From a virus (taxonomy: Duplodnaviria > Caudoviricetes): a DNA stretch of 64,000 nt. The DNA lies in IMG/VR virus record IMGVR_UViG_3300032321_001270, positions 1-64,000 of that record, one strand, 5' to 3'. This document shows, one piece after another, positions 1 to 64,000 of this stretch. The notes below the pieces were generated by a model, which had not been told where the DNA came from, made no database searches, and was given only the letters and a program-made list of their open reading frames with translations. Positions within the stretch are counted from its first letter, which is position 1, and each line of letters begins with the position of its first letter. The position numbers and the translations under genes were made by a program.

Positions 1-521
1 CCGCTGATCTCCTCGTACTGCACAACGCCGCTAGCGACGTTAGCAACACCAGCAGTCGGCAGGACAGCGTTGAAGGCGGCAATAAACTTGCCGTCCTCTT
101 CCGCCAGCATGTCCTTGATCATGTTGTCCGACAGAACCTGACGGATGTCGATGACATACGTACGCAGCTCGTCGACGTCCTTCACAGCGCGGGGCGACAC
201 GATCCGGTCAAACATGACGCGGTAACGCGGGCCACGGATGTAGAAGTTAATCGGGAGCGTTGCGAACGGAAGCGACACGGCCGCCGGGGAATCGGGCTCT
301 TTGTCCACAACCTTGACGGGCTTGTCAGTATCAACCTGACGGTCAAGCTCGTCGTTGGTGATGGTTAGCGGCGGCATGATCCGCCGATAGAACCCGTCTT
401 CACGCATTTTGGTGCGCGTGAAGTCGTTAACTGCATCAACGGCCTGCTTCTGCATGCCGGGGGTATCAAGCTGCTCAAAAAGCGTCTCGTTGAGCAGTTG
501 GATTTCTTGCTGAGTGGGCAT
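1..521 (-). CDS. Major capsid protein, probable HK97 fold (runs off the window edge; missing from the ORF track)
   Basis: Manual translation: MPTQQEIQLLNETLFEQLDTPGMQKQAVDAVNDFTRTKMREDGFYRRIMPP...DKPVKVVDKEPDSPAAVSLPF...KDVDELRTYVIDIRQVLSDNMIKDMLAEEDGKFI. GGAGG RBS at 530-534. Last gene of a protease-scaffold-decoration series. Confidence 0.7.
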   Translation of the reverse strand, partial: MPTQQEIQLLNETLFEQLDTPGMQKQAVDAVNDFTRTKMREDGFYRRIMPPLTITNDELDRQVDTDKPVKVVDKEPDSPAAVSLPFATLPINFYIRGPRYRVMFDRIVSPRAVKDVDELRTYVIDIRQVLSDNMIKDMLAEEDGKFIAAFNAVLPTAGVANVASGVVQYEEIS

Positions 522-560
522 TTTGGGAACCTCCATGTTCCTTAGTTAGTTAGGGATAGG

Positions 561-1139
561 TCAGTCGATTGTGGCCGCAGTGCCAGCCGGCAGGTACACG
601 CACCAGAAGGAGAGTGTATCCACGCCATTGTGGTTCTTCGACGCGCCACTCGAAACAACACCGCAAACCGGGTTTACGTACTGCACGGCGTTAGCCTTCG
701 TCAGCACACCCTCAACAGCAGCGCCGCCGCTGGTGGGAGCGGTGAGAAGATCACCGGGCGAGTACGTTACCGCGCTACCGCCGGACGTCTTCACGTACTC
801 GGTAGTGGCGATTTCATAACCACCGGTCGCAACAAGACCAGACAGCTTGCCCGAGGGCGAAACAGCCTGATGCATGAAGTTACCGGCCGCTGTGGTACCC
901 GGATTGCTGACGTCAGCATCCGTCGAACCGTTCAGCAAGAAAATAGCGACACCCGTTGCCGAGAGGCCCGGAACGAATACGTCCTTGCCGCTCTCTTTGG
1001 CGAGCGTGACGACGCGACCGCGCGGGACATCATAAGCAACTGTGCTCAGCAGCTTGGCCGAGTAGTCGAGGGACGCCATATCGAACCAGCCCTTTTTGAC
1101 GTCAAGGCCGTGTTCAAACATAAGATCGGGAGCAGGCAT
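561..1139 (-). CDS. Putative head decoration/cement protein
   Basis: 192 aa, beta-rich, Gly/Thr/Val-rich, directly upstream of the capsid gene; GGAGG RBS. Confidence 0.45.
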   Translation of the reverse strand: MPAPDLMFEHGLDVKKGWFDMASLDYSAKLLSTVAYDVPRGRVVTLAKESGKDVFVPGLSATGVAIFLLNGSTDADVSNPGTTAAGNFMHQAVSPSGKLSGLVATGGYEIATTEYVKTSGGSAVTYSPGDLLTAPTSGGAAVEGVLTKANAVQYVNPVCGVVSSGASKNHNGVDTLSFWCVYLPAGTAATID

Positions 1140-1194
1140 TGTTAGACCTCCGTGTCTTTATCAATTGGAAACATGTTCCGGTAAGGGGACAAAC

Positions 1195-1620
1195 TCAGGT
1201 AGTGGGCGGGTTGAGACCAAGGCCCGTAAACAGTTTTACGTCAGAAGCCTTGAGGCGACCATCGCGGGCACCCACATACCCGCTCGTCAGACTGCTCGTC
1301 GGGTCGTAGCCGGCTGTCTTTGTAGACACCGGAGCGCCAAGGCGAGACATTTCAGCAGCGTTTTTATGCGCAGCCAATTTGATCACAAGTTCCATCGCGC
1401 GCACCGGATTTTGAAGCGCTGCAGCGAGTGCTTCCTTCTGGTGAGCTTCGATCCGCTCGTTCTCCACGCACGCCTTAACGGCTTCGGGGATCAGGTGAGC
1501 CAGCTTTTCGCTGGTTTCGACCTGCGCCTTTTCGGCGGCGGCGGCTTTGGTCATCGCGGCATCGGAGTAACCGATGTAGTCGATGATTTTCTGTACGAGC
1601 GCGTTATTTGCAGTAGACAT
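1195..1620 (-). CDS. Hypothetical head-associated protein with K-x-A motifs
   Basis: Start re-called at MSTANN (RBS GGAGG); motifs TKAAA, EKAQ, TKTAG. Confidence 0.55.
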   Translation of the reverse strand: MSTANNALVQKIIDYIGYSDAAMTKAAAAEKAQVETSEKLAHLIPEAVKACVENERIEAHQKEALAAALQNPVRAMELVIKLAAHKNAAEMSRLGAPVSTKTAGYDPTSSLTSGYVGARDGRLKASDVKLFTGLGLNPPTT

Positions 1621-1637
1621 TAAAAACCTCCGTGTAA

Positions 1638-3017
1638 TCAACGGTTTACGAGTTCAAGGACGTGCTGCTTCATCATGTCCCGCAGTTGGCGCGAACGCTT
1701 TGTGCGAGCTTCTTTGACTTGAAACTTGCCGGCACGCTTAAAGTTTACAACAGCACGACCGATAGCATCTAAATCGTTCGCGGCCGCCATCTTCGGCTCA
1801 GCACCCATAGCAGCGGGTTCAGCAGCCGGCGGGGCGCCAGCGGCTTCGGGACCACCCGCAGCACCGCCGCCGTGCGACAGCGCTTGCAGCAGCGCTTCCG
1901 GCGGAATGCCCAGTTCTTCCAGCGCCATGGCCAGCTCTTGAACAGCTTCGTCCTCAGACGGGCCGCCAGCAGCTTCCGGGCCACCAGCCGCTTCCGGGCC
2001 GCCTTCGGCGCCCATCATGGCTTCCAGTCCGGGGGGAGCAGCTTCGGTGGCGGGAGCGTCGCTTGCGCCAGAAGCGGCGTCTTCAGGCGCCGAGTGATCT
2101 TCGCCCTCAGAGGCTTCGTCGGTCGGATCGGCGCCGGCCTGTTTCGAGGTTACAAAACCGATGAACAGATCAGCCATCTCGTCGGCTTCGCGAAGCGTGT
2201 TAGCGCAAACCTCGCGGACTGAAGCTTCAGCGGCTTCTTTGTTAAGACCAAGCTGAGCAGCAAGTTCATACCCGGCCTTGAAAGCAGCAGCTTTACCCGC
2301 GCGCAGCGCAGCAAGGTCAGAACCCTCGATCTTGCCGTCGTTGTCGGTGTCGAGCTTGGACTGGTTGCCCTTTAAGCCGCCGTGTTCGGCTTTTTCGGTA
2401 GCCGGTGATTCAGATGCCTCGTGCTTGGCGGACTCACCGGCTTCATCTTTTTTTCCTTCCATCTTCTCCTTGAGGAAGGCGGGCATCTCAGCAGCCTTCT
2501 CAGCTTGAAGCTTGTCGGCACCAAAGTTGATGAGGTTGGCAAGGATATCGTTACCGAGGGCGCCAGCACGGTCGCGGGCTTCCTTGAACGTTACCGCGCT
2601 GTACTTTTCGCCGTCGTCGGCCTTGACCGGCGACGAAGTGCCCGGGTCATCCTTGTCGCCCTTAAAATCTTTTTCGCTGGAGGGGTCTTCGCCCGTCGCC
2701 TTGGCCGACACACCGATGTTGGTTTGAACATCGTCCTGACGACCTTCTTGCGACATCTCCGGTGTGTTGTCTACAGCGAGAGCGCCCTGCTGCTTCTTGA
2801 TGTCCGACTCATACTCGCTGGCGCGGGCGCCGGTTTGAGCGTTCTGAACGCCGTTATCAGCGCTCGTGGTCGGGTGCGAAGAAGCGCCTTGATATCCACC
2901 CGGATCCGAAGGCACGGGGGCGGCAGACTTTTCAGCGGCAGTTTTTACGGGGCTCTGCGCGATCTCTTCGGCAAGAGCGTTAAGTTGAGCAAACAGTGAA
3001 CGTTGCATCCGTGCCAT
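1638..3017 (-). CDS. Putative scaffold/prohead core protein (acidic, low complexity, EF-hand-like DTDNDGKIEGSD loop)
   Basis: 459 aa, Ala/Glu/Gly-rich, many K-x-A sites; lies between protease-like and capsid genes. Confidence 0.5.
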   Translation of the reverse strand: MARMQRSLFAQLNALAEEIAQSPVKTAAEKSAAPVPSDPGGYQGASSHPTTSADNGVQNAQTGARASEYESDIKKQQGALAVDNTPEMSQEGRQDDVQTNIGVSAKATGEDPSSEKDFKGDKDDPGTSSPVKADDGEKYSAVTFKEARDRAGALGNDILANLINFGADKLQAEKAAEMPAFLKEKMEGKKDEAGESAKHEASESPATEKAEHGGLKGNQSKLDTDNDGKIEGSDLAALRAGKAAAFKAGYELAAQLGLNKEAAEASVREVCANTLREADEMADLFIGFVTSKQAGADPTDEASEGEDHSAPEDAASGASDAPATEAAPPGLEAMMGAEGGPEAAGGPEAAGGPSEDEAVQELAMALEELGIPPEALLQALSHGGGAAGGPEAAGAPPAAEPAAMGAEPKMAAANDLDAIGRAVVNFKRAGKFQVKEARTKRSRQLRDMMKQHVLELVNR

Positions 3018-3060
3018 GACTTTCTCCTTTGGGTTCTAATCGTTGCCGATTAGCTTCCGT

Positions 3061-4521
3061 TCATGTGACATAATTTTGCAATACACAGTGGTTGGCTGTC
3101 AACCAATTGTTTCCATATTTCTCGCAAATCGTGGCGAAGGCAGCAATCTTATACAACGCGTAATGTTGCGCAAGAGCTGTTTCGGCTTTTCCACTCGCTT
3201 GTTTGTTACACGGAAACTCATCAGCCCGAACATCGCGAAGAACCGCTAAGTAAGCGCGCTTCTCTACGTTGTTGGGTAATACGCTATGTGTGTGTGCTAC
3301 TTTTTCCGCCCACACGCGCACGCTTGTTGGTGCAGCATCGGCGGGGTAGTACACGTTGTTCTCAAGCAACGAAACAACATCAACGTCGTTTGCTACTTTT
3401 GAAAATACATTAGGCAGTGCGTAAATCACTGCACTAATAAGTCTCGCGTCGGCTGACTTAACTGTCAACGCCAAAAAATCTCGCACAGGCAAGATTACTC
3501 CGGCGTCGGCCAGCCCTCGCAACACTTCAGACATTTTAACAGATGGGCAGCTATTTACATCAAGAGCCTGTTGCACAGCAGAGTGGCTGGCCAGAGCGGT
3601 CTGCGCCCAACTGCCACTTTCAGCCGCGGACTTCTCGGCCTGCGATAGTTGCGTTAACGCTTCTAACTGAAGTTGCATTCGCTTGCTGGGGATACCGCCG
3701 ACGTCAAATCCAATAGGGGCTGTAATACCCAGTTGTTCAGCTAATTCAACGCCCGATAGGCATGTGCCGCTGGAAGCTACTTTCTGTAGTTGCCCAGAAA
3801 CGTAAGCAATACGGTCAGCCGGGCGGAATACATGGCTGATATCAAAAAAGCTGGGATTCGGGTTGTCGGCGTGCAGTACATGACCGTCAGCCATTACCCG
3901 GCCAATGTTGTGCTTTAATCCGCCAGCCTTGCAGTGGCCGCCGTTTTCAACAGAGTCACAGTACTCAGCCCTTGTTTTGGCTGTATTGCCGCATGACGAG
4001 CACTTGTCGAACGGAATCTTGCAGGCCATCGACACGGCGATTTCTTTATCGTCAGCGAGCTTTTCTAGTTCCTTGTCGGCCACCAGACCACCATTGCGGT
4101 CGGCAGCCTCTTTCGATCCGTTGAGCGCCACCACCAGCTCAATTCGGCGCATTGGTTCGTGGTAGGCGCTGGCTTTTACGATGCCGAATGATTTAGCGGG
4201 GTTTTTATTTGCGTGGTCGCGATAAAACCGGGCGTATTTCTCAAACGTGTGGTGATAATTTCTGCAGCAATCCCGAGTAAAGCCGTCACCGTTGCGATTT
4301 GGGCCGTAGTCTTCGGTGGCGCCGATTGCAATCATGTGAACCGGAACTTCGTCCTTGGCAAACTTGATATTTTCAAGTTTGTGCGCAAATTCTGCACCTG
4401 CACGTTTAACAAGCTCTTGTTTGTCGGTACCGATAATCCCGCGGCTGGAAATCTTGATCAGCGCGGCGACCGGCTCACTAAAGTCTTGGGCGTGCGGCTG
4501 AATTACTTTGATCATGCTCAT
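3061..4521 (-). CDS. Putative prohead (capsid maturation) protease with Cys cluster
   Basis: NGDGF, FYRDH and AVSMACKIPFDKCSSCG motifs resemble phage prohead proteases; position upstream of scaffold/capsid; start re-called at MSMIKV. Confidence 0.6.
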   Translation of the reverse strand: MSMIKVIQPHAQDFSEPVAALIKISSRGIIGTDKQELVKRAGAEFAHKLENIKFAKDEVPVHMIAIGATEDYGPNRNGDGFTRDCCRNYHHTFEKYARFYRDHANKNPAKSFGIVKASAYHEPMRRIELVVALNGSKEAADRNGGLVADKELEKLADDKEIAVSMACKIPFDKCSSCGNTAKTRAEYCDSVENGGHCKAGGLKHNIGRVMADGHVLHADNPNPSFFDISHVFRPADRIAYVSGQLQKVASSGTCLSGVELAEQLGITAPIGFDVGGIPSKRMQLQLEALTQLSQAEKSAAESGSWAQTALASHSAVQQALDVNSCPSVKMSEVLRGLADAGVILPVRDFLALTVKSADARLISAVIYALPNVFSKVANDVDVVSLLENNVYYPADAAPTSVRVWAEKVAHTHSVLPNNVEKRAYLAVLRDVRADEFPCNKQASGKAETALAQHYALYKIAAFATICEKYGNNWLTANHCVLQNYVT

Positions 4522-4523
4522 AG

Positions 4524-5504
4524 TTATTCTCCTGCGGATGAACCGCCGCCAAAGCTGTTTAAGAGCGCCGGAAGTGCAAGAGCGCCGGCAACCGGCAGCC
4601 CGACACCGGCCCACCGACCACCGACTCGCGGCAGCTTACGGAAAGCCTGTCGAAGTTGGGGACCTGTTAATCGTCGGCCTGCGGCTCCGACTCCAGAAGC
4701 AGGCTCAGAGGCGATAGCCGACAGGACGTCAGCAGCCTCGTCAGAATTTCGACCCAGAATGCCGCCGAGGAAGTTACCACGGGCGGCTTGTTCGCCGACA
4801 TGGACCCGGCCGCCTACACTTGCCGGCGTTTTCATTCCGGCGGCTTCGAGTGGCATGCTAACGTCGCGGGGCATGTGTTCAGAGCCGCGCAGTACACCGA
4901 GCATTTGACCCATTACAGAAGGGTCAGACGCGTCGGCGGTATTGCGAACATGCTGTGACAGGTTTTTTGTTATCTTTGACGGCCCGTTGTTCGCGCGCAG
5001 TTGATCGATAGTTGGCTTCAGCTGTTTTGCCAGCGGATCGCCAGACTCAAGAAACCGGTCAAGTTTGCCGTAGGCGTCAAGTGAGTTCGCAACCTGTCGG
5101 CCGCCATAACCGCCAACACCGGCTGCGCCAAGATTAAACAACGCATTACCGGTGTTGCCGTCATGTTTCGCGGCAGCAATTGCCGGCGGCGGTGTCGCTG
5201 GCGTTAGCAAGAAGTTCTTCGCGGCTGTGGCGCCTAAGCCGCCAAGCCCACCCATGAGCGCATAATCAAGTGCGGCGCGACGTTTCTTTTTTCCTTGCAG
5301 CAAGCCAATAAGACCGCCAGCACCAGCGCCAAGCGCCGCGTTCTGCAGATACGGATTACTTAAAGCCTGCTGCAGATCGATTGCGGCCGTTTTGGGTTGC
5401 AGGCTAGCTGTAACCGCAGCAACTTTTTCAGTTGCCGGGTCTTCACGCCGAGCCGCGATAGCAGAAAGTCCGCGGGCAATTTCTTGTGCGTCTACAGTGT
5501 TCAT
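4524..5504 (-). CDS. Gly-rich virion-associated protein with hydrophobic GxxxG segments
   Basis: EKVAA and KTAA followed by AALGAGAGGLIGLL; hydrophobic C-terminus. Confidence 0.5.
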   Translation of the reverse strand: MNTVDAQEIARGLSAIAARREDPATEKVAAVTASLQPKTAAIDLQQALSNPYLQNAALGAGAGGLIGLLQGKKKRRAALDYALMGGLGGLGATAAKNFLLTPATPPPAIAAAKHDGNTGNALFNLGAAGVGGYGGRQVANSLDAYGKLDRFLESGDPLAKQLKPTIDQLRANNGPSKITKNLSQHVRNTADASDPSVMGQMLGVLRGSEHMPRDVSMPLEAAGMKTPASVGGRVHVGEQAARGNFLGGILGRNSDEAADVLSAIASEPASGVGAAGRRLTGPQLRQAFRKLPRVGGRWAGVGLPVAGALALPALLNSFGGGSSAGE

Positions 5505-5507
5505 GAT

Positions 5508-6887
5508 TTATAGCAACTCTCGTGCTTTGGTTTGAGCTTCAATGTTGCTCTTCAAACTCTCGGCGCGCAACTTTTCCATCTCAATCAGCTGCTTCACATC
5601 AAAGTCTGCGAGTTGGCCAGCTTCTAAACGTTTACGGAGCATGGCCTGCATGGCTGCGCCCGAACCAGTAAAATTTGGCGCAATTTCGGCAATCTGGTTG
5701 TAGGCCGAAGCGATCTCGTGGGGGTCGTAACCAGAAATAACCGGGTCGTTCAGGATAAGGTCGTTTAAAACTCCGCGCGACTTGATCTGCTGTAGCTTGT
5801 TTTCGTGGTCCGCATCCGACATGTTTAAGAACGCTTTACGTTTTTGACTTTGCGGATCTGTGGCCTTATCTTCCTGCGCACCCAACTCTGAGGCTAAACC
5901 GCCCGGGCTCATGATCTTGCCAAGATTCCCCATGGTTCCGCTATATGATGTCATCGGCGGGGCGCTGTTTGGTTTTTTTTTAACTACTTCCGCCACTTTG
6001 AGCGCTAACGGAGCTGTTCTGGGGTCGTGGAGGATGGAGCCAGTAACAACAGCCGGCGCCTCTTTTTTCACAGGCACAGACGATGTTTTTTGCGTGGCAA
6101 CCTTGTTTTGTGCGTTGTTATACAGGTCTACGGCGCTGATGACTTTTTCTACCAACGTTACAACCGGCAGGTTACCAAAGTAGTTCTCTTTGGTAGCCGC
6201 TTGTTTTTCAACGTACGGATAGACGGCCGCAACCTTCTTCAATACCGACACGCCCGTATCGCCTAACCGCAGGCCGACTTCGCGCACGGCGTCATTAAAC
6301 GACATGTTGCCCGGGACACGAAAATACTGGCACAGTTCTTCCATCTGGGCGGCAGCCTTCGTGTGCGCCGTGGTGGCCTGTCGGCGCAGTTCTTCAGCTG
6401 CGCGCTTTTCCGCCTGCAACTGGCTGTACATGCGTCGGGCGGCGGAGTGCTCATCACGCGGAGCCGGCGTAAACGTTTTCTCGGGTAACACAGCCCGGGC
6501 GGCGGCTGCCTTCTCAAGCTGCGTGTTATGACGCAAAATGAAACCCTTGGGCGATACGGCATATTCAGTAGAGATAACAGAGTTCCGCACAATCTCGGCC
6601 GATGTCTTTACCTGCGACGGATACAGCGCTGCCATAACAGCCTCTGCGTCCGCTAGTTTAAAATCTGCAGCCTTTTCAAGCGTGTCGTTGCCGTGCTCGC
6701 GTTGCTTGTTCGTGCGGCCGGTGTTGTAGGCGTGCACCATAAGATTGATGTGCCCGGCCGGAATGCTCGCTTCCGATGCGCTTTTAATAATGGCGGCATT
6801 CGGGTCAGCGCCCTCGTTTACAAGAGTCGCCGCACGCTCGATAGCGCCGATCAGTTTTTGCTCAGCTTCTTTACTTAGTGCCCGCAT
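5508..6887 (-). CDS. Hypothetical virion-associated protein with K-x-A motifs
   Basis: Helical; EKAA, KTSA, EKQAA; start re-called at MRALSK with GGAG RBS. Confidence 0.55.
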   Translation of the reverse strand: MRALSKEAEQKLIGAIERAATLVNEGADPNAAIIKSASEASIPAGHINLMVHAYNTGRTNKQREHGNDTLEKAADFKLADAEAVMAALYPSQVKTSAEIVRNSVISTEYAVSPKGFILRHNTQLEKAAAARAVLPEKTFTPAPRDEHSAARRMYSQLQAEKRAAEELRRQATTAHTKAAAQMEELCQYFRVPGNMSFNDAVREVGLRLGDTGVSVLKKVAAVYPYVEKQAATKENYFGNLPVVTLVEKVISAVDLYNNAQNKVATQKTSSVPVKKEAPAVVTGSILHDPRTAPLALKVAEVVKKKPNSAPPMTSYSGTMGNLGKIMSPGGLASELGAQEDKATDPQSQKRKAFLNMSDADHENKLQQIKSRGVLNDLILNDPVISGYDPHEIASAYNQIAEIAPNFTGSGAAMQAMLRKRLEAGQLADFDVKQLIEMEKLRAESLKSNIEAQTKARELL

Positions 6888-7818
6888 CGGTTTTCTCCGG
6901 GAAGTGCAGTTCTTGGATCGAGGCTGTATTCTGCAAAGAACCGCCAGCCGCAATAACCATCATTTCGTCGTTACGTAATTCTGCTGGCCCGTCATCAAAG
7001 GGTAACATTTTTATAGCTACCGAATCCAGTTTCGTCCCCACTTTAAACGGCAAGGACGACAGCATAGCCCCGATATTCTCGACGATAGTGGCGTGTGATT
7101 TAGAGGCGTTATCGCTGTTTTTCTCGATCTCTACATATTTTACAAAAGAATCGATCAGCGGTAACTGGGTATGAGTATTTACATTAATGCTGAGACTGGC
7201 AATGGCCGCTTTGTACTTCATGCAACTCACGGCCATGTCTTGGAAAAAGCCGGAGACGCCATCAGTACCATCCGGCCGAGCAATATCTGCGAACTTTTGG
7301 ATCACAGCGTTTAAAACGTGTGGCCCGCCCTTATACCCGAGCAGTTTCCACAAAAGGTCATAATGACGTTCCTGTAGCCCGCGGGTAACTGCGTCAGACA
7401 GCACAACGTTTATGATGTAATCCGGGTGTCTCAGTTTTTCCCGGACGTCAAAAAACGTGTTTGCGTACGCGCCCACAATTTCAGGGTTTGTGCCAAGTTT
7501 TTCGGCAATTTCGTCGTCTGACTCGCCCGCCAAGATGCGCGCTTCGATACCCCAACGTGTCGGCGCTTTTTCGTCCGACCAGATCGAATGCGCCCAAAAT
7601 AGGTCTCGGTCCCGCTGCAACATTGCGTACATCGCTTCGGGTCGACTGTTCGCGCGTTCAAAATGCCGCTTCAGTCGCACCGCTTTACGAATCCACGTAA
7701 ACCCGTCCGGCCCGTCAATTGCGCGGGACGCACGAAAACCGCCGCCGTCAATTTGTACAGCGCGCAACCAACGCCAGTGCGGAGCACGACGCGGATTGTC
7801 CCGCAGAGCGTTAAGCAT
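6871..7818 (-). CDS. Hypothetical protein
   Basis: Long ORF overlapping both neighbours; start re-called at MLNALR. Confidence 0.55.
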   Translation of the reverse strand: MLNALRDNPRRAPHWRWLRAVQIDGGGFRASRAIDGPDGFTWIRKAVRLKRHFERANSRPEAMYAMLQRDRDLFWAHSIWSDEKAPTRWGIEARILAGESDDEIAEKLGTNPEIVGAYANTFFDVREKLRHPDYIINVVLSDAVTRGLQERHYDLLWKLLGYKGGPHVLNAVIQKFADIARPDGTDGVSGFFQDMAVSCMKYKAAIASLSINVNTHTQLPLIDSFVKYVEIEKNSDNASKSHATIVENIGAMLSSLPFKVGTKLDSVAIKMLPFDDGPAELRNDEMMVIAAGGSLQNTASIQELHFPEKTDAGTK

Positions 7819-8872
7819 TTTGATCAACAAACCCGAAACAGACTGTGCAGTAATTTTCACTGACGGTGTAGTTAAACGTCACACTACTCATTGCGCCGTC
7901 GATGCGAATGATGTTGAAACCTTCTTCGCCGATAAATTGCGTGTACTGGAACTCCGGCCCTGTACCTACTGGATTTTGATATGTTGTTTCTCCGCCTGAC
8001 GCCCAAATCGGCGTAAACGGTTTTGGCGCGCCATTTTCGTCGAGCACAATTACCGTAACTGGCGTTCCGGCTTGACCAACACTCGCGAACGCGACTAGTG
8101 CGTCTGTGACAGGCGAACTAAACACCGCCGTAAACACACCGGCCTGTGTGTTTTTAACTTGCGTGCCAGTCGCTGGCACGCCATATTCTGCCGGGAAATT
8201 TGAAGCCGCGTACATGCCGGGGTGCGGCTCCATACCGCCGCCGGTCTGGGTAATCGCGACTGTGATGTTGTTCTGCCCAATTCCAGACGCCGTGGTGGCA
8301 TCTACGCTAAGCATTCTCATCCACTTGAAACCAGAGTCGCCAGTGCAAGAAAAGTCATCGCAAGTTGCTAACGGGTTGTAATTGTCGGCGGCTGGATTCA
8401 TGCAGCCATAGACGCACGGAATACATGACCCGTCGTCGCACGTTGCGTTGGGGTTGTAGTTAGTGGCCGTGTTATCCATGCAGCCATTAACACACGGCGG
8501 GCAAACCTGCTCAGCCGTAAATGGCGCAGGCCAAGTTACCAACCACGGCCGGGTCGCATAACTGTATGCCCGCGCAAGTTCTCCGTACGTCGCGTTTGTA
8601 TAAAGCCATACGCCCGTCTCATAGCGAACAACTTCATCGCCGTATTTATAAGTTTCTCGCCCCCACGGCGCGTATCCAATAGGAGAAAGAGTGCGCTCGC
8701 CCGCGACCCAGCCAGTCATTTTGACCGGAGCAGTTGACTCGTCGCAACACGAGTCGCCGCGGCAAAACACCAAAATATCGCCTACAAACACACGTTCAAC
8801 GTCGTCATCGCCTATTTTGATAGACGTGATATTAGCGCTGCCTATGTATGTATCGCTGTCTACTCTTGGCAT
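7811..8872 (-). CDS. Putative fibre/surface protein with two GCxD/N-xxA-xNYN-xxAT-CDD-SC repeats
   Basis: GCMDNTATNYNPNATCDDGSC followed by GCMNPAADNYNPLATCDDFSC; beta-rich C-terminal domain. Confidence 0.5.
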   Translation of the reverse strand: MPRVDSDTYIGSANITSIKIGDDDVERVFVGDILVFCRGDSCCDESTAPVKMTGWVAGERTLSPIGYAPWGRETYKYGDEVVRYETGVWLYTNATYGELARAYSYATRPWLVTWPAPFTAEQVCPPCVNGCMDNTATNYNPNATCDDGSCIPCVYGCMNPAADNYNPLATCDDFSCTGDSGFKWMRMLSVDATTASGIGQNNITVAITQTGGGMEPHPGMYAASNFPAEYGVPATGTQVKNTQAGVFTAVFSSPVTDALVAFASVGQAGTPVTVIVLDENGAPKPFTPIWASGGETTYQNPVGTGPEFQYTQFIGEEGFNIIRIDGAMSSVTFNYTVSENYCTVCFGFVDQNA

Positions 8873-8877
8873 AGCGA

Positions 8878-9195
8878 TTACCCGGAAACAATGTAGTACA
8901 CAGTTGCCGGGTCTTTAGTCTGCAGCGCGTTATAACCGGTTTGCGTAATTTTGACGATGTTTGTAATTACCGTTGCGCCCTGAATTTCGGCGACGTCGCT
9001 CTCTACGTGATTGTTATCCGCGCCGCCAATCTGCACAGCCGTTGTGTCTTCAAGCCCGGCATACAGTTTGTTTGCGTTTTCGTCGTACAGTATCTCGCCG
9101 GGCTGCACGTTGATCGGCGTCGGGTCTAACTCGCTAACAACGTCTCGGCGTCGATGCGGGAAATGCAGCGCGCGAAATACACGTGTGTCAGGCAT
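8878..9195 (-). CDS. Small tail-fibre-like module protein
   Basis: PGEILYDENANKLYAG (Mtd N-terminal-like) and TQTGYNALQTKDPATVYYI (common phage fibre repeat). Confidence 0.45.
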   Translation of the reverse strand: MPDTRVFRALHFPHRRRDVVSELDPTPINVQPGEILYDENANKLYAGLEDTTAVQIGGADNNHVESDVAEIQGATVITNIVKITQTGYNALQTKDPATVYYIVSG

Positions 9196-9210
9196 AGTAG
9201 CACTCCTTAC

Positions 9211-9630
9211 TTAGCGCAGCATTGGGGTTTCAACGGTAACGGTCAGCACGAAATCCTTAGAGCCGGAACCGTTCGGTTTGATCCACAGATATAAGAACCG
9301 CTGCGGATTTGACGGAGAACCGTCGCGGTTCAGATATGCCACGTTAATGTTGCTGTTTTCAGCAATCGCCACGACGTGCGGGTCAGATACAACATCGGCA
9401 AAATCGGCAAGGCTGAGAACATGAAACGCCTCGGCCGGCAGCGATGCGTTCGGTTCTGTCTCCTGATTACTTGAATACAGGTCGGCCTCAAACTTGTTGT
9501 TGCCGCCACTTGTTTGCACAAGTGCATAACCGCGCAGGATACCGCGATGCGGCATCTTTACCGGTACGATTGTTTCACTGCCGCTGGTAGCTGTGAATGT
9601 AGTTGTGCCCGACCAAATCGTGCTAGCCAT
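9211..9630 (-). CDS. Hypothetical beta-rich structural protein
   Basis: 139-aa ORF with RBS, within the operon. Confidence 0.5.
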   Translation of the reverse strand: MASTIWSGTTTFTATSGSETIVPVKMPHRGILRGYALVQTSGGNNKFEADLYSSNQETEPNASLPAEAFHVLSLADFADVVSDPHVVAIAENSNINVAYLNRDGSPSNPQRFLYLWIKPNGSGSKDFVLTVTVETPMLR

Positions 9631-9639
9631 ATGTCACCT

Positions 9640-12045
9640 TTAAGCGTTTGCAATAGCGCCAAGATCAATATCTTGCGCGGCCTCTTCCGGGTACGGCTCA
9701 ATCGTCTTTTGCTTGAGGAACAAGATAACGTCGCCGAGCATCTCGAACGCGTTGCGCAGCGAGTCTTCTAGTTCCGGCATATCAGACTTGCCGTACCGCT
9801 CAGCGAATCGATCGCCGTGCCAGTAGAACATGAACAGGATACGGCCGAGCTTGTCGAGGCCCTTGGTCAGCTCGCCCATGTAGCGATCAACAAGAGAGTC
9901 GTCGCGCACGGCGCGCAACATAGCGCCTACCATCGCGGTATCAAATACTTCTCTCTGCCCGCTGCTGGCGGCGTCAACAACGCTGCGTACGTCTTTCTGG
10001 TCGAGCAGCGTGTTCGGGTTGTAAACACTGCGGTCTGTTTGGCTAGCGCTCATACCCGGAACCGGCACGCCGACGTCGATGCCGAGTTGTGTCGGCACGT
10101 TGGCGCCCATGATTGTCTCGCCGCCCATCACCGGGCCCGGATCCGACGGGGCGCCCGGAGCGTCGTTGATCATCATCGGGCCGCCATACGGGTCGGCATA
10201 CTTTACGCGGCACTCAAACTTCCGCTTGGCAGACGCCTGCTTCAAGATCTCGCGGGCGGCTTCTTCGCGAAGGCCGTGGTGCTCAACCAGCGTCACCAGC
10301 GCCTTAATCGGGCTGAGGCCGGCTTCTTTGTTAATAGTGACTTCTGTGCCGTTGTGATACACAGTCAGCGAGGCGGTCTTGCTCATCAAAGCCAACTGGG
10401 CGTCGACAAGATTGCCGGGCATCAGGGCCGGCGGATCACTTTCGCCGCAACCGCACGCACCCTGATCTTCTGCGGTTTCTGCGTCGTCTTCGCCTTTGCT
10501 CACCTTGAGGAGCTTGAAACCTTCCGGCACAAAGATGTCGCCCATGCTCGCGCGCAGGCTGGAACCCTTCTTGCCGTTCAAGTGGATACGCACGCCGTCA
10601 CGCCACTTGTCATAGTTCAGCGGGTCGGTGTAGCAGCTGCCACACACGCTACCGCGCGCCGGGTACTTCGAGTGATCTTCTAGATGCACTTCATATACAA
10701 TGCTATCGTTCGCGTTGCCGTACTCTTTAATGACACGGAACGGGGCGGTGCAGTCACCACGCTTGCTGAGCGCAATGTAGCGAGCGTCTTTGCTAGGCAC
10801 GCTGTTCGCTTCCGGCAGCGCGTCGAACCACTTGTCGAAGTCTTCGCCTTCGATATGGGCAAGCGCAAACACTTGGTCAGCGCGTGTGTTTAACCAGTCG
10901 GGCTTGCCGTCGGTACGGACAACCGTGATGAAGTGCTCGCGCTTAGCAGCGCCTTGCGGGTGCACGGCGACGTAGCAGCGCTCAATATCGCCCGGCTTGA
11001 CGAGGATTTCGTACAGGCCGCTCTCGGTCGGATTAAACAGCTTCTTTTCGACCTGAATGTTGTACGGAATCGAAACGTTATCACGCTCACGCTGGTCTTG
11101 AATTAGCACACCGTCGCGCAGTAACTTTTCCTGATCTTCTTCCGTATACTCGTGCGGCGCCTTGGTCTGCACCGTTGCGTCATACGTGATGACCTTTAGG
11201 CTGGCTTGCGCGGCGGGCTTATTGGGCGCTTCGGACAGCACGCTGGCGATTTTGGTACTGGCAGCGAGTTCACGCTTCTTCGCTTCGGCCATCGCTTCCT
11301 TGATGATATCTAAACCATGGAATTCATCGATGGCGGAAGCGATCTGCGGAGCATGTTTGCAGGTGTTAATAAGCGTGCCGATCATCTGCAGACCGGCTTC
11401 TTTGAGGAACTTCTTCAGGTCGAGACCGGCGCCGATTTCCTGAAACGTCTGCTGCGTGTTTAGCGTGGCACTCTTGGCCAACGCAGGCATAGCGGCCGTC
11501 ATCATTTCCTTGAGGGTCGGTTGGGCGGATCCGAACTTAGCCGGGCTGCGGGAAAGCTGGGTAAAATCGGGCTGGCGCTGGCCGAGACCCGAAAGATTCC
11601 GCTCGACGCCGCTACCCAGAATGTTGGGCTTGCGGTTAACGAGGTAGTTAATCCAGTTTTCCTTGAGCGGCACGAACATGTCCTGATTCTTGATGTACAG
11701 GAGTTCGTGGCCCTTGAGGTCGCCGTTCAGAAAGAACACCGGCGCGTACAGCCAGTTCGAACCGACTTTGAACGCAAACACGCCGACAGCCTTAGTGTTC
11801 TCGCGGTTTCGGTCGAGGAGCTGGAAACCAATTTCGTGGTCGAGGAGCTTTGGGGCCGAGTCGCGGAGATAGGCGTGGGCCAGATTGCTAAAGGACTGCT
11901 CGAAAGAAGTGTCGTCGCCCTTGCCGCCTAAATCGGCATATTTGGTCTGGGTCCGATCGTAGGACCGCATGACGTTGAGCAAGTGCTTAACAGACGACTC
12001 TTTAGCTTTTTTGTTATACACGGCCAGCCTCCATGCTGCGCTCAA
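9640..12045 (-). CDS. Large hypothetical virion-associated protein with K-x-A motifs
   Basis: 801 aa; KYAD twice, KIAS, KTAS; GGAGG RBS. Confidence 0.55.
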   Translation of the reverse strand: MSAAWRLAVYNKKAKESSVKHLLNVMRSYDRTQTKYADLGGKGDDTSFEQSFSNLAHAYLRDSAPKLLDHEIGFQLLDRNRENTKAVGVFAFKVGSNWLYAPVFFLNGDLKGHELLYIKNQDMFVPLKENWINYLVNRKPNILGSGVERNLSGLGQRQPDFTQLSRSPAKFGSAQPTLKEMMTAAMPALAKSATLNTQQTFQEIGAGLDLKKFLKEAGLQMIGTLINTCKHAPQIASAIDEFHGLDIIKEAMAEAKKRELAASTKIASVLSEAPNKPAAQASLKVITYDATVQTKAPHEYTEEDQEKLLRDGVLIQDQRERDNVSIPYNIQVEKKLFNPTESGLYEILVKPGDIERCYVAVHPQGAAKREHFITVVRTDGKPDWLNTRADQVFALAHIEGEDFDKWFDALPEANSVPSKDARYIALSKRGDCTAPFRVIKEYGNANDSIVYEVHLEDHSKYPARGSVCGSCYTDPLNYDKWRDGVRIHLNGKKGSSLRASMGDIFVPEGFKLLKVSKGEDDAETAEDQGACGCGESDPPALMPGNLVDAQLALMSKTASLTVYHNGTEVTINKEAGLSPIKALVTLVEHHGLREEAAREILKQASAKRKFECRVKYADPYGGPMMINDAPGAPSDPGPVMGGETIMGANVPTQLGIDVGVPVPGMSASQTDRSVYNPNTLLDQKDVRSVVDAASSGQREVFDTAMVGAMLRAVRDDSLVDRYMGELTKGLDKLGRILFMFYWHGDRFAERYGKSDMPELEDSLRNAFEMLGDVILFLKQKTIEPYPEEAAQDIDLGAIANA

Positions 12046-12102
12046 ATAATGGCCCGGTATTAATTTACCGTGCCGAAGTCTCTATATCGTACAAAAATAG
12101 CC

Positions 12103-13983
12103 TCAAGGCTTCCACCCGCTTGTTGTCCCGGTCACGCCAAACTGATCGCCCTGCGCTAATGCCGGGACATAACTACTGCCAGCCGCGTCGCTACTTAACC
12201 CGCGCTGGACGCTGTTCATAAGTCCCTTTTCCTGATATGAACCCAACATGCGGGTCATCCAGTCAGGGTCGTTCGAGATATTGGCCATACCACGAACCAT
12301 TTCGGGCTGGAACGGCGGCGGTTCTTTATGCGCCTGTACCGTTTTGATGCCGTACTTGTTTAAGTTTGTCAGCACGTTTTTACCGATCTTCGTGCCGATT
12401 GAATAGTGCAAAACCGGTTTTTCAAGATAATGCCCGGATAATGTCTGCGGCGCACCGGAGACGCTACCTTCGCGCGGGGTCCAGTTTCGTTCTAATGTTG
12501 AATACGGCACGATGTCGTCAGGGGCATAATCACCGTACTCGTCGGTCAGGCGTACGTGGTTTACAAGCCCGCGCGCCAACAGCTCAATATTACGGCGGTG
12601 AGCGGAAATACCGCTGTTGCCCATAACCTGCCGCATAGCGTGTACAAAGTAACGCCGCCCCTCGCCGACGCCTTTGTGTTTGACAATTTCCGACGGGTTA
12701 GGCATGCCGTCAGAGATCACATCGCCGGCTTCGAGTTCGTCGCCTTTTTTAACGGCCAGCTCGCGCTCGGTCGGAATGTAGTGATCTTGCCCGTTGATTT
12801 GCACATAGTGCCCGCCCTGCGCCGCCGGACGAACTTCCTGCACGCGACCGTCGGTCTGCGCGTGCGCTGCGCCGCCGGGATACTTCTTCGGCACCTGCAC
12901 AAGCGCGTTCAGGGCTTTAAACCCAGAGATCGCGCCTGCACCGCCGACACCGCCCGAGTGCTTTGAGCTAATCTGGCTTTGCGTAACAGGCTCGGAAAGA
13001 GCTTGTGCCGCCGCAATGCCTACATAGTCCCCGGCCGGCGGTAGCCGGCCTTTTTCGCGGTATCCGACGTCTTTTGCGTAAACACCGCCGTCGCCGGGAC
13101 CACCGACGATAGGGCTGCGCACTAAGATATCTTTAACGCCCATCTCTTTGATGTCGCGCAAGATCTTCGGTGTCAGTACGGTGTTACGCTTATACGGCCC
13201 GATAGCGCGAGACAGCAACGCGCCCTCATTGTCAGCGTCATCGACATCGCTCGGATAGCCGCGTTCTTCCGACTCAGCTTTTTGGGTCTCGTCGGTGTCG
13301 TCATCGTCGTCGGACGTGACAAGCAGGCGGTGCGTCATCTGCGCTAGCTGCTTGCCGTAAAAACCGGCGTCAGCGGTCGCAGTCTTCAAGTCAATCACAC
13401 CCTTGCGCGTGCCGAATGCTCCGGCAAAGTACTCAACGGGGCGAAGACCTTGGCTGTAGCCGCGCAACACCGGAATTGGTATCGGGTCGCCGCGGTGGTC
13501 AAGATACTGCATGTCCGCGCCGATAATCGAGTTCAGCTGAAACTTGTTGCCGACGCCAGCGCCCGCAATTTGATGCACCAGAGGATTATCTTGCCCCTCG
13601 GCTTCTTTGTAAACTTTGTCAAGCAGTTCTTGCTGCGCACCCTGCGCTAACTCAAGCAATTTTAAGTTTCGCTGTTTCTCGTCAAGCCGCTTGTCAGCGA
13701 GGATGTCTTGCATCTGCCGATGAACCCGCAGTTGAACATTGCGCACAGCCAGCGTTGGGCGAATGTCTTTCAGGCCAAACGACAAACCGTTTGTGGAATA
13801 CCCGGCATCGCGGCCAACGTCATGAAGTTTTTTCATAACTTCACGATATTTTTCAGGATGTCGTTTGGCTAGTTCTGTTGCGACACCGGACATACTCTTT
13901 TTGGTCAACACACGATCGTAGTCGCGCATGTCTGGAGGAAGCGCCTCGTTGATCATGAGTTGTCCAAGCGTCGTTTTAAGCAT
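12103..13983 (-). CDS. rpoC: Phage RNA polymerase beta' subunit, C-terminal half (bridge helix, trigger loop)
   Basis: TTLGQL start; GYSQGLRPVEYFAGAFGTRKGVIDLKTATADAG (bridge helix); GIAAAQALSEPVTQ (trigger helix); GDVISDG...RRNIELLARG; start re-called at MLKTT. Confidence 0.9.
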   Translation of the reverse strand: MLKTTLGQLMINEALPPDMRDYDRVLTKKSMSGVATELAKRHPEKYREVMKKLHDVGRDAGYSTNGLSFGLKDIRPTLAVRNVQLRVHRQMQDILADKRLDEKQRNLKLLELAQGAQQELLDKVYKEAEGQDNPLVHQIAGAGVGNKFQLNSIIGADMQYLDHRGDPIPIPVLRGYSQGLRPVEYFAGAFGTRKGVIDLKTATADAGFYGKQLAQMTHRLLVTSDDDDDTDETQKAESEERGYPSDVDDADNEGALLSRAIGPYKRNTVLTPKILRDIKEMGVKDILVRSPIVGGPGDGGVYAKDVGYREKGRLPPAGDYVGIAAAQALSEPVTQSQISSKHSGGVGGAGAISGFKALNALVQVPKKYPGGAAHAQTDGRVQEVRPAAQGGHYVQINGQDHYIPTERELAVKKGDELEAGDVISDGMPNPSEIVKHKGVGEGRRYFVHAMRQVMGNSGISAHRRNIELLARGLVNHVRLTDEYGDYAPDDIVPYSTLERNWTPREGSVSGAPQTLSGHYLEKPVLHYSIGTKIGKNVLTNLNKYGIKTVQAHKEPPPFQPEMVRGMANISNDPDWMTRMLGSYQEKGLMNSVQRGLSSDAAGSSYVPALAQGDQFGVTGTTSGWKP

Positions 13984-13984
13984 G

Positions 13985-14233
13985 TTATTTTGGCCACACG
14001 ATATTCTGCATCGACTTTGGAGCAAAATCCGACACTACGACAGTTTTCTCGATACCAAGCGCGCGCAACAGTGAATGAAAATCTTTTTCTCCGGGCGTTG
14101 AGTACACAATCGCTTCGTCGACTTGAATAGCAACAAAAATCGGGTTGCCAAGATCGTCTTCGATAACGACGCTGTGCGCTTTTCGCTCAGATGGTTGAAG
14201 ACTGTGTTGGGTTTTAACCAGCATTGCCCGCAA
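13985..14233 (-). CDS. Hypothetical protein between the RNAP genes
   Basis: 82-aa ORF tightly coupled to both neighbours. Confidence 0.5.
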   Translation of the reverse strand: MRAMLVKTQHSLQPSERKAHSVVIEDDLGNPIFVAIQVDEAIVYSTPGEKDFHSLLRALGIEKTVVVSDFAPKSMQNIVWPK

Positions 14234-14942
14234 GACTCCGAATCATAGCTGCGACTGCATTCGCCTTGATTTGCATATCGGTCGGGGCAAACGGGTCGCT
14301 GCTCAATGACGCCGACACTGGTTTGCCGATATACGACGCAGACTTTTCAGGTTCAGAAGATTCCCACCACGCTGCCTTGGCGTTCGGATCTTGTGGCGCT
14401 GCGTTCGGGGGCATCGGACCGCCCGGGGGAAGCGGCCCACCCGGAGGTTGCATGCCACCCTGCGCGTTCGGGTCTTGCGGCGGAGGCGCCATTGGACCGC
14501 CGGGGAGCGCGGTTTCAGCAGGCGGGGCGCCAGTCGTGCCGGGAGGCAGAACCAGCGACTCCGGCGGAACCTGCACGCCCATCGCGTTCATAATTGCCGT
14601 CAGCTGCTGCTGCATGTTGTAAAGACGGTAGTCGAGCATTTGCATCATTTGCTCGGGTTTTAACTTTTGTTGCACGCCAGCAGCGGGGGATGCGCCCGGA
14701 GCGGCGGGTGCGGCGGGCGCTGCTGGAGTAGCAGGCTGCACCATCCCCATAGCCGCGGGATCCATCGGTGGCGCCGCTGCAGCAGCAGCGGGATCGGCCG
14801 GAGGAGCAGCGCCCATGGCAGCTGGATCCATCGGCGGCGCACCACCGGCGGCAGCGGGATCCACCGCCGCTCCGGGCACTAAAGCGGACTTTTCAAATCG
14901 CGCCTTGGCAAGCGCAATCAGTTCGGGATTGACGGTGAACAT
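14214..14942 (-). CDS. Pro/Ala/Gly-rich low-complexity protein between the RNAP genes
   Basis: 242 aa; FEKSA and PEKSAS motifs; PPMDPAAMG repeats; GGAGG RBS. Confidence 0.55.
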   Translation of the reverse strand: MFTVNPELIALAKARFEKSALVPGAAVDPAAAGGAPPMDPAAMGAAPPADPAAAAAAPPMDPAAMGMVQPATPAAPAAPAAPGASPAAGVQQKLKPEQMMQMLDYRLYNMQQQLTAIMNAMGVQVPPESLVLPPGTTGAPPAETALPGGPMAPPPQDPNAQGGMQPPGGPLPPGGPMPPNAAPQDPNAKAAWWESSEPEKSASYIGKPVSASLSSDPFAPTDMQIKANAVAAMIRSLAGNAG

Positions 14943-14963
14943 ACAACCTCCATGTTGAATAGG

Positions 14964-17900
14964 TTAGGTATTATCTTCCACAATATGAACCGGGGTGTCT
15001 ACCTCGATTTCACCACGCCGGTATGCCTGCATTGCGTCTTGCTTGCTGCGATATACCCGCGGTTTGGACTTGTTATTAATCCGACTGGACGCCACATAGA
15101 GCCCAGTTTGATAGTCTTTGTTCGGTACGTAGTGCGCCCGGAACGTCGAGGTTGCAAACAGGTTTTTGCTCGGCAGCATCTTCTCGACGGCTTCCTTGGC
15201 CGCATCTTCTGTGCTGGGAACGTGATACTGCATCGCATCGCCGTCGAAGTCGGCGCCAAAGCCTTTCGTGATCACGGGGTTAACTTCCATGACCTTGTTC
15301 TTCGTCAGCTTTGGATAGAACGCCATCATGCCGTATCTATGTAAAACAGGCGCGCGATTAATAACAATCGGACGCGCACCCATCTGTCGATCCAGTTCTG
15401 CCGCGGCTTCTTTGTTCTTGTCCTCAACGGCTTGCATAGCTTGCATCCGGGGCAAGCCGCGGCGAACTAAACCACGCACAACAAACGGCTTGTAAATGTC
15501 CCACGCCTTCTCTTCCGGCAGGGCAACCTCGTCCATGTCCAGATCGGGGTTGGGGGTGATGACAGCCCGGCCGACAAGATCGACCGTGGAGCTAAGAAGC
15601 TTGCGCTGTACCGTGCCGTACTTGGGCGATGTACCAAACACGTGGCGCAGAAAACCCTTAACGTTGCGCTCGACGTTTTTTGGCTGTTGAGGGTCGCCCA
15701 AACCAGTCACGGCTTTTAACGAGTCATATACCCCAAGGCGCTCTTCGCTGTAATCGGTCAGCGCGCCGGACGCGTCTTTGAGGGCGCCGTTTGCGTCCAG
15801 CAGTTCTTTGTATAAGTAATTTGCATCAGCTACGAGCGGCAGCTTCTTGTTACCCATTGTGCTGACGGGCCGGAAAAGGGGCGGCAGCACTGGTACTTTG
15901 TTGATCATCCAGTCTTTGGGCTGCACGCCGGTTGCTTCAGCGCTCTTCAAAAAACCAAGCCGCCGCACAGCAGCATCACGCAGGGTTTTTCTGCCGGATT
16001 TGATATCTTCACGGGCCTGCTCGATTGCTTTGGGAAGGTTAATCCGCTCCAGAGCTTCTTTGATCGCGCTCGGGCCTGTCTTGTCACCCAGCGACTCTTG
16101 TCCGGCGAGAACGGCTCGGAAGCGTTTTTCCGTCAGGCCCAACACCCGGCGAATCGGATCTTCCATCACGGGATTTGGCATCGGTTCGTGAAGCGTGATC
16201 TTGCTCCACCGATTGCCGCTATGGCCGCCCGTTAATGTCTCATCGAACAGGCCGCCTGCGATTGGTTTGAGCCGGCCTTTCCAATCGACTGTTTCAGAAT
16301 TCTGGAGTTCACGGTTGCCGGCCAGCGCATCGACGTCCTTATCGGTCATCGCCATGATGTTGGACTTGGATCCGCTGCGCACGACGTTAATCCCAGACGC
16401 GCGCAACTGATTGACGAACTTCTCGTAGACGTGCGGGACTTTTGGCAGCGGCGGGGTATATCCAGCCATGAACTGCGACCAGTACTCTGGGTTAGCTTGG
16501 CCACGAACCATCTTGGCGTCGCGGATAACCTTGCCGGCGCCGTGGCTAAGCAACGCGCCAAGGTCAAGCATGCCGACACGCTTGGCACCTTCAGAGCCGC
16601 CCTTGGCCGGTGTGCCTTCGGCGGTATACGCGCCCATCGCCCGGCCTTGCGCCTTGGACTCACTCGTGTGGTGCAGCTTCATGAAGAAACGATTGCCGGT
16701 CAGAACGCCGGGGATCTTACGACCTGTCGTGGGGTCAATGATTTCTTCGGTGTCAGAAAGCCCGTGCTTGGCGAGTTCCTTCTGGGCCATCTCAATTAGG
16801 TCGGTATTGTTATCAAAATCTTTAAGCTTGAACGGTTTGCCTGTTTTTGCCGCAATTTTGCCTAGCGCAGCCTCAATAACCTGCGCCGGATTAATACGGC
16901 TGATCAAACCCAGCGGACTGACAAGTACTTCATATGGGTTGCCGTCTTTGTCATGCGGCATCTCTTCGTCTTTTACGATCTCAGATACAACGCCTTTATC
17001 GCCAAAGCGGCCGGTGAGTTTATCGCCCACGTCCATCTGCGCCTGATTTTTGACGACAACGCTGACGCCCTTCTTGGTGTGCATCACATCGGTCACGATA
17101 CCGGGCGAATGGTGGTCCCACGTCACAGTTTCATTCGTAAAACTACCCGCCCGACCACGATGCACTTTGCCGTAAACCGTGTCTTTCTTTTTGGCAACGA
17201 GCACCAGCGGGTCACCAAAGTGAACTTCTGTGCCTTTTTTAATCGCGCCGACGTCGTCAAAATTTTCAAGTTTCTTCTTGTCGTACTCCGCGGGAAATAA
17301 ACTCACGAACGCCTTCTTGCCAACGTGAGTATTATCATCCCATTCGGCTTCATGCTGGTACATGTGCTCAGACGTCAGGCGCTTGGCGGCAGACTCAGAG
17401 ATCACCACGGCGTCTTCGTAGTTCTTGCCGCGGAACGGCACATAGGCTGTGCGCAGGTTCAGCCCCAGAGCCGCGCTGCCGTTCGAGTCTGTAAAGTTTG
17501 AGCGGGCCAGCAGCTGTCCGGGTTCGACTACATCGCCGGGTTTGACCAGCGGCGTCTGATGCAAGAATGTTTTGCGGTTGTACGGCATCTCGTTGTACAG
17601 ATCGATCGTCTTCTTATTGCCGTCCTTGTCGCGCAGCACAATTCCGTCCGGCGTAACATCAACGACCTGCGAACGGTGGGTAGCACGGGTAGCACCCAGT
17701 TTTTCGCCCATCTCGTCTTCATGCGAAACGCTAGGGTCATCAGCTTTAGCCGACTGTACAAGCGGCGCTTCGGCGCCGACAAGGGGCAGGGCCTGTGTAA
17801 ACATTCGACTACCCATGATCACGCGGTGGCCTTTGATCATAGTTTTGATCGGCACCATGTTGGACAGCGTTGAGAACGTCGAGTCCATGTTCGGCAAGCT

Positions 17901-19379
17901 GAACTGCGCGTCTTTGCGCGGCACATACTTGAGACGGCCGTTGACGAGCGCGGCCACGACGGGAAGCTTGTTGTCTTCTTCGCCCGGGAACACAAGCGGC
18001 GTGTCAGCTAACTCTTGCGGGGTTTTGTACACGCGCTCACCGGTCTTCATGTCGACAACGGGCGTATAAACCTTGCCGTCCGCACCCTTCATGGCGCCGC
18101 GGGCAAACCGCATATCGACACCGACCTTGCCGCTTTCCGGCGTGCGCAAATAGTCGATAAATCCAAGATGGCTGGGCTGTACGCTACGCGACTCAGCCGG
18201 CACAGCGTCGAGCGAACCTATGCCGCCCTCGCCCATGCGAGTTACACGAGTCTGATGATCAAAAATCTCAGCTGGGTTGATTTCTTCTAAGCTCGACCCC
18301 AACCCGCTGCCGATCAACGCGGCCGAAATAGCTTTGTCAAACACACCGCTGGGAATATGGTCGATGGATTTTCGTGCCGTGGCTTTCCATAGCAACTTGT
18401 TTAATCCCTGCCGGTCTTTGGTGAAACGCTCGGCAATCAAGTCTTCGGGGCCGACCACCGACTGATACACCATGTTGTCGCGGTCATCGCTCTCGGCTTC
18501 GCGACGATTCACTGCGATTAATTTCTTAGTAATCGCCAGAATCGTGTCCGGCGTCATGTTCTTGTGCTCGGCGCCAAGCGTTCGGCGAGTGACTTCGGGG
18601 TCGAGTTCGGTCTTGGCAAACTCGTCGGCGATGGCTTTGGCTTTGACGAGTGCGTCAGCGCCGGCAACAGGTTTGTTTACAAGTCGCGCGTAAAGTTTGT
18701 CGAGCGTGCCGGCGTCGCCCTTTTCCATATTGACGGCGGTGATCTCGTTGCCCCACGACGCGCGAATGTCTTGATCCGACACGCCCATGCTCTTGAGCAA
18801 CGGCATGAGCGGGATCTGCGCCTGACCGATGCTAATTTTAAACACGCCGGTTTTTGGGTCGAGAAAGTAGCGATGTGAGCGGCCTTTGCCGGGCAATGTG
18901 TTAACGTGTGCTTCAATCTCGCCGTTGTCTTTCTCGCGGGTGAACACGCCCGGGCGTAACCGCATCTGGTGCGCGAGTGTGTATTCCACGCCGCCGTTGA
19001 CGAACGTGCCGGAGTCTGTGAGATACGGGACATGCGCAATAGTCGCGCGCTTCTGGCCGACCGATTCACCGGTTTTGTTATCAATAAGTGTCCACGTGCC
19101 CTGCAGTCTGCGGGCAAGCGTGCCGCGCGATAGCACAGCTTTCTTTTGATCAGCCCTTGTAAATCTCTCCGGGCCAGAGTATCCAACATCTTGCAACTGA
19201 ATCGTATAAAGATCGTTCTGTAGGGGTTTTAAACCCTGCGCGCTGGTCAGCGCCTGATTGAAAATATTGTCGCGCATTGCGTCTACATCGCCGAACGTGC
19301 GCATAGACGGCACAGGCTGCGGGCCGGGCTGAAAAACCGGCTGCGGCGCTTTCAAAGGCGGCAGGTCAGGCGTCGGCAT
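14964..19379 (-). CDS. rpoB: Phage RNA polymerase: complete beta fused to the N-terminal catalytic half of beta'
   Basis: Beta motifs VPYLTDSGTFVNG, RTPESGKVG, GKNYEDAVVIS, GDKLTGRFGDKGVV, MKLHH; then beta' motifs PVLPPLFRP, VDLVGRAVI, NRAPVLHR and GADFDGD; 1471 aa with no internal stop. Confidence 0.93.
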   Translation of the reverse strand: MPTPDLPPLKAPQPVFQPGPQPVPSMRTFGDVDAMRDNIFNQALTSAQGLKPLQNDLYTIQLQDVGYSGPERFTRADQKKAVLSRGTLARRLQGTWTLIDNKTGESVGQKRATIAHVPYLTDSGTFVNGGVEYTLAHQMRLRPGVFTREKDNGEIEAHVNTLPGKGRSHRYFLDPKTGVFKISIGQAQIPLMPLLKSMGVSDQDIRASWGNEITAVNMEKGDAGTLDKLYARLVNKPVAGADALVKAKAIADEFAKTELDPEVTRRTLGAEHKNMTPDTILAITKKLIAVNRREAESDDRDNMVYQSVVGPEDLIAERFTKDRQGLNKLLWKATARKSIDHIPSGVFDKAISAALIGSGLGSSLEEINPAEIFDHQTRVTRMGEGGIGSLDAVPAESRSVQPSHLGFIDYLRTPESGKVGVDMRFARGAMKGADGKVYTPVVDMKTGERVYKTPQELADTPLVFPGEEDNKLPVVAALVNGRLKYVPRKDAQFSLPNMDSTFSTLSNMVPIKTMIKGHRVIMGSRMFTQALPLVGAEAPLVQSAKADDPSVSHEDEMGEKLGATRATHRSQVVDVTPDGIVLRDKDGNKKTIDLYNEMPYNRKTFLHQTPLVKPGDVVEPGQLLARSNFTDSNGSAALGLNLRTAYVPFRGKNYEDAVVISESAAKRLTSEHMYQHEAEWDDNTHVGKKAFVSLFPAEYDKKKLENFDDVGAIKKGTEVHFGDPLVLVAKKKDTVYGKVHRGRAGSFTNETVTWDHHSPGIVTDVMHTKKGVSVVVKNQAQMDVGDKLTGRFGDKGVVSEIVKDEEMPHDKDGNPYEVLVSPLGLISRINPAQVIEAALGKIAAKTGKPFKLKDFDNNTDLIEMAQKELAKHGLSDTEEIIDPTTGRKIPGVLTGNRFFMKLHHTSESKAQGRAMGAYTAEGTPAKGGSEGAKRVGMLDLGALLSHGAGKVIRDAKMVRGQANPEYWSQFMAGYTPPLPKVPHVYEKFVNQLRASGINVVRSGSKSNIMAMTDKDVDALAGNRELQNSETVDWKGRLKPIAGGLFDETLTGGHSGNRWSKITLHEPMPNPVMEDPIRRVLGLTEKRFRAVLAGQESLGDKTGPSAIKEALERINLPKAIEQAREDIKSGRKTLRDAAVRRLGFLKSAEATGVQPKDWMINKVPVLPPLFRPVSTMGNKKLPLVADANYLYKELLDANGALKDASGALTDYSEERLGVYDSLKAVTGLGDPQQPKNVERNVKGFLRHVFGTSPKYGTVQRKLLSSTVDLVGRAVITPNPDLDMDEVALPEEKAWDIYKPFVVRGLVRRGLPRMQAMQAVEDKNKEAAAELDRQMGARPIVINRAPVLHRYGMMAFYPKLTKNKVMEVNPVITKGFGADFDGDAMQYHVPSTEDAAKEAVEKMLPSKNLFATSTFRAHYVPNKDYQTGLYVASSRINNKSKPRVYRSKQDAMQAYRRGEIEVDTPVHIVEDNT

Positions 19380-19382
19380 GGA

Positions 19383-20255
19383 TCACCCCGCCTGCGCTTG
19401 TTCAGCCCGTTGCTTTAGCGCGACGATTTCGTCTGGGTCGACGTACGCCGGCAGAATACCGGCGATGCGCGCCTTCGACTTCGCGGCCTCTTCGACCGCT
19501 TTAGCCTTCGATCTCTCACGCGCTCGGTCGTACATGACCTTAGCAGCAAGACCGCCGAGTCCAAGTCCCGCGCCGACATACATGCTGCCCAAAGCCGCTG
19601 GTGTACGTTTAGCCACGTCGTATGTGCTCGTCAGCCAATCAAGCAACGCTGTTTTTTCTGTGGCAGCTTTTTCGCTGGCAGAATCGTATACGTCATCGAG
19701 TTTTTTTGCGGGCTCGCCACCGACCAAAGCGTCGTAATATTCTTTTTCAGCGGCGTCGATTTCCTGCTGGCGCTCTTGCTTTTTTTTACGGTTGTGAAGC
19801 GCTTCGATCAGTTTGTAACCGCCGTAAGCGCCAAGTCCGCCAGCCGCCACCGTAGCCACGTTACCGAAAGACGATCGCCACGCGTTGGGATCATAAGAGT
19901 TTGGTTGTTTTGCCGTCTGTGGTGTAAACGGGCGCACAAAACTCATCAACGAATCCGGCAAAGACTTACCGACGCCCTCACTGATGCTGTCGTATAGTCC
20001 AGCTATTTTTGTCTCAGTGATCTTGGGTGTCTCTTCCTCTTCTTCTTCAACTTTGGGCTGATTTAACGCCTGCGAAAGACCGCGAGCCAAGTAATACAAA
20101 CTAGCGGCACCAGCGCCAAGCCCCACACCACCGATGCCACGGCGCAAAATACGATCGCCCCAGAAACGCTGGTAATCTCGGTCCGTAGGTTGACCAACAG
20201 CGGTGGCTGGCTGGGTTGATATCGCATTGGCAGCTGTTTTTTCTGATGTGGTCAT
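19383..20255 (-). CDS. Virion-associated protein with Gly-rich hydrophobic segments
   Basis: EKTAA, KIAG, EKAATEKTA; three GxGxG hydrophobic stretches. Confidence 0.55.
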   Translation of the reverse strand: MTTSEKTAANAISTQPATAVGQPTDRDYQRFWGDRILRRGIGGVGLGAGAASLYYLARGLSQALNQPKVEEEEEETPKITETKIAGLYDSISEGVGKSLPDSLMSFVRPFTPQTAKQPNSYDPNAWRSSFGNVATVAAGGLGAYGGYKLIEALHNRKKKQERQQEIDAAEKEYYDALVGGEPAKKLDDVYDSASEKAATEKTALLDWLTSTYDVAKRTPAALGSMYVGAGLGLGGLAAKVMYDRARERSKAKAVEEAAKSKARIAGILPAYVDPDEIVALKQRAEQAQAG

Positions 20256-20266
20256 GTGTGCGCTCG

Positions 20267-20611
20267 TTACTTGGGCGGGATCATGCCATAAACCTGCGCC
20301 CATTCTAACCAAACGCGCAGGTGATTATGCTGGTCGTCCCAGTTATCCGTTCGTTTTAATAGGCGATACCAGCCGTTTACTATCTTATCATTTATCTCGT
20401 CAAACTCGGCTTTTTGCTGAGGATCCCACAAATCAAACATCTTGGATTTGAAGTCATACTGGATATCGATGTTTTCCAGTTCATCTTGCTTTAAATCGGC
20501 TCGACTTGCGCCGCCGATGACTGGAAAGCCGTCTAGCGTTCCGGGCCAGTTCAGCTGGGCGTTATTGTGCTTTTCGCCGCCGATTTCGCCATGATATTTG
20601 CGCAGGCTCAC
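20267..20611 (-). CDS. Hypothetical protein
   Basis: 114-aa ORF within the operon. Confidence 0.55.
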   Translation of the reverse strand: MSLRKYHGEIGGEKHNNAQLNWPGTLDGFPVIGGASRADLKQDELENIDIQYDFKSKMFDLWDPQQKAEFDEINDKIVNGWYRLLKRTDNWDDQHNHLRVWLEWAQVYGMIPPK

Positions 20612-20614
20612 AAA

Positions 20615-20971
20615 TTACCTTTCTGGCCGATAAAGACGTAACTTCTTGTTTGTCTTTGCCCGCGCGGCGTACGCCTTATACGCTGCCGCCAGTTCGCGAG
20701 CCTTCAGATCCTCTTCGTCGATGTCAGGCTCGGTGAGCTTGCCGGCTGCATGACCGGCTAACCCGCCACCAATCGTTGCCAGCATCAGCGGCGCGTAGGC
20801 CACATTGCTGACGGCTTTCCACGAATCAGACAGGGACGGGAGTTCCAGCGCCGCTTTTACAAATGCTTCCGCGGCGTTAATGCGCTCAGATAGGCCGTTT
20901 CCGGCAAGTTTTTCTTCGGCGCAGCGCTGCAGAAAACCCAGTTTAAAAGCTTCTTTTTCTGTGACATCCAT
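20615..20971 (-). CDS. Small virion-associated protein with a Gly-rich hydrophobic segment
   Basis: Start re-called at MDVTEKEAFKLGF; VKAA; GGGLAGHAAG. Confidence 0.5.
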   Translation of the reverse strand: MDVTEKEAFKLGFLQRCAEEKLAGNGLSERINAAEAFVKAALELPSLSDSWKAVSNVAYAPLMLATIGGGLAGHAAGKLTEPDIDEEDLKARELAAAYKAYAARAKTNKKLRLYRPER

Positions 20972-20972
20972 G

Positions 20973-21467
20973 TCAAAATTCTCCGGGCAGAATAAGTTTT
21001 TTGGGTTGCGCGCCAACGGTAAAATCGGGCGTGACGTGCTTGCCGGTATCCTTACCAAGTGGCAATGCACCCGGCAGCGCTGTTTTAAAGTTAGCGCCGC
21101 TGGCCATCGATATCTTACTCTTTCTGCCCGGGCGGTGTCGCATAAACCATGCGTCCACGGTCGGGTTGTTTCGGTCGCCCTGCTCTTTGGCGTCTTTTGT
21201 CGCCGCAATCATGTTATCAATAGCCTGCTGGAGTTCCGCCCTGTCAGCAGATAACCACGCGGCTTTTGCCGGGTTATCTACGGCAATCGTGCGGAGGCGT
21301 TTGGCCTCGTCGCTAATCGCCCGGGCACGCTCTAAAAATTCCCGGCGCGTCAGCACGAAGAATTCGCCGGTCGCCTCGTCGTGCAGGCATATAAAGCCGT
21401 TTTTGGCGTAAAACTTCAGGCCGCGATAGCTATAGCACTTCCCGGCCGATCCGTGGGCAGCGGACAT
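20973..21467 (-). CDS. Hypothetical protein
   Basis: 164-aa ORF coupled to neighbours. Confidence 0.5.
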   Translation of the reverse strand: MSAAHGSAGKCYSYRGLKFYAKNGFICLHDEATGEFFVLTRREFLERARAISDEAKRLRTIAVDNPAKAAWLSADRAELQQAIDNMIAATKDAKEQGDRNNPTVDAWFMRHRPGRKSKISMASGANFKTALPGALPLGKDTGKHVTPDFTVGAQPKKLILPGEF

Positions 21468-21475
21468 TCAACACC

Positions 21476-21844
21476 TTACGTACGGGGAATTGGGCAGATG
21501 CCGTTTTCGCAGTCGCTCGTTTTTACGGGCGGTAACGGCTTGACCTGTAACCTCATGGAGGGCAGCGGACCGGTTTCTTTTACGCCGCCCTTTAGCGCGC
21601 CGTCTTTCGGCTCGCAGTCGGGGCAGTCGGTCCAGTTTATATCGTCACCGGTACGGATACGCCCAGTGCCGTTGCAACGCTTGCAGTCTTTGGTGTCGAT
21701 GAGCGGCTTGTTTACCGGCGAATCAGGAAGCAAAGCAACATAAGCAGCCTCTGCAGCGACCACGCCGATATAGTCTTTTTTGGGCGGTTCGGCATGTGTC
21801 ACCGGGGCCAAAGCCAAAATCCATTCGAGCATGATCGCACTCAT
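21476..21844 (-). CDS. Exported protein with a DnaJ-type zinc-finger-like motif
   Basis: CKRCNGTG...CPDC; hydrophobic N-terminus; C-terminal CENGICP. Confidence 0.5.
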   Translation of the reverse strand: MSAIMLEWILALAPVTHAEPPKKDYIGVVAAEAAYVALLPDSPVNKPLIDTKDCKRCNGTGRIRTGDDINWTDCPDCEPKDGALKGGVKETGPLPSMRLQVKPLPPVKTSDCENGICPIPRT

Positions 21845-21868
21845 TACCGGTCGTGTGTTGTGTGTGTA

Positions 21869-22894
21869 CTAGATGTGGCCGCGGGCGCCGTAGCTGGCAA
21901 GCTTCTTCGGGGGCCAACCGTTTACTCCCGAGATCGCCACCATGTATCGATTTTTGATATCAGACCATTTAGCCCAGAAAGAGCCAACAGGAATATCAAC
22001 GACAGTGCCAAAAATACGGCGGCTTCCAGCATTCCACGCGCCCCAGCTGTTTTGCACCAATACAAGCGGCTCGCCGTAGAGTTTAATAATTTCTGGGCGG
22101 TCGTCTACAGCAAGATACGCGAGCGCGTGCGCCCATCCCTTTGATGTACGTTTTGAAAAGCCGTTGCTGTCGCGGTCGCTGCTCCACGACTCACCACCGC
22201 AGCTACTTACGCAGTAACCATTGGCGAGTAAGTCACGCAGGACTTCGTAATCTTCAACTTCGGTAATCGTCTGTACGCGGTGGCCTTCGCCGATCTTGCG
22301 CCACGATTCCGGCGGCGTATTGGAGCCGTAAATACCGGCGTTCCGCGAGCTGTATTGCGTGAAGTCGACGTTGATCTCGTCGTACTTCTTCCGCAGCCAG
22401 AGCCCCGAGTCGTTTAGCGCAACTTGCGCAGCTTCCGCACAGCTCCACCCGTCGCCGCCGTGCCGGCGCCAATTGTAAAACGCCTCGGTCGCGAGCACGC
22501 CGTTTAAACGAGCTGTGTCGCTAACTTCCGGCGCACCTTCCAACCGGTTGCTGTTCTGGTCCGGGAGGCCGCTCGTGATCTCGCAGCACATCGTGCCAAG
22601 ACAGGCGTTCCGGGTTGACCAGCTTACGCAGTCACCACGACCTTGCGCTCCACCCGGCAGGGCGTCCGGGTAGAGCTTCAAGATTTCAAGAAACGGCAAA
22701 CTTAACTTGCCCTTGCCCGTCTCTTCAAGTTTAAATGCCGAGCATGCCATGGCGCCGTCGGGGATACCACCGGCGGCCTTGATCTGGTCGCGGAGCGCGG
22801 CCGCGGCTTCGGGGTTGCCATAGGCTCCCACAAAGCCCGTTTCATACGCTGCCACAACGTCATAGACATTGTCGAAAAAGTGTTCTGTCGCCAT
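21869..22894 (-). CDS. Papain-like (C1) cysteine protease
   Basis: QGRGDCVSW (Q and C), WAHAL (H), VQNSWG (N). Confidence 0.8.
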   Translation of the reverse strand: MATEHFFDNVYDVVAAYETGFVGAYGNPEAAAALRDQIKAAGGIPDGAMACSAFKLEETGKGKLSLPFLEILKLYPDALPGGAQGRGDCVSWSTRNACLGTMCCEITSGLPDQNSNRLEGAPEVSDTARLNGVLATEAFYNWRRHGGDGWSCAEAAQVALNDSGLWLRKKYDEINVDFTQYSSRNAGIYGSNTPPESWRKIGEGHRVQTITEVEDYEVLRDLLANGYCVSSCGGESWSSDRDSNGFSKRTSKGWAHALAYLAVDDRPEIIKLYGEPLVLVQNSWGAWNAGSRRIFGTVVDIPVGSFWAKWSDIKNRYMVAISGVNGWPPKKLASYGARGHI

Positions 22895-22914
22895 GACTGC
22901 TCTCCGGCATTACG

Positions 22915-23358
22915 TCAGACATTCGGCTCGTCGGACTGAGTCTCGCTGACCAGTGTGACGCCGAAAGAACCCGGCTGCGCGGGCGGAATCGTATCAACAG
23001 CTGTAAACGACAGCACGGCGGGTTCAGACTTGTTGCCGGCGTCATCGACGTCGACCAGCGTCAGAACTACTTCGTCATTCTGCGTCACGGAAAACACGCT
23101 CAGGTCGGTCGTGTTCGCCGCGAGTTCAGCCGTACCCTGATCTTCGCCGTTGATCACCAGCGTCAGCAGACGGGTGACTACGTCGGCGTCGACGGGGGCC
23201 GCGGCGGAAACACGATACGTTAAAAGATCAGCCATAGTGGAAGTACTCCTAATTTGAAAAATCTCAACACCTGTTGGCATTTCCGGCGCATTTAAAAAAC
23301 GCGCCATTACTACCAATAACACAACAATTAAACACAACAGCACGACAGTAAGCGGCAT
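22915..23358 (-). CDS. Ig/Fn3-like small protein
   Basis: Beta-rich; VDDAGNKSEP...DTIPPAQPG resembles fibronectin-type linkers. Confidence 0.4.
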   Translation of the reverse strand: MPLTVVLLCLIVVLLVVMARFLNAPEMPTGVEIFQIRSTSTMADLLTYRVSAAAPVDADVVTRLLTLVINGEDQGTAELAANTTDLSVFSVTQNDEVVLTLVDVDDAGNKSEPAVLSFTAVDTIPPAQPGSFGVTLVSETQSDEPNV

Positions 23359-23359
23359 G

Positions 23360-23800
23360 TTATTTAGCAGCCGAATTTACAACAGTTTCGCACGCGGTAA
23401 TCAGTTTTTGCAGCGTCTCCGTGTTGCCCGGCAGGACGTCATCTGTGCCGACCGTTCTGGTAAAAACACCTTCGATTGCTTCGTCGAGTCCGGGATATTT
23501 CCCAACCTCGTCCACGGCAATATCGAGCGTATTTTGCTGCAGCTCTTCCCACTTTTCCGTGGTCGAGATACGGCGGTCGGTTGTCTTCTGCAGATCCTTG
23601 TTCAGCACGCGGATCAAACCCGTGTACGTGCCGACAATACGCGCCTTGTCGGCGGCAGTGGCTTTTTCAAGAAGCTTTACAATCGTGGCGTCGGTCGGCC
23701 CTGAAGGCTGAACTACACCCGAGTTTGGCAGCTGCGGGCCGTTTGGAAATACAACCGAAAGCAGCAGAAGCAACCCAGCAACCCAAACGATCTTTTTCAT
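23360..23800 (-). CDS. Exported/membrane-anchored hypothetical protein
   Basis: MKKIVWVAGLLLLLSVVF signal; ATGA overlap with the upstream gene. Confidence 0.55.
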   Translation of the reverse strand: MKKIVWVAGLLLLLSVVFPNGPQLPNSGVVQPSGPTDATIVKLLEKATAADKARIVGTYTGLIRVLNKDLQKTTDRRISTTEKWEELQQNTLDIAVDEVGKYPGLDEAIEGVFTRTVGTDDVLPGNTETLQKLITACETVVNSAAK

Positions 23801-24075
23801 ACAACACCCTTCGACGGTTGTTCGTACTCTACAATTACGCGCAAAAGAGCGGTGCACGCTTCTACGCCGGACTTGCAGTCTTCAGCGGCCAGCTTATCGC
23901 GCAGCTTGGTAACCGCGAGGATGTCGTTGACCAGCGGAACGGCGATTGAGTCGTTGACGGCGGGCGAACTGAGCGGGACGTTTACACCCTTCAACCGAGT
24001 CAACAGTTCTTTGCGATACGCTACCGCCAGAGTCGCTACGAACACCGCGGCGCATAACAGTTGAAATGTAGTCAT
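23797..24075 (-). CDS. Single-TM hypothetical protein
   Basis: N-terminal hydrophobic helix; GGAGG RBS. Confidence 0.5.
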   Translation of the reverse strand: MTTFQLLCAAVFVATLAVAYRKELLTRLKGVNVPLSSPAVNDSIAVPLVNDILAVTKLRDKLAAEDCKSGVEACTALLRVIVEYEQPSKGVV

Positions 24076-24109
24076 GATACCTCCAAGTTAATAACTGTTC
24101 TCTATTTTA

Positions 24110-24943
24110 TCACGTTTGCGGAACAAGTACATACGGCCGACCGTTAATAATAAGCGTGCCGGTAATTTGTAATCCAGCATCTTTTGTAATCGGGTAGGCT
24201 TTTGTGCGTTTGCCGTACAACTTGATGATTTCCGAAATGTCACCTTCTTGCGGTTTTGTAACGTTTGGGTCGTAGTACGGCGCCATGAGGTTGCCGGCAT
24301 TCAGGTGCGGCAGGCCGAGAGCGTGCCCGAGTTCGTGGCAAATTACCGCGACGGCCATGTTGAACGACCAGTCTTCAGCTTCGTCAAACATCTGATCGAG
24401 CTGCACGTTTTCTGCCACACCGCACGGCAGTTCGCTCCACGCCAACGTGCCGCCTTTGTTATCTAAACCGTTCTTCTTACCGGCACCCGAGCGGGCATAG
24501 ATGTTCGCCTTATTGGCTGTATCCACGCGGGTCGGTTCGAGGTTGCACACTTCGGCCCACTGGCTGAAAGCAATGTCATACGCCTCGGCCACCTGCGAGT
24601 TCGTTAAACCCGGCAGGTGAACTTCGTGGTAGTACGTGACATTTGGCATCGGCCATTTGCACGGGTCGCCGCCGGGTGCCGTGATGTTAAAGTCAGGCAG
24701 ACCGCAGCGCCGGCGGTTGATCCGGTGCGCCGTCTTGGGGCCGACAGTACCCGTGGGATTCAGACCGTTGAATTCTTGAAAGGTCCGAATCGCCTTCTGC
24801 AGTTCTGCGCCTTTGATCTTCTTGGCTTGCGCCAGCGTCTTGTCGCCGAAATACCCCAGCGCGTGCAGCCGCTTGAGGATTTCACTGACGGGCAGAACAT
24901 GGGCCTCATCGTGTGCGGTTGGCTTCCGTGCCATAGTGCGCAT
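24110..24943 (-). CDS. Peptidoglycan-binding domain plus matrixin (M10) metallopeptidase
   Basis: AIRTFQEFNGLNPTGTVGPKT (PG_binding_1); RCGLPD cysteine-switch-like; HELGHALGLPH with Met-turn LMAPYY. Confidence 0.8.
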   Translation of the reverse strand: MRTMARKPTAHDEAHVLPVSEILKRLHALGYFGDKTLAQAKKIKGAELQKAIRTFQEFNGLNPTGTVGPKTAHRINRRRCGLPDFNITAPGGDPCKWPMPNVTYYHEVHLPGLTNSQVAEAYDIAFSQWAEVCNLEPTRVDTANKANIYARSGAGKKNGLDNKGGTLAWSELPCGVAENVQLDQMFDEAEDWSFNMAVAVICHELGHALGLPHLNAGNLMAPYYDPNVTKPQEGDISEIIKLYGKRTKAYPITKDAGLQITGTLIINGRPYVLVPQT

Positions 24944-24957
24944 CCTTGCAAAAGAGT

Positions 24958-25362
24958 TTACTGCGCGGCGGCCAGCTCCATCAGGCCATCTGCGGCAGAA
25001 TCCTCAATTGTATCACTTAACTGATAGACGGTGTTAACGATTGGATTCGCGGCGCTATACGTCGTGCCGGTTTTTGCACAATGGTCGCGCCACAGGTTGT
25101 TTAAACGCCGGCGCAGGCGCATGAGTTTACGCGGCGGGAGTGTCCGCAGCTCACGCATGCTTTGCTTGATCGCCTCTTCCGAATTCTGCTCGCGGCAGTG
25201 AATGATCACCTGCACCAGAATCGAGATGATCATGATGATGGTGATCGGATCGAATTGAAACGAGTTGTCAGCCTGAAGCACAAGCTCGTCCGTGAGCTTG
25301 CGTTTCAGGGCAGACAGCGCGGGAGACGCGTCGATACGCTGCTGCAGTTCTTCGGTAGTCAT
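24958..25362 (-). CDS. Single-TM hypothetical protein
   Basis: FDPITIIMIISILVQVII. Confidence 0.5.
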   Translation of the reverse strand: MTTEELQQRIDASPALSALKRKLTDELVLQADNSFQFDPITIIMIISILVQVIIHCREQNSEEAIKQSMRELRTLPPRKLMRLRRRLNNLWRDHCAKTGTTYSAANPIVNTVYQLSDTIEDSAADGLMELAAAQ

Positions 25363-25811
25363 CAGTTCCCCGTCCGCTCAGCGCGCATCTTCTCAACCGC
25401 GACGGCTTCCATGTAGCGGTACCGGGCGTCGATCATCTGAGCACGAAGTTCAGTGCGGCCGGCGAGATACTTCCAGATCAGCGCGCTGTTAAGCACGACA
25501 ATCTGCGTGGCGCCGACAATCGCGGTGATCGCCTTTGTCAGCGTCTCGGCTTGCGACGAATCCACCCAGCCAACAAGTACGCCAACCGCAATCAGGTTCG
25601 TCACGGCGCCAACAGCCATCGTCCAGAATTCCGGCGTCAGCCAGTTGTTCGTATCCACGTTGGCATCGTCAACCGCGGCATTTAAAACGCGCAGTTCTTC
25701 GCGCACAGTTTCAACACTCTTTTTCGTAGCCATAGTAACTCCTTGAGGTTGGGGTACGGGCGTATTGTAGCTAGCCATTAAGTTTGTGCAAGATAGATTG
25801 TCATCGGCCAA
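25362..25811 (-). CDS. Holin-like two-TM membrane protein
   Basis: WLTPEFWTMAVGAVTNLIAVGVLVG and second helix AITAIVGATQIVVL. Confidence 0.45.
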   Translation of the reverse strand: MADDNLSCTNLMASYNTPVPQPQGVTMATKKSVETVREELRVLNAAVDDANVDTNNWLTPEFWTMAVGAVTNLIAVGVLVGWVDSSQAETLTKAITAIVGATQIVVLNSALIWKYLAGRTELRAQMIDARYRYMEAVAVEKMRAERTGN

Positions 25812-26844
25812 AGAGGCTCGGGACCATTGCGTGCATCATGCCGCCCCACAGCCCAAGCTCTTGTAATTTATTCTGTCCTTCCGGCGTCAGACCCGCTAAG
25901 GCAGATAACGCCTTGCCGGCAATATTTGCTGTCGCTAATCCAACGCCGGCTGAAGCAATCCCCCGTACAACGTCAATGGGTCGAATAATCGGGGAGCCAA
26001 CGCTTGTGCTGATCCCAGTCATGAGACCAGTTGTCGCGGCGGCAAACTGCGGCGGCGTGTGGTTCTGGAAACCGTGATACAACCCCCGGTTAACGTCCTG
26101 CCACGCTGCGCTATTGAACTGCGGCACCGATACAGTTGGTGCAAACATCGGCTCATTTAAAAACGCACCTGTTTCACCGCCAGACGGGATGGGGTATGAC
26201 TTTTTCTCGCGAGCTTCCTCGTATGGATAGACCACAGGGGTTTTGTTATTTGTAAACAGACCCGCCAGCATGCTGGTGCGCAACGCCTTAGCGTTGGCGT
26301 ACGAGTTCAACCCAGCCACACCCAACCCACCAAGCGCGCCAATCATGCCAAGCGTCCGACGCAGTTTTCCACGCTGAATATACCGAGACGGAAATAGCTG
26401 TTCGGCGAGCATACCGGCGCCGTAGCCCGCGCCGCCGGCCAGCAAACCGGTCATGATGCCGTTCGAGAGCGGTGTCGGGCCGCCGAGCATCTTATTTCCG
26501 GCGTTCCAGACTGTCGGCAATCCCGGAACGAGCGAGCCGCGCTTGACCAAGATCTCTTCATTCCAGTCGGGGTGCACGGCGTTGTAAGAAACGCTGGCTA
26601 AAATACGTCCGTCGGCGTAAATCTCTTGTTCGTACGCAGCATAAGCGTTTTTATCCAGCTGTTCAGCAGAATACAACGTGATACCGTTGAGTTCTGGCAT
26701 CCACGTCGCCGCGGTTGTCGCAAGCAACCCTGATTTGAGTGCCGCTTGCTCGTGCGCCATCTTTACAACAAGCGCCTGCGGCAGCACTTCGGCAATACGC
26801 GTCGGTACAAGCTGCCACTCGGTGATAGTCGGGGTTGCAGTCAT
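25801..26844 (-). CDS. Virion-associated protein with Gly-rich hydrophobic hairpins
   Basis: VKMA, DKNA; GLLAGGAGYGAGML and MIGALGGLGVAGL. Confidence 0.5.
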   Translation of the reverse strand: MTATPTITEWQLVPTRIAEVLPQALVVKMAHEQAALKSGLLATTAATWMPELNGITLYSAEQLDKNAYAAYEQEIYADGRILASVSYNAVHPDWNEEILVKRGSLVPGLPTVWNAGNKMLGGPTPLSNGIMTGLLAGGAGYGAGMLAEQLFPSRYIQRGKLRRTLGMIGALGGLGVAGLNSYANAKALRTSMLAGLFTNNKTPVVYPYEEAREKKSYPIPSGGETGAFLNEPMFAPTVSVPQFNSAAWQDVNRGLYHGFQNHTPPQFAAATTGLMTGISTSVGSPIIRPIDVVRGIASAGVGLATANIAGKALSALAGLTPEGQNKLQELGLWGGMMHAMVPSLFGR

Positions 26845-26847
26845 GGA

Positions 26848-27114
26848 TTAGTGAATGAGCGACAGTACAAAACGTAAAAACAGTGAGAACCACGCAAGGC
26901 AGCCGCTGATAGCGAAAAAAACGATGACACTGCTCGCACCGACAACGCGGCCAAGCTGCTGGATTTGAATGTTTTTGAGCAGATTCCACGCCTTGAGGTA
27001 GTCAATGGCGCCCGGTTTCTTGGCCGGAACTGGTTCAGGCGCAGGCGCGGGCGTATCGGGCGTTTTTTTGCCGCCCAGTAATTCGCGCAGTTTATCGAGG
27101 AACGGAGTGGACAT
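26848..27114 (-). CDS. Small membrane protein
   Basis: Start re-called at MSTPFL; hydrophobic C-terminal half. Confidence 0.45.
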   Translation of the reverse strand: MSTPFLDKLRELLGGKKTPDTPAPAPEPVPAKKPGAIDYLKAWNLLKNIQIQQLGRVVGASSVIVFFAISGCLAWFSLFLRFVLSLIH

Positions 27115-28534
27115 CTTTTTTACCCCAGTTCTGAATCGTGTCGAACACATCGTTGCCGTACAGCTGCGTGGCTTTGTCAAAACTGTTCATCTGCGGCAAC
27201 GTTCCAGTCGCAGCGGCTTGCGCCATCTGATACCGATAATGCGGGTCGAGCATGGATTTGTACAGATGCGACTTTTGCCGAGACTGTAAAATAAAATCAC
27301 CGCGCCGCTTGGCTTTGTACAGATGTTCCAGCACATTTGCGTAAACGGGCTTGTCGTGGTCGTACACAAACGGCTCGCGGAAGTTCAACAGGTTTTGAAA
27401 CTGCTGCCCGTACACGCTGGGCTGCGCGGCTTTGACCTGCGAGCCAATGACGTCTGCGGGCGCATGAAACTTGAACTTCGTCGGCGTGTGCGTAATCCCC
27501 TTGTGCTTGGGCTTGGGGTCGTCTACGCGCCAGTCTTGCGGTGATTGCGCGATTATTCGCCGCAAGATTTCGTGCTTTCGGTCGTACCTTTTGTTATCAG
27601 AATGCGCTTTCGCTAGCCGAAGCTGCTGCATGACAGCGGCTGTGGCGTCTTTTTCGATTACTTTGACTTTTTCGTAATAGGCGGGGTCTTCGGACAGATG
27701 ATCCTTGGCAATTTCTTTGGCGACTTGATCATTGTTCGTGTGTTCGTGCTCATGTTTAGCTCCTTCGGCTAACGCTGGTGCAGAAATTTCCCGATCGGGA
27801 ACATTATCGGCTTTTCCACCCTGTAACAGGTCGTTTTGTCCCGAGCGGGAAAGTTTTTCTCCCGATCGGGAAAATTCGGCGGCTTTTAGCGCTCCCCTGC
27901 TGATGGGGTTACTAAACCTATGCTCTTCCATCTCTTCGGCAGGGGTTTCGTAACCCTTCGCGACGCCGTTATCGAGCAGGACGCCTTTGCGGCGGGCGGC
28001 GACGGTGATGTGAAACGGCTGGTCTTCATTGGGCAGCGCCGACAGACCATAACTTTTGCGCAGCGCCGACAGTCCCGGGGCGGAAACCTGAATCACCCAG
28101 ACTTTGCTGACGCCATCGACGTTTTTAACGCTGATTTCTTTCAGGCTGCCGAGCGTGTAGCCAAACATGTGCCCGCGCTCGTTGATCTTATCCGCGCCGA
28201 CTTGCTGCACCTCGTCGGCCGTCATGACCGAGATATGCGCGTTAACGAGCTGAGAATCGACGTTGGGTACATTGAACACGCCCGCAGTTGGCAGCTCGAC
28301 GCCGGGCTCAACCATCGCATCAAACACACCGCGCACAAGGGCGTTCGGTACAGATAACAAAAGCCAGCCCGATTTGGCGAGATACAGTCGGCCGGCAAGC
28401 GGATAATTAGTGGCGGCTTGCTTGTTGCCGCTTTGATAGAGCCAGCCGAGCGCGTTGCCGGCGGCGTAAGCGGGGTGTTCCCGCAGATATTCAGGTTCCC
28501 ACGACAGCGGATCTAGCGCGGATAAGCTATCCAT
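27092..28534 (-). CDS. Multi-domain protein: 2H-phosphoesterase-like domain, DUF5661-like module and further modules separated by K-x-A motifs
   Basis: Paired H-x-S/T motifs AHISV and FHITV; GAKHEHEHT...AKEIAKDHLSEDPAYY (DUF5661-like). Confidence 0.6.
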   Translation of the reverse strand: MDSLSALDPLSWEPEYLREHPAYAAGNALGWLYQSGNKQAATNYPLAGRLYLAKSGWLLLSVPNALVRGVFDAMVEPGVELPTAGVFNVPNVDSQLVNAHISVMTADEVQQVGADKINERGHMFGYTLGSLKEISVKNVDGVSKVWVIQVSAPGLSALRKSYGLSALPNEDQPFHITVAARRKGVLLDNGVAKGYETPAEEMEEHRFSNPISRGALKAAEFSRSGEKLSRSGQNDLLQGGKADNVPDREISAPALAEGAKHEHEHTNNDQVAKEIAKDHLSEDPAYYEKVKVIEKDATAAVMQQLRLAKAHSDNKRYDRKHEILRRIIAQSPQDWRVDDPKPKHKGITHTPTKFKFHAPADVIGSQVKAAQPSVYGQQFQNLLNFREPFVYDHDKPVYANVLEHLYKAKRRGDFILQSRQKSHLYKSMLDPHYRYQMAQAAATGTLPQMNSFDKATQLYGNDVFDTIQNWGKKDVHSVPR

Positions 28535-28552
28535 TGCGTGGTCCTGTCCTTA

Positions 28553-28628
28553 TGGCTGCCTGAGTAGGACTCGAACCTACGACCCGGCGATTAACAGTCG
28601 CCTGCTCTACCAACTGAGCTATCAGGCA
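28553..28628 (-). tRNA. tRNA-Asn (GTT), CCA encoded
   Basis: Cloverleaf TGCCTGA...GGCGA-CTGTTAA-TCGCC...GTTCGAGT...TCAGGCA-G-CCA. Confidence 0.95.
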
Positions 28629-28635
28629 ATATGAA

Positions 28636-28785
28636 TCACGGCGTCGAATTAGCGGTTGGCGTATGCGTGTTGGCAATCGCGTGATGCGCGACGGCAGCAT
28701 ACGCTGACACCAACAGCATGAGGCAGAATACAGCGGACGCGCCCCACGCGGCCACACTCAATTGTTTACGAATGGTCATGGTCAT
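28636..28785 (-). CDS. 49-aa single-TM peptide (missing from the ORF track)
   Basis: MTMTIRKQLSVAAWGASAVFCLMLLVSAYAAVAHHAIANTHTPTANSTP; overlaps the end of the holin-like gene. Confidence 0.45.
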   Translation of the reverse strand: MTMTIRKQLSVAAWGASAVFCLMLLVSAYAAVAHHAIANTHTPTANSTP

Positions 28786-29122
28786 GTACGGGGTCTCCGT
28801 CGCGGTCACGTTCGTGCTGAATAATGACTTTGATTCCTGCGCCCGACAACAGCGATATCAAAAGATCCGTGAGCGTCGAGCCACCCATGCCGGCCAGCAC
28901 ACAGATGCCGATCAGGCCGTAGATGTTCTCTGCTTTCCGGTAATTTTGATACCAAATCAGTGCGATTGCCAACCCCAGAAACCCGGCGTTCAGCATGGCA
29001 CTGACCACCGATAGTTTAGACAGTTTCTTGGCAAACCGCAAAAAGGTTGCCAACCCCGCGAACGCCGCGGCGCCAAATGCGCTGAAAAGCACTGACAACG
29101 AATGTAAATTTTCGTTGTCCAT
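28766..29122 (-). CDS. Holin-like three-TM membrane protein
   Basis: Three hydrophobic helices and a charged C-tail. Confidence 0.5.
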   Translation of the reverse strand: MDNENLHSLSVLFSAFGAAAFAGLATFLRFAKKLSKLSVVSAMLNAGFLGLAIALIWYQNYRKAENIYGLIGICVLAGMGGSTLTDLLISLLSGAGIKVIIQHERDRDGDPVHDHDHS

Positions 29123-29406
29123 GATTTTTAACCGCCTGTCCGTGTTGTATTTACGTGCAAAATAAAAATTGTGTCAAAAGCCCCTGCGATCCCCTATCCG
29201 CAGGTCCGTACCCCAACCGAAGTTGAAGTTCCGCAGCAACTTTCAGGGACATAATTTATCCCGTGTGGCATTTGCTGCTCCTCCGCCCGTGAGCCCGACA
29301 AAATCTGACCACGGAACCTGTAACCCCCGCAGCATCCCTGCTTTGGAAGAAACGCCTAACCAGCCGGCCACCACGACTAACTTTTGACACAACACCATTT
29401 TATCAA

Positions 29407-29441
29407 CTTTTATCCGCGCAAGAGCACAGCGCGGATAAAAG
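29407..29441. terminator. Probable (bidirectional) intrinsic terminator
   Basis: Perfect 13-bp inverted repeat CTTTTATCCGCGC / GCGCGGATAAAAG downstream of the 29476 gene. Confidence 0.6.
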
Positions 29442-29475
29442 GATTTCGGCGCTGAATTGTCAAAGAGCGGCGCGG

Positions 29476-29931
29476 CTAAATGTAGCGTGCGGGTTGATTG
29501 CTGCACAGGCCAGCTGGTTCATACTGGTCGAGCCATCCGGGCTGTTCTTCAGGAAACACCGCAATTGAACGCGGCGATAACTCGCGGCCGGGCATTGTCC
29601 AGATAAATTGGGCACTTGTTAACGTTAGCCCATGCTCGTTAGATAGAAATGCGTGACCACCAACATTGCACAGCGCATCCAAAGTGTCAGCGTCGTAGCA
29701 CTGGGACCAAACGCGTTGATTCGAGAAAAAACTGGGCGGGGCGGGATTAAAACCGCCGTCAAAAGGAAGCAAAAAGCTACCTTGATGAAACACCACGTCG
29801 ACACAGACGTGCCAGCCAGCTTTCAGCGCGGCTTGCAAATACTTGAGCCGATTTTCGTGCTCTGGCTGCCGGCCGTCGATGTTGCCGAGATAAGAGATAA
29901 TAATGCCGTCGAAGGCTGCCGTGCGCGCCAT
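29476..29931 (-). CDS. Degenerate glycerophosphodiester-phosphodiesterase-like protein
   Basis: IISYLGN...PEHEN...ALKAGWHVCVDV mirrors the usual IAHRGN...EN...AL..G.DVEIDV pattern. Confidence 0.55.
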   Translation of the reverse strand: MARTAAFDGIIISYLGNIDGRQPEHENRLKYLQAALKAGWHVCVDVVFHQGSFLLPFDGGFNPAPPSFFSNQRVWSQCYDADTLDALCNVGGHAFLSNEHGLTLTSAQFIWTMPGRELSPRSIAVFPEEQPGWLDQYEPAGLCSNQPARYI

Positions 29932-30019
29932 ACATCGTTCCTTGACTTGTTACTAGCCGCCATACGTTTTGCATGCGGCGTATCGTACTCGTGACCCTAA
30001 GCAGTGTCTACGAAACAAG

Positions 30020-31054
30020 TCAAAGAATCTTGGCGGCAATCAGGCAGCCACGCGCGACAGCGTGGAGCGGATCTTTAGCGTGGCGCACTTCTTTCACCGG
30101 CAGTGGAAAACCATTTTCCGCCAGTTTCTTGGTGAACACGTCTACAAAGCCATTAGCTCGTGTCGTTCCGCCGGCTAAAGCTATCAAAATCGGTTCTTTG
30201 AACTTGGGCAACGCCTTGTGGTCGCGCAGCGCAGAAGCTAATTGCTTGGTCGTATAATCAATAAGCCGCTCGTAGTACACGCTCACGGCGGCAAGGATCG
30301 CATTGTCTCCGCCACCTTCGCCGATCACAAAAGTGCCGTGCTCTTTCTCCGCCTGCACGACAGAATCCGGCTCGTTCGTGGCCACGGCGGTCATGCGGTC
30401 GATCCAGTCACCCGATTTGGTCGTGGAAAACAACACCGTGGGTTCACCATTGAGCATCACGCACACATTCACCATGCCGGCGCCCCACGATAAGCCGATA
30501 CCCGTATAGTCGTCGTGCTCCAGTTCCGAATAGCACAGCGCCTCGGCTTCGTTGATGGCCCGCGCGGCATAGCCCTGCTCCGAGAGCACGGTCTTGACTA
30601 CGTCTTCGTGATACGCCACGTCGAAATCGTCGTCTTCTTGGTCGACAGGCTGCGCCGGCACGCAGAAGATCAGCTTTTCGTCGGCTTCGCTCGCACGGCC
30701 TACCACCTCCTTGAGAATGAACGCCAGCACGCGCTTGGCTTCTTTTTCCTTGGGGCTGACCACACCTCGATACATGGGTCGCTTGGCCGAATCATTGCGC
30801 TCGACGGCTTTTTCGATGGCGTCTTGGCCGAGAATGATGAAACTCCCGTCGGCGTCCTTGACGAAGACTTTGCCCTGCAGGCCCTTCTCGATCATCTTCG
30901 TGGCTACGGGTGTCGTCGGCTTGATCACATAGAACGCGTCCCGGAAATCCTTGTATTCCACGTTGCCGACCAGATGCGGATCGGTGGTGGAGTTCGCAGC
31001 GGCGTCTTTTGCCAGAACGATGAACGATGTGCCGACGTCCAAACCTTTAGCCAT
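30020..31054 (-). CDS. Actin-like ATPase (MreB/MamK/ParM superfamily)
   Basis: GLDVGTS (phosphate 1), INEAEA (connect 1), SWGAGMVN (phosphate 2), LAGGTT (adenosine), DPLHAVARG (connect 2). Confidence 0.85.
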   Translation of the reverse strand: MAKGLDVGTSFIVLAKDAAANSTTDPHLVGNVEYKDFRDAFYVIKPTTPVATKMIEKGLQGKVFVKDADGSFIILGQDAIEKAVERNDSAKRPMYRGVVSPKEKEAKRVLAFILKEVVGRASEADEKLIFCVPAQPVDQEDDDFDVAYHEDVVKTVLSEQGYAARAINEAEALCYSELEHDDYTGIGLSWGAGMVNVCVMLNGEPTVLFSTTKSGDWIDRMTAVATNEPDSVVQAEKEHGTFVIGEGGGDNAILAAVSVYYERLIDYTTKQLASALRDHKALPKFKEPILIALAGGTTRANGFVDVFTKKLAENGFPLPVKEVRHAKDPLHAVARGCLIAAKIL

Positions 31055-31056
31055 GA

Positions 31057-31401
31057 TTACTTTCCTTTTAGCTGCGCCAGTTTTGATACGGAAGAATTAA
31101 TATCATCCTGTGTTTGCGTGGTTTTGCCAAGAGCAACGTCCTGCGTCTTCTGCATGCCGCCGGTGTTAATTTCACCGACATATTTGCCAGTATCAATCTC
31201 AATCTTGCCGGCTTTGGGCGTTTTGACGTCCTGCATGGCCGCGCGCAACGTATTGCCCTGTACTGGCGCATACGGTGCTGGTTCGGCGCGCTTGTCACTG
31301 GCCAGTCTCACGTAAAGCAAATCTACGCGGCCGATCACATAGCCAAACGCGAAGCTCAGAAACACCAGCAAAAAGATATTTGAATAGGTCAGGGTAAGCA
31401 T
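31057..31401 (-). CDS. Single-TM protein immediately upstream of the actin-like gene
   Basis: N-terminal TM NIFLLVFLSFAFGYVIG; 2-nt gap to the actin-like gene. Confidence 0.5.
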   Translation of the reverse strand: MLTLTYSNIFLLVFLSFAFGYVIGRVDLLYVRLASDKRAEPAPYAPVQGNTLRAAMQDVKTPKAGKIEIDTGKYVGEINTGGMQKTQDVALGKTTQTQDDINSSVSKLAQLKGK

Positions 31402-31405
31402 GAGT

Positions 31406-32017
31406 CTAGGCGTGCCGGCGCCATCCTTTGTGCGAATGAGACTTTCCATTGGCCACGTCAAACATGTGGCTGTGGGTCAGGGAGTGTTCGCGGCAAAACG
31501 CGCGCATGTTATGAATTATTTTCAGTTTGTTATCCGGTGTGCGCATCTTGTACGTTTTTGCTTTTTTGCGGCGAGTCGTAGCCCCGCCTCGTTTGCGCGC
31601 ATCAGAGAGCTTCGCCGGGGTCATGCCCAACAAGCCGTGACCAAGGGCAATAGCTTTTTTTCCGGCGGCACTCAGTTCGTCGGGTGTGAGAATGAACCTC
31701 CCGGCGATGTTTCTATTTAAGCAAAACTCTGGGCCGTGTTCTTTGTGCGCCGCTTTGATGAGCTTCGTTTCTTGCGCACTAAGCCGGCGGGCGTTGGTTT
31801 TATTCCGACGCTTGTACTCCGCAAACAGAATGACTTTGATGGCGTTTGCTTGATATTCAGGATGCCGCGGCGCGTTATACCGAGCAAACGTTCGAGAAGA
31901 ACCAAAGTATACGTGGTCGTTGTCGGGGTGCTTCGTGGTTATTCGTGAACCGTAATACAACTTGTAGCCAAGGGCTGGATAGATAATTACGTACAAATAG
32001 TGCCAGAAGTATTGCAT
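31406..32017 (-). mobile_element. Free-standing GIY-YIG (Seg-like) homing endonuclease gene
   Basis: YLYVI...LYYGSR...YFGSS N-terminal motif; basic C-terminal NUMOD-like MFDVANGKSHSHKGW. Confidence 0.7.
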
Positions 32018-32081
32018 ACACTGAATCCATTCAGTGCGTTCTGCGGTTAGATCCGTCTAACCGACCAGATATTAATGTAAC

Positions 32082-32459
32082 TTAATTCGGTGGCGTTTCT
32101 AAAATAGGGGACATCTCGCTAATTTTGTCTTCCAGTTCGCGGATCGTACGCCGCAGAGCCGCATGCTCAGCTGCGGAGGCTGTAACCAAATCAGCAATCA
32201 CGGCATTCAGGTGCGCGATTTCTTCATCCGCGGCCGGCACTGTTACCTGCGGCGGCGGTAAAACCTGTACCCTGTCTTCCAGTTCGCGGATCGTACGCCG
32301 TAGGGTGGCGTGTTCTGCCGCGCGGGCGGACACCATACCGGCAATCAGCGCGTTCAATCGGTCAAGTTCGTCTGCTGCGTCGTCGAGCGTTTTGCGGTTG
32401 ACTAAACCGTGCATGGTGCGCAAGGGCCGGCTGAGATGATGACGTTCTTGTTCCGTCAT
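32082..32459 (-). CDS. Coiled-coil protein with an internal 49-aa duplication
   Basis: AEHAxLRRTIRELED occurs twice. Confidence 0.55.
   Translation of the reverse strand: MTEQERHHLSRPLRTMHGLVNRKTLDDAADELDRLNALIAGMVSARAAEHATLRRTIRELEDRVQVLPPPQVTVPAADEEIAHLNAVIADLVTASAAEHAALRRTIRELEDKISEMSPILETPPN
32126..32300. repeat. 28-bp identical direct repeat with 147-bp period
   Basis: TGTCTTCCAGTTCGCGGATCGTACGCCG at 32126-32153 and 32273-32300. Confidence 0.85.
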
Positions 32460-32941
32460 AGTTCGATTTCCTTTCCGTCGCGTAATATCGTCATGCCGAG
32501 TTTTTCCTGCAGCCGACGGTAAATCACGCCAGCTTCTGTAAACATCTGGTCAGCGCAGTCGATGCTGTCCTGCCATGTGCCGTGCGCGGGATCATGTGCT
32601 AACCCCACAACTTCGGTGATACCGGCGCAGATGATCGCCCGGGCGCAATCGGTACAGGCAAACCACGGGCAGTACAGCTTGCCGCCCTTGGTCGAAAGAC
32701 CACGCCGCGCCGCCGTATAAATAGCGTTGCGTTCGGCGTGCTCAATATACATGTACTTCGTCGGTCGTTGGTACCGAGACTGGTCCGGGACGACGCCGTC
32801 CGGGAACGCATTTGCAGCTCCAACCGGCCAGCCGCACGCTGTGACTAACACTGCGCCATTTTGCGTGTGCTGGTCATCAGACTGCGTTTGCGCGATCTCA
32901 ACGGCGAGCCGCAGGTAAAACAAATCAGGATTGGGGTGCAC
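32456..32941 (-). CDS. dCMP deaminase
   Basis: HAERNAI and PWFACTDC zinc motifs; start re-called at GTG after a GAGG RBS. Confidence 0.85.
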   Translation of the reverse strand: MHPNPDLFYLRLAVEIAQTQSDDQHTQNGAVLVTACGWPVGAANAFPDGVVPDQSRYQRPTKYMYIEHAERNAIYTAARRGLSTKGGKLYCPWFACTDCARAIICAGITEVVGLAHDPAHGTWQDSIDCADQMFTEAGVIYRRLQEKLGMTILRDGKEIEL

Positions 32942-33404
32942 AGTAAAAAGCCTCTTCGGGACGGCAGAACCGCACGTACTTTTTATCCACAGTATAGAAG
33001 TCGCACTCGCGGTTTTGTTTCGGATCCCAACGCCGTTCGATCTTCCAGTGCGGGCGCGTATGACCGTATACAACAGCGGCACACGAGCCGTCGCGGTTTT
33101 CGATGACATACGCCAGCGGCGCATCTGTTGCACGATCAACTTTATATTTTTCGTCCACGATCACGGTCGGATACGGATAGCTGGCGGCACACCGAAACAT
33201 CAACTCGCGAACTTTGTGCTCCACGCGGCAACAGATCATAATGTCGCCGCTGTCGCCGTATTTCATCCGTACCGATGAGTCTGGCCGCGTCTGTTGCGGC
33301 GGTACTTCAGCATAAAACCCGACATCACACATCTGCTGCGCAAACGCTGCTACCCGCGATCGACTGGCCGACAAATCACGTAAAAAAGCTGTATCTGACT
33401 TCAT
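32925..33404 (-). CDS. Hypothetical protein, possible PD-(D/E)xK nuclease fold
   Basis: GDIMI...RVEHK spacing. Confidence 0.4.
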   Translation of the reverse strand: MKSDTAFLRDLSASRSRVAAFAQQMCDVGFYAEVPPQQTRPDSSVRMKYGDSGDIMICCRVEHKVRELMFRCAASYPYPTVIVDEKYKVDRATDAPLAYVIENRDGSCAAVVYGHTRPHWKIERRWDPKQNRECDFYTVDKKYVRFCRPEEAFYCAPQS

Positions 33405-33677
33405 CTGGCAGCTCTCCTAAAAATGCGGGCTGGATACTGGCAGCAGATCCGCTCGTGATCTGCTTGTGCTCGTATAACGTAGGGGCGAAGGAGGCGCTTG
33501 GACACGTTTAAAACCCAGCTACCAGTACCCGGCACCACGGCTATCCAAGTGTGGTGCAAACTCTGGGAGGACGACCAGAGTTCTGCGGCGTCACGTCCAA
33601 TTCGGCGCAGAACAGGTGGGAGTACCCTGCTTGCGGCCAGCAACCGGCCACCATGCCGCAACTTTCCCGCAAGTTTT

Positions 33678-34232
33678 TTACTTTGTGTCGCGATCCATCA
33701 TGTTTAACCGTCGGAGCTGCCGCTTGTCGACATCCGCCAGAATGCGTTGGATATGCCGCGCGTCTTCAAAGCTATCTTGCAAATGGTCTTCGTAAAACAC
33801 TTCAAGATACGCGGCTGCAACCCTGTCGTCGAGCGATTTAAGCTGCTGCAGACGTGTTGCATAGTTTGCAACAACTTGGCGTTCCAGCGTGTGCGCCTCG
33901 ATTAAGATATCTTCAACGCGCGTGTATGTTGGAAACGGGTGTCCGCCGGCGCAAGGTTGAACAAAATCAAACCCGTACAGGCAATCCAAAAATTGCTGGA
34001 CATGCTGCAGCTCACCCTTGGCCGCGTCGGTTAAAAACTCTTTGTACTCTTCCGCGTGCAGGCCCGTGACGGCGCTGGCGTGATAGAGATAGAACTGCAG
34101 GTGCGTCCATTCATTCTGCAAATCTTCGTTGATCAGGCTGACAAAATCCGCCAACGTGTACATTCCCGGTTCACCTGCAGGTCCGGGTTCACCGCTATCG
34201 CTCGTCAGTCCGAGATCGTCTTCCGTGCTCAT
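33678..34232 (-). CDS. Ferritin/bacterioferritin-like diiron protein
   Basis: LQNEW...FY, GELQH, LERQVVANY, EDARH four-helix carboxylate/His pattern. Confidence 0.65.
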   Translation of the reverse strand: MSTEDDLGLTSDSGEPGPAGEPGMYTLADFVSLINEDLQNEWTHLQFYLYHASAVTGLHAEEYKEFLTDAAKGELQHVQQFLDCLYGFDFVQPCAGGHPFPTYTRVEDILIEAHTLERQVVANYATRLQQLKSLDDRVAAAYLEVFYEDHLQDSFEDARHIQRILADVDKRQLRRLNMMDRDTK

Positions 34233-34759
34233 AGTGCAAACTCCCTTTTGAGATAATCAGCCAGCCGCTCCGCTTGCGGCGTTTCTTCTTTGATGATGGT
34301 GTCGAAGCAGACTTCACCGTATTGGCAAAACACCTGCACGTTGTTCACAAACCAGCCCATATGGTAGCCAAGGGACATAAACCCGCAAAGGCGAGTTGTC
34401 GCCTCTATGTCGAGCACATAGTTCTGTTTAGCAAATTTGTGTTCCCAGTATTCTTTTGGTTGGCAGTTAATATGTCCGTGCCCGCCCTGACCCGGTTGCG
34501 CGGCGCTAAAAATAATCGTCGGCGCCGTGGCCACGAGCTTGGAAACAAACGTGTCAGCCAGTGACTCGTCGATGTGTTCCGCCACTTCCAAACACAGGCA
34601 GATGTCGTAGTTTCTGTACATCTCAAACTGCGGGTGGAACACGCTCAGTTTGTCATACGGGCAGCGCGGATCGGGGTCGACGCCGTCCGCCTGCAGGCCC
34701 AGCTGGCGTAGCGCGGTAACATAGATTCCGGGGCCGCAACCGACGTCAAGAATCCGCAT
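34229..34759 (-). CDS. Class I SAM-dependent methyltransferase
   Basis: MRILDVGCGPG; CLEVAEH; GHGHINCQ; GGAGG RBS. Confidence 0.8.
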   Translation of the reverse strand: MRILDVGCGPGIYVTALRQLGLQADGVDPDPRCPYDKLSVFHPQFEMYRNYDICLCLEVAEHIDESLADTFVSKLVATAPTIIFSAAQPGQGGHGHINCQPKEYWEHKFAKQNYVLDIEATTRLCGFMSLGYHMGWFVNNVQVFCQYGEVCFDTIIKEETPQAERLADYLKREFAL

Positions 34760-34846
34760 GCTGTCCTCCATTGTGCGACATGCCGCATTAGGTGGGCAAA
34801 GTGTATCGCACCCCCTGAAAGCAGGCAATAGAAACGCACGAACGAG

Positions 34847-35554
34847 TTACAGCTTTTTTAAGATAGCCGCCACGAGTGGATGACGCACGACATCACTGTG
34901 GGCAAACTGCACAACATCAATACCCGAAACACCCTTGAGCTTCGTGACGACTTCATTCATGGGCGGCGGCGAGATTGGTAAATCAGTCTGCTGCGGATCA
35001 CCGGTCACAACGATCTTCGAGTTCTGCCCAAAGCGCGATAAAAATAACTTAAACTGCGTGTACGTGGCATTCTGGGCCTCGTCAAACACGCAGATGCTGT
35101 CGTTGAACGTGCGGCCGCGTAAATAACACAGCGGCGCCAGCACAATGGCTTTATTTACAAATTCGCGCTTGGGGCCTAACTTACCCAAGAGCGCGTCCAT
35201 GGTGTCGTACAGCGGCTGCATGTACGGATTGACCTTCTCGCCGAACGAGCCCGGAAGATAGCCGAGCTTTTCGCCGGCGTCCACGATGGGGCGCGTCAGC
35301 ACAATCTGGCTGGCGCGCTTGGCCAGAATCTCGTTGATGGCAAAGGCCATGGCCAGAAACGTCTTGCCCGAGCCAGCCGAGCCCAGCAAGAACGTGATGT
35401 CGTTCTCTTGCAGCGTTTTCCACGCGCGTTTCTGGGCTTCGGTGCGCCACTCGATATCGCACGGCGTTAATTGGGCTTTTGCTTTTTCCTGTTGATCTTG
35501 TTTTCGCTTAGCCTTCTTCTCGGCTCTCCGCACATTCCTTTGCTTGACAGCCAT
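34847..35554 (-). CDS. phoH: PhoH-like ATPase
   Basis: GSAGSGKT, LTRP, LGYLPG, RGRTF, DEAQN, TGDPQQTD, VVRHPLV. Confidence 0.92.
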   Translation of the reverse strand: MAVKQRNVRRAEKKAKRKQDQQEKAKAQLTPCDIEWRTEAQKRAWKTLQENDITFLLGSAGSGKTFLAMAFAINEILAKRASQIVLTRPIVDAGEKLGYLPGSFGEKVNPYMQPLYDTMDALLGKLGPKREFVNKAIVLAPLCYLRGRTFNDSICVFDEAQNATYTQFKLFLSRFGQNSKIVVTGDPQQTDLPISPPPMNEVVTKLKGVSGIDVVQFAHSDVVRHPLVAAILKKL

Positions 35555-35619
35555 AGCGACTCGCTTTCGTGGTGAAAGTCATCGTGTGATTATGTTACCT
35601 GTATCGGCACGCCTCCTGT

Positions 35620-37845
35620 TTACATCTGCGGACCGGACGGCATGCCCGGCGCCTGATCGTAGTAAAACGGGTTGCGCACATTGGGCACGTACGACCGTGC
35701 CGTTTGCGCTGCGTTGTTCACGCCGCGGCGAACATTGTTTGCGGTGTTAACAACGCTGTTTCGGGCTGTGCCGTATGCGGTACCGGCGGCATCGCCGATT
35801 GCTGAGCCAGCGGTATTGAACGCGCTACCAATCAAATTTCCGGCTGAACTCGCAGCGTTTCCGGCTGAACTTGCGGCGTTGCCAACGGCGTTGCCAGCGG
35901 ACGATATGGCGTTGGTCACGCCCTGCACACCAGCGCCAATGTCGTTTGCGGCTTGATTGTAAATATTACGACCAAACTCTTGCGCGTGATTCACATATGG
36001 CTGCGCAGGCGACGAGTTTCCAAGGCCATATGCGCCAGCCCCGGCTAACATCGTGGCGCCAAGCGGACTCTTGTTTGCGACATACCGCGCACCCGTGCCG
36101 GCCCCGCGGGCCACGGTACCGGCCCCCTGCATACCGTAGCCGAGCGCAGCTTGTGCGCCGCCGGCCATCGTCTTGGCAGCGCCCATGCGTCCGCCCTGCT
36201 GCAGGCCGCTGCGGGCCATGTTTACGCCGCCCTGCGCGAGCGTGTTTCCGCCGCTTGTCATAGCGCCGCCGACCATTTGCGCACCCCGACCGACACCAGA
36301 CACGCCTTTCTGCGCCGCGGCTCCAACCGCGCGGCCTGCGCCGGAAGCCATGCGACCCACCCCGCGAGCAAGTGCCCCAAGCGGTACGGCTACTTTTTCA
36401 TGCGGCTGCTGGTTGTTCTTTGCGTCAGTCGGCACCGGGCTGTTTGTTTCGCGTTGCTTGTCGTCGATCATCTTTTTGCTACCACGCGATGACGGCTCTA
36501 GCGTCATCTGTGTTTTACCGCGAGCAGCACTCGACACAGCTTTCTTCTCTTTCTTGTCTTTCTTCTTCTTGCTACGAGCTGGCCGGCACGAGTCTTCGCT
36601 GTACGGCTTCTTGCCCGGCACCGGTTCGTAACCAGCCCAGCACCGCGCAAACTTCTCGCCAAACTCGCGCGCAGAACCCTGCTTGACGCCATTCGTGCTG
36701 CTGGCCTGTAACTGCGGCATCAGCTGCTCGATGATATTGCGGTTGTGCGTCAGGAAGTCATACGTTTGCCGGCCCTGTTCGCTGCTCATGTTGGGATCGC
36801 GGCCCATGAGCATCGTGGTGCCGAACTCTGGACTTAACTTGCCCAGCGCGTTGATCTGATCCATGGGGTTATTGCTGTTTCCGCCGCCAAGCATGCTGTA
36901 CAGGCCGTTGGCGCCCTGTCCAACCAATCGCCGCGGGCCGTCGCCGAACATACCGGCTCCTGCAGCGCCTAAACCAGCCGCACCCAGACCAAGCGCACCC
37001 ATCGCGCCACCCAGTCCGGCATTGCCGCGGCCGCCCATGTATGCGCCAGCCAAGGCCAGCGGAACACCGGCGCCAATCGCGTAGCGCGCTTCGATCGGCA
37101 GGCTATTCCACATGCCCATCAAGCCGCCGCCGTGCCCAGCTTCAGCGTGCTGGCCCTGCATAAGCTGCGTGTTCAATTGTTGGTTATTGATATTTGCCGT
37201 CGACGGCTCAGCGGCGTCATTGCCGCCCAGACCTAAAGCCTGACCGCCGTAATGCAAACCGGCAGCGCCGGCGCCAGCGCCAACTGCAAGGTTCAGCGGA
37301 TTGCGCGCATTCGTCATCGCCGACGTGCCGCCACCCAGATAGTCAGGAATGTTTTTGGCCATCGCTTGCGTGCGGCCCAGCGTCTGATCGCCGAAACGTT
37401 GTCCGGCGGCGCGCGCATCACGACCCATGGCATACTGCGCCAGATCGTCAGCTTTGTTTAGGCCGCGGCGCGCTGTATTCATGACGCCCTGACCGAGACC
37501 GCCGACAGCGTCCAACGCACCACCAGCTAACTGACCCGGCGTGCCGTGATACAACGACGCGGCCTGTCCACGGACTGCACGGCCCGCCGCTTCCATACGA
37601 CTAGGTGCCGCGGGCTTGGCCGCCAGCGGCACGGCTTTGTAGCGATCTTTCAGCGGAATGGTCAGCGGATCTACAACATTTTTTTGCATACCGCGCGAAA
37701 AACCACGTGTCGCCGCTGTGCCTTTTGCTGCCGCTCGCTGCGCTGTGCGCCTGACGGCATCAACGCCCTTGTTCACGTACTGGCCGACGTTAATTGCGTC
37801 TTTTTCCATTGCACCAGTAAGTTGACCAAATTCATAAGGCGTCAT
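35620..37845 (-). CDS. Large Gly/Ala-rich virion-associated protein with MTPYEFG leader and a CWxGY module
   Basis: MTPYEFGQLTGAMEKDA start; internal SAREFGEKFARCWAGYEPVPGKKPYSEDSCRP; several GxxxG hydrophobic stretches. Confidence 0.6.
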   Translation of the reverse strand: MTPYEFGQLTGAMEKDAINVGQYVNKGVDAVRRTAQRAAAKGTAATRGFSRGMQKNVVDPLTIPLKDRYKAVPLAAKPAAPSRMEAAGRAVRGQAASLYHGTPGQLAGGALDAVGGLGQGVMNTARRGLNKADDLAQYAMGRDARAAGQRFGDQTLGRTQAMAKNIPDYLGGGTSAMTNARNPLNLAVGAGAGAAGLHYGGQALGLGGNDAAEPSTANINNQQLNTQLMQGQHAEAGHGGGLMGMWNSLPIEARYAIGAGVPLALAGAYMGGRGNAGLGGAMGALGLGAAGLGAAGAGMFGDGPRRLVGQGANGLYSMLGGGNSNNPMDQINALGKLSPEFGTTMLMGRDPNMSSEQGRQTYDFLTHNRNIIEQLMPQLQASSTNGVKQGSAREFGEKFARCWAGYEPVPGKKPYSEDSCRPARSKKKKDKKEKKAVSSAARGKTQMTLEPSSRGSKKMIDDKQRETNSPVPTDAKNNQQPHEKVAVPLGALARGVGRMASGAGRAVGAAAQKGVSGVGRGAQMVGGAMTSGGNTLAQGGVNMARSGLQQGGRMGAAKTMAGGAQAALGYGMQGAGTVARGAGTGARYVANKSPLGATMLAGAGAYGLGNSSPAQPYVNHAQEFGRNIYNQAANDIGAGVQGVTNAISSAGNAVGNAASSAGNAASSAGNLIGSAFNTAGSAIGDAAGTAYGTARNSVVNTANNVRRGVNNAAQTARSYVPNVRNPFYYDQAPGMPSGPQM

Positions 37846-37995
37846 GGGTTTGTTCCTGTGTTGCTTCTGGTTTTGATATTTTTTCGGGGTACGTGCAGCG
37901 GCCGCCTTCGCAGCAGGTTTCAAGGATGATGCGGCAAAACGGACACACCAGTTTGCCGCGGATCTCAATCGCCGGGCTTTCGCACAACGGGCACA

Positions 37996-38616
37996 TTACC
38001 ACTCAAACTCAACCGGGTTTTGTGTCTTATAACCAAAGTTAATGTCAATCGGCGACTTTAACTTCACGCCGGGTAGCGGCAGTTTTGGCGCCACAGCGGC
38101 GGTGCCACCCAATAAACCAGCGGCGGCCAAAGTCGGCACGCCATAATGCGCGCCAGCAAGATTCTCAAGCTGCCGGCCGCCAAACTGTAGCGCATCACCG
38201 GCAAAGTTTGTGACGTGACCGGCACCGCGCGCTGTTCGACCGCCCAACCTAACACCGTGCCCAAGCAACGCCATTAGATCGCGCGAGACACCCGATGTGC
38301 CGCCCGAACCGCGGATCATGCGCTCGCCACCCTTCATAGCCTCGCGTCCAGCCGAGAGCGCCAACCCGCCAAGACCCTGCGACGAACCCATGCCAGCCGC
38401 TGTGTTCTGGGCCGCGCCACCGACCAACTGCCCGGCGCCTGTCATACCGCGGCCAAAACCTTTGACGATGTGTTTGGAACCCTGATTCACCGTCTGGGCG
38501 CCGCGGGCAATGCTAGAACCAACGTTCTGCAGTCGCGCGCCAAGGCCACCCCAATTGATCGCCTGTTTTTCGAGCGTTCCAATTTGAAATCCAAAGTCAA
38601 ACGGCGTCATGTGCAT
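37996..38616 (-). CDS. Gly-rich protein with MTPFDFG...EKQA leader
   Basis: Leader similar to neighbours; amphipathic Gly-rich body. Confidence 0.6.
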   Translation of the reverse strand: MHMTPFDFGFQIGTLEKQAINWGGLGARLQNVGSSIARGAQTVNQGSKHIVKGFGRGMTGAGQLVGGAAQNTAAGMGSSQGLGGLALSAGREAMKGGERMIRGSGGTSGVSRDLMALLGHGVRLGGRTARGAGHVTNFAGDALQFGGRQLENLAGAHYGVPTLAAAGLLGGTAAVAPKLPLPGVKLKSPIDINFGYKTQNPVEFEW

Positions 38617-38629
38617 ACCTTTCTGCTAT

Positions 38630-39280
38630 TTAAAAGCTCATCATTGGATTGTTTAACTGCGGCGGCTGCATAGGTTGCATCGGTTGCCCGCCAGCACCCA
38701 TCGCCATTCCCGCCAGCGAGCCAGCTGTTGTAGCCAGCGGCGCCATCTGCATGGTCTGCATAGGATTCTTGATCGCGGCGTTCCAGACTTTGCCGCCCAC
38801 GCCCGGATTCTGAGCCAGCGGCGCCACTTTCTGGACACCCTTGGACATGGCTTGGTTCACGCCGGTCATCATCTTGCGGCCGCGATCCACGAATTGGACC
38901 GAACCCGACGACAACGCGCGGCCGGTTTGTTTCATGCCGGCCCGAGCCAGCGCGCGGCCTGCCGACACGCCAGCGCGGCCGGCAGCTCCAGCAGCAAAAC
39001 CAAATCCCGGCAGAAAGCTCAGGGCGCCATTGAGTACAGACAGCCCGGCTTGCCCAAAGCGGCCGTTGTATAAATGCCGTGTTGTATCGTTTATCGCAGT
39101 GGGCACGCCCGTGATCGGATTGGAATACAACGCCACGTCCTGTACCAAGCCGCGTTGGGTGGGATCAAACTGCCCCATCGCGCCGCCTGTGCCGAACGCA
39201 ATCTCGTCGCCGGTCTCGCCAAACAGTGCGCGCTTCTCTAGCTGCACACCGACACGGTAGCCGAACTCGTAAGGCTGCAT
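38630..39280 (-). CDS. Gly-rich protein with MQPYEFG...EKRA leader
   Basis: Start re-called (GGAG RBS); leader similar to neighbours. Confidence 0.6.
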   Translation of the reverse strand: MQPYEFGYRVGVQLEKRALFGETGDEIAFGTGGAMGQFDPTQRGLVQDVALYSNPITGVPTAINDTTRHLYNGRFGQAGLSVLNGALSFLPGFGFAAGAAGRAGVSAGRALARAGMKQTGRALSSGSVQFVDRGRKMMTGVNQAMSKGVQKVAPLAQNPGVGGKVWNAAIKNPMQTMQMAPLATTAGSLAGMAMGAGGQPMQPMQPPQLNNPMMSF

Positions 39281-39397
39281 AGTTACTTGCTCCAAAAAAC
39301 ACACGCGAACGCCCCACACCTGACTCGGTTCCGCTTCGGTGAGGAGTTTGTGACAGGAAACCGAAAAAACATCCCCTCGCTCGCGTGTGTTATTTTG

Positions 39398-39931
39398 TTA
39401 TTTTTGGCACTCCCGGCTGCAGCGAAACACGAGCGAATACCGCGTGTCCGCCACAGGACAGATTTCATGTTTCCAATTGTAGCGGATTTCGTCGCGCATT
39501 TGTACAAGGCTTCGGGGCGGGAGTTCTACAGAGAATGAGCGCTCTTCGTGCGTAAATACCATTGTAGCCGGAGTGACGAGGCTTAAAACCGTGATTACCG
39601 CGCCGCCTGCAGGGGCATCAATGTGCGGCAGAATAACTTGTTTTTTTAGATACTGATTAAGCGTAATTGAGTCTGGCCGTATCTCTACCAGTTTTTGTTC
39701 TACGAGGCGGTCCAGCAAAAATTCAAAGTGCGCCGGTATTGTAGCTGACAGCCGATCGTTGCTGTACGGCACCGCAGAACCCCAACGTTGAACCACATTG
39801 CGCCCTTTGACGTGGTGCCGTTTATGTCCTGTGGGGATGCCCGCCTCAATACAGGTTATTAATGTCTGTTCTTCTTCTGCCGAGATAAACTCTGGGATCA
39901 ACGCAAGTGTGCCGACGTCCGTGGGAAGCAT
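39398..39931 (-). CDS. AlkB-family 2OG-Fe(II) dioxygenase
   Basis: LNQY...PHID (HxD), WKHEI (distal H), RYSLVFR. Confidence 0.85.
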   Translation of the reverse strand: MLPTDVGTLALIPEFISAEEEQTLITCIEAGIPTGHKRHHVKGRNVVQRWGSAVPYSNDRLSATIPAHFEFLLDRLVEQKLVEIRPDSITLNQYLKKQVILPHIDAPAGGAVITVLSLVTPATMVFTHEERSFSVELPPRSLVQMRDEIRYNWKHEICPVADTRYSLVFRCSRECQK

Positions 39932-39943
39932 AAGGCGCTCCAG

Positions 39944-40324
39944 TCACCGGCGATACTGCGCACAACGGCGATTCCGGTGCATATCTCGCCGAAAGGCCGC
40001 GGCCATCTTGCGCACGTCCTTGTTGTAGCAATGATAATTAAAAAAGTGCCCAAACATGAAATGACACGATGTTTCGCACAACGTAATTAAATTGTGCTCA
40101 ACGAGTTCCAGTTCCGGCGCAATGCTCACTGGATAAATATGATGCACGTTTAAATTCGTCGTGCGACCGCAGACTTCACAAACGGGGTGCTTCGCTAGGT
40201 GTTCAGCCCGCACCCGTCGCCATGCGCCTGCGCGTGCCCGCAAATCGAGGATGTGCCGGGGTCGCAGCCAGAGGGGCAAGAAGCGTTCGACGGCGTGCCA
40301 GCAGGCAAGAAAAATGGCACGCAT
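39944..40324 (-). CDS. HNH endonuclease
   Basis: CEVCG...VHHIYP...NLITLC...CHFMFGH. Confidence 0.85.
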   Translation of the reverse strand: MRAIFLACWHAVERFLPLWLRPRHILDLRARAGAWRRVRAEHLAKHPVCEVCGRTTNLNVHHIYPVSIAPELELVEHNLITLCETSCHFMFGHFFNYHCYNKDVRKMAAAFRRDMHRNRRCAQYRR

Positions 40325-40443
40325 GGCATAACTTTCGTGCTGCCGCAGTGATACGGCGGGTCATACGGGCAGTTCTGGCATTTGCGACCACAACACATTT
40401 GCTGCGCTAGTAAAAACTCCCGGGACAGAGGCTGCGGGCTCAT
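40195..40443 (-). CDS. Small Cys-rich protein (DUF5522-like)
   Basis: CCGRKCQNCPY motif; the C-terminal part overlaps the HNH gene. Confidence 0.45.
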   Translation of the reverse strand: MSPQPLSREFLLAQQMCCGRKCQNCPYDPPYHCGSTKVMPCVPFFLPAGTPSNASCPSGCDPGTSSICGHAQAHGDGCGLNT

Positions 40444-40793
40444 AGCACGGTCGAAGCGTGCGTGAATTTTTTTTCGTAGTGGGCGTAAATGTCAGCGTAG
40501 GCCACACCCCACGCGGCATCATGCGCGAGCTTGTTGAACGCCTCGTCGTCCGCGGCGTTATCCAGCCGGTGGTTCCACGCCCGCGCATGCGCCCACTCGT
40601 GGATTAAAACATCCATGGAACGCGACTCGTCCAGACTCTTGTCGATCTGGATGTGGAACTTCTTGCCCTGTTTCCAGCAGCGGCCCTCTAACTTGGAGAG
40701 CTTGACGCGGCGAACGCTCACGGGAAACGCCGCGGGGCACTCTTTTTTGAGCATCCGCAGGAGGGCGTTGTAATACTTAAATCGAGCCGCCAT
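40440..40793 (-). CDS. Small HExxH zinc metallopeptidase-like protein
   Basis: VLIHEWAHA...HD..WG; start re-called at MAARFK (GGAGG RBS). Confidence 0.6.
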   Translation of the reverse strand: MAARFKYYNALLRMLKKECPAAFPVSVRRVKLSKLEGRCWKQGKKFHIQIDKSLDESRSMDVLIHEWAHARAWNHRLDNAADDEAFNKLAHDAAWGVAYADIYAHYEKKFTHASTVL

Positions 40794-40880
40794 GCTCCGT
40801 CCTCCTGAAGGGCGTCCTTGCCGCAACAGGCTGATTATACAGGGCCGGAGTTACGTTTGTCGCATCAGGTTTTTAGCTTG

Positions 40881-40998
40881 TTTTAGTGCGCTTGAAGCGA
40901 CGCAGCCGTGTGATAGGATCGCCGAAGCAACCTGATCTTTGACGCGAGCGCCGAAGCTTCCGAGTCATTCTGGCGACGTCGCTTCAAAAGCACTAAAA
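40881..40998 (-). ncRNA. Candidate structured RNA element
   Basis: 20/22-bp terminal inverted repeat enclosing two C(UUCG)G hairpins on the minus strand. Confidence 0.4.
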
Positions 40999-41823
40999 CG
41001 TAAATTGAAATTTTGAAAGTTGTCGATACGGGGCTACGCCGGCGGGCGGATTACCGTCGGGCGGCGGTGAAAACGGATCCGGCCACGGTTGAAATATCGG
41101 GCGACATTTTATCGTTTGCGAGGGCGGACCAAACAAGTACGGATGTTTGGCTGTCGTATCTGGGTTTGTCACGGCAAAGCAGAAATAAAACGACAGCGAC
41201 AACGCCGTGCGTTTTTTGTTGCCCATGCGCGGACACACGATAGGAAATTTTCGCCGTTTGCCGTTGCCGGAGCCGCTGTCTGCCCACGGAATGCAATTAA
41301 TCGGAAAATCTTCTTTGGTGGGAATGCGCGCTTCTTCCAACAGCCAATAAAACTCAAAAACGTTAAATGCGTTCAGCAAACATATTTCGTACGGCCTAGG
41401 TTTGCGCGTGAGTCGTTCATCATGCACTTCAAACCGAAACTCAGTGTGGTACGTTTTTAAAACGCTAACAGGCCCGCCGGGTCCCGCGCCTCTGGGCCCA
41501 GCGCCACCCCAAAACGGCGTGCCGTTTGTGCCGTCATAATACCGTGTATAGTGCGGCGGATGTACAAACCGCCGCCGCTTTTGACGCTTACCGCCGCTCT
41601 TGCCGCGTTCGGCACGTTCGGCGAATAGCCAGACTCTGCTTGTCGCCAGCCACTCCTGCGTGCTGGTCTGTTCGTACGAGATGCCGATTTCCGGTACGTC
41701 GGGATGGTCGCGGCGCAATAGCGTCACTTTCGGGGCCGGGATGATCAACGGCAAGCCCGCGAGGTCGTGCGCCGACACGCTGGCGTTCTTGATGTTTCGA
41801 CCGCCAAAATTGATTTCATTCAT
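40993..41823 (-). CDS. Hypothetical protein
   Basis: 276-aa ORF; no recognised motif. Confidence 0.5.
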   Translation of the reverse strand: MNEINFGGRNIKNASVSAHDLAGLPLIIPAPKVTLLRRDHPDVPEIGISYEQTSTQEWLATSRVWLFAERAERGKSGGKRQKRRRFVHPPHYTRYYDGTNGTPFWGGAGPRGAGPGGPVSVLKTYHTEFRFEVHDERLTRKPRPYEICLLNAFNVFEFYWLLEEARIPTKEDFPINCIPWADSGSGNGKRRKFPIVCPRMGNKKRTALSLSFYFCFAVTNPDTTAKHPYLFGPPSQTIKCRPIFQPWPDPFSPPPDGNPPAGVAPYRQLSKFQFTF

Positions 41824-41847
41824 AACACAAACTTTCGGCTATTGTTA

Positions 41848-42615
41848 TTATGCGTTTCCGGCATTTTTCTGCAGCTGCGCTAACACAGCCGCCGCGCTCT
41901 TTTTAACGTCTTCGTCGCCCGAGTCTTCAGACTTTTCTTCTTTTTCGGCCGACTCTTCCTTGGGCTCATCATCTTTCTTTTTCTTGCCAATGCTCGCGCC
42001 GATGTTGCCACCCAGATGCGCGCCGGCCCCGAGGCCCAGTGCGCCGCCCGAGAGCAGGCCAATTCCGGCGCCCGGTCCGCCACCCAAAGCGCCGCCTGTG
42101 AGCGCGCCCATCAGGCCGCCGCCCACACCGCCGGCCAAGCCACCAACACCAGCGCCCAAGCCACCGCCGAGGGAAGAAAGCAGCGAGGCCGTCTTGGGTT
42201 GTTCCCACGACGGTTTGCCTAAAATCGCGCTGGTGCCGGCATAGCCAGCACCGCCCCCGACTGCAGCACCAGCCGGAGCGCCCATGCCGACGGCGGCCAC
42301 CAGCTTGCCAAGGTTCTCGCGGTTGCGCTGATTCATATCAAAACGACGTGGAATTTTAATCCCGCCGCGCGGAACCGGCAGCCGCTTGCCTTTCATCAAC
42401 ATCATCGCCGCCAGAATACCAGCCGGAATACCCGCCACAGCGCCTAAGCTCGTGCCCGTAGCTTTCGCCGCACCACGGCCAGCGCCTTCCATGCGGTGGC
42501 CTTCCGGCGACGTGACTGCGCCCAACCCGGCGCCGATCAGGCCCGGGCCTAAAAACGCCTGCTTGCCCATGGTCTTGCCAATCTGCATGCCAAACTGTTG
42601 CGGAGTTGCGGCCAT
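41848..42615 (-). CDS. Glycine-zipper protein with ATPQQFG...GKQA leader
   Basis: Start re-called at MAATPQ; long GGLGAGVGGLAGG zipper after PKTAS; acidic tail with KKSAA. Confidence 0.6.
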   Translation of the reverse strand: MAATPQQFGMQIGKTMGKQAFLGPGLIGAGLGAVTSPEGHRMEGAGRGAAKATGTSLGAVAGIPAGILAAMMLMKGKRLPVPRGGIKIPRRFDMNQRNRENLGKLVAAVGMGAPAGAAVGGGAGYAGTSAILGKPSWEQPKTASLLSSLGGGLGAGVGGLAGGVGGGLMGALTGGALGGGPGAGIGLLSGGALGLGAGAHLGGNIGASIGKKKKDDEPKEESAEKEEKSEDSGDEDVKKSAAAVLAQLQKNAGNA

Positions 42616-42718
42616 TCTGTCACCTGTGGCTTGAATAGAGTTTTGAATTTTTTTACTGGCTACGTGTTGAACGATCTTCTCGAACAGCTTGCGCCGCGAC
42701 AGCATCAGCGCCGTGAGT

Positions 42719-44881
42719 TTAGCGGTCGGGAGCGGCGGCATCAGCAGGCTCGTCGTCAAGAATACTGGGCGATTTCTTGGGCGTCGCTGTTGGGTATTTT
42801 AACAGCTTGCGGCGTTTCTTTGGAAGCGGCCGATTTGCGGCATCTGTTATTAACTTAAGCGACTTGAAAACCGCGCTTTCTTTCTCTTGGGTTTCAGGCT
42901 CGGGCTGCTGGCGTTTGAGATACTTCTGTAACTCCTGCTCCTGATATGCCTGCAGCATCGTTTTGATATCATCTTTTTTGGCTGGCGATACTAACTTGGC
43001 CGGATCAATGGCCCAGTGCTGCAGCGCCCAACCCCGGCGTGGCGACGGGCTCTTCATAAACGGCCCGCCATGGCGTGCTTTGAAGCTCGCCCAGCGCTTA
43101 ATCTGCCGGGTGTCTTCGTCTGGAATCCTGCGGCCGGAGTTATAGTTCTGATACCACTCCAGCCAGCCCTTGGGATCATGCTCGGTGACCCACTCTGGCT
43201 TCCACTCGCCCAAGCTGGCTAAGCGCGGGCCCTCTTGTTCATAGAGTGACTTGTACACACCCATGCGATGCAATTGGCCGGGTGTAAAATCTGGTTGAAA
43301 GTCCGGCAGCTCGGCGCTGGTCTTTACGCCGTGCTCGTCTTGGTAGCGCGTGCCTTCGTCGCGCAAGATCCGGCGAAACTCCTCGTTGAACTGTTCTTTC
43401 TCGTCGGCCAAGTGCGCCAGTACTTCGTCGCCGGTGCGCTCGCGCTTGTAGCCCAAGAATTTCCCAAGCATGCTGGGATCTTCCGAGGCGCTAAGATATC
43501 TTTGCACGAGCACGTTCTTGAGTTCTTCGGGCAAACCGACGTGCGAGTCAAAGCGCAGACCACGACCACGAGCTTGCTGGCTGCGCGATTCATGCCAGTG
43601 CGGGTCTAAGAGCTGAATAAGACTGGTGCCCTTCGTGGACAAGCCTTCAGCGCCAGCCGGGCCAATGAGCAACGCGCGTAACTTCCCGGCGTTGTATGCG
43701 TCGACCGCTTGCTGGCGAGCTTTGGGAGAAACACCGCCATGAAAGAACCCATAGGGAATCTTGGCTTTCTCTAGGCCGGCTGCGTACGGCGACAAGCCAG
43801 AGTCCACGAAGTTGGAATAGATAATCGCCTTCTTGCGTTTGTCACTCTTGAGCGTGTCCTGCAGGTTTTTGAACGCCGTCTGTAATTTTGCGCTTTGCTG
43901 GAACGCCTTGGCCGGATCTTTGTCGGCGCGAAACGGCTGCGTGGACAGACTTACTTGGCGCAGCCCCGACATGAAGCTGTTTAACTTGGCGAGTTCTTCC
44001 TTGGACAGCGGAAACTCTTGGTCCAGTTTCCATAAGAACCCCGGCGGAATCTTCGTGCGAATCGCTTTCTGGATCTTCTGCTGTTCGCTGCTCAGGGGCA
44101 CGCGCACGACTTGCTCGTTGACGTTCACGCCATCAGGAGTCTTGCTGGGCTGATAATCCACTTTGCCGCGTAACAAGCTGCGCAGTTCAGCTTCGTTCTT
44201 CACCACTGGTTTAACGCCGGGCTTCGCACCCCGCAGCCAACCAAACAGCCCCGGCCGCACGGTCTTCTGACCGACGTAGCGCTTCTCGAATTCTTCCGGT
44301 GTGATCTCTTTGTTATTGAGCATGGACAACAAGTTCGCCAAGTCACTGGGCGAATTGGTGACCGGCGAACCCGTTAATAACAAGAGGCGCTTGGCGTTGG
44401 CGGCGGCTTCGGCAGCACTGTATGAACTGGCGCTGTTGGGATTACGAAGCCTGTGCGCCTCGTCCATGATCAGTGTGTCGGGCTGCTGTTGAAACTTCTT
44501 GCCCAAGGCCAGCCCCGTGTAACTCATGATCTCGGGATTGGAGTTGCGCGTAAACTTGCCGATTTCTTTCTCGAAATTACCCCGCAAGCTAGCTGGAACC
44601 ACGATACCGTAGTCTTCGCCGGTCTCTTCCTTGGCTTTCTCGGCCGCGGCAATGCTAGAGAGCGACTTCCCTGACCCCAAACCGTGATAGACGAGCATGC
44701 GGGGATCGCCACTAGTCAGCCGGTCGGCAATGCGCTGCTGATGTTCCTGCAGCTGGATATTTGGGTCCAGCTCGGCCTGTTTGTCGGCCAAAATGCTCGG
44801 ACTGGCTGACTTATCGGCCCATGTTCGCACGGCGGCCACAAGATCGACCGGTAGCTGCGCCGTTTTGTTATTTGTATCCAT
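42719..44881 (-). CDS. SF2 (SNF2/NPH-I-like) helicase fused to a C-terminal DPKGWLEWY domain
   Basis: HGLGSGKS (I), MDEAH (II), LTGSP (III), GAEGLS (V), QARGRGLR (VI); C-terminal DPKGWLEWY...GRRIPDEDTRQIKRW. Confidence 0.85.
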   Translation of the reverse strand: MDTNNKTAQLPVDLVAAVRTWADKSASPSILADKQAELDPNIQLQEHQQRIADRLTSGDPRMLVYHGLGSGKSLSSIAAAEKAKEETGEDYGIVVPASLRGNFEKEIGKFTRNSNPEIMSYTGLALGKKFQQQPDTLIMDEAHRLRNPNSASSYSAAEAAANAKRLLLLTGSPVTNSPSDLANLLSMLNNKEITPEEFEKRYVGQKTVRPGLFGWLRGAKPGVKPVVKNEAELRSLLRGKVDYQPSKTPDGVNVNEQVVRVPLSSEQQKIQKAIRTKIPPGFLWKLDQEFPLSKEELAKLNSFMSGLRQVSLSTQPFRADKDPAKAFQQSAKLQTAFKNLQDTLKSDKRKKAIIYSNFVDSGLSPYAAGLEKAKIPYGFFHGGVSPKARQQAVDAYNAGKLRALLIGPAGAEGLSTKGTSLIQLLDPHWHESRSQQARGRGLRFDSHVGLPEELKNVLVQRYLSASEDPSMLGKFLGYKRERTGDEVLAHLADEKEQFNEEFRRILRDEGTRYQDEHGVKTSAELPDFQPDFTPGQLHRMGVYKSLYEQEGPRLASLGEWKPEWVTEHDPKGWLEWYQNYNSGRRIPDEDTRQIKRWASFKARHGGPFMKSPSPRRGWALQHWAIDPAKLVSPAKKDDIKTMLQAYQEQELQKYLKRQQPEPETQEKESAVFKSLKLITDAANRPLPKKRRKLLKYPTATPKKSPSILDDEPADAAAPDR

Positions 44882-45752
44882 CCGGCGTCCCTGTCGGTTC
44901 GGCGCGTTGGCTGGCGATAGGATCAGAGCCCGTCGTGGCTTGTGCGGCCAGTGCCAGCTCGTATTGCTTGATCTGCGATTCTACCCAATTCACATACAAA
45001 CTAATACGGGTGAACCCAGACTCGTCGCCGTATGTGCCGTCAGGTTTTTTGTCTTTGGCCATGAGAAACGAGTTAATTCCCGCTAACTTATTGCCAATAA
45101 ACATGCCGCCGCCAGAGTCGCCGGGGGCAATCATAAACTCTAGTGGAAATCGCCCAACGCCGCTGGTGGGAGAGCACACCAGCACGCCGCGCTCTTGGCC
45201 GTCGATCTTATTGTGCCCGGCGCGGCGATGGCCGTCAGACGATGTGCAGCCCGTGTGAAACGTGCCGTGCAGGCCGTAGCCGGAGAACGTAATTGCTTTG
45301 CCCAGCTCGTCGGAATCTCGGTACAGCTCGGGGTAAAACTCGGCCTTGAAGTCTTCCGGCGAATAACCCAGCGCCAGATCATAAAAGCCAAAGTTATCGT
45401 CTTGAAAGTCTTTGTGCGCGATCACGGTCTGGAGCGGAAACGGCTTGTCTCGGCCTTCGCGCAAGATGGCGGGCTCGGTGGTGTCTTTGACCACGTGGGC
45501 TGCGGTCAAAATCCAGTGCGGGCGAATGATCACCGCTGAGCCGTACTGGGGATGTTCTTTTAATTTGCATTCAGGCTTGTCGCACGTGGTATTGGCCCGG
45601 ATGCGCACCACGTTGGGAAACTGCTTGCCAAACTCGACGTATTTTTCATCTGGGGTGTTTGGATCGATCGTTCCCGCGGTCGCAAAGCGCGTGGATACAA
45701 TCACAACGATCACAAAGCGAAGCAGGCGGGCTAGAAATTCTTGCACATCCAT
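44868..45752 (-). CDS. Exported trypsin-like (S1) serine protease
   Basis: WILTAAH, YDLALG, GDSGGG; N-terminal signal/TM. Confidence 0.85.
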   Translation of the reverse strand: MDVQEFLARLLRFVIVVIVSTRFATAGTIDPNTPDEKYVEFGKQFPNVVRIRANTTCDKPECKLKEHPQYGSAVIIRPHWILTAAHVVKDTTEPAILREGRDKPFPLQTVIAHKDFQDDNFGFYDLALGYSPEDFKAEFYPELYRDSDELGKAITFSGYGLHGTFHTGCTSSDGHRRAGHNKIDGQERGVLVCSPTSGVGRFPLEFMIAPGDSGGGMFIGNKLAGINSFLMAKDKKPDGTYGDESGFTRISLYVNWVESQIKQYELALAAQATTGSDPIASQRAEPTGTPDGYK

Positions 45753-45786
45753 GGCAAGCCCCAGTCTATAAATAGTTAGTGTGGTT

Positions 45787-47757
45787 TCATACTCGTTGTG
45801 GTTGGAGGAGTTTCATCGACTTGGCAAACATGGTGGGATCTAACTGTGGCTTGGGTGGAGCTTTGGGAGCGCCCCGGAGGAAAGATTGCCCTAAGCCGGT
45901 GAGGCCGTACCCGGCGGCGCCCATCAGACCGATTGCACCCAAACCAGCTCCAGTGCGCCGAAATGCGCCCTTTGCCAGATCTTTGAGCATCTGCCCTTTG
46001 TGCGTGACAAGTACAGGTTCGAAAATGTCGCTGAGTGCGGCGCGATTGGGCAGCACGGCTTGTACGGGGCCGCCGGGTTTCGCTGCGCCGGCTGCTTCAT
46101 AAACAGCCGGGATGAACGAACCGCAATGATGTCCGGTGCACGCGCCCCCACGCCCAAACAAACCGCGGAGTCGGTTCAGGCCCGTGATTTCGCCGAGCGC
46201 TGTGCCGCCTGCGCCTGTTGCGTTGTAAGGCTTCCATGCTTCTTGCTTGAACGCCTGCAACAAGTTATCAGAATCAATGTTGCCTTTGGGGCGCATCCAA
46301 AGCGTGCCCTTGTGGCCCAGCTCTTTGTTACCCGCACGATAATAACCAAGCGGATTCTGGCTCGACCCTTCAGCCACCGTGTGCTTGTAGACGTTATCAG
46401 CACTGGGATTGAACAATGTTTGCGGGCGTTTGGAAGCTTGCGCGGCGTCACGGGCTGGTTGGTGTTTTGTAAAATTTGAGAAGTCTGCCAACCACTCCCG
46501 CATGGTTTTATAGGCTGAACTTGGGCCTTCTTGCCAGAGTTTTTCACCAGTATCCGCCGCCGCAAACGCTGCATAATCCGTTGGCGACATGCCCTGCACA
46601 GCGTTTGCGTGCATGCCACCGTGGAGCAAGCTGGGCACAAAAGTCTCAAACTGCTTGGGTTTGAACAGCGCGGACCGAGGCAACGCAGACGCATCACCGC
46701 CCGCTGCTTGTAACAAAGCTTCGATGGTCTTTTGTTGCGTGGGAGTCTTTACGCCGCGAGCTTCTAAGTTTTTGGCCAACCGATCCCACATCGTCGGTTG
46801 ATCAAGCCGTAGCTCGTCGGCGATAGCCTTGAGCTTGGGATTCTTCGCACCCATTTCGTCAAAACGGCGGGCAAGCATTTCGTGACGCGACGCACTGTCT
46901 GTCATGTGCTGCAGCTGCCGCTCGAAGTCTTTTGCCGCTGTGTGCGGACCCTCGAAGAACGGCGCTGTTTGCCAGACAGCCTTGGGATTTCCAGTGCGTG
47001 TCGTGCCTACATGGCCTGTCTGTGTATTTCCCGAGTTCTTTTTGATATCTGCAAGTAACGTCTTAAAGTCTGACACTGAACGCGTCTTGGACTTTAACAA
47101 ATCATCAAGTTCATTGGCGCTTGGTCGGGGTGTCGCAGGACGCACCGCAGCCGCATCACCAGACCGTACTGCTTTGTCGTACGTGTCCCATGCTTTCTGG
47201 CGCGCTTGAGCCTTGGCCAACTGGGCTGTTCGAGAGCGCAGACGTTCTTTAGCGTAGCCGTATTGTTCAGTCCCGCGACCGGCGTCTAGCGCGTCGGCAT
47301 CAAGGCGCTTGGCAAACCGCTCGGGGTTCGTGGCCATCTCGGGCGAATATAACTCGCCGCGCTCGTTCATTAAGTATGCCAGCGCCGGGCCTAATTCTCC
47401 CGGTTCGGCTCCGGTGATTTTCCAATGCGGGCGCACATAATGGCCGGCGATCTGGCCGTGCGCGCCCACACCACCAGAGGCGCCATGCGAACCATGGACC
47501 AGCGCATTGGTAAACGTACTGCCGCCGCCCTGCAACCCAGAAACACCAAAGTCACCCGGATTGATCGTGGTCAGTACTTTGCGCAGATCCACGTTGCCGT
47601 TGGGTAGCGTGGCGTCTGGGGCCGCTTCCAGCATCTTGCGATACTGTGGGTATTCCCGCAGCAGATATTCCAGCAGCCCGACCGTCGGCAGACTGGCCCC
47701 GGCAACTGCGCCTACCGGGCGATAGTCAAACGGGGCATTCTGGTCGTTTGCGGGCAT
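45787..47757 (-). CDS. Large hypothetical protein, possible permuted NlpC/P60 (YiiX-like) hydrolase with an insertion and a C-terminal TM
   Basis: KPYN...CGSFIPAVYEAAG near the C-terminus; candidate His in AHGQI near the N-terminus; GAGLGAIGLMGAAGYG tail. Confidence 0.4.
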   Translation of the reverse strand: MPANDQNAPFDYRPVGAVAGASLPTVGLLEYLLREYPQYRKMLEAAPDATLPNGNVDLRKVLTTINPGDFGVSGLQGGGSTFTNALVHGSHGASGGVGAHGQIAGHYVRPHWKITGAEPGELGPALAYLMNERGELYSPEMATNPERFAKRLDADALDAGRGTEQYGYAKERLRSRTAQLAKAQARQKAWDTYDKAVRSGDAAAVRPATPRPSANELDDLLKSKTRSVSDFKTLLADIKKNSGNTQTGHVGTTRTGNPKAVWQTAPFFEGPHTAAKDFERQLQHMTDSASRHEMLARRFDEMGAKNPKLKAIADELRLDQPTMWDRLAKNLEARGVKTPTQQKTIEALLQAAGGDASALPRSALFKPKQFETFVPSLLHGGMHANAVQGMSPTDYAAFAAADTGEKLWQEGPSSAYKTMREWLADFSNFTKHQPARDAAQASKRPQTLFNPSADNVYKHTVAEGSSQNPLGYYRAGNKELGHKGTLWMRPKGNIDSDNLLQAFKQEAWKPYNATGAGGTALGEITGLNRLRGLFGRGGACTGHHCGSFIPAVYEAAGAAKPGGPVQAVLPNRAALSDIFEPVLVTHKGQMLKDLAKGAFRRTGAGLGAIGLMGAAGYGLTGLGQSFLRGAPKAPPKPQLDPTMFAKSMKLLQPQRV

Positions 47758-47875
47758 AACTGAGGCGCCGATTTTGATAGCAATAGCCCAAGTCTACTGA
47801 AGTTTATTCTAGTACAAAAGCAAAGCTGGGCTGAAAAGTTGTTATGGGGCCGAAAAAACAGTTACCAGAGCGCTG

Positions 47876-47940
47876 ATAGCTAAAAAAACGCTTACGCGTG
47901 CGGAGCCGTCGCCTCCGCTGCCGATAGATTGTTACGCCCG
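47876..47940 (-). repeat. Terminator-containing ~65-bp repeat, copy 1
   Basis: 24-bp core TGCGGAGCCGTCGCCTCCGCTGCC (47899-47922) identical to 54912-54935; hairpin plus T-run on the minus strand. Confidence 0.8.
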
Positions 47941-48198
47941 TCATGCGGCCGCCTGCCAGTCTTTTAACTGCGTGGCGACCACACATTCCAGCTGGAAATA
48001 AACCAGCTTTTCCTCTTCGCTTGCCGCGGTCCGTTGACCGGACTGCGCAACAAAGAGAAAATCGTTCCACTTTTCAACCGACGAGCGCCGCGAAACCTTG
48101 TGGCCTTCAAACGGCGTCCAGTACGCATCCATCGCGTCCAGCACCACGTCGCGGACACGCTTGGCCGATTCCAGACTGCGTTCAACGTACGACTGCAT
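47941..48198 (-). CDS. Hypothetical protein
   Basis: Start re-called at MQSYVE with GGAG RBS. Confidence 0.55.
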   Translation of the reverse strand: MQSYVERSLESAKRVRDVVLDAMDAYWTPFEGHKVSRRSSVEKWNDFLFVAQSGQRTAASEEEKLVYFQLECVVATQLKDWQAAA

Positions 48199-48278
48199 GA
48201 TATTTCTCCATGAGCGAAAGAACACGGCTGGAGCCACAACACGTGGCTTACCAGCAAGCAGCTAACACTGCTCATTAG

Positions 48279-48307
48279 ATATGACCGTTTTTTGCCCGAT
48301 ATTTAGC
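48279..48307 (-). promoter_or_regulatory. Phage-specific promoter-like motif, copy 1
   Basis: Minus strand GCTAAATA-N12-CGGTCATAT, 81 nt upstream of the 48198 start. Confidence 0.65.
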
Positions 48308-48324
48308 TCTGGGCTTTGATAGCT

Positions 48325-48383
48325 AAACAAAAGCCTGCAGCCCCGGGGCTTGGGCAGCACCCGGGGACTTGCAGGACTTTGTT
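48325..48383 (-). terminator. Intrinsic terminator
   Basis: CCTGCA..CCCCGGG / CCCGGGG..TGCAGG stem flanked by A/T tracts, downstream of the 48398 gene. Confidence 0.6.
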
Positions 48384-48397
48384 GCCGCACTAGGCGA

Positions 48398-49018
48398 CTA
48401 GGCAGCGGCGAGAGCTTGCTTACGGGCCTCACCGATCACCTCCGCGCGGACGCCGGCCTTGAAGAACGTGTAGCACGTCTCCGCCAGCACGCCGCCGGTA
48501 ATGGCGCTCGTCATGATCGCCACCATCTTGGCGGTCTCCGTCGCAGCGCCGGCCGCGATGGCCACACCGCCGATGGTGGTGCCGACGAGGATGCCGCCCG
48601 TGATGGCGACACCGATCGCAGCCGCGCCACACAGGACGTTCACCGCCGAGACGCTGATGTTCTGGGAGGACACCAGCTCGACGATGTAGCCGCGGGCCGC
48701 CATATAGGCGTCCTTGGCCTTGCCGGTCGCCCAGCTCGCCTGTGCGGACAGCCAGTTCAGCGCCGCCGTGAGGAACTCCTTCATGGAGTTGTACACGTGG
48801 CCCATGAACTCGTACACGACGCCGGCGATCTCGACGACGCTCGACAAGAGCGCCTCCAGCGTTTCCGTCGCGCCGACCACGAGAGCCGTGATCGGGCCCA
48901 TCTCCACCGGCTTGGGGCGACGACGGCCGGTGCCGCCGAGACGGACAACCTTGCCCGTCTTGTTCTTCGCCTTGACGCCGCCGTGACCGCCGACCGTCTT
49001 CTTCGTCTTCGTCTTCAT
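48398..49018 (-). CDS. Membrane protein with a Lys-rich N-terminus
   Basis: MKTKTKKTVG...; long Ala/Gly/Ile hydrophobic hairpin; GGAG RBS. Confidence 0.6.
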   Translation of the reverse strand: MKTKTKKTVGGHGGVKAKNKTGKVVRLGGTGRRRPKPVEMGPITALVVGATETLEALLSSVVEIAGVVYEFMGHVYNSMKEFLTAALNWLSAQASWATGKAKDAYMAARGYIVELVSSQNISVSAVNVLCGAAAIGVAITGGILVGTTIGGVAIAAGAATETAKMVAIMTSAITGGVLAETCYTFFKAGVRAEVIGEARKQALAAA

Positions 49019-49103
49019 CTGAGGTTCTCCCAAAACATGGTTAGTTACACAGAAGCTCGGGTAACTTAGTCCGAGGACGCCAATAACACATTGGCATCAT
49101 TAG

Positions 49104-49132
49104 ATATACCCGCTTTTCGGCTTTTATTTAGC
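49104..49132 (-). promoter_or_regulatory. Phage-specific promoter-like motif, copy 2
   Basis: GCTAAATA-N12-CGGGTATAT. Confidence 0.65.
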
Positions 49133-49134
49133 TA

Positions 49135-50277
49135 TTAGCCGAGATCGCGGGTCTTGAGCACCAGCTTTTCCTGCGCGGGCCATAACAGCATCTGCTGCAT
49201 GGTATCCACGCTGGTGACATCCTTGAGCAGCTTGAGGGCTACCTGCGGATTCGCCTGTATTATCTCTGGAGCTGGCTTCGCTTCCTTGCACGCCAGAGAT
49301 AAGTCTTCATGCCGGGTGAACGTATCCCACTTCCAATCTTTACCGTTCTTGGGGTTGTGCTTTTTCAGCTCCCCATTCAGGTAATGATTAGTTTGCACAA
49401 GGCCGTGTTTCCTTGTGCGAATGTAGGTATGTTCCCCGGTATGTGCTACGACCGTATGTTCCTTGGGTTGCGTGCCAACGACGTGTGCAAAGAATGGCAC
49501 CATCGTTCGCTGCGCGCGTAACCCAAGAATTAACTTCTCGTAGCTTGGCATCTTGTCGCAGACGGCTCTGACCCGGTGCAATGCGGGCCATGCCTGTAGA
49601 AACTGCGGAACCGATGTCACGGCGTTTGTCGCGTTCGCAAACACCGAAGTTAACGTACCCCACCAGCTGTCGTCGTTTTCCTCGTCTTCTTCTTCGTCAA
49701 CGAGGGACTTCACGATTGGAGCTTGGTTCACGACCAGACCCCATTGGTCGCTCATCGCGCTGACCACGCCCACCATGCCCGCAACGCCCACCGAAGTGTA
49801 GCTTTTGCGGCCGCGATGAAACCTGATCAGGCGCGTGTGCTTCCCTGTGGAAGGCGGCGTGACCCAGTCCATGTTGCGCACAATCATGGGGCTGGAATCA
49901 ACATCGAAGCTGGCGGAACTGCACCCACAACCGTACATCTCTGAAAGAGACGTAAAGTCATAGATTAAGTTCCCCAGCAGGAGTTTCCCCACAGGAACTT
50001 CAGCGTGCTGCGCAATGCAACTGAGTTCCTGCGGGTATTCGAGTCCGGCGCGCTCCAAGAGCCACCGGGTGATCGAGCCTCCGCCGCTTGCCAGCATCTT
50101 CACGGCAGCACGTGTGCTTTCGGAAAGATGTGGCAAGATGTCCTCGTCGATGTAATCTTCTACATCTCCGAGGATGGACTGAATTGCATCTCCGTTTTTG
50201 ATAGCAAAATCAGTCCAGCGCTCGTCTGGTGGTTCCTCCAAGTCGATGTCATAGATCTTCCCTGTGTAGAGTTTCAT
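49135..50277 (-). CDS. Acid ceramidase/NAAA-like Ntn hydrolase
   Basis: IDLEEPPDERW N-terminus; nucleophile C-S-S-A after GCG; RNMDW; VQTNH. Confidence 0.75.
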   Translation of the reverse strand: MKLYTGKIYDIDLEEPPDERWTDFAIKNGDAIQSILGDVEDYIDEDILPHLSESTRAAVKMLASGGGSITRWLLERAGLEYPQELSCIAQHAEVPVGKLLLGNLIYDFTSLSEMYGCGCSSASFDVDSSPMIVRNMDWVTPPSTGKHTRLIRFHRGRKSYTSVGVAGMVGVVSAMSDQWGLVVNQAPIVKSLVDEEEDEENDDSWWGTLTSVFANATNAVTSVPQFLQAWPALHRVRAVCDKMPSYEKLILGLRAQRTMVPFFAHVVGTQPKEHTVVAHTGEHTYIRTRKHGLVQTNHYLNGELKKHNPKNGKDWKWDTFTRHEDLSLACKEAKPAPEIIQANPQVALKLLKDVTSVDTMQQMLLWPAQEKLVLKTRDLG

Positions 50278-50552
50278 ATGACACGTACTTTCTGGTTGAA
50301 CCATTCACGCACGAACACTTCGGCCGTGGCCCTGAGCGTGACACCCTGAGCCAAAGCCATTTTCTCGACCGCCGCGAGTTCGGGGCCAAGGATCTTTTTC
50401 CAGTTTTCGACACACATGTCTGTGTGCCGCTGGATCTCTTCTTCCGTCGGGTTCTCTGGCGGAAACTCGGTTGGCGTGCTGATCTTGGCCAGATCCTGCA
50501 CTGCCACGTCACGCCGGTCACGCCGTTCTTCGCTGGTGATGAACCTAACCAT
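50274..50552 (-). CDS. Hypothetical protein
   Basis: AAGGAGG RBS; ATGA overlap with the downstream gene. Confidence 0.6.
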   Translation of the reverse strand: MVRFITSEERRDRRDVAVQDLAKISTPTEFPPENPTEEEIQRHTDMCVENWKKILGPELAAVEKMALAQGVTLRATAEVFVREWFNQKVRVI

Positions 50553-50623
50553 GGCGCACCTCCTTGGCTGCTTTAAGCGCAGCAGGACACAGATCTGCCC
50601 AATACACTACTGGGCGTCACTGA

Positions 50624-50652
50624 ATATGACCGGAATTGAGCTTTTATTTAGC
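50624..50652 (-). promoter_or_regulatory. Phage-specific promoter-like motif, copy 3
   Basis: GCTAAATA-N12-CGGTCATAT. Confidence 0.65.
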
Positions 50653-50654
50653 TA

Positions 50655-52148
50655 TCAGCGCTGGGCCGCCGGAACGATGCCCTGCAGCTGGCCCCACGTT
50701 CTGGCGTCGGTTGTCGGGCCGCCCCACGCAGTCAGATTTGTGCGAATCTTGTCGCCGGTGATCGTGTTGCTCATGTTTCGGCGCCCCATGCCGGCCATAA
50801 CGCGCTCGAACCTAGCACTTGCGTCAGCCAATGCCTGCTGGGCTTGTTGCGTATCGCCAAAGCGCGGAAAACCACCGGGAGCAGCGCCGGGCATACGCAT
50901 CCGTGCCGTAGGCGCTTGTGCCGGGCGCTTGTTTGCGCGCATGAGATAATTATGCACGTTTTCCATGATGTCTGGGTGGCGCATTAAGCTCTCACCGCGG
51001 GCTGCAGCGAGCGGGCCAGCCACAGACGGATGCACGTTGGCGATGTTTAACTTGGGGGCTACAGCCTTGGCCGCCGTATTAGCTACGGCCTTTGCGCCAC
51101 CACCAAATAACCGACCAAGGCCGCCAAAGTTGAGCCCGGCTTCTTTGCCAAACTCATACGCGCTGGAGCACTTGCAGTTCCATTTGCGCAGGGATTTATT
51201 AATGCGCGAGTCTGGGTCTTTCTTTGTATCGGCGCCAGTGTTTACGCGTTTCATGCCACACATCCGGGAGCAAAAAGAGTTCTGGCGCTTGGCCCGATCG
51301 CCTTTAGGATTGCTCTCGGTGACGGGTGCTTTCAGGTGGCCGCCCGTGGCTTTGTTATAGCTGGCGCGCCCCTTGGCGTTGAGGCCGCCTTCGTCATTCT
51401 TGCCGGCAGATCGTTGCCACGCAGGTGTGCCGGCCAGCTTTTCGCCGCCTGCTGAGTTCGCTGTACCAAGGGCGGCATTGCCATTGATATCACCCGTCGT
51501 GGACAGCCCGCCAAAGGCATTGATCGGGTTGGCGTTAGCCGAGTTTCCACCGCCTACAGGTGGCAGTTGACCCTCGGCGCCGGTGGGAGCAGGGGTAGCC
51601 GGGCTGGCGGCCTGCTGGGGCGCCTGTGGAGCTTGTGACTGCATCCCCATGGGCAGGGGCGTACCCATCGCGGGCATGGCGTATCGCTTAATTCCGGCGT
51701 TTGCAGGCACCATGGCGGCATCGCGGGCCTCCTGTTCAGCCTTTTCGTTCTCTAAAGCCTGCTGGATGGATTGCGATAACACTGCAGAAAGCTTCGCCAT
51801 CAAGCTGTTTACGCCGGTTTTGGGCATATTTCCACACCCACACGAATCCTGCTTGGTTTTCTTTACTTCTGTCTGTTCTTGGCCCGCATACGTTGGCTTT
51901 TCCCCCTGCGGCATAGCGACTCGGACCTCTGTAACCCCACTTTTCTTCAAGAACTTGGCGTAAATATCGAGGGCGACGGAGTTTACAGCAGATTGTTTAT
52001 TGTTTGTTTCCACAGGTTCGTCCTTTTTATTCTTATGCGCATACAGGGGGAGCTTTTTCTGGTTTGGATACTCATGCGCCCAGCGTTTCGCAATATCTGG
52101 ATGCTCGGCCCAGAGAAATCTGCGCTGCTTTTCTGACTTGAATGGCAT
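50655..52148 (-). CDS. Modular virion-associated protein (MPFKS N-terminal module, DUF6321-like module, K-x-A motifs)
   Basis: MPFKSEKQRRFLWAEHPDIAKRW; EKLA then AWQRSAGKNDEGGLNAKGRASY...SFCSRM...SRINKSLRKWNC; SAYEFGKEAG. Confidence 0.6.
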   Translation of the reverse strand: MPFKSEKQRRFLWAEHPDIAKRWAHEYPNQKKLPLYAHKNKKDEPVETNNKQSAVNSVALDIYAKFLKKSGVTEVRVAMPQGEKPTYAGQEQTEVKKTKQDSCGCGNMPKTGVNSLMAKLSAVLSQSIQQALENEKAEQEARDAAMVPANAGIKRYAMPAMGTPLPMGMQSQAPQAPQQAASPATPAPTGAEGQLPPVGGGNSANANPINAFGGLSTTGDINGNAALGTANSAGGEKLAGTPAWQRSAGKNDEGGLNAKGRASYNKATGGHLKAPVTESNPKGDRAKRQNSFCSRMCGMKRVNTGADTKKDPDSRINKSLRKWNCKCSSAYEFGKEAGLNFGGLGRLFGGGAKAVANTAAKAVAPKLNIANVHPSVAGPLAAARGESLMRHPDIMENVHNYLMRANKRPAQAPTARMRMPGAAPGGFPRFGDTQQAQQALADASARFERVMAGMGRRNMSNTITGDKIRTNLTAWGGPTTDARTWGQLQGIVPAAQR

Positions 52149-52337
52149 GGCGTAGCTCGTGATGGCGTGAACTTAAAGGAAATACCGAATAGTTCACGGA
52201 GTGCGGCTGTTCCCAAGCTGAATACGCCCATTTTGGCAGAAGAGGCGTGTGAAGAAAAGGGCGGGTAAGTGTGTCTGGTATAGTGAAGTTGATTTGTTAC
52301 ACACATCACGTCACTGAATGGTGACAAGGAGGGCGCC

Positions 52338-52661
52338 ATGCGGCTGCTATGGATTAGTTTACTTGCCCTAAGCTGCGTGATTGGTGCGGGAAGTGCTTTT
52401 GGTGAGAGCTTGTTGATGTTTTCTGCTGACTGGTGCAAATACTGTCAGAAAGCCAAGGCTGATCTGCTGGAGAAGCAAGACAGCGTACAGGAATGGAACT
52501 TGGATATTGTCGATATTGAACAAGAGCGCGAGTTAGCCCGGCAGTTTGCGCTCAAGAGTCTGCCCACGTTTATCGTACTGGACGACGACGGCCGGGAAAT
52601 GCGCCGGCTCGTTGGGTACCACGGTTTTGATAACTTAAAAGCGTGGGTCGAGAAGCGCTGA
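52338..52661 (+). CDS. Exported thioredoxin-like protein
   Basis: Signal peptide; FSADWCKYC; LPTFIV...GRE; AAGGAGG RBS; only convincing plus-strand gene in the window. Confidence 0.8.
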   Translation: MRLLWISLLALSCVIGAGSAFGESLLMFSADWCKYCQKAKADLLEKQDSVQEWNLDIVDIEQERELARQFALKSLPTFIVLDDDGREMRRLVGYHGFDNLKAWVEKR

Positions 52662-52691
52662 TAGCTAAAAAAAACGGAGAGTAGGTTTGCC

Positions 52692-53084
52692 CTATCTCTC
52701 CGTTTTAATTCCAGTATTTTTCTCGCGAAATATGGGCGCTTCAAGTAACGTGACAACGATAAACTCCTCGTTACTAGATAAACTACAGTCGTAATAAATA
52801 GAAAGCACCGGGGTGTCCAACACAGCGAAAAAAGATTTAGTGAAATAATCTGCTCCAGCATTCACCATGAGACACCGGCGCACAGATTTCAATAAGTCAC
52901 TGTCGATGGCGGGTGTAGCGGCAAACCGTTTTTCGGTCTCTGTTAACATGCCCGAAATACGGACAACGAACATATCAGCTATGATGCACGTTTTTATGTT
53001 ACTTGCGCCTTTTCCCATGTATTGCTGCATGAACTTGTTTACTGCAACACATATGGCAGCTTCGGCTTCTCCTTGCGTATACAT
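52692..53084 (-). CDS. DUF2294 (MpsC-like) family protein
   Basis: TQGEAEAAI...MGKGASNIKT...GMLTETEK...SIYYDCS...EEFIVVTL pattern. Confidence 0.65.
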   Translation of the reverse strand: MYTQGEAEAAICVAVNKFMQQYMGKGASNIKTCIIADMFVVRISGMLTETEKRFAATPAIDSDLLKSVRRCLMVNAGADYFTKSFFAVLDTPVLSIYYDCSLSSNEEFIVVTLLEAPIFREKNTGIKTER

Positions 53085-53124
53085 ATAGGCTCCACGAAGA
53101 GTGATAAAGACCAGCGGACATGTA

Positions 53125-53153
53125 ATATGCCCGGGTTTTGATAACTATTCAGC
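53125..53153 (-). promoter_or_regulatory. Phage-specific promoter-like motif, copy 4
   Basis: GCTGAATA-N12-CGGGCATAT. Confidence 0.6.
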
Positions 53154-53169
53154 CAGAGAGCTAATAGCT

Positions 53170-53215
53170 AAAAAAAGCGCACGCAGGGTCAGGGAAGAAT
53201 ACCTGCGTGCGCTTT
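53170..53215 (-). terminator. Intrinsic terminator
   Basis: AAAGCGCACGCAGG / CCTGCGTGCGCTTT stem with a T7 run on the minus strand. Confidence 0.75.
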
Positions 53216-53236
53216 CGCCTACTTCGAGAACTAGCA

Positions 53237-53437
53237 TCAAGCCAGTACTTCGTCGTAGGTCTGTTCCAACGGGTTGATGATGAGCCGGGGCTTGGGCTCG
53301 GGAGCTGGTTTGGGAGGCGCAACTACAGGAGCCTGCCAGCGTTCAGTCAGGTCGGTCCACGCAGGATCGATCTTGACCTTCTCGCACACCCAGCCCACGA
53401 ACGCCAGACCACCAAAGACCATGCAGGCCGTGGCCAT
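53237..53437 (-). CDS. Small single-TM protein
   Basis: 66 aa; hydrophobic N-terminus; Pro-rich tail; AAAGGA RBS. Confidence 0.5.
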   Translation of the reverse strand: MATACMVFGGLAFVGWVCEKVKIDPAWTDLTERWQAPVVAPPKPAPEPKPRLIINPLEQTYDEVLA

Positions 53438-53505
53438 GCTATTTCCTTTCTATAAAGCAGATAGAGGCCAGACGTAATTTTTGGCTTACGCCTCTCTATC
53501 ATCAA

Positions 53506-53534
53506 ATATGCCCGACTTTAGGGCAGTATTTAGC
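53506..53534 (-). promoter_or_regulatory. Phage-specific promoter-like motif, copy 5
   Basis: GCTAAATA-N12-CGGGCATAT. Confidence 0.65.
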
Positions 53535-53535
53535 T

Positions 53536-53622
53536 TCACAGAAAGACAACGATGCTCAGGTCGTCATCATCATCGTCAAAGTCAAACTCGATGCCGTAGA
53601 TATGCTTGGATGCGTTTGTCAT
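53536..53622 (-). CDS. 28-aa acidic peptide (missing from the ORF track)
   Basis: GAGG RBS then MTNASKHIYGIEFDFDDDDDDLSIVVFL-TGA. Confidence 0.45.
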   Translation of the reverse strand: MTNASKHIYGIEFDFDDDDDDLSIVVFL

Positions 53623-53769
53623 ATCTGTACCTCGCGACGACAGGTTTCAAAAACGTGTCGCTATTATATCGTTTTGATAACAATTCCCTTTCTGTAAGAA
53701 AACCGTATACGGCTTTCTTACAAAAGAAATGACGTAACATGTTGTCAAATAACAAGTTACGTCTAATAG

Positions 53770-54441
53770 CTAAAAAAATCCTGCACGGTGGGCCCGAAGG
53801 CCGCCCGCGGCGTCGTACTGCTGAGCGCAACCCAGCAGCCGTACGCCTCCGATGTGGCGGACTTGGTAGTCCGAGCCCCGTGTGTGGATTAAACACGTAG
53901 GGGCTTTTTAGTTCGTCCTCGGGTTGCGGCGTTCCTTGGGAACGACTTAGACAACCTGTAACAAACCATATCCACGTAACTCTCCTGACGATAAAGACGT
54001 TTCAGGAGAGCCAATGCGTCGGCGCTCTAAAGCAGTACACCGACGGCAGAGAATTCGCGCACCAAAGAGGCGCGTTCCCGGGCTACGTTGCCATAGCTCC
54101 AGCACACACAATTACGGATTGTTACTGCCGTGGCGCCTCCGTATGGTGTTGTGCAGTACACCGGGCGTCCACGAGCAGGCCGAAGTTTCATCGGCACCCT
54201 ATTGTTTAACGTGATAGGTTGGCACGGTACGTTCTTGCGCTGGCAGCAGCTTTCACGGCTTCTTCAGTTACGATTCCTCGCAACTTTATTACCGTGTGGA
54301 CTGTACATACGCAGCCCGAACCTCCCATGGAAGCAGCATGGACGGGGGAGGCTCCATGCCGCGCTATGACCAACCATCAACCGCCGCTGGCTGTCACACT
54401 CAGCCAGCGGAAGACGCAGAGTCTCACACAAACTCTGCGTC
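53770..54441 (-). ncRNA. Candidate large structured non-coding RNA
   Basis: No convincing ORF; about ten hairpins including a C(UUCG)G loop; ends in a T7 run. Confidence 0.35.
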
Positions 54442-54669
54442 GATGACGGTGTAGCTGTCGTACTCTTCCTGCAGAAGAGCCGCAGCATCACCGTCAAGAA
54501 TTGCAGCCTCGGCGGGAATGCAAACGCAGACGCCGAGTTCCAGCCCGCAGTGCAGGCAGTGTTCAATGTCCGTGTCGGGCGGCGCAATGGCCACGGCGAA
54601 CACAAACAGCATGTCCCGGCAGTCGTCCACGTTGACCTTCACCGCCGGGTTGTTACGGAGCTGACTCAT
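54424..54669 (-). CDS. Hypothetical protein
   Basis: 81 aa; AAGGAGG RBS; CxxC (CLHC). Confidence 0.55.
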   Translation of the reverse strand: MSQLRNNPAVKVNVDDCRDMLFVFAVAIAPPDTDIEHCLHCGLELGVCVCIPAEAAILDGDAAALLQEEYDSYTVIDAEFV

Positions 54670-54850
54670 TTCAATCCTCCTTGAAGAAATAAAACAACCG
54701 CCGTCTCGTGGCGGCTCACGCTAATGGTCTCTCGCCATTAGACGGCCCCACCTATCACCGGGCAGGGGGTACGGCGAGGGGTGCTATAACTTCATGCGTA
54801 AAGCCAGTGGATGTACCACTGCCGCGGCAAGAGCTATAGGCCCTCAATAG

Positions 54851-54879
54851 ATATGCCGCGTTTTTGGCAGATATTTAGC
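54851..54879 (-). promoter_or_regulatory. Phage-specific promoter-like motif, copy 6
   Basis: GCTAAATA-N12-GCGGCATAT. Confidence 0.6.
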
Positions 54880-54888
54880 TACTGGCTA

Positions 54889-54953
54889 ATAGCTAAAGAA
54901 AGCGTACGCTTTGCGGAGCCGTCGCCTCCGCTGCCCACAAATTAATAACGCCC
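54889..54953 (-). repeat. Terminator-containing ~65-bp repeat, copy 2
   Basis: Shares the 24-bp identical core and flanks with 47876-47940. Confidence 0.8.
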
Positions 54954-55448
54954 GGCCTCTTCTTCGTCGGCCTCGTGCTCGGCTTCCGCCCATTCAGCCT
55001 GCCGCTCTGCCAGCGCTTTATCATCCAGCCCGAACGTTTCAAGTTCCAGCTTTTTCCTGCGCGCTTCGCGCTCAGCCTCCGCCTCTGCCTCTTCATATTG
55101 CATACGATCCTCGCGCATGCGATCTTCAAATTCAAGATCTTCAAGAGAGATGTCGTGCGCCTCGGCTTCAAGCTCTTCTTTCTTTTCACGGTCTATGGCG
55201 ATGTAAAGCTCCGCCTTGACCGCGTCAAGTGAAAACGCGCCCTGCGGGCAAAAGCAATTGCGGCTACCGTACGTAGCGTCACTCAGATGCACGTACTTGT
55301 AGCCGCGCAACTCAAGCAGCTCAACCAGCGCCATTGCCGTATAAGGATCGGCAGCCGTACCAACGTACTGGCGACCCACGCTGTATACACCATCATCGGC
55401 GTTCTTAATGCCGTGAACGCGCATGCTACCGTCGGGGAAGGTAATCAT
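54942..55448 (-). CDS. Hypothetical protein with an acidic coiled C-terminus
   Basis: Start re-called at MITFPD (AAAGG RBS); Glu-rich. Confidence 0.55.
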   Translation of the reverse strand: MITFPDGSMRVHGIKNADDGVYSVGRQYVGTAADPYTAMALVELLELRGYKYVHLSDATYGSRNCFCPQGAFSLDAVKAELYIAIDREKKEELEAEAHDISLEDLEFEDRMREDRMQYEEAEAEAEREARRKKLELETFGLDDKALAERQAEWAEAEHEADEEEAGRY

Positions 55449-55713
55449 GTGAACCTTTCTAAAAAAAATTACAAGCTTAAATTGAGATAGCAAAAAGTCT
55501 GCTGGGCCTTAGCCAGCTTTGTGCAATACAAGCATCCCGGGCAGACTTATGCCCGAACAGCTTCACCGCCCCGCGGCAAGGCCGGCAAACCGAAGTTTGC
55601 CGCTAAGGTGTCTGAAGGAGAGCTGATATCCTCGGCGTTCTTTTAGTCGGGCTCATGAGACCCGCCGTTCAAATAGAGGGGCTATTTGCGCGAAACGCCT
55701 CGTACTGTGAATT

Positions 55714-55751
55714 AAAAAAAGCCGGCAGGGAAACGCGTCCCTACCGGCTTT
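55714..55751 (-). terminator. Intrinsic terminator
   Basis: GCCGG.AGGG / CCCT.CCGGC stem plus T7. Confidence 0.65.
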
Positions 55752-55873
55752 GTGGGGTTAACGAGGCCCACGCTCGTGCCGAAGCGACCAACCGGTCGCC
55801 AAGAAAGCTTGTTAGCACAAGAAACGCTCGCGAGGACAGGTATCACTACCCACCTACGCCCTGCAGCCGTTTG

Positions 55874-56077
55874 TTAGGTCACAGACAAATCTGCGTTGTA
55901 CGGACGCAAATCTTCGTTACTGAAAACGTCGTCTGGCAGGTCTTTCACCTGCACCGCCCGCTCCCCTAGCCATATGTAGTGTAGTCGAGCGGAGTCACTT
56001 GAAGCAGCCACGAGGCCCGGGCAGGGCTTGCCCGCTGCTTCGCCATCTACCCTAACGGTTCCTGCAAAACATTTCAC
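55874..56077 (-). CDS. Hypothetical protein
   Basis: 67-aa ORF in the gene-sense direction. Confidence 0.4.
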   Translation of the reverse strand: MKCFAGTVRVDGEAAGKPCPGLVAASSDSARLHYIWLGERAVQVKDLPDDVFSNEDLRPYNADLSVT

Positions 56078-56179
56078 GAAGTCTGCTCGTTACAGCCCTC
56101 TGCATGCACCTAGAGATAGGTTCATACACATGCTTCTCACGAGCGCTTCTTGTGCCAACAGCAGTGACAGTTTAGTAAC

Positions 56180-56467
56180 TTAGCTGATCTGGTCAATCGC
56201 CCGCACAATCGAGGCGGCATAGCGCTGGCTGATCTCGTCTGCCTCGCCGCCGTCATACTGCACGTGAATCTCGCGTTCCCATTTCAGGACCGCTGCCCGG
56301 ATCTGCGCCAGAGATTTACGCATTGATTTCAGCTCAATCTCCGGTTCGGTCTTGTACCTCGTCCCGCTCTTCGTGTTCACTGTCGGTTCCAACGCTGCTT
56401 TCTCCTTGTGGACTACTTCCTGCCACCATTGGTTGTTCCAGTTCGTCGCCGTCCGTGTCGCTGGCAT
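56180..56467 (-). CDS. Hypothetical protein (start uncertain)
   Basis: Overlaps the upstream ORF; the true start may be MRKSLA. Confidence 0.4.
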   Translation of the reverse strand: MPATRTATNWNNQWWQEVVHKEKAALEPTVNTKSGTRYKTEPEIELKSMRKSLAQIRAAVLKWEREIHVQYDGGEADEISQRYAASIVRAIDQIS

Positions 56468-56648
56468 CTGTATACGCTATTAACAGCGCTTCCTTGAGGG
56501 TGTCGATCAGGGTGTTAGCGCAATCATCCACGACTTTACGCAGATGATCCATTCTGTCAATCGTTTCGCGCATCTCGTCTCTGGTTTTCACCAGTACCTC
56601 AGCGAGTTTGAGCAGTCCTTGCGCCATTGCTAACGGTAGTTCTTCCAC
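56334..56648 (-). CDS. Hypothetical protein with an acidic tail
   Basis: 104 aa; GGAG RBS. Confidence 0.5.
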   Translation of the reverse strand: MEELPLAMAQGLLKLAEVLVKTRDEMRETIDRMDHLRKVVDDCANTLIDTLKEALLIAYTDASDTDGDELEQPMVAGSSPQGESSVGTDSEHEERDEVQDRTGD

Positions 56649-56660
56649 GCAGTTCTCCTT

Positions 56661-56990
56661 TTACCGTAGGTCATCGAACGATTCTTTTAAGCCCACTGCC
56701 CGGTCTGCCAAGTACTGGGCGACAAGAGTCATCACGTCAATAATGCCTTGGTTCTCGTGTACACGCCGGGCTTCCGTGGGCGAGTACGCGCCAAAACACG
56801 TCACGCTAAGCAAGATAGGGCGAACCTTTTCTAGCGCTTTTACATCTGTCAGATCTGCAGGCGAGAAACCAGCGTCGGTCACCTCGATTGACTCGATGTG
56901 GCCTAGTTGGTCACCAATCATGCCGTCTTCCAGCGCGTGATTGCAGGCATCACGCAACGCTTCCACGAACCAGCGGCAGTTCTGGTTCAT
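56661..56990 (-). CDS. Hypothetical protein
   Basis: ATGA coupling with the upstream gene. Confidence 0.55.
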   Translation of the reverse strand: MNQNCRWFVEALRDACNHALEDGMIGDQLGHIESIEVTDAGFSPADLTDVKALEKVRPILLSVTCFGAYSPTEARRVHENQGIIDVMTLVAQYLADRAVGLKESFDDLR

Positions 56991-57289
56991 GACGCCACCT
57001 TCTCAGCGGGTTTGACGCTATCAGCAATCTGGTCGCGCAGCTGGCCCTCAGCCTCGGCCCACTTGTCGAGAATGAGGTTGGCGAGCGGGCTGTTGACCTT
57101 CTGCAAAAACTCCTCGATCTCAGGGGCCAACGCCGCCAGCGCCAGCAGCTTCGGCTCACACTCACAAGTGTTGCCGATCTCCAGCACATAGTGTCCGGCC
57201 TCGTCCGCGATGGAGCCGCGGACGTGGTGGTGGCTGGGCATCGAACCCAGCGCGCGCAGTGCAGCAAAAAGCATAGATTGCTCCTTCAA
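56987..57289 (-). CDS. Hypothetical protein
   Basis: 100 aa, coupled to neighbours. Confidence 0.5.
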   Translation of the reverse strand: MKEQSMLFAALRALGSMPSHHHVRGSIADEAGHYVLEIGNTCECEPKLLALAALAPEIEEFLQKVNSPLANLILDKWAEAEGQLRDQIADSVKPAEKVAS

Positions 57290-57483
57290 GGGTAAATGGG
57301 GTAAATCTTCTCATTGAACGCCACGAACGCCGGTATTCCGTGCTCGTTTGGCAGCCGGGCTGCCGGATCATCAACGACATGATCGTCGACCTTTACACGA
57401 CCCTCAACGATCGCGCGCCGGGCCATAGACGTGTCGATGTTGGCGCACTTTGACAATACATCAACCAGTGGTGTGGTAGCCAT
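57286..57483 (-). CDS. Small S4-like RNA-binding domain protein
   Basis: SMARRAIVEGRVKVDDHVVDDP. Confidence 0.6.
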   Translation of the reverse strand: MATTPLVDVLSKCANIDTSMARRAIVEGRVKVDDHVVDDPAARLPNEHGIPAFVAFNEKIYPIYP

Positions 57484-57485
57484 AA

Positions 57486-58103
57486 TTAGTCCCACAGGGC
57501 TTGGTAGTACTTACCGAACAGAGTCGTTCCACGGCGGATACGCTCCTCGTGGGCCTGAAGACCGTCATAATCGCATTTCAGCTTTCTGAAGCCTTCGGGC
57601 CACTTATCAACATCGGGCAAATCGTCGCGGCCTTCCCAGAACTTATCGTCATGATTTGAGTCGTTCAACTGCTCGAATGCCCAAATCATTTCGCCCATGA
57701 TCCACTCCCACCGCTTGTCATGAAGCTGGTCGGGAGTACCGCAATTCTTTTCTTCTTCTTCGGTCAACGCCGGTGCAGCGCTGGACCGAAGTTCTTCCGG
57801 GACGTCCGTGTCGTCTGTGAAAGGATAACCGTGCTGGGTCGCCTGCAGCTGCTTGAGCAACGGCAGAATGATGGGCGCCAGCGTGCTATCGATATTCCAC
57901 GTGTCATAGTCGTGGATTTTGATAGCAATACGCCGCGTCCGAAACCGCGAATGAAACCACTCGCAAAACGCGTTCAGCCACGTCTTGCTCAGCCGCTTTC
58001 CGATCTCGTGGCAGCGGTCCTCGGACACGCCCACATACTGCAGCAGGTCAGCCAGCTGATACGGACCAGTCCAGCCCGGATAGGGGCCAATGTAAACCTT
58101 CAT
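57486..58103 (-). CDS. Conserved phage hypothetical protein
   Basis: MKVYIGPYP...GPYQLA...YDTWNIDSTLAPIILPLLKQL...FGKYYQALWD, a pattern recalled from large myoviruses. Confidence 0.65.
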   Translation of the reverse strand: MKVYIGPYPGWTGPYQLADLLQYVGVSEDRCHEIGKRLSKTWLNAFCEWFHSRFRTRRIAIKIHDYDTWNIDSTLAPIILPLLKQLQATQHGYPFTDDTDVPEELRSSAAPALTEEEEKNCGTPDQLHDKRWEWIMGEMIWAFEQLNDSNHDDKFWEGRDDLPDVDKWPEGFRKLKCDYDGLQAHEERIRRGTTLFGKYYQALWD

Positions 58104-58396
58104 GAATCCTCCCTGAAACGAGGCCAATCGTGCGCACAACTCGGACAACGCCAGAAACTCACGCCGTCGTAATGATCTGGATGGTCATACGACAACTGCA
58201 CACCAATGAGACGGCTAAACTTATACGGGGGTGAATAATGCTCCCGTATCCACGCGTGCAGCTCCTCATCACTCTTATTGTCGCACCACGCTTGCGAACG
58301 TAGCGCGTCAAAGACATCGCCGGCATCCCAGTTAACACCGCATTCCGGGCACCGGCCGAATGGGTCCAACTTTGCTGTCTCTTCATTAAGTCGCAT
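58100..58396 (-). CDS. Zinc-ribbon hypothetical protein
   Basis: RCPECG...WRCPSC. Confidence 0.55.
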   Translation of the reverse strand: MRLNEETAKLDPFGRCPECGVNWDAGDVFDALRSQAWCDNKSDEELHAWIREHYSPPYKFSRLIGVQLSYDHPDHYDGVSFWRCPSCAHDWPRFREDS

Positions 58397-58637
58397 CGGC
58401 AAGCTCCTTCTGCGTGACGACGATAAACGAATCTTTCCCCGGCAACAGCGCCAAGCCGCGGCCGTTATCCCAGCGCACTGAGATCTGATGCCACTCTCGC
58501 GGGCCTTCAAAATTAACGGCGATAATCGTACCTTCCAATCCGACTGGCATATCCTTTTCAATAGGCATCCAATCAGAGTTCGGGTTGAGCATCGGTCCAG
58601 TTAATTTAACTCGCTGGCCGACTGCGTACGGTTCCAT
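58386..58637 (-). CDS. DUF4314-like protein
   Basis: VGQRVKL...MPVGLEGTI...ISVRWDNGRGLALLPGKD. Confidence 0.65.
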   Translation of the reverse strand: MEPYAVGQRVKLTGPMLNPNSDWMPIEKDMPVGLEGTIIAVNFEGPREWHQISVRWDNGRGLALLPGKDSFIVVTQKELADAT

Positions 58638-58663
58638 AACTGACTCCTGGGTGAGTAGATATC

Positions 58664-58721
58664 AAAAAAACAGGCGAGCCGGGCTGAGGCATGGCGAAAC
58701 ATACCCCAGCCCGGCTACGCC
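58664..58721 (-). terminator. Intrinsic terminator
   Basis: GGCG.AGCCGGGCTG / CAGCCCGGCT.CGCC stem plus T7. Confidence 0.65.
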
Positions 58722-58733
58722 AACAACACGCCG

Positions 58734-59333
58734 TCAGTCGTTCAGCAGCTCGGCGAGACGTTTGATCCCGCCGTGCCGCAGCACGAGACGGGTCACCGGG
58801 GCACGCTTCTTCTTGACAATCCGCGTAGCCAACTTCTTCACCGACACCTTGAACTTGTGCACAGCCGCCTTGGCCTTGCGCTTCTTCTTGCCCTGTGGGC
58901 TGGCCTGCTCCCGATGACTTTCCGACATCGGATTCAGCCTGTACAAGCCCGGGGGCAGCTTCCATCGGCCGTTGGGCCGATCGAACTTCCTGATCTGCGC
59001 ACGCAGACAGCCGGGCGTGGTGAACCGCACCTCGATCTTCTTTTTGACGTCGAAGATCTTGGTGATACCAGCGCCGATCTGGTAATCGAACTGACTGCCT
59101 GTTGCTTCGTCGAGCGCAAGCGCGACGACGCAGTAGCGGGCATCACCCGGCACAGCGTCAGCGATGTGCTGCGCTGAGATGTTGAACCAGAACGGTTCTC
59201 GGGCCAGCACGATCGTCCAGCTGGGATCGACCTCGTCCTTGAACGAGTCGCCCATCGCCCGAAGCGGCGAAGACGTATAACGATGTCGCTTGTGCACACC
59301 GTCCTTACGCGTCTTCTTATTATTAACAGCCAT
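58734..59333 (-). CDS. Basic hypothetical protein
   Basis: 199 aa, Lys/Arg-rich termini; GGAG RBS. Confidence 0.55.
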   Translation of the reverse strand: MAVNNKKTRKDGVHKRHRYTSSPLRAMGDSFKDEVDPSWTIVLAREPFWFNISAQHIADAVPGDARYCVVALALDEATGSQFDYQIGAGITKIFDVKKKIEVRFTTPGCLRAQIRKFDRPNGRWKLPPGLYRLNPMSESHREQASPQGKKKRKAKAAVHKFKVSVKKLATRIVKKKRAPVTRLVLRHGGIKRLAELLND

Positions 59334-59398
59334 GACAGAACGTCTCCCTACGTTTCATCGAACCACTGAACAACCCACGACAACGTGCCGAGGGCAAG

Positions 59399-59433
59399 AA
59401 AAAAAACCGGGCGGGCCCTTTACGGTCCGACCC
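59399..59433 (-). terminator. Intrinsic terminator closing the tmRNA/ncRNA unit
   Basis: GC-rich hairpin with GTAA loop followed by T8. Confidence 0.6.
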
Positions 59434-59434
59434 T

Positions 59435-59767
59435 ATAACCCAAGACTAGCTGCAGCTCTTCTTGGAACCCCTCCACGTCGGCAGCACGCCACGAGATTCC
59501 CCGCAACGATAGCCAAAGGTAAGGAGTACCCGGTTAAACAACGTTGTGACGGACACGCAGGCCGTCACGGGATATAGGACTTCGGGCTCATGCGTGAATA
59601 TTTGCCCCAGTTTCCCGGCTAACCTTTTTGAGGCGCCTTCGTCCACTACGTTGTTGTTCGAGACCCGGCTGTTAATTCAGCAATCTTACCCGTTGAAAGA
59701 TAAGACGCGGACGCAATGCCGCGGTGTTAATTCACTTCACTACCCGATGAAGGATAGTTCCGGGCTA
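59435..59767 (-). ncRNA. Candidate ~330-nt structured RNA downstream of tmRNA
   Basis: No credible ORF; nested long-range helices, GAAA tetraloop, own terminator. Confidence 0.45.
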
Positions 59768-60112
59768 TGGAGGCGGCGGGAGTCGAACCCGCGTCCAGAG
59801 ATATCTCCAGAAAGAACGTCTACGTGTGTAGGCAGTTGTTGTTTACACTCTTGCCAAAGTTAGCCGATTATCGGCGTCAGGTGGGCTACCACCATCTTGC
59901 CCTTTCTTACTGGGCCAGATCAGCCGATTATCGGCGTCAACCTGATTGGGCAATAAGGCTCAGGTCGCCTCACTCACTGGCCTATTAACTAGGCAGCGAG
60001 GGCCGGTGCAAAAGCGCCAGCTAGAAACGTAATCGGCTTTTAACGTGGCCAACCGATCAACCACGACACGCAGTCCTAACCTTCCTTATCCTGTCGATAC
60101 CAGTACGCCCCC
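59768..60112 (-). ncRNA. ssrA: tmRNA
   Basis: 5' GGGGGCGTACTGGTATCGAC and 3' GGACGCGGGTTCGACTCCCGCCGCCTCCA with a G3.U wobble; pk1; tag ORF ending ALAA-TAG (59989-60021); CCA not encoded. Confidence 0.92.
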
Positions 60113-60336
60113 GTATTGTTGTTGGCCATATTCCCATTGTGAGGCTGCGGCGCTGGTGGGCGCCTGCGTTTACCGCCAGCTCTTTTTAACGTAATTTATC
60201 TGGCGGCACCAACAACAAATTGAAAATCTCGCCGCAGGGATGTGGTGATTACACGTAGTTGCTACGCTCCCACGCACATTGAGGCTCATAACTTCCCCCT
60301 GCATTTCGCATCGCTGTACACACGCTGCCGAGACAA

Positions 60337-60410
60337 TAACCCGGGTGGGAGTCGAACCCACAACAAGTAGATCCTAAGTCTACCGCCTCTGCCAGTTGTG
60401 CTACCGAGTT
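60337..60410 (-). tRNA. tRNA-Leu (TAG) with a short variable loop
   Basis: GTAGA-CTTAGGA-TCTAC; T-loop TTCGACT; 5-nt variable region. Confidence 0.85.
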
Positions 60411-60547
60411 AAAAATTGATGAGTGTCGATTAGGGGTCGCTTCCGATATACGAGCCACGTGGATAGGCATACCGGGAAATCGAACTTAAAACCTCACTAC
60501 CTCCTGCCGGGGATCAGCCGGAACAGTTCAATGGTTTTACTCATCAA

Positions 60548-60620
60548 TGACCCCACGGGGATTCGAACCCCGGTAAACGGAACGAAAATCCGTTGTCCTA
60601 GGCCACTAGACGATGGGGCC
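60548..60620 (-). tRNA. tRNA-Glu (TTC)
   Basis: ACGGA-TTTTCGT-TCCGT; full cloverleaf. Confidence 0.92.
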
Positions 60621-60629
60621 ATTGTCGTC

Positions 60630-60815
60630 TCAGTCTACCTTCTCGACGTTTAGCGCGATAAGAAAACCACACATTTGCGCGAACGTGATCAGCTGCTTCT
60701 CTTTGAGTTTGAAGAAATCTGCAAAGTGAGTAAACAGATCACAAGGCGACAGATCTGTCGGGTTTTGCGTTTCGCGCAACTTAGATATCAATTCAGCGGC
60801 TCTTTCCAGCGTCAT
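60630..60815 (-). CDS. Hypothetical protein
   Basis: Start re-called at MTLERA (AAGGAG RBS). Confidence 0.5.
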   Translation of the reverse strand: MTLERAAELISKLRETQNPTDLSPCDLFTHFADFFKLKEKQLITFAQMCGFLIALNVEKVD

Positions 60816-60851
60816 CTTCTTGCTCCTTCGTGTAAAGATAACAAAACTCAT

Positions 60852-60922
60852 TGGGCCGCCAAGGAATCGAACCTTGCGTCGCGAGTTAATAAGACTCGCT
60901 TGCCTACCAGTTTCCGCGGCCC
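60852..60922 (-). tRNA. tRNA-Ile (TAT) with a reduced D-arm
   Basis: Perfect acceptor, T and anticodon stems (CGAGT-CTTATTA-ACTCG); only 17 nt between acceptor and anticodon stems. Confidence 0.75.
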
Positions 60923-60985
60923 GCGTGGGCGGGGCGCCAGCAGCTTGGGCTACTGCCAGCGCCCCGCCGTCAGCGAGTCTAACGC

Positions 60986-61330
60986 TTACCGATAGCGCTT
61001 GCACGCATACCAGCGGCCATCCCTGCCTCGCGCGACCCCTTGATCAACAACCCTCATTCCGCTGCGGCTGTAGCAGCAGTTATTCAGAGCCTGCTCGGGC
61101 GTGGAACCGGCGCCAACACCCTCGTAGCCTGAATTACCACCACAGTGCCCCATAGCACCGCGACTTGCCTGCATCTCTGCGACGCCTTGCGCCGTAGAGT
61201 TAGTGTAGGCATAGCTGCGCACAGACGGGATTGGCGTCGAACTGGTATAGCGTCGTACTACAACAGGGCCGTCGGCATGCGCAACGCCGACAACAGAGAG
61301 CGCCAATAGCGAAAGAAAAACGCGAATCAT
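60986..61330 (-). CDS. Exported small protein, CAP/SCP-like C-terminus
   Basis: Signal peptide; GHCGG..GYEGVG...ALNNCCY...GVARGRDGRWYACKRY. Confidence 0.55.
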   Translation of the reverse strand: MIRVFLSLLALSVVGVAHADGPVVVRRYTSSTPIPSVRSYAYTNSTAQGVAEMQASRGAMGHCGGNSGYEGVGAGSTPEQALNNCCYSRSGMRVVDQGVARGRDGRWYACKRYR

Positions 61331-61392
61331 ACGATCCTCCGTGACAAACCAAACAAACCACAGCCCGGAACATTTCTGCGCCGGGCTGACAG

Positions 61393-61466
61393 TAGGCGCA
61401 AAGGGACTCGAACCCCTAACCCCCTGCGTGTAAAACAGGTGCTCTGACCAATTGAGCTATGCGCCT
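61393..61466 (-). tRNA. tRNA-Val (TAC)
   Basis: CCTGT-TTTACAC-GCAGG; full cloverleaf. Confidence 0.92.
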
Positions 61467-61472
61467 GCGAGT

Positions 61473-61829
61473 CTAACCCGCGTGTTCTAACTCTCGACGA
61501 CGACGTGCTCGTGCCCAAGGCGACCGATTCCAATACCAGCCCCGCCAACGATTGCAATATCCACGCCACCGCCGGCGCAACTTGTGATACCACTTGTTGC
61601 GGCCGATGGTGGTTAAATAATGCTGCGTCCAGAAGCTCATCGACTCGTCCGATGTTCCGTCGATATAGCTTTCCCCGCAATCGAAGCACCGATTCGCCGG
61701 TACGCGAAACACCGGAACTTGGTGTTGCTGTCCGTCAATCAGCATCGACATGACGTCATTGAATTCAACGGCTTCAATACGCCCACCGCAGTGCATGCAC
61801 TTTAACGACTTGTAAATTGGCTTACCCAT
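61473..61829 (-). CDS. YgiT/MqsA-type zinc-finger protein
   Basis: CMHCGG...VPANRCFDCGESYID; GGAGG RBS. Confidence 0.6.
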   Translation of the reverse strand: MGKPIYKSLKCMHCGGRIEAVEFNDVMSMLIDGQQHQVPVFRVPANRCFDCGESYIDGTSDESMSFWTQHYLTTIGRNKWYHKLRRRWRGYCNRWRGWYWNRSPWARARRRRELEHAG

Positions 61830-61841
61830 GTCGCCCTCCAA

Positions 61842-61926
61842 TGGCCAAGGCGGGAATCGAACCCGCACGGGAAGTTATTCCCAGCGGATTTTAAGTCCGC
61901 TGCGTCTGCCGTTTCGCCACTCGGCC
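61842..61926 (-). tRNA. tRNA-Leu (TAA)
   Basis: GCGGA-CTTAAAA-TCCGC with a long variable arm. Confidence 0.95.
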
Positions 61927-61935
61927 AACCGCCTG

Positions 61936-62232
61936 CTAAACCAGCGCCGGATCTTCCCGCTCGGCGGGAGCAGGATACTTGTCGGGGTGACCGATGTGCA
62001 TGAACTTATCGCGCCCCGACCGACTATGCGTGCCGCATCCTGATCGCAAAATCATTGCTTCCTTGAAGTACTGATACACGCGATCGATGTCCAGATACTC
62101 ACGATACGTCAACCCAGCCTCCAATTGCCGCGGCCGATCCAGCATTTCTCGCAGCGTATTCAAATGCTCGGCGATCTTGTCGTTGTAGTACTCGGCCGTC
62201 GTTTCCAGATCATCTTTGCCGTTGTTGATCAT
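61936..62232 (-). CDS. Hypothetical protein
   Basis: Start re-called at MINNGK (GAGG RBS). Confidence 0.5.
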   Translation of the reverse strand: MINNGKDDLETTAEYYNDKIAEHLNTLREMLDRPRQLEAGLTYREYLDIDRVYQYFKEAMILRSGCGTHSRSGRDKFMHIGHPDKYPAPAEREDPALV

Positions 62233-62440
62233 ACACGTACCTCTTGTCCCCAATTTGACACCACCAACGCTGCCCATCATTCCAGTAGATGGGTGTAACA
62301 GACGCTGACGGGGGTTGCAACTCGGTCGGTTTCGGGTGGGCTTTTTGATACTCTTCGTAGCTTTCCCACGCGATTCCGGCCAACATCAGCAACGCCGTGA
62401 TCAACCCGATTAAGTTACCTTTAATCTCGATCCCCTTCAT
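62210..62440 (-). CDS. Small single-TM protein
   Basis: AAGGAGG RBS; LIGLITALLMLAGIAW. Confidence 0.55.
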   Translation of the reverse strand: MKGIEIKGNLIGLITALLMLAGIAWESYEEYQKAHPKPTELQPPSASVTPIYWNDGQRWWCQIGDKRYVYDQQRQR

Positions 62441-62486
62441 TTCAAACCTCCTTGTTTAGAAATGAAACCCAAAAAGAATCCCCCAA

Positions 62487-62560
62487 TGCCTCCTCTAGGA
62501 TTCGAACCTAGGACCAACGGATTAAAAGTCCGATGCTCTAACCAGCTGAGCTAAGGAGGC
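62487..62560 (-). tRNA. tRNA-Lys (TTT)
   Basis: TCGGA-CTTTTAA-TCCGT; full cloverleaf. Confidence 0.95.
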
Positions 62561-62593
62561 CCAACGTTTAACGCCTGTTGGTGGCGAAGCGCT

Positions 62594-63157
62594 TTACCGT
62601 GCGCCAGCGTTCGTGAGGCGGCATGAGCCGTCTTGGCACGCAGGACCGGCCTGCAATTCCTCACGAGTTACCTCACGGACGTTGCCGCCCATCAGGTGTG
62701 CTTTCCACTTGCCGCGCACTTTGTGCAGGACAAGTTCAAACTCGCACAACTCCCACGGCGGAAGCATAGCTGAGCGCGAGCGAAACTCGGAGTACGGGAG
62801 GTCTTTGTCATCTTCTCCGCCGGCAAGAGTTTCTTGCACGACTTTGACGGTGACTGTTTGTCCGTACTCGGTCATCTCGGCAGAAACGAAGTCAACAGAT
62901 ATAAGCCGCGCATACACGTCAACCTCGTCAAAAAACTGTTTGAGTTCTTTGACAAAAGTTTCTCGATTAGGTGTGTAGGGCGTCATCGTATCCATTACCG
63001 CGTCAACATCCTCGGCGTTGCTAGCGGCGAGGTTTTGTTGAACGACCGTCTCGATGAGCTGCATTTCTTTTTTGCCGCGAGCGTTTAAACCCGCAGCGGA
63101 AGCAATGCCGGCCATCATCAGAACAGTCAAAATTACAGAGGTCACAACTTTAATCAT
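62594..63157 (-). CDS. Exported NTF2/SnoaL-like protein
   Basis: Signal peptide; NAEDVDAVMDTM...HKVRGKWK pattern. Confidence 0.5.
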   Translation of the reverse strand: MIKVVTSVILTVLMMAGIASAAGLNARGKKEMQLIETVVQQNLAASNAEDVDAVMDTMTPYTPNRETFVKELKQFFDEVDVYARLISVDFVSAEMTEYGQTVTVKVVQETLAGGEDDKDLPYSEFRSRSAMLPPWELCEFELVLHKVRGKWKAHLMGGNVREVTREELQAGPACQDGSCRLTNAGAR

Positions 63158-63338
63158 CTCGCTGACTCCTTGTTAAACAGATGTGAGCAAAGCCGCCGCA
63201 AAGCGCCCAGCCCACAAATGCGCCCGTTACGTCTACCGCTTCTCCCATTTGGAAGGACCGCGCTGCTTCTAGCCCAAGAACAGCGCCGGCCACGGTACAC
63301 GCAACGATCAAGATTTCACGGACAATCGGGTATGGCAT
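63150..63338 (-). CDS. Two-TM small membrane protein
   Basis: AAGGAGG RBS; two hydrophobic helices. Confidence 0.55.
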   Translation of the reverse strand: MPYPIVREILIVACTVAGAVLGLEAARSFQMGEAVDVTGAFVGWALCGGFAHICLTRSQRDD

Positions 63339-63404
63339 GTCATCCTCCTTGCACCGCCCGAATGTGTGCTATATCCACGAACACATATTCGCGGGGCACA
63401 AGGA

Positions 63405-63433
63405 ATATGCCCGATAATTAGCAGAAATTTAGC
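63405..63433 (-). promoter_or_regulatory. Phage-specific promoter-like motif, copy 7
   Basis: GCTAAATT-N12-CGGGCATAT, 67 nt upstream of the 63338 start. Confidence 0.6.
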
Positions 63434-63437
63434 ACGT

Positions 63438-64000
63438 TTATCGACTGCAAAAAGTGGGTATATCCCAGTCTTTTTTTTCGTGCTTTTCGGGCAATGTGTA
63501 CCAACCTTTGTCGTATAGCTGATAGATCTTCTGAAATGCCTCGTCATATCTAGCGCCACACGCCTGAAGGCTGTACGTATCACGAGCCGCTTTGGCTATG
63601 GCGGCGCGGTCAAGTGAACCAACCTTGCCCAGAGCTGTCAACCAGTCGGCCAGCGTCTTACAGCGAAAGCCGTTGAAACCGGGCTGGACGGTTTCCGTGA
63701 AAGCTCCGTAGTCAGTTGTGATCAGCGGCGTACCGCACAGCAGACCTTCGACACCAGAACCGCCAAACGGCTCAATGAAGTTGGTCGGCATGAGCGAGCA
63801 GATGGCGTTGCGCATGAAATCGCTGCGCTCTGTACCGGCGAGCGGACCTTTGTAGATGATATTTGGATGCGCCCAGCGCTCGTGGTCGCCCTGTCCGCAC
63901 AACACGATTTTCGGCCCGTCGGTATGTATGTGTTTGGCAATCTCTTGAATCGTGTCGAGACCCTTGCAGGCATCAATACGACCGAGAAACGCATAGTAGC
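63438..64000 (-). CDS. GT-B (family 4) glycosyltransferase, 5' part outside the window
   Basis: FLGRIDACKG...EPFGGSGVEGLLCGTPLITTDYGAFTE. Confidence 0.85.
   Translation of the reverse strand, partial: YYAFLGRIDACKGLDTIQEIAKHIHTDGPKIVLCGQGDHERWAHPNIIYKGPLAGTERSDFMRNAICSLMPTNFIEPFGGSGVEGLLCGTPLITTDYGAFTETVQPGFNGFRCKTLADWLTALGKVGSLDRAAIAKAARDTYSLQACGARYDEAFQKIYQLYDKGWYTLPEKHEKKDWDIPTFCSR

Follow-up and report, generated by a model that had tools for sequence, protein, structure and literature searches.

A two-chain phage RNA polymerase in which beta is fused to the N-terminal half of beta' and the rest of beta' is encoded by a separate gene

The large subunits of multisubunit RNA polymerases, beta and beta', are repartitioned in several described systems. 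In Helicobacter and Wolbachia, RpoB and RpoC are fused. The C-terminus of beta is joined straight to the N-terminus of beta', the whole of beta' is in the same chain, and the fusion is part of a cellular enzyme with alpha and omega. In the single-chain two-barrel polymerases (the virion polymerase of crAss-like phages, YonO), both barrels reside in one polypeptide. The crAss-like phage polymerase is packaged in the virion. In cyanobacteria and plastids, the linker that follows the catalytic barrel of beta' is interrupted, yielding RpoC1 (gamma) and RpoC2, with beta as a separate chain and with alpha, omega and the zinc sites present. Polymerases of the phiKZ/AR9 type are phage-encoded, are devoid of alpha and omega, and have a beta' that is split after the barrel (PMC7598289, PMC7824862). 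Their beta is also split (2-3 chains, no fusion), and there are two sets per genome, one of which is virion-packaged; an SNF2-type helicase is associated, and there is no sigma70-family factor. The phiKZ beta' split has been described as coinciding with the cyanobacterial one (Sokolova et al. 2020). Finally, the mReC phages (Weinheimer and Aylward 2020, PMC7481178), Vibrio phage 1.031.O and Rhizobium phage RHph_Y65 are tailed phages with a recognizably bacterial-type polymerase, for which beta (~1150 aa) and beta' (~1130-1400 aa) are encoded by separate unsplit genes.

The locus described here differs from all of these. It is located in a window of 64 kb (positions 1 to 64,000 of IMG/VR record IMGVR_UViG_3300032321_001270), which is part of the 205-kb record of an uncultured phage. 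All features given below with window coordinates are on the minus strand. A first-pass annotation had proposed that beta is fused to beta' up to and including the catalytic DFDGD motif, with the bridge helix and the trigger loop encoded by a second gene. This partition was confirmed, the two open reading frames being 14964..19379 and 12103..13983.

The fused gene (14964..19379) is an uninterrupted frame of 1471 codons, with beta at residues ~59-1003 and the N-terminal half of beta' at 1004-1471. In a MAFFT alignment with E. coli RpoB and RpoC, its product consists of a near-complete beta, a junction of ~10 residues, and beta' up to E. coli residue 568. Pfam assigns Rpb2 domains 2, 3 and 6 to residues 147-919 and Rpb1 domain 2 to residues 1324-1399. 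Sequence searches against PDB align residues 59-1021 with almost the whole of bacterial beta and residues 1074-1467 with beta' 142-540. The beta active-site motif GRFGDKGV (16989..17012) aligns to E. coli GRHGNKGV, and the beta barrel (Rpb2_6, 180 bits) has both catalytic lysines. The beta' catalytic loop GADFDGDAM with its Mg-binding aspartates is found at 15231..15257 (GADFDGD being residues 1375-1381). Because beta and the N-terminal half of beta' are covalently joined, both catalytic double-psi beta-barrels are on one polypeptide. This is shared with the crAss-like phage polymerase and YonO, which, however, have no detectable full-length homology to beta plus beta' and no separate chain for bridge helix and trigger loop. 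A Helicobacter-type fusion was considered and rejected, as beta' is incomplete in the fused chain.

The gene for the C-terminal half of beta' (12103..13983) codes for 626 aa from an ATG and contains the TTLGQ motif, the bridge helix (13345-13416) and the trigger loop (12949-13011), in which His is kept while Met, Arg and Phe are changed. Pfam assigns Rpb1 domain 5 to this ORF. Its initial MLKTTLGQ aligns to E. coli beta' 569-576 (TTVGR being 572-576). A longer version from a TTG at 14025 (12103-14025, 640 aa) aligns with the C-terminal half of beta' from its residue 16 onwards in PDB sequence searches. This start was rejected in favor of the ATG at 13983: the beta'-C starts of the relatives correspond to this ATG, and the preceding ORF has its stop 1 nt upstream of it. 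The 14 extra residues of the TTG version contain its only two cysteines. Two ORFs are encoded between the chains. One (14214..14942) codes for a Pro/Ala-rich protein of 242 aa without a known family; it has clear homologs at the same place in closer relatives, but these are weak, partial or undetected where polymerase identity is ~50%. The other (13985..14224, 79 aa from ATG) has a start that overlaps the end of the upstream ORF and a stop 1 nt before the beta'-C start. Its conservation is limited to closer relatives, so it is not a universal subunit.

The two-chain layout is real. A lost stop codon or a frameshift between an rpoB-like and an rpoC-like gene, introduced by sequencing or assembly, would be a trivial explanation for the fusion, but is refuted by conservation: hundreds of independent assemblies, as well as isolated phages, contain the same continuous ORF with a conserved junction (32-100% identity). 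Every one of the best 150 clusters at 50% identity extends across the junction, and almost all of them terminate at one residue, that of the split. More than 120 clusters have 76-100% identity and are all ~1455-1485 aa long, or ~1800 aa when an intein is present. In one relative the fused gene is broken, and flanking split-intein halves would restore a continuous chain. In 67 of the 67 IMG/VR loci that reach far enough upstream, the two genes share a strand, with the fused gene upstream of beta'-C, and the end of the former and the start of the latter are unchanged. The layout is also found in Salmonella phage Arash (gp206, 1525 aa, and gp216, 606 aa; OQ632216, PMC10585845) and in Vibrio phages D69, D181 and D148, together with the same zinc-domain deletion. 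At only 32% identity, Arash and D69 have the junction, the split (E. coli beta' 564-568) and this deletion in common with the window phage. Thus, the first-pass annotation was incorrect in considering the layout as unrecognized: besides these GenBank entries, well over 150 metagenomic clusters carry it, and it is common to hundreds of environmental phages. In a beta' tree, which has only three bacteria and long branches, the 14 fused/split rows are on one side of a 100/100 branch. The GenBank labels of these genes are only "beta", "beta-prime" or hypothetical. In the Arash paper, the chains are simply named beta and beta', and the partition is not mentioned (PMC10585845). We found no paper in the published literature that describes a fused-and-split layout.

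At the junction (16335..16406), the beta C-terminus (LRASGINV) is followed by a linker (VRSGSKSN) and the beta' N-terminus (IMAMTDKD); LRASGINV is ~10 residues ahead of the beta' N-terminal motif in the MAFFT alignment. The long ORF might code for a polyprotein, with a prohead or other protease cutting at the junction so that beta, beta'-N and beta'-C become separate chains, and the short, polar linker segment RSGSKSN would be compatible with this. We consider this very improbable. AlphaFold2 models residues 860-1471 with a mean pLDDT of 85.6 and folds the junction into a tight beta-hairpin (pLDDT 85-95) rather than an exposed loop, no cleavage motif is conserved in the alignment of the window phage, Arash and D69, and the intein halves mentioned above would serve to keep the chain continuous. 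The closest folds to the model are cyanobacterial gamma and plastid RpoC1.

With respect to the split, the cyanobacterial break is similar but ~20-60 residues further on. TTxGR stays on the cyanobacterial gamma chain, as the first-pass annotation had stated and the alignments bear out, and therefore the cyanobacterial split is downstream of that in the window phage. A cyanobacterial-type split beta' was rejected, as the break precedes TTLGQ, and beta'-N is fused to beta, so that there is no free-standing gamma. It had also been noted that phiKZ-like phages split both subunits at other sites, which is half right. Their beta is indeed split as well, but in Staphylococcus phage SA1 (phiKZ-like) the beta'-N gene ends only about 26 residues before the split in the window phage; in SA1, the genes for beta-C and beta'-N abut. 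A phiKZ-type polymerase was rejected for the window phage, in which beta is continuous, only a single set exists, and a sigma gene is present. PhiKZ/AR9-type polymerases are also far more divergent from the window polymerase (22% identity, E 4e-7). The split probably falls in a break-tolerant linker that follows the beta' barrel on the surface; the cyanobacterial and phiKZ-like breaks would be within a few tens of residues of it.

The two-chain enzyme is the only detectable RNA polymerase in the 205-kb record. No match to PF01000, PF01193 or PF01192 was obtained in this record at E<=1, while all controls gave matches; alpha and omega are not detected by these models. The phage core may draw on the alpha and omega subunits of the host. 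Both zinc sites of beta' are absent. The first zinc-binding domain is deleted, with a 33-residue gap (site at 16182..16256) in place of E. coli Cys70/72/85/88, and this deletion is common to the window phage, Arash and D69 in the alignment. In the second site (13288-13317 and 13060-13107), all four cysteines are replaced. The Arash group retains these cysteines and reads ADYDGD in the catalytic loop; the window phage does neither, and identity between them is only 32% for chain 1 and 24-25% for chain 2. The flap tip of the phage beta is 8 residues shorter in the alignment. The 2097 residues of the polymerase do not include a single cysteine, compared to 1.55% genome-wide (P about 6e-15). Cysteine is also absent from the phage sigma factor (284 aa) and from an SNF2 helicase (720 aa).

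The sigma gene is outside the window, which is in agreement with the first-pass annotation having found neither an alpha nor a sigma gene within these 64 kb. It is located at record positions 183119-183973 and is homologous to Arash gp10. Its product passes the Pfam cut-off for Sigma70_r3 and can be aligned with regions 2-4 of sigma70. The gene is present once in the records of 5 of 5 relatives, and a conserved phage sigma70-family factor co-occurs with the two-chain polymerase throughout the family. Sigma factors for the host core are encoded by many large phages (PMC7824862), and phiKZ-type phage polymerases use initiation factors that are unrelated in sequence to sigma (PMC13282480). The sigma factor could thus redirect the host polymerase, as in polymerase-less jumbo phages, with the phage core relying on another, unrecognized initiation factor. 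The altered flap tip and zinc-binding domain would fit this, as in bacteria both contact sigma or promoter DNA. We judge this to be unlikely: the sigma factor accompanies the two-chain polymerase in every relative checked and in Arash, it is cysteine-free like the polymerase, and Arash gp10 was found in particles with 100% coverage. The SNF2-family helicase (42719..44881) is a homolog of Arash gp217, the gene of which adjoins that for beta'-C in Arash and the product of which is abundant in Arash particles. It is likely a partner of the phage polymerase.

The first-pass annotation had placed the polymerase among head genes, which is supported only in part. Pfam and PHROGs did not name any neighbor of the polymerase genes, and the portal gene, which adjoins a polymerase gene in Arash and D69, is 75 kb away. 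However, the position is syntenic with Arash: the polymerase genes precede the major capsid gene by ~12 kb and belong to a block with homologs of Arash virion proteins. The gene downstream of beta'-C (9640..12045, 801 aa) is a weak homolog of Arash gp218 and D69_0266 and is found there in every related locus that extends so far; gp218 is a virion protein (PMC10585845). A homolog of the Arash virion protein gp222 (3061..4614) connects this block with the module for capsid and tail, which runs across the record ends (capsid gene at record positions 203876-204817). The Arash group resembles the window phage in having homologous sigma and SNF2 helicase genes and in the location of the polymerase genes upstream of the capsid module, but nine genes separate the two polymerase chains in Arash.

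In sucrose-gradient-purified Arash particles, gp206 has the top spectral count (3516), followed by gp216 (1210), the gp217 helicase (1148) and the gp10 sigma factor (467) (PMC10585845). From these counts and the protein lengths, we computed ~2.0-2.4 spectra per residue for each of the four. As the Arash homologs are among the most abundant particle proteins, it is probable, by analogy, that the polymerase of the window phage is packaged in the virion. Lysate carry-over has to be considered, since the 116 of 272 Arash proteins that are listed include metabolic enzymes such as ribonucleotide reductases and RNA ligases, a sucrose gradient was the sole purification, and the Arash authors raise this possibility themselves (PMC10585845). 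The signal might then come from a very abundant cytoplasmic complex, the enzyme being made after infection for middle or late genes like the non-virion polymerase of phiKZ. A single polymerase in the genome would have to serve after infection too, unless the host enzyme takes over. Nevertheless, we have little confidence in a non-virion enzyme, given the top rank of gp206, the similar per-residue values of its three companions, and the fact that in both phages the polymerase genes are part of the structural block ahead of the capsid gene. The strict lack of cysteine in polymerase, sigma and helicase would also be hard to explain for an ordinary cytoplasmic enzyme.

Taken as a whole, the two genes code for the unusually cut catalytic core of a bacterial-type multisubunit RNA polymerase, and we think it likely that this enzyme is packaged in the virion with sigma and the SNF2 helicase. 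Chain 2 supplies the mobile catalytic elements (bridge helix, trigger loop) and the remaining cleft. The covalent link from beta to beta' may stand in for the assembly platform provided by the alpha dimer. Synthesis of enzyme, sigma and helicase would occur late; all three would enter the capsid and reach the host cell along with the injected DNA, where the enzyme would start phage transcription without need of the host polymerase. It is tempting to go further, but only tentatively, and to speculate that phages of ~180-240 kb, forming a large clade with a worldwide distribution, carry in the capsid, and deliver from it, a self-contained transcription machine: a two-chain core lacking alpha, omega, zinc and cysteine, loaded with a sigma70-family factor of the phage and an SNF2 helicase. 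If true, this would be the first sigma-dependent virion polymerase, and also the smallest known bacterial-type polymerase, with a covalent beta-beta' link replacing the alpha assembly platform.

To our knowledge, all characterized multisubunit polymerases from phages (phiKZ and AR9 types) have diverged strongly, do without sigma and come in four or five pieces. The Arash-type family is still clearly bacterial in sequence and has a sigma70-type factor alongside, yet it lacks alpha, omega and zinc, and its large subunits are repartitioned. It is a natural test of what the alpha platform and both zinc sites contribute. Within one linker of ~100 residues, beta' is here interrupted for a third independent time, which shows where breaks in this subunit are possible. 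Metagenomes contain the family in abundance, yet the only annotation of its polymerase is "beta". It would escape surveys in which two long subunit genes are required; fused and split polymerases of the Arash type would not have passed the selection rule for mReC phages, which called for two proteins with a length of at least 800 aa (PMC7481178). Because Arash grows on Salmonella Typhimurium, it offers a tractable system in which to study the possible packaging and ejection of a sigma-type holoenzyme.

The source record is a 205,188-bp IMG/VR virus that is rated complete by CheckV, and the window is its first 64 kb. The RNA polymerase is encoded by two genes on the minus strand. Chain 1 (14964-19379) is a single unbroken ORF of 1471 aa with Pfam Rpb2 domains 2, 3 and 6 and Rpb1 domain 2. 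Chain 2, the ORF of which covers 12103-14025 (640 aa) when counted from a TTG, carries Rpb1 domain 5. Among the PHROGs, chain 1 matches the beta family (~1190 aa) and the front of the beta' family (~1216 aa), while chain 2 matches the back part of that same beta' family. When aligned to solved structures, residues 59-1021 of chain 1 correspond to nearly the entire bacterial beta, residues 1074-1467 to beta' 142-540, and the chain 2 ORF from residue 16 on to the C-terminal half of beta'.

The boundaries were mapped by concatenating the phage chains and aligning them to E. coli RpoB and RpoC. The beta C-terminus in chain 1 is LRASGINV (IRSLGINI in E. coli), followed by a junction of about ten residues, after which the beta' N-terminal motif begins near E. 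coli residue 20. A clean deletion of 33 residues has removed the beta' zinc-binding domain (Cys70/72/85/88). At the second zinc site, all four cysteines are substituted, in part by a poly-Asp run. The last residue of chain 1 corresponds to E. coli beta' 568, and chain 2 starts with MLKTTLGQ, equivalent to residues 569-576 (TTVGR being 572-576). The catalytic elements are intact across both chains (GRFGDKGV, GADFDGD, the bridge helix, and the trigger loop with its histidine). The two-chain anatomy described in the first-pass annotation is thus borne out by Pfam, PDB and E. coli alignments.

From sequence comparison, the real start of chain 2 is the ATG at 13983 rather than the TTG at 14025. The homologues from relatives begin at the position of this ATG, and the stop codon of the preceding ORF lies 1 nt 5' of it. 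The 14 residues gained by the TTG start contain the only two cysteines of chain 2. A split intein at the beta' break was ruled out because the beta' sequence is continuous from one chain end to the other, without any additional residues, and an intron remnant between the two genes was ruled out because Rfam is empty over 11900-19600.

An AlphaFold2 model of chain 1 residues 860-1471 (41 homologues) has a mean pLDDT of 85.6. In this model, the beta/beta' junction forms a tight beta-hairpin (pLDDT 85-95), and the structures most similar to it in fold are cyanobacterial gamma and plastid RpoC1. Residues ~355-385 and ~725-745 of chain 1 represent the rifampicin-pocket region and the flap tip. Several contact positions of the pocket differ from E. 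coli (for instance, D516 is E and S531 is T, although H526 is retained), and the flap tip is shortened by 8 residues, so that the response to the drug and the docking of sigma region 4 may be altered.

The fusion is not an artefact of a sequencing frameshift, as the junction is kept in protein clusters, IMG/VR loci and deposited phages. A search of a 5.8-billion-protein collection returned more than 120 clusters with 76-100% identity to the fused chain, with lengths of ~1455-1485 aa except for some of ~1800 aa. When chain 1 residues 860-1471 were searched against 1.84 billion 50%-identity representatives, the junction was covered in all of the best 150 matches (46-63% identity; protein lengths from ~1450 to >3000 aa), and nearly all of these alignments reach the match's own C-terminus. 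Chain 2 is encoded at 68 IMG/VR loci, and wherever the locus reaches that far (67 of 67), the fused gene lies upstream on the same strand, has the same end residue, and is separated from chain 2 by 0.9-5.3 kb. No match to deposited phages was obtained by megablast with the locus DNA. Four deposited phages, the Salmonella phage Arash (OQ632216) and the Vibrio phages D69, D181 and D148, have 32% identity over 96% of the fused chain. In Arash, the two chains are gp206 (1525 aa) and gp216 (606 aa). With these phages and many metagenomic clusters in the databases, the layout is not unknown there, contrary to what had been supposed. The beta/beta'-N fusion is, however, absent from the jumbo-phage reviews of 2020, 2021 and 2026, from the Arash paper (PMC10585845) and from the results of a full-text literature search.

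Arash and D69 share the junction and the zinc-domain deletion with the window phage, and their split is at E. coli 564-567. In a beta' tree (IQ-TREE, LG+C20), 14 fused/split sequences are grouped by one 100/100 branch, separate from the sequences of three bacteria and of two phages in which beta' is ordinary. This is consistent with a single origin of the layout, a case that leans mainly on the shared structural characters because the tree sample is small and its branches are long.

Other systems break beta' close by. Cyanobacterial gamma (PDB) extends ~60 residues beyond the end of chain 1 and carries the TTxGR motif, and RpoC2 residue 83 aligns to chain 2 residue 98. The cyanobacterial break is thus bracketed, from PDB coordinates, at ~20-60 residues downstream of the phage split. 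The beta' split of phiKZ is described by Sokolova et al. as coinciding with the cyanobacterial one. The first-pass annotation placed the phiKZ-like splits at other sites, which is wrong for beta': in the phiKZ-like Staphylococcus phage vB_StaM_SA1, the beta'-N gene ends only ~26 residues before the split of the window phage. Three lineages therefore break beta' within ~100 residues after the barrel. The beta-C and beta'-N genes of SA1 abut with overlapping stop and start (L081, 825-3757), in the same order as within the fusion, and the loss of one stop codon would yield a similar junction. In contrast to the fused/split family, the mReC phages (PMC7481178) have beta (~1150 aa) and beta' (~1400 aa) on separate genes, and the mReC selection rule would leave this family out. 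Vibrio phage 1.031.O and Rhizobium phage RHph_Y65 have an ordinary, unsplit beta'. As earlier descriptions of the lineage, the moraphages were dismissed since they have no polymerase, and PaBG since its paper covers only sigma factors.

When short proteins with a match to the beta'-N part were searched for, additional breaks inside beta came to light in some relatives; the beta/beta' junction remains fused in every one of them. The relatives of ~1800 aa contain an intein of 345-347 aa (starting with Cys1 and ending with GN, the next residue being Ser), inserted exactly at the highly conserved YLRTPE/SGKVG site in beta. Carriers among close relatives are the proteins P0022, P0031, P0061 and P0083; the corresponding site in the window (18120-18152, residues 410-420) has no intein. 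In a JGI contig of 238,853 bp, the polymerase gene is fractured (L085, 3263-9737). Its beta part terminates in an intein N-half of ~103 aa (CFVGDTLV...TRNHEF). After an ORF of 547 aa that belongs to no known family, the following gene has a 37-aa intein C-half (VYDITVADTHLYVV...VVSN/S) at its start and continues with beta from residue 932 onwards and beta'-N. The arrangement resembles a natural split intein, and trans-splicing would rebuild the fused chain. Another JGI contig (226,073 bp; L086, 4487-9989) has an in-frame LAGLIDADG-type intein after beta residue ~790. Five codons past the intein end, the frame is broken, and an ORF of 662 aa restarts at window residue 807. ORFs of ~662-669 aa are found repeatedly, on many contigs that are independent of each other. 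The break may reflect a genuine three-chain variant, recoding or a recurrent error. A group I intron (Rfam RF00028, 100.7 bits, E 1.4e-26) disrupts the fused gene of D181 (OZ196140; L084, 1731-2642). A homing endonuclease gene comes after the intron, and the exons are labelled in the record as separate hypothetical proteins.

The whole record contains one match each to the beta and beta' families, and phmmer found no polymerase paralogue in it. No members of the alpha and omega families were found in the record, and the control genomes all gave matches. There is also no Pfam match to a T7-like polymerase, which says little because the control genomes were equally silent. A sigma70-family ORF of 284 aa is encoded outside the window (183119-183973 of the record). 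It has 30% identity to Arash gp10 (E 3e-19), aligns to sigma70 regions 2-4, and exceeds the Pfam cut-off for Sigma70_r3. The records of five relatives contain one copy each, even where the polymerase identity is only ~50%. A second sigma factor, homologous to Arash gp196, is not found in the genome. An SNF2-family helicase (42719-44881, minus strand) is homologous to Arash gp217. Between the polymerase genes, two tightly coupled ORFs (13985-14942, minus strand) code for a Pro/Ala-rich protein of 242 aa and a protein of 79 aa. The start of the latter overlaps the end of the former, and its stop is 1 nt before the beta'-C ATG. The 242-aa protein has clear homologues in closer relatives and weak or partial ones in distant relatives; the 79-aa protein has homologues only in closer relatives and is mostly absent from distant ones. 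Being poorly conserved in distant relatives, they are not counted as subunits.

Virion packaging had been suggested from a position among head genes. The ten neighbouring ORFs are unnamed by Pfam and PHROGs, save for one PHROG of unknown function. Support for this position is indirect and comes from the gene order shared with Arash, where the polymerase is followed by gp218-like and gp222-like virion proteins, the capsid gene and tail genes. In this record, the shared order continues over the record ends, with the capsid gene at 203876-204817. The portal gene, which neighbours the polymerase in Arash and D69, is instead at 92.6 kb in this record.

In sucrose-gradient-purified Arash particles, gp206 tops the detection with 3516 spectra, followed by gp216 (1210), gp217 (1148) and gp10 (467, with 100% coverage); the particle list also includes metabolic enzymes, and carry-over is allowed for by the authors (PMC10585845). 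From the published counts and lengths, we calculated ~2.0-2.4 spectra per residue for these four proteins and ~4.3 for the capsid protein. This fits a roughly equimolar complex that is present in many copies.

Cysteine is absent from all 2097 polymerase residues, from the sigma factor (284 aa) and from the helicase (720 aa), at a genome-wide frequency of 1.55% (P ~6e-15 for the polymerase alone). Environmental relatives share this pattern, while Arash and D69 retain zinc-site cysteines. The absence is consistent with proteins having to withstand conditions outside the cell, although it does not prove this. Among the ORFs of at least 250 aa in the genome, 13 of 83 are free of cysteine. They include the ORF immediately upstream of the polymerase and a protein of 1560 aa; the ORFs concerned include those on the minus strand of the window at 4524-5504, 19383-20312, 25801-26844, 27092-28534, 41848-42759 and 42719-44881, and further in the record at 70634-72784, 86793-88751, 143185-144129, 185573-186466 and 186931-191613. 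These ORFs may define a group of proteins that are packaged or ejected.

The fused/split enzyme is thus a phage RNA polymerase of bacterial type that has a sigma factor and a chain partition not described before, and it does without alpha, omega, zinc and cysteine. By analogy with Arash, the polymerase of this uncultured phage is probably packaged in the virion.

Follow-up and report, generated by a model that had tools for sequence, protein, structure and literature searches.

Genes at the locus

The window is the whole stretch of DNA that was analysed: 64,000 nucleotides (positions 1 to 64,000 of IMG/VR record IMGVR_UViG_3300032321_001270) from the 205-kb genome of an uncultured phage. Four neighbouring genes in the window, designated A to D and all on the minus strand, share a segment of 17-20 residues that is predicted to form an amphipathic helix and that has the pattern x-P-[YFQ]-[EQD]-F-G-x-x-[VI]-G-x(2-4)-[EG]-K-x-A. 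This segment is referred to as the leader. The four copies lie where a sequence-only reading of the window had placed them, starting at 37845 (A), 38610 (B), 39280 (C), and 42615 (a Met within D). The features are as follows:

35620..37845, minus strand: gene A, 741 aa, rich in Gly/Ala, hydrophobic stretches resembling Gly zippers (ORF)
37795..37845, minus strand: leader of A, aa 1-17, ending MEKDA (leader HMM E 6e-6, window sequences excluded)
36646..36675, minus strand: internal degenerate leader in A, aa 391-400, SAREFGEKFA, abutting RCWAGYEPVPG (comparison with the relative L013)
37832..38002, minus strand: small 56-aa gene between B and A, CxxC...CxxC...CC..C (zinc-ribbon-like; conserved frame)
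37996..38610, minus strand: gene B, 204 aa, with leader, Gly-rich helical region, hydrophobic segment, and conserved tail ending EFEW
38560..38610, minus strand: leader of B, aa 1-17, ending LEKQA (leader HMM)
38630..39280, minus strand: gene C, 216 aa, body unrelated by sequence to those of B and D (hhalign)
39227..39280, minus strand: leader of C, aa 1-18, ending LEKRA (leader HMM)
41848..42741, minus strand: gene D, 297 aa from ATG 42741, the probable start (codon-position variation, synonymous Arg switches)
42556..42615, minus strand: leader-type motif of D, MAATPQQFG...MGKQA (leader HMM E 1e-7)
51135..51164, minus strand: possible compressed copy, SAYEFGKEAG then LNFGGLG, in a 497-aa protein, the product of the 50655 gene (motif context)

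A-D lie between the helicase and PhoH genes, outside the head module, and their neighbours include HNH, SprT-like, 2OG-oxygenase, and methyltransferase genes. At 48279 is the closest promoter-like motif upstream, of a class that is not found before head genes. The products of A-D are fast-evolving and Gly/Ala-rich, with hydrophobic Gly-zipper or TM-like segments. A Pfam search with gene A gave no match, and its C-terminal end (aa 633-723) shows weak similarity to tape-measure proteins (phrog_58 and phrog_1535 at E 3e-4).

The leader had been described as N-terminal, which is correct for A, B, and C, each of which begins at the leader Met, but not for D, in which the motif follows a 42-residue extension. 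The start of A at this Met is indicated by stop codons upstream of it in the A frame of relatives: the frame of the 56-aa gene, which overlaps the start of A, is conserved in 7 of the 8 relatives examined, and stops interrupt the upstream frame of A in 5 of them. The motif of D is probably internal (residues ~46-62 of 297) because the in-frame extension preceding it is conserved as coding sequence: third codon positions vary most (57 vs 33 and 22), and the Arg codon preceding the internal Met shows synonymous changes (AGA vs CGN). ATG 42741 is 20 nt upstream of the stop codon of the SNF2 helicase gene, so that D overlaps the end of that gene. In D, the basic extension and the motif are followed by TM-like and Gly-zipper segments, an acidic tail, and a conserved C-terminal VKKSA...LQKNA. 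The internal Met is preceded by a conserved AGGTG Shine-Dalgarno-like sequence, and in L011, alone among the D orthologues (191-686 aa in length), the motif is N-terminal and the same Met is the true start.

Internal echoes of the leader had been proposed as well. The SAREFGEKFA echo in A is real: in L013 the two halves of A are separate genes, one of which (274 aa, at 3891) begins with a full leader followed by RCWAGYEPVPG, with 74% identity over 31 aa. A is therefore a fusion of two leader-bearing modules. The SAYEFGKEAG echo (aa 329-338 of the 50655 gene product, after a DUF6321 domain at aa 249-323) resembles a compressed leader joined to the residues that come next in B, but is not significant by HMM. 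EAFKLGF (nt 20953), which had been listed as a related form, is detected by no leader profile and is unrelated.

Occurrence and conservation of the leader

A genome-wide profile search, which the sequence-only reading had called for, was carried out using an HMM built from relatives alone, with window sequences excluded. A-D are the sole matches among 2818 six-frame ORFs in the 205-kb genome (E 1e-7 to 7e-5; next match E 4.6), and the similarity of their leaders is thus far above chance. In an alignment of 41 leaders, the F and first G do not vary, and conservation of the second G is 90% or higher; F-[GI] is retained in all 41 and K-x-[AS] (residues 9-26) in 40, against a background of 11%. 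Every orthologue of A, B, C, or D in the approximately 12 related IMG/VR contigs with those genes retains the motif, with variants among the A leaders keeping F-G or F-I plus E-K-x-A. In five whole related genomes, the motif occurs 3-5 times each and never outside the A-D cluster. The leader is clade-specific: there are 10 representatives among 1.84 billion proteins, and a search of cultured phages gave no leader-bearing homologue.

Variation in the leader codons is mostly at third positions (27 vs 16 and 10). C is the only orthologous family in which the leader exceeds the body in conservation, being its most conserved 20-residue window. The 20 homologues of B (38-59% identity) contain no Pfam domain, and the family alignment shows full conservation of M1, F6, G7, E14, and K15 and at least 90% conservation of G11 and A17. 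An AF2 model of B, of low confidence (pLDDT 51), places residues 3-17 in a separate helix that ends at K-x-A, with a break at 18-19. The leader was rejected as a Sec, Tat, or lipoprotein signal peptide: it is acidic to neutral and lacks a hydrophobic run.

Relationships among the gene bodies

The proteins had been called dissimilar apart from the leader. This stands for B, C, and D: in hhalign profile-profile comparisons of the bodies with the leader removed, nothing is significant (probability at most 2.4%; B vs C 2.4%, C vs D 0.4%). It does not stand for A and B, which are paralogous beyond the leader (A 1-53 vs B 1-56, 39% identity; A 492-600 vs B 48-148, 34% identity, E 1e-6), so part of the leader sharing reflects simple duplication. 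Body homology is thus detected for the A-B pair and not for B-C, B-D, or C-D, although the low-complexity bodies may conceal old homology.

The head module and the hydrophobic-x-K-x-A motif

The leader endings of A-D all fit the pattern hydrophobic-x-K-x-A, which is enriched 5- to 13-fold in head-module proteins of this phage, Salmonella phage Arash, and Vibrio phage D181. Three genes of the head module in the window are relevant here:

3..536, minus strand: major capsid protein, N-terminal part, residues 27-32 GMQKQA (40% identity with the capsid protein of Arash)
3061..4521, minus strand: g3061, conserved 486-aa head-module protein, candidate prohead protease (gene position, language-model score)
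5508..6953, minus strand: g5508, 481-aa head-module protein, candidate core or scaffold protein (7 hydrophobic-x-K-x-A sites)

Observed and expected site counts in head-module proteins are 7 vs 1.06 (g3061), 7 vs 1.2 (g5508), and 6 vs 1.4 in this phage, where these proteins are encoded beside the capsid gene; 9 vs 0.74 (gp220), 8 vs 0.72 (gp223), and 6 vs 0.55 (gp225) in Arash; and 9 vs 1.0, 9 vs 0.69, and 5 vs 0.42 in D181. In all three phages, the motif-rich genes surround a common protease-like gene (p 1e-4 to 5e-8 for the enrichment in Arash and D181), and the enrichment is absent from the RNA polymerase, helicase, and tail genes of Arash and D181. The capsid proteins of all three carry the motif at approximately residue 25-32, with G-hydrophobic-x-K-x-A at the corresponding position of the proteins from Arash and D181. 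This layout is the pattern left by T4 and phiKZ-type prohead proteases.

The common protease-like gene is g3061 in this phage. Its product is 36% identical to Arash gp222 and has a helical C-terminal domain and 7 hydrophobic-x-K-x-A sites, all retained in 4 relatives; homologues occupy the slot before the capsid gene in D181 and Bixzunavirus. Language-model features place it at 0.90 to Peptidase_S77/S78/S80 clusters, which is a lead that, together with gene position, makes it a candidate prohead protease. The Pfam S77, S78, and S80 models gave no match in the genome; for PF03420 and PF20034 (Peptidase_S77 and S80) this holds at E up to 10, but the PF20034 search also missed all of its control genomes and is uninformative. 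Of the 7 sites in g5508, five are retained in all 4 relatives compared and a sixth in 3 of them, and some sites form islands that are more conserved than their flanks. Instead of marking a cleavage site, hydrophobic-x-K-x-A could also serve in helix formation or binding.

A small Gly-rich TM-like protein is also encoded in all three head modules (g4524, Arash gp221, and D181 CDS 276). Like A-D, these proteins and Arash gp224 and gp213 begin with an N-terminal pro-region that has hydrophobic-x-K-x-A at its end and continue with hydrophobic segments rich in Gly/Ala; unlike A-D, they are without the YEFG half and are encoded inside the head module. No sequence homology is detectable between these head-module proteins and A-D. 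Arash gp221, gp224, and gp213 are detected in virion preparations.

In virion preparations of Arash, gp217, the orthologue of the SNF2 helicase, and the phage RNA polymerase are near the top of the abundance ranking (PMC10585845), suggesting that this lineage packages proteins; the Arash "structural" list of 116 proteins also includes primase and ribonucleotide reductase, and is not clean evidence of virion location.

Comparison with known systems

The T4 capsid-targeting sequence (CTS), MKTYQEFIAE, is found on the unrelated internal proteins IPI-III and Alt (PMC8442874, PMC3012670). It ends at the head-protease motif and is sufficient to load foreign proteins, after which it is cut off (PMC8442874, PMC3012670, PMC5694885). 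The leader resembles the CTS as a short N-terminal peptide on A, B, and C, and in that it is joined, in B, C, and D, to fast-evolving bodies with no significant relationship to one another. It differs in length (17-20 residues vs 10), in its end (K-x-A vs [LI]-x-E), and in its cargo, which is Gly-rich and TM-like here and consists of small basic proteins in T4. The T4 gp21 family (Peptidase_S77) is not detected in this genome. The proposal that the leader is distinct in sequence from the CTS is upheld for the window: similarity to MKTYQEFIAE is not significant (score at most 15), and among 228 genome N-termini none of the four leaders is in the best 12, the twelfth of which scores 16. The A orthologues of two relatives (MTPQEFIA...) alone reach 26, with p about 4.5e-4 per window.

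In SPN3US, gp53 and gp54 have identical 15-residue N-termini with protease motifs on otherwise diverged paralogues (PMC5694885). A-D resemble the inner-head (ejection) proteins of phiKZ and SPN3US in coming from a jumbo phage that packages an RNA polymerase in its virion and in carrying conserved N-termini on diverged bodies. In phiKZ and SPN3US, however, the motif is A/S/G-x-E, the protease is Peptidase_S80 (not detected here, where the end is K-x-A), the propeptides are mostly longer than 100 residues, and the proteins are proven virion components, whereas A-D are putative ones.

Other capsid systems also use short peptides. Encapsulin cargo-loading peptides are short common peptides, mostly C-terminal, that address proteins to an HK97-fold shell, and the capsid and scaffold proteins of Staphylococcus phage 80alpha have N-terminal leaders that are cleaved by Prp, a host enzyme. 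These peptides differ from the leader in sequence, position, and protease, and no homology is implied.

Function of the leader

Our best reading, held tentatively, is that the leader is a propeptide like the T4 CTS on Gly-rich, membrane-active internal proteins. It would be a short amphipathic N-terminal pro-segment made of two halves: the first, [YFQ]-[EQ]-F-G-x-x-[VI]-G, would dock the protein to the assembling prohead core, and the second, hydrophobic-[E/G]-K-x-A, would be the cleavage site at which the head-maturation protease of the lineage removes the segment after assembly. A-D would then be internal or ejection proteins, exiting the virion together with the DNA. We infer the use of K-x-A as a protease site, the cut at that point, capsid targeting by the first half, and the presence of A-D in the virion. 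The fit of the leader end to the head-module motif supports this reading indirectly, as does the fact that B, C, and D share only the leader and that it is kept in every orthologue. The separate helix predicted at residues 3-17 of B, the like architecture of the small Gly-rich proteins in the three head modules, the overlap of D with a helicase gene whose Arash orthologue abounds in virion preparations, and the CTS and gp53/gp54 precedents also count for it. Against capsid loading are the position of A-D among non-structural genes, the upstream promoter-like class that is absent before head genes, the Pfam S77/S78/S80 result, the conservation of the leader at no more than body level outside C, the paralogy of A and B, and the internal copies in D, A, and the 50655 gene, which indicate that an N-terminal position is not required.

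A more specific proposal, which we consider unlikely as a whole, is that a widespread clade of uncultured ~200-kb phages has a new, portable two-part tag (a YEFG-type docking helix and a K-x-A cut site) served by an undescribed protease family. This family would be common to Arash, D181, and perhaps Bixzunavirus and would cut at Lys-x-Ala instead of after Glu; the cargo of the tag would be Gly-rich, membrane-active ejection proteins that accompany the virion-packaged RNA polymerase and helicase.

Should our best reading be right, the leader would be a second, sequence-independent case in which, as in T4, a single short tag serves to bring arbitrary proteins into a capsid, and it would define a hydrophobic-x-K-x-A cleavage code and a candidate gene for a head protease family missed by current profile libraries. 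The protease would be common to environmental jumbo phages and cultured Salmonella and Vibrio phages, in which it could be tested directly; the processed virion proteome could be predicted from sequence for hundreds of uncultured phages; and the tag would provide a handle for protein packaging in a non-T4 chassis.

The main alternative, which we consider somewhat less likely than our best reading, is that the leader is an uncleaved, permanent N-terminal amphipathic helix of an old, locally duplicated, low-complexity Gly/Ala-rich membrane protein family in which it alone is under strong constraint. It would bind a common partner or the membrane and play no role in capsid loading, with the proteins acting inside infected cells, in roles such as envelope remodelling or superinfection exclusion. 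The extension of A-B similarity past the leader fits this explanation, as do faint signs of B-D and B-C similarity (E about 0.02 in pairwise hhalign), a match of the L002 B orthologue to D (E 5e-6, in a tiny database), the common compositional type of all bodies with their TM-like stretches, the tandem arrangement among non-structural genes, the internal copies, and the similar rates at which leader and body evolve within families. However, without the leader B, C, and D show no significant relationship, D is coupled to the helicase whose orthologue abounds in Arash preparations, and a permanent helix leaves unexplained why the invariant E-K-x-A end coincides with a motif that is otherwise the signature of head modules in three lineages. 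Were it correct, the leader would be a conserved helix of a fast-evolving phage membrane protein family, of modest interest.

It is improbable that the segment is instead a recognition or cleavage site for a protease of the same gene block, acting on envelope-directed proteins independently of head assembly. Two genes are candidates:

44868-45752: trypsin-fold (S1) protease with signal anchor, in the same gene block as the leader genes
40440-40826: HExxH SprT-like protein, between D and C

In every relative, both genes are syntenic with those that carry the leader, and the SprT-like gene is 75-91% identical and always between D and C. A Lys-directed enzyme would be in keeping with the conserved Lys of the motif, and the Lys-specific Aspzincin_M35 is matched weakly, below threshold, by the SprT-like protein (E 0.0016). 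However, both the SprT-like and the Aspzincin matches are below Pfam thresholds, and the S1 protease lacks an Asp six residues before the catalytic Ser (...APGDSGG), so Lys specificity is not expected. The K-x-A enrichment, moreover, centres on head-module genes around another protease-like gene, in Arash and D181 as well.

Chance or a nucleotide-level feature (a translation-initiation region or RNA element) is barely credible given the profile E-values with no further genome match, the codon-position pattern of the leader, which effectively refutes a nucleotide-level origin, and the retention of the amino-acid motif in internal and fused copies. The one observation in its favour is a 15-nt A-rich word, AAAAAA[AT][AT]TCAAAAC, which occurs only twice in the genome, approximately 38 nt upstream of the leader Met of A and of D. 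Counting against it, the word is within coding sequence both times.

A leader segment shared by four genes

Four minus-strand genes, A to D, share a leader-type segment of 17-20 residues that ends in K-x-A.

35620-37845, minus strand: gene A, 741 aa
37996-38610, minus strand: gene B, 204 aa
38630-39280, minus strand: gene C, 216 aa
41848-42615 as given, probably to 42741, minus strand: gene D, 255 or 297 aa

The shared motif is x-P-[YFQ]-[EQD]-F-G-x-x-[VI]-G-x(2-4)-[EG]-K-x-A. Using the helicase as bait, 13 related IMG/VR loci were retrieved, and a leader profile was built from relatives only. Among 2818 six-frame ORFs from the whole genome, this profile matches just A to D (E values of 1e-7 to 7e-5), the next-best match having an E value of 4.6. 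The common leader that the sequence-only reading had proposed for these four genes is thereby borne out; EAFKLGF (near 20971), which it had taken for a related form, is unrelated to the leader by profile search. All orthologues of A to D in the related loci retain the motif, in forms that include MNAYEFG and MND.Q.FG. In an alignment of 41 leaders, F and G are invariant and K-x-[AS] is kept in 40 (background 11%). Leader codons vary chiefly at third positions, indicating that selection acts on the peptide; together with the profile E values, this excludes a chance or RNA-level cause of the similarity. Upstream of both A and D there is a shared 15-nt word, which falls within coding sequence each time.

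Applied to five complete related genomes, the profile matches three to five genes each, all within the A-D cluster. Only 10 matches at E <= 0.001 were found among 1.84 billion representative proteins, all in families resembling B, C or D, which means that the tag has a narrow distribution; eight are N-terminal as called and two (D-like) lie at residues 43-70, behind an upstream extension of D. The whole genomes of Salmonella phage Arash and Pseudanabaena phage PA-SR01 contain no match at E values up to 10. The four genes do share a segment, one that is specific to the clade and under selection at the protein level. An extra gene was noted in one relative between the protease and helicase genes (L003:9046-9381, 111 aa): its product opens with the YEFG-type half of the leader and continues with IKLA and a Pro/Ala-rich body.

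Gene structure and protein bodies

D has a conserved in-frame extension of 42 residues from an ATG at 42741 that precedes the helicase stop codon by 20 nt, such that the two genes overlap. Third positions vary most in this extension, and the Arg codon in front of the internal Met alternates between AGA and CGN. This ATG is probably the true start of D, and its position upstream of the SNF2 helicase stop (window 42719-42741) suggests translational coupling. Because the extension is conserved and coding, the motif of D is internal in most relatives; the N-terminal position claimed for all four leaders therefore probably fails for D, except in L011, where D has no extension and begins directly at the motif, preceded by the same AGGTG. 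A second, shorter D isoform could be produced from the internal Met with its conserved AGGTG.

The bodies had been described as otherwise dissimilar. This holds for B, C and D, which show no significant similarity to each other once the leader is removed, but not for A and B, which are paralogous past the leader. When orthologues are compared, only in C is the leader markedly more conserved than the rest of the protein. All four bodies are rich in Gly and Ala and contain hydrophobic segments of Gly-zipper or TM-like type. The main rival explanation, possible but on the unlikely side, is that these phage membrane proteins form an old tandem family and that the leader is their conserved N-terminal helix, which stays uncleaved. 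The predicted fold of B is of low confidence, and only the position of the first helix was taken from the model. Of the two internal echoes previously reported, that in A is homologous to the true leader, and the C-terminal half of A is a separate leader-starting gene in L013; that in the 50655 gene (SAYEFGKEAG, in a 497-aa protein) sits after DUF6321 and is only suggestive of a leader copy. Pfam and PHROG scans of A to D returned nothing but a weak tape-measure-like tail on A, and a language-model search for B was uninformative (best score 0.81).

A conserved 56-aa zinc-ribbon-like gene (CxxC...CxxC...CC..C; 37832-38002, minus strand), probably unannotated, lies between B and A and overlaps the start of A. 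It is present in seven of the eight relatives examined.

Hydrophobic-x-K-x-A sites in head modules

The last five leader residues (LEKQA, MEKDA, LEKRA and MGKQA) fit the pattern hydrophobic-x-K-x-A. Genome-wide there are 103 such sites, compared to 75.7 expected from per-protein shuffles, and the excess falls in a few proteins adjoining the capsid gene. The enrichment reaches significance for only a handful of head-module proteins, and it recurs in two distant cultured phages.

Proteins enriched in hydrophobic-x-K-x-A sites
g3061-4614 (window 3061-4521): 7 observed, 1.06 expected
g5508-6953: 7 observed, 1.2 expected
g9640-12045: 6 observed, 1.4 expected
391-aa protein at 158 kb (genome 158006-159181): 5 observed, 0.72 expected

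Four relatives retain these sites, some as islands within variable sequence. In Arash, gp220 (9 sites against 0.74 expected, p 1e-7), gp223 (8 against 0.72), gp225 (6 against 0.55), gp222 and gp218 are enriched, while the RNA polymerase, helicase and tail genes are not. In Vibrio phage D181, CDS 275, 277 (the homologue of g3061), 278 and 280 are enriched (p 3e-4 to 5e-8). The capsid proteins of all three phages have G-hydrophobic-x-K-x-A at approximately residue 25-32. These three phages are very distant but have one protease-like gene in common, and their head-module proteins show a 5- to 13-fold enrichment of hydrophobic-x-K-x-A(A/S). As this distribution resembles that of the T4 and phiKZ/SPN3US prohead protease motifs, [LI]-x-E and A/S/G-x-E (PMC5694885), we infer that hydrophobic-x-K-x-A may be the maturation cleavage motif of the lineage and g3061 its protease. 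The pattern is thus a candidate for a new prohead-protease cleavage code.

Candidate and co-encoded proteases

g3061 is 36% identical to Arash gp222; its homologues precede the capsid gene in D181 and Bixzunavirus, in the latter as the N-terminal part of a large protein. In the g3061 / gp222 homologues, His62 and Ser164 (numbered on the 486-aa form) are invariant. The only positive signs that it is a protease are this gene position and a language-model similarity of 0.90 to prohead-protease clusters. The Pfam S77, S78 and S80 models have no match in the genome, and neither PDB sequence and profile searches nor a permissive Pfam scan returned anything for g3061. Its N-domain was predicted with a pLDDT below 50, as all homologues in the alignment are at least 68% identical and offer little diversity.

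Processing of the leader by the co-encoded S1 or SprT-like proteases is improbable: the S1 protease lacks the Asp expected for Lys specificity, and motif enrichment is centred on the head module. This trypsin-fold protease (44868-45752, minus strand) has an N-terminal signal-anchor-like segment; the missing Asp, six residues ahead of the catalytic Ser, makes Lys/Arg specificity unlikely. The N-terminal sequence of this protease, MDVQEFLA..., has the genome's best T4-CTS-like score (22), which is about chance level.

Are A to D virion proteins?

The T4 capsid targeting sequence (CTS), MKTYQEFIAE (PMC8442874), is common to unrelated internal proteins and is removed by gp21 (PMC3012670, PMC5694885). 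A second precedent for a shared N-terminus with protease motifs is found in SPN3US, where the diverged paralogues gp53 and gp54 have identical 15-residue N-termini holding such motifs (PMC5694885). The present element is different in sequence and length, and so are its presumed cut site and protease. The window leaders are not significantly similar to the T4 CTS, and such a likeness was rejected, in agreement with the sequence-distinct tag originally proposed. The A orthologues of two relatives, starting MTPQEFIA, score 26 against the T4 CTS (p approximately 4.5e-4 per 20-residue window, with approximately 45 variants); this is a curiosity, not evidence.

The head modules of this phage, Arash and D181 each hold a small Gly-rich TM-like protein with a pro-region ending in K-x-A.

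4524-5504, minus strand: g4524, 326 aa, Gly/Ala-rich with TM-like segments, N-terminal region ending ATEKVAAV
Arash: gp221
D181: CDS 276

g4524 is the positional analogue of the other two, and all three have the same architecture as A to D (a pro-region and a Gly-rich TM-like body), although blastp detects no homology of A to D to g4524 or the Arash Gly-rich proteins. In favour of a place in the virion, Gly-rich proteins of this type were found in Arash virion preparations along with the helicase gp217 and RNA polymerase, the polymerase being most abundant (PMC10585845). The shared architecture and the overlap of D with the helicase gene point the same way, and A to D evolve fast and differ in length (D ranges from 191 to 686 aa), as do T4 internal proteins. 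Against it, replication enzymes are among the 116 'structural' proteins listed for Arash, so that list is not clean (PMC10585845). A to D are also situated among non-structural genes, and the closest promoter-like motif upstream of their block is TAAA-N15-SGKCATAT at 48279, followed by a 656-aa gene (45787-47757), the protease, the helicase and D to A. This motif occurs five times in the window (0.01 expected) and six to seven times in the genome, with no copy ahead of the head genes.

Copies of TAAA-N15-SGKCATAT
48279-48305, minus strand
50624-50650, minus strand
53506-53532, minus strand
54851-54877, minus strand
63405-63431, minus strand
162850 and 97444: further copies (genome positions)

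Our preferred reading, held tentatively and at somewhat less than even odds, is that the leader is a CTS-like pro-segment ending in the lineage's head-protease site, carried by Gly-rich, membrane-active internal or ejection proteins.

Genome context

The window makes up the first 64 kb of one 205,188-bp contig from an uncultured phage that encodes its own RNA polymerase, tRNAs and tmRNA, with almost all genes on the minus strand. Contigs of this clade come from freshwater samples. Its closest cultured relatives, Arash and PA-SR01, are very distant (approximately 33% identity in the SNF2 helicase), and searches of 50,697 phage records (blastn of the region, tblastn of B) gave no match in cultured phages. 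Locus order is kept across relatives: trypsin-like protease, helicase, D, SprT-like, HNH, (2OG oxygenase), C, B, the 56-aa zinc-ribbon gene, A, PhoH, methyltransferase and ferritin-like. A 276-aa ORF between D and the SprT-like gene (40993-41823, minus strand) has no counterpart in the 13 related loci and no family match, and is an insertion specific to this genome. The L009 helicase (L009:9908-13192) has an insertion of approximately 380 residues.

The contig ends (nt 1-920 and genome 204282-205188, the last ~907 nt) match at only 86% identity, and the N-terminal part of the capsid gene is present twice in slightly differing versions; relatives have a single capsid gene. Rather than a true terminal repeat, the end match probably reflects two strain variants overlapping in the assembly. 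P0069, an 862-aa homologue of g3061 filed under Sphingorhabdus sp., contains intein/Hint Pfam domains. In this clade, conserved virion-module genes appear to be sites of inteins. The Sphingorhabdus filing gives a possible lead to a host.

What the first reader, a model, noticed from the sequence alone, without database searches (positions are those of the whole stretch)
42719..44881. Poxvirus NPH-I/VETF-like helicase fused, through a K-x-A-like linker, to a giant-virus-type domain
Seen: LVYHGLGSGKS, LLLTGSPVTNSPSDLANLL and GAEGLS...LLDPHWHESRSQQARGRGLRFDSH. From memory these match vaccinia D6 (LLLSGSPITNTP) and D11 (EGIS...LDMTWNE..LRQIVGRAIRLNSH) better than typical phage helicases. After GVKTSAE comes a domain (FTP...DPKGWLEWY...GRRIPDEDTRQIKRW) that I recall from uncharacterised giant-virus proteins. 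Established: D6 and D11 are virion-packaged transcription ATPases. Inference: with the RNAP and novel promoters, this suggests a virion-borne, poxvirus-like early transcription kit in a bacteriophage.
Basis: partly seen in the sequence, partly recalled or inferred. Interest (0 to 1): 0.75.

Follow-up and report, generated by a model that had tools for sequence, protein, structure and literature searches.

The report
Phage SNF2 ATPase with RNAP-linked domain
A 205-kb uncultured phage encodes an ordinary SNF2-type DNA motor, not a poxvirus-derived one, joined by conserved junction motifs to an undescribed domain that in complete phage genomes occurs only alongside a phage RNA polymerase, so it is probably part of a virion-carried early-transcription kit.

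Summary
ORF 42719-44881(-) is a 720-aa intact SNF2-family ATPase followed by a separate, conserved ~130-aa domain ("X"), with K-x(-x)-A motifs at the junctions.

The poxvirus reading fails. SsoRad54-like, Rad26 and ISWI proteins and phage family phrog_62 (1.9e-44) match better than vaccinia NPH-I or VETF-s, which align only over shared SNF2 motif blocks.

The functional inference gets real support:
- The closest cultured homolog, Salmonella phage Arash Gp217, lies next to the RNAP beta' gene. Published virion mass spectrometry found it as abundant as beta'.
- X is absent from Pfam and PHROGs and has no solved-fold match.
- X sits N- or C-terminal to the helicase. In other phages it is fused to split RNAP beta/beta' pieces, NUDIX, P-loop kinases and 3'-phosphoesterases.
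- All 15 X-bearing viral records that are at least 90% complete encode a multisubunit RNAP.

Caveats: phage PA-SR01 has the helicase but no RNAP, Arash lacks X, and nothing was tested at the bench. I found no giant-virus link for X. It has a large cellular sister family.

First readers of this scan noted the same helicase plus Trp-rich domain in at least four other genomes. Verdict: a new variant of a known kind, of moderate interest.

The parts
42719..44881 (-). Whole ORF, 720 aa (P0001): leader, SNF2 ATPase, domain X, basic tail
44774..44881 (-). N-terminal leader, aa 1-36. It carries three K-x-A motifs (KTA 6-8, KSA 24-26, KQA 34-36) and an SPSIL motif (27-31), and ends right before the conserved helicase start ELDPNIQLQEHQ
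   Evidence: K-x(1,2)-A lies 4-5 aa before the core in 100/101 relatives
43313..44773 (-). SNF2-family ATPase/translocase core, aa 37-523
   Evidence: Pfam SNF2-rel_dom and Helicase_C; phrog_62 1.9e-44; 1z63 SsoRad54-like aligned over aa 67-506; 32.7% identical to Arash Gp217 over aa 38-510
44663..44683 (-). Walker A / motif I, GLGSGKS (aa 67-73)
   Evidence: sequence; invariant in 30 relatives
44453..44464 (-). Motif II, DEAH (aa 140-143)
   Evidence: sequence; D140, E141 and A142 invariant
43553..43579 (-). Motif VI, QQARGRGLR (aa 435-443), with arginine fingers
   Evidence: sequence; invariant; this is the region that aligns to vaccinia NPH-I
42872..43312 (-). Domain X module, aa 524-670 (conserved core ~528-656). 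All-helical and Trp/Arg-rich, bounded by KTSA(520-523) and KESA(667-670)
   Evidence: no Pfam, PHROG or PDB match
42722..42871 (-). Basic C-terminal tail, aa 671-720 (RPLPKKRRKLLKYP ... SPSILDD)
   Evidence: conserved in same-architecture relatives
44868..45752 (-). Trypsin-like serine protease (294 aa) with H84/D125/S213 motifs. Its stop overlaps the helicase start, and it is a neighbour in 42/55 related loci
40440..40826 (-). SprT-like zincin metallopeptidase (128 aa, HEWAH), a neighbour in 46/55 related loci
   Evidence: Pfam score is below the gathering cut-off
50655..52148 (-). DUF6321-containing protein (497 aa). It is conserved upstream in 41/55 loci, and DUF6321 is fused to X or to the helicase in other phages
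14964..19379 (-). RNAP beta fused to beta'-N (1471 aa). Its aa ~20-270 and ~1100-1466 are the pieces found fused to X in other phages
12103..14025 (-). RNAP beta'-C (640 aa), homolog of Arash Gp216, which directly precedes the Arash helicase gene

Best explanation
The gene encodes a modular precursor. It consists of a short leader, a catalytically intact SNF2-family double-stranded-DNA translocase (aa ~37-523), an undescribed ~130-aa helical Trp/Arg-rich domain X (aa ~524-670) and a basic tail. The modules are joined by conserved K-x(-x)-A junctions that are probably cut by a phage protease.

It belongs to a conserved block of likely internal or ejected virion proteins: DUF6321 protein, trypsin-like protease, helicase, SprT-like peptidase and Gly-rich proteins. 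I infer that it is packaged in the capsid together with the phage's two-chain multisubunit RNA polymerase and enters the cell with the DNA. There the ATPase would travel on the incoming genome to help the phage polymerase, for example by clearing roadblocks or by releasing and recycling stalled polymerase. Bacterial RapA and vaccinia NPH-I do this by analogy.

Domain X is an accessory module of the phage-RNAP gene set. It is either a tether to the polymerase or to nucleic acid, or an independent co-packaged factor.

Shown: the family, the intact motifs, the domain architecture, the junction-motif enrichment, the X-RNAP fusions and the X-RNAP co-occurrence. Inferred: packaging, cleavage, and action on transcription.
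For: - SNF2 identity and intact motifs I, II, III and VI.
- The closest cultured homolog, Arash Gp217 (32.7% identity over aa 38-510), starts at the stop of RNAP beta' gene gp216 and precedes MS-identified structural proteins.
- Virion LC-MS found Gp217 at 100% coverage with 38 unique peptides and 1148 spectra. Beta' Gp216 gave 40 and 1210, and beta Gp206 gave 128 and 3516 (PMC10585845).
- This phage shares Arash's RNAP layout and the flanking structural genes gp218-like and gp222-like.
- Domain X occurs once in this genome.
- Among the 146 best of 792 X-bearing cluster representatives, about 30 are RNAP beta-N + X, and 4 are NUDIX + X + beta'-N. One beta-N + X gene is followed directly by the next beta piece.
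- Other fusion partners are LigD_N 3'-phosphoesterase (12 of 63), NUDIX (11), P-loop kinases (AAA_33 8, AAA_18 7), PAP2 (5), pyrophosphatase (3) and 2H phosphoesterases (3).
- RNAP beta is present in 22/29 X-bearing viral records and in 15/15 of those at least 90% complete, across three different beta gene layouts.
- Junction motif enrichment is 82-83% against 20% background at the X edges and 100/101 before the helicase core.
- An active-looking S1 protease and an HExxH peptidase are conserved neighbours.
- Iyer et al. 2021 (PMC7824862, section 3.4.3) proposed a RapA-like role for a different RNAP-linked Swi2/Snf2 helicase of phiKZ-type jumbo phages.
Against: - No experiment bears on this phage, so packaging is inferred from a 33%-identical homolog.
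- The Arash preparation yielded 116 'virion' proteins including ribonucleotide reductases, so carry-over of abundant proteins is possible, as the authors themselves say.
- Pseudanabaena phage PA-SR01 has an equally close helicase homolog inside its head-gene module but no detectable RNAP beta. The helicase lineage is therefore not strictly RNAP-dependent.
- Arash has the RNAP and the helicase but no X.
- In this phage and 55 relatives no RNAP gene lies within 10 kb of the helicase; here it is about 23 kb away.
- If the K-x-A junctions are cleaved, the fusions show co-expression or co-packaging and not physical docking.
- K-x-A before the helicase core may simply be conserved helicase sequence.
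- Cluster representatives are related, so the enrichment statistics are not independent counts.
- There is no RapA-specific or NPH-I-specific domain.
Confidence: 0.5

Rival explanations
1. It is an injected anti-defence or DNA-protection effector of the polyvalent-protein kind, like phage P1 DarB. On this reading the virion-delivered SNF2 translocase runs along the entering DNA to displace or block restriction and other host nucleoprotein complexes, or helps pull the genome in, independently of the phage RNA polymerase.
For: - phrog_62 and phrog_11801 hits fall inside very long multidomain profiles of 1881 and 2269 positions, the latter annotated as a methyltransferase.
- Relatives fuse extra P-loop kinase, NUDIX and DUF6321 modules, in proteins of up to 2184 aa.
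- A zincin-like peptidase and a second protease are conserved neighbours. This matches the processing theme of Iyer et al. 2017 (PMC5512222), who also describe SWI2/SNF2 modules in virion-delivered polyvalent proteins such as DarB.
- PA-SR01 keeps the helicase in its head module without any RNAP.
Against: - No adenine methyltransferase partner is present in the protein, and none shows among the conserved neighbours; the methylase-helicase dyad defines the DarB group.
- Domain X is tied to RNAP subunits and RNAP-bearing genomes.
- In Arash the gene abuts RNAP beta' and has matching virion abundance.
Confidence: 0.25
2. It is an intracellular replication, recombination or repair helicase, such as an annealing or branch-migrating SNF2/UvsW-like enzyme. 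It would be made during infection and not packaged, and its detection in Arash virions would be carry-over.
For: - Database annotations call relatives 'DNA helicase'.
- Iyer et al. 2021 suggest that Snf2/Swi2 helicases of some jumbo myoviruses stand in for UvsW.
- The Arash 'virion' list contains obvious non-structural enzymes.
- The best full-length solved match is the DNA-repair-type SsoRad54-like enzyme.
Against: - The gene sits in a conserved block with proteases, Gly-rich tape-measure-like proteins and DUF6321 proteins, not among replication genes.
- In Arash and PA-SR01 it sits inside structural or head modules.
- Gp217 spectral counts equal those of RNAP beta' and approach the major capsid protein (1148 against 1333), which is high for carry-over.
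- The junction motifs and X-RNAP fusions remain unexplained on this reading.
Confidence: 0.12
3. One reading: it is a specific relative (ortholog or transferred gene) of the poxvirus/NCLDV NPH-I (D11) or VETF small subunit (D6), fused to a giant-virus domain.
For: NPH-I and VETF-s do appear among PDB sequence hits (8e-4 and 1.1e-3 with the single sequence; 5.9e-7 and 1.3e-4 with the profile), because they belong to the wider SNF2-like group. A virus-encoded multisubunit RNAP is present.
Against: - They rank below SsoRad54-like, Rad26, Rad5 and ISWI, and align only over motif blocks (aa 400-460 and 110-197).
- phrog_62 matches far better, at 1.9e-44.
- No poxvirus-specific Pfam family is hit at E<=1.
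- X was found in phage contigs and in at least 568 bacterial or archaeal loci, with no giant-virus hit seen.
Confidence: 0.03

Closest known systems
Salmonella phage Arash Gp217 'DNA helicase' (WGL32668.1), with RNAP Gp206/Gp216
   Same: It is the closest cultured homolog of the ATPase core (32.7% identity over aa 38-510). Arash has the same two-chain RNAP layout, beta fused to beta'-N plus a separate beta'-C, and shares the flanking structural genes. Gp217 was detected in virions at the level of RNAP beta'.
   Different: Gp217 is only 472 aa. It has no domain X, no leader-and-tail arrangement, and X is absent from the whole Arash genome. The Arash helicase gene abuts beta', whereas here the RNAP is about 23 kb away.
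SsoRad54-like SWI2/SNF2 ATPase of Sulfolobus solfataricus (PDB 1Z63) and phage family phrog_62
   Same: 1z63 is the best full-length solved-structure match (2.9e-8 single sequence, 6.5e-11 profile, aligned over aa 67-506). phrog_62 matches at 1.9e-44. It shares the canonical SNF2 motifs and the long spacer between motifs III and IV.
   Different: These proteins have no X domain, no K-x-A junctions, and no known link to a virus RNAP or to virions.
Bacterial RapA/HepA and the RNAP-linked Swi2/Snf2 helicase of phiKZ-type jumbo phages (Iyer et al. 2021, PMC7824862)
   Same: The concept is the same: an SNF2-type ATPase that accompanies a multisubunit RNAP and is proposed to recycle or release it.
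   Different: No RapA-specific domains and no RapA chain appear among the sequence hits. The phiKZ-group helicase is described as Rad25-related and is a different family. No Pseudomonas (phiKZ-type) phage appears among the ten named host genera of the 97 phage records matched.
Vaccinia NPH-I (D11) and VETF small subunit (D6)
   Same: They are SNF2-like ATPases packaged in the virion with a virus-encoded multisubunit RNAP for early transcription, which makes them the functional analogy. The motif II-III and V-VI blocks align.
   Different: They are not the nearest relatives by sequence. Only motif blocks align, and no NPH-I C-terminal or other pox-specific region is detected. The likeness is convergent or at family level.
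Polyvalent proteins and P1 DarB (Iyer et al. 2017, PMC5512222)
   Same: They are modular, variably fused phage proteins containing SWI2/SNF2 modules, are associated with zincin-like peptidases, and are delivered through the virion. Relatives here reach 2184 aa with many enzymatic modules.
   Different: There is no adenine methylase dyad. The network here centres on a multisubunit RNAP and RNA- or nucleotide-end enzymes. X matches none of the Pfam families, which include the polyvalent-protein domains.

Membership tests
SNF2 / SWI2 family ATPases (SF2) | Pfam SNF2-rel_dom and Helicase_C above their gathering scores | tested here: met
   45.5 bits against 24.9 and 46.9 bits against 23.5. The SNF2-rel_dom match covers only aa 134-203.
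SNF2 / SWI2 family ATPases (SF2) | Intact ATPase motifs: Walker A GxGKS, DEAH, TG(S/T)P, motif VI Q..R..R | tested here: met
   GLGSGKS 67-73, DEAH 140-143, TGSP 170-173 and QQARGRGLR 435-443 are present and invariant in 30 relatives.
SNF2 / SWI2 family ATPases (SF2) | Long, mainly helical insertion between motifs III and IV | tested here: inconclusive
   About 170 residues separate motif III from the Helicase_C start at 337, and DSSP on the model shows helices at 265-346. That part of the full-length model has pLDDT below 50.
Poxvirus NPH-I (D11) / VETF-s (D6) | Closer in sequence to these proteins than to other SNF2 subfamilies | tested here: not met
   NPH-I scores 8e-4 or 5.9e-7 and VETF-s 1.1e-3 or 1.3e-4, against 1z63 at 2.9e-8 or 6.5e-11 and Rad26 at 4.7e-10.
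Poxvirus NPH-I (D11) / VETF-s (D6) | Alignment beyond the shared helicase motifs, such as the NPH-I C-terminal RNAP-docking region | tested here: not met
   Only aa 400-460 align to NPH-I and aa 110-197 (profile 46-188) to VETF-s. No pox-specific Pfam family is hit at E<=1.
Poxvirus NPH-I (D11) / VETF-s (D6) | Packaged in virions with the viral RNAP | not testable with these tools
   The only evidence is by homology: Arash Gp217 in virion LC-MS.
RapA / HepA | RapA-specific N-terminal and C-terminal domains, and sequence likeness to RapA | tested here: not met
   No RapA Pfam family at E<=1 and no RapA chain among PDB sequence hits at E<=10.
RapA / HepA | Binds RNAP and stimulates its recycling | not testable with these tools
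Polyvalent proteins / DarB-like methylase-helicase dyad | SWI2/SNF2 module coupled to an N6-adenine methyltransferase | tested here: not met
   No methylase domain in P0001, and none shows among the conserved neighbours.
Polyvalent proteins / DarB-like methylase-helicase dyad | Variable multi-domain fusions together with an associated zincin-like processing peptidase | tested here: inconclusive
   Relatives carry kinase, NUDIX and DUF6321 fusions. A neighbouring HEWAH peptidase is conserved in 46/55 loci, but its SprT-like Pfam score (21.5) is below the cut-off (25.6) and it is not the MPTase-PolyVal family.
'Giant-virus-type' domain (claim for X) | Homologs in nucleocytoplasmic large DNA viruses | tested here: inconclusive
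   There are 792 cluster representatives without taxonomy. Viral hits are contigs of at most 212 kb, and at least 568 loci are bacterial or archaeal. The best BFVD hits are weak and unnamed (E 0.03 and 0.08), and atlas clusters are bacterial or Uroviricota.

The most novel reading that the evidence does not exclude
Domain X is an undescribed, very widespread small protein family: standalone ~165-aa proteins in bacteria, CPR lineages and archaea. A large group of uncultured phages has recruited it as a shared accessory module of a virion-packaged multisubunit-RNAP 'early expression kit'. In that kit the polymerase subunits, an SNF2 translocase, NUDIX, polynucleotide-kinase-like, 3'-phosphoesterase and 2H enzymes are made as K-x-A-delimited polyproteins, cut by a dedicated protease, and injected together. 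This would be a convergent bacteriophage counterpart of the poxvirus core transcription and RNA-processing machinery.
Probability: 0.3. Interest if true: 0.75.

Novelty: new variant of a known kind. Interest (0 to 1): 0.55.

Why it matters
Phage-encoded multisubunit RNA polymerases are known mainly from phiKZ-type jumbo phages, where accessory factors are poorly defined. Here a different and very abundant environmental clade of roughly 200-kb phages pairs a fused-and-split polymerase with a conserved SNF2 motor. An undescribed domain links the helicase, the polymerase subunits and RNA-end-processing enzymes by gene fusion.

If the kit is packaged and injected, it would show how these phages start transcription independently of the host. 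It would give X (and through it a large uncharacterised cellular family) a first functional handle. It would also define a new sequence-specific processing motif, K-x(-x)-A, for phage polyproteins. The poxvirus likeness would then be a clean case of convergence between bacterial and eukaryotic large DNA viruses.

Tried and rejected
- **Pfam, PHROGs and NCBIfam on the C-terminal region and on cellular homologs of X:** no family found.
- **Relation of X to the neighbour's DUF6321:** none (BLASTP E 0.49).
- **Full-length AF2 with 30 relatives:** mean pLDDT 54, with RecA lobe 2 and the X region poorly modelled. It was not used for fold search or domain docking.
- **X in Arash and PA-SR01:** none found.
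- **RNAP in PA-SR01:** none found.
- **PA-SR01 paper:** it has no virion mass spectrometry.
- **Megablast of the region against deposited phages:** no match.
- **SILD terminal motif as a DNA-level repeat:** rejected, because the codons differ. It is not enriched genome-wide either, with 5 found against 3.6 expected.
- **Cellular gene contexts of the X sister family:** no consistent theme, and one look-up found nothing.
- **Sigma70_r2 in the genome:** not found.
- **Vibrio phages pVa-21 and BONAISHI:** their X-like ORFs were uninformative.
Full report
**The object.** ORF 42719..44881 on the minus strand encodes a 720-aa protein, P0001. The window is the first 64 kb of a 205,188-bp IMG/VR phage record that CheckV rates 100% complete. 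Nearly all genes are on the minus strand.

**The ATPase.** Pfam gives SNF2-rel_dom and Helicase_C above their cut-offs, with weaker ResIII and SWI2_SNF2 hits. PHROGs gives phrog_62 'DNA helicase' at 1.9e-44. Motifs I (GLGSGKS), II (DEAH), III (TGSP) and VI (QQARGRGLR) are intact and invariant in 30 relatives. NCBIfam offers no specific family; DpdE, DrmD and others are all far below their cut-offs.

**Is it poxvirus-like?**
- Against all PDB chain sequences, the single protein hits Rad26/CSB-type (4.7e-10) and SsoRad54-like 1z63 (2.9e-8, aligned over aa 67-506).
- Next come Rad54, Rad5 and ISWI. Only after these come vaccinia NPH-I (8e-4, aa 400-460) and VETF-s (1.1e-3, aa 110-197).
- A family profile keeps the order: 1z63 6.5e-11, Rad5 1.1e-7, ISWI 1.9e-7, NPH-I 5.9e-7, VETF-s 1.3e-4.
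- RapA does not appear.

**Closest cultured relatives and the virion question.** tblastn against 50,697 phage records finds Salmonella phage Arash (32.7% identity, aa 38-510) and Pseudanabaena phage PA-SR01 (32.5%), then weak Gordonia phage helicases.

In Arash the gene (gp217) starts at the stop of gp216 (RNAP beta') and is followed by MS-identified structural proteins and the major capsid protein. The Arash paper (PMC10585845) reports these virion LC-MS values:

| Protein | Unique peptides | Spectra |
|---|---|---|
| RNAP beta Gp206 (the most-detected protein) | 128 | 3516 |
| RNAP beta' Gp216 | 40 | 1210 |
| Helicase Gp217 (100% coverage) | 38 | 1148 |
| Sigma Gp10 | 24 | 467 |

The authors caution that abundant enzymes may be carried over, since 116 proteins were detected.

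This phage shares Arash's RNAP layout. The 1471-aa beta + beta'-N protein lies at 14964..19379 and the 640-aa beta'-C protein at 12103..14025. It also shares the adjacent gp218-like and gp222-like structural genes. It has a single RNAP set.

PA-SR01 keeps the helicase in its head module but has no RNAP beta, and no virion MS exists for it.

**The C-terminal domain X.**
- *No known family or fold.* Residues ~528-656 have no Pfam or PHROG match even at E<=10. They are unrelated to the neighbour's DUF6321.
- *Position relative to the helicase.* A region search found 219 proteins, all with SNF2 + Helicase_C. BLAST mapping shows X C-terminal in close relatives and N-terminal to the helicase in many others, still 60-68% identical. 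It is therefore a mobile module that stays with this helicase.
- *Spread.* An exhaustive profile search finds 792 cluster representatives (118 at E<=1e-30) of 78-2184 aa, with X at any position. Only 16 of the best 146 carry the helicase.
- *Other partners.* Pfam on 63 non-helicase carriers gives LigD_N 3'-phosphoesterase (12), NUDIX (11), AAA_33 (8) and AAA_18 (7) P-loop kinases, DUF6321 (6), PAP2 (5), inorganic pyrophosphatase (3), 2H phosphoesterases (3), GNAT, Acb1 and RNA_pol_Rpb1_2 (2).

**X and the RNA polymerase.**
- *Fusions to RNAP pieces.* BLAST of this genome's ORFs against the 146 representatives shows 34 that match the RNAP protein. About 30 match its aa ~20-270, the beta lobe region (weak Rpb2_2 hit), followed by X. 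Four have NUDIX + X + beta'-N.
- *Split points.* In one locus the beta-N + X gene is directly followed by the next beta piece. In another, NUDIX-X-beta'N lies near an Rpb2_6 gene and a LigD_N gene.
- *Copy number.* X occurs once in this genome.
- *Co-occurrence.* Of 29 long viral records carrying X, 22 encode RNAP beta, including 15 of 15 that are at least 90% complete. The seven without it are 38-68% complete fragments. The beta open frames fall into three classes of ~640-700, ~1000 and ~1460-1490 aa, so the link spans different RNAP gene layouts.
- *Direction of the dependency.* Arash has RNAP and helicase but no X. X therefore implies a phage RNAP, not the reverse.

**Junction motifs.**
- K-x(1,2)-A lies within 20 aa upstream of the X core in 90/110 representatives and within 25 aa downstream in 85/103. 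Background windows carry it in 20% of cases.
- It also lies 4-5 aa before the conserved IQLQEHQ start of the helicase core in 100/101 family members, usually followed by EL or DL, against 15% background.
- In P0001 the sites are KQA34-36|ELDP, KTSA520-523|ELPDF and KESA667-670|VFKSL.
- These counts are not independent events, and the pre-helicase site may be inherited sequence. Even so, the recurrence at both edges of X across unrelated architectures argues for a functional boundary, most simply a protease site.

**Neighbourhood.** In 55 same-clade loci the conserved order is DUF6321 protein (41), trypsin-like protease (42), helicase (55), SprT-like HEWAH peptidase (46), then the 782-aa Gly-rich protein (37). 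No RNAP lies within 10 kb. The trypsin-like protein has His, Asp and Ser motifs, and its stop overlaps the helicase start. This resembles the peptidase-associated polyvalent-protein theme of Iyer et al. 2017. Iyer et al. 2021 proposed a RapA-like role for a different RNAP-linked Swi2/Snf2 helicase in phiKZ-type phages.

**Wider distribution of X.**
- More distant homologs occur in at least 568 loci of bacterial and archaeal genomes. These include CPR groups, Alpha- and Gammaproteobacteria and Pseudoalteromonas denitrificans DSM 6059, often on megabase-scale contigs.
- They are standalone proteins of about 165 aa with no Pfam family and no consistent gene context.
- Among deposited phages only weak standalone matches exist, in Vibrio pVa-21, pVp-JHP1101 and BONAISHI, Cobetia Carin-5 and Flavobacterium immuto.
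- I saw no giant-virus hit, but my tools could not search NCLDV proteomes by name, so that recollection stays unverified.

**Reading.** The most economical account is a modular precursor of a virion-delivered SNF2 translocase plus the X module, belonging to the phage's RNAP-centred early kit. The identity, architecture, junction-motif enrichment and X-RNAP linkage are shown. The packaging, cleavage and transcription role are inferred. The main rival is a DarB-like injected anti-defence motor independent of RNAP, favoured by PA-SR01. An ordinary intracellular repair helicase is less likely given the gene context, and specific poxvirus ancestry is effectively excluded.

**Earlier scan notes.** First readers flagged the same helicase + Trp-rich domain + K-x-A pattern in at least four other genomes. 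A follow-up on this genome's RNAP also named Arash gp206, gp216 and gp217. I reached Arash independently and tested the junction-motif idea myself.

Noticed in passing
window 42722-42871 and 44774-44881 (P0001 aa 27-31 and 704-708); relatives P0003-P0040: A short peptide motif (S/N)-S-I-L-D sits at both ends of this helicase family. It occurs in the first 40 aa of 28/121 members and the last 40 aa of 41/121, and several proteins end exactly in ...SILD. The ~720-aa interior averages only 0.19 occurrences. The codons differ between the two copies in P0001, so it is a peptide signal and not a DNA repeat. Its function is unknown; it may be a docking or targeting motif.
   Followed up: partly
L167 4953-5456 (Pseudoalteromonas denitrificans), L146, L147, L154, L156, L181 and at least 568 other genome loci: Domain X has a highly conserved standalone cellular sister family of about 165 aa (...DPRGWFQWYCRYYxGRRxPEEDxRQIKRW...RQRQALLHWAYDSR) in bacteria, CPR lineages and archaea. 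It has no Pfam entry. In Pseudoalteromonas its start overlaps the stop of a 2-thiouracil desulfurase/DUF1722 gene.
   Followed up: partly
window 27092-28534 (-), aa ~290-370 of the 2H-SAK protein: The DUF5661-like middle part of this 'Swiss Army Knife' 2H phosphoesterase protein recurs next to domain X in 17 of the 146 X-bearing cluster representatives. It appears to be another small shuffled module of the same network.
   Followed up: no
window 35620-37968 (-), aa 435-486 of the 782-aa Gly-rich protein: A short stretch, up to 86% identical over 21 aa, is shared with six X-bearing proteins. In the DUF6321-containing ones it lies about 20 aa upstream of their DUF6321 domain. It may be a linker or a recognition element.
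   Followed up: no
window 42719-42759 and 44868-44881: The helicase gene overlaps both neighbours on the same strand. The trypsin-like gene's end overlaps its start by 14 nt, and its own end overlaps the start of the 303-aa Gly-rich ORF by 41 nt. This suggests translational coupling in one operon.
   Followed up: no
Arash does annotate one (Gp10). I did not resolve this.
   Followed up: partly
L225 7001-7450 (Vibrio phage pVa-21, KY499642.1 46886-47335): The X-like match falls mostly in an unannotated gap between pVa21_055 and pVa21_056. It is probably a missed small gene in a nucleotide-metabolism region.
   Followed up: no
P0222 (2011 aa), P0212 (1464 aa), metagenomic proteins: These are very large polyvalent-type proteins carrying X. 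P0222 has PAP2 + three NUDIX stretches + DUF4269 + P-loop kinase + X. P0212 has RNAP beta-N + inorganic pyrophosphatase + X + 2H/Acb1-like phosphoesterase.
   Followed up: partly
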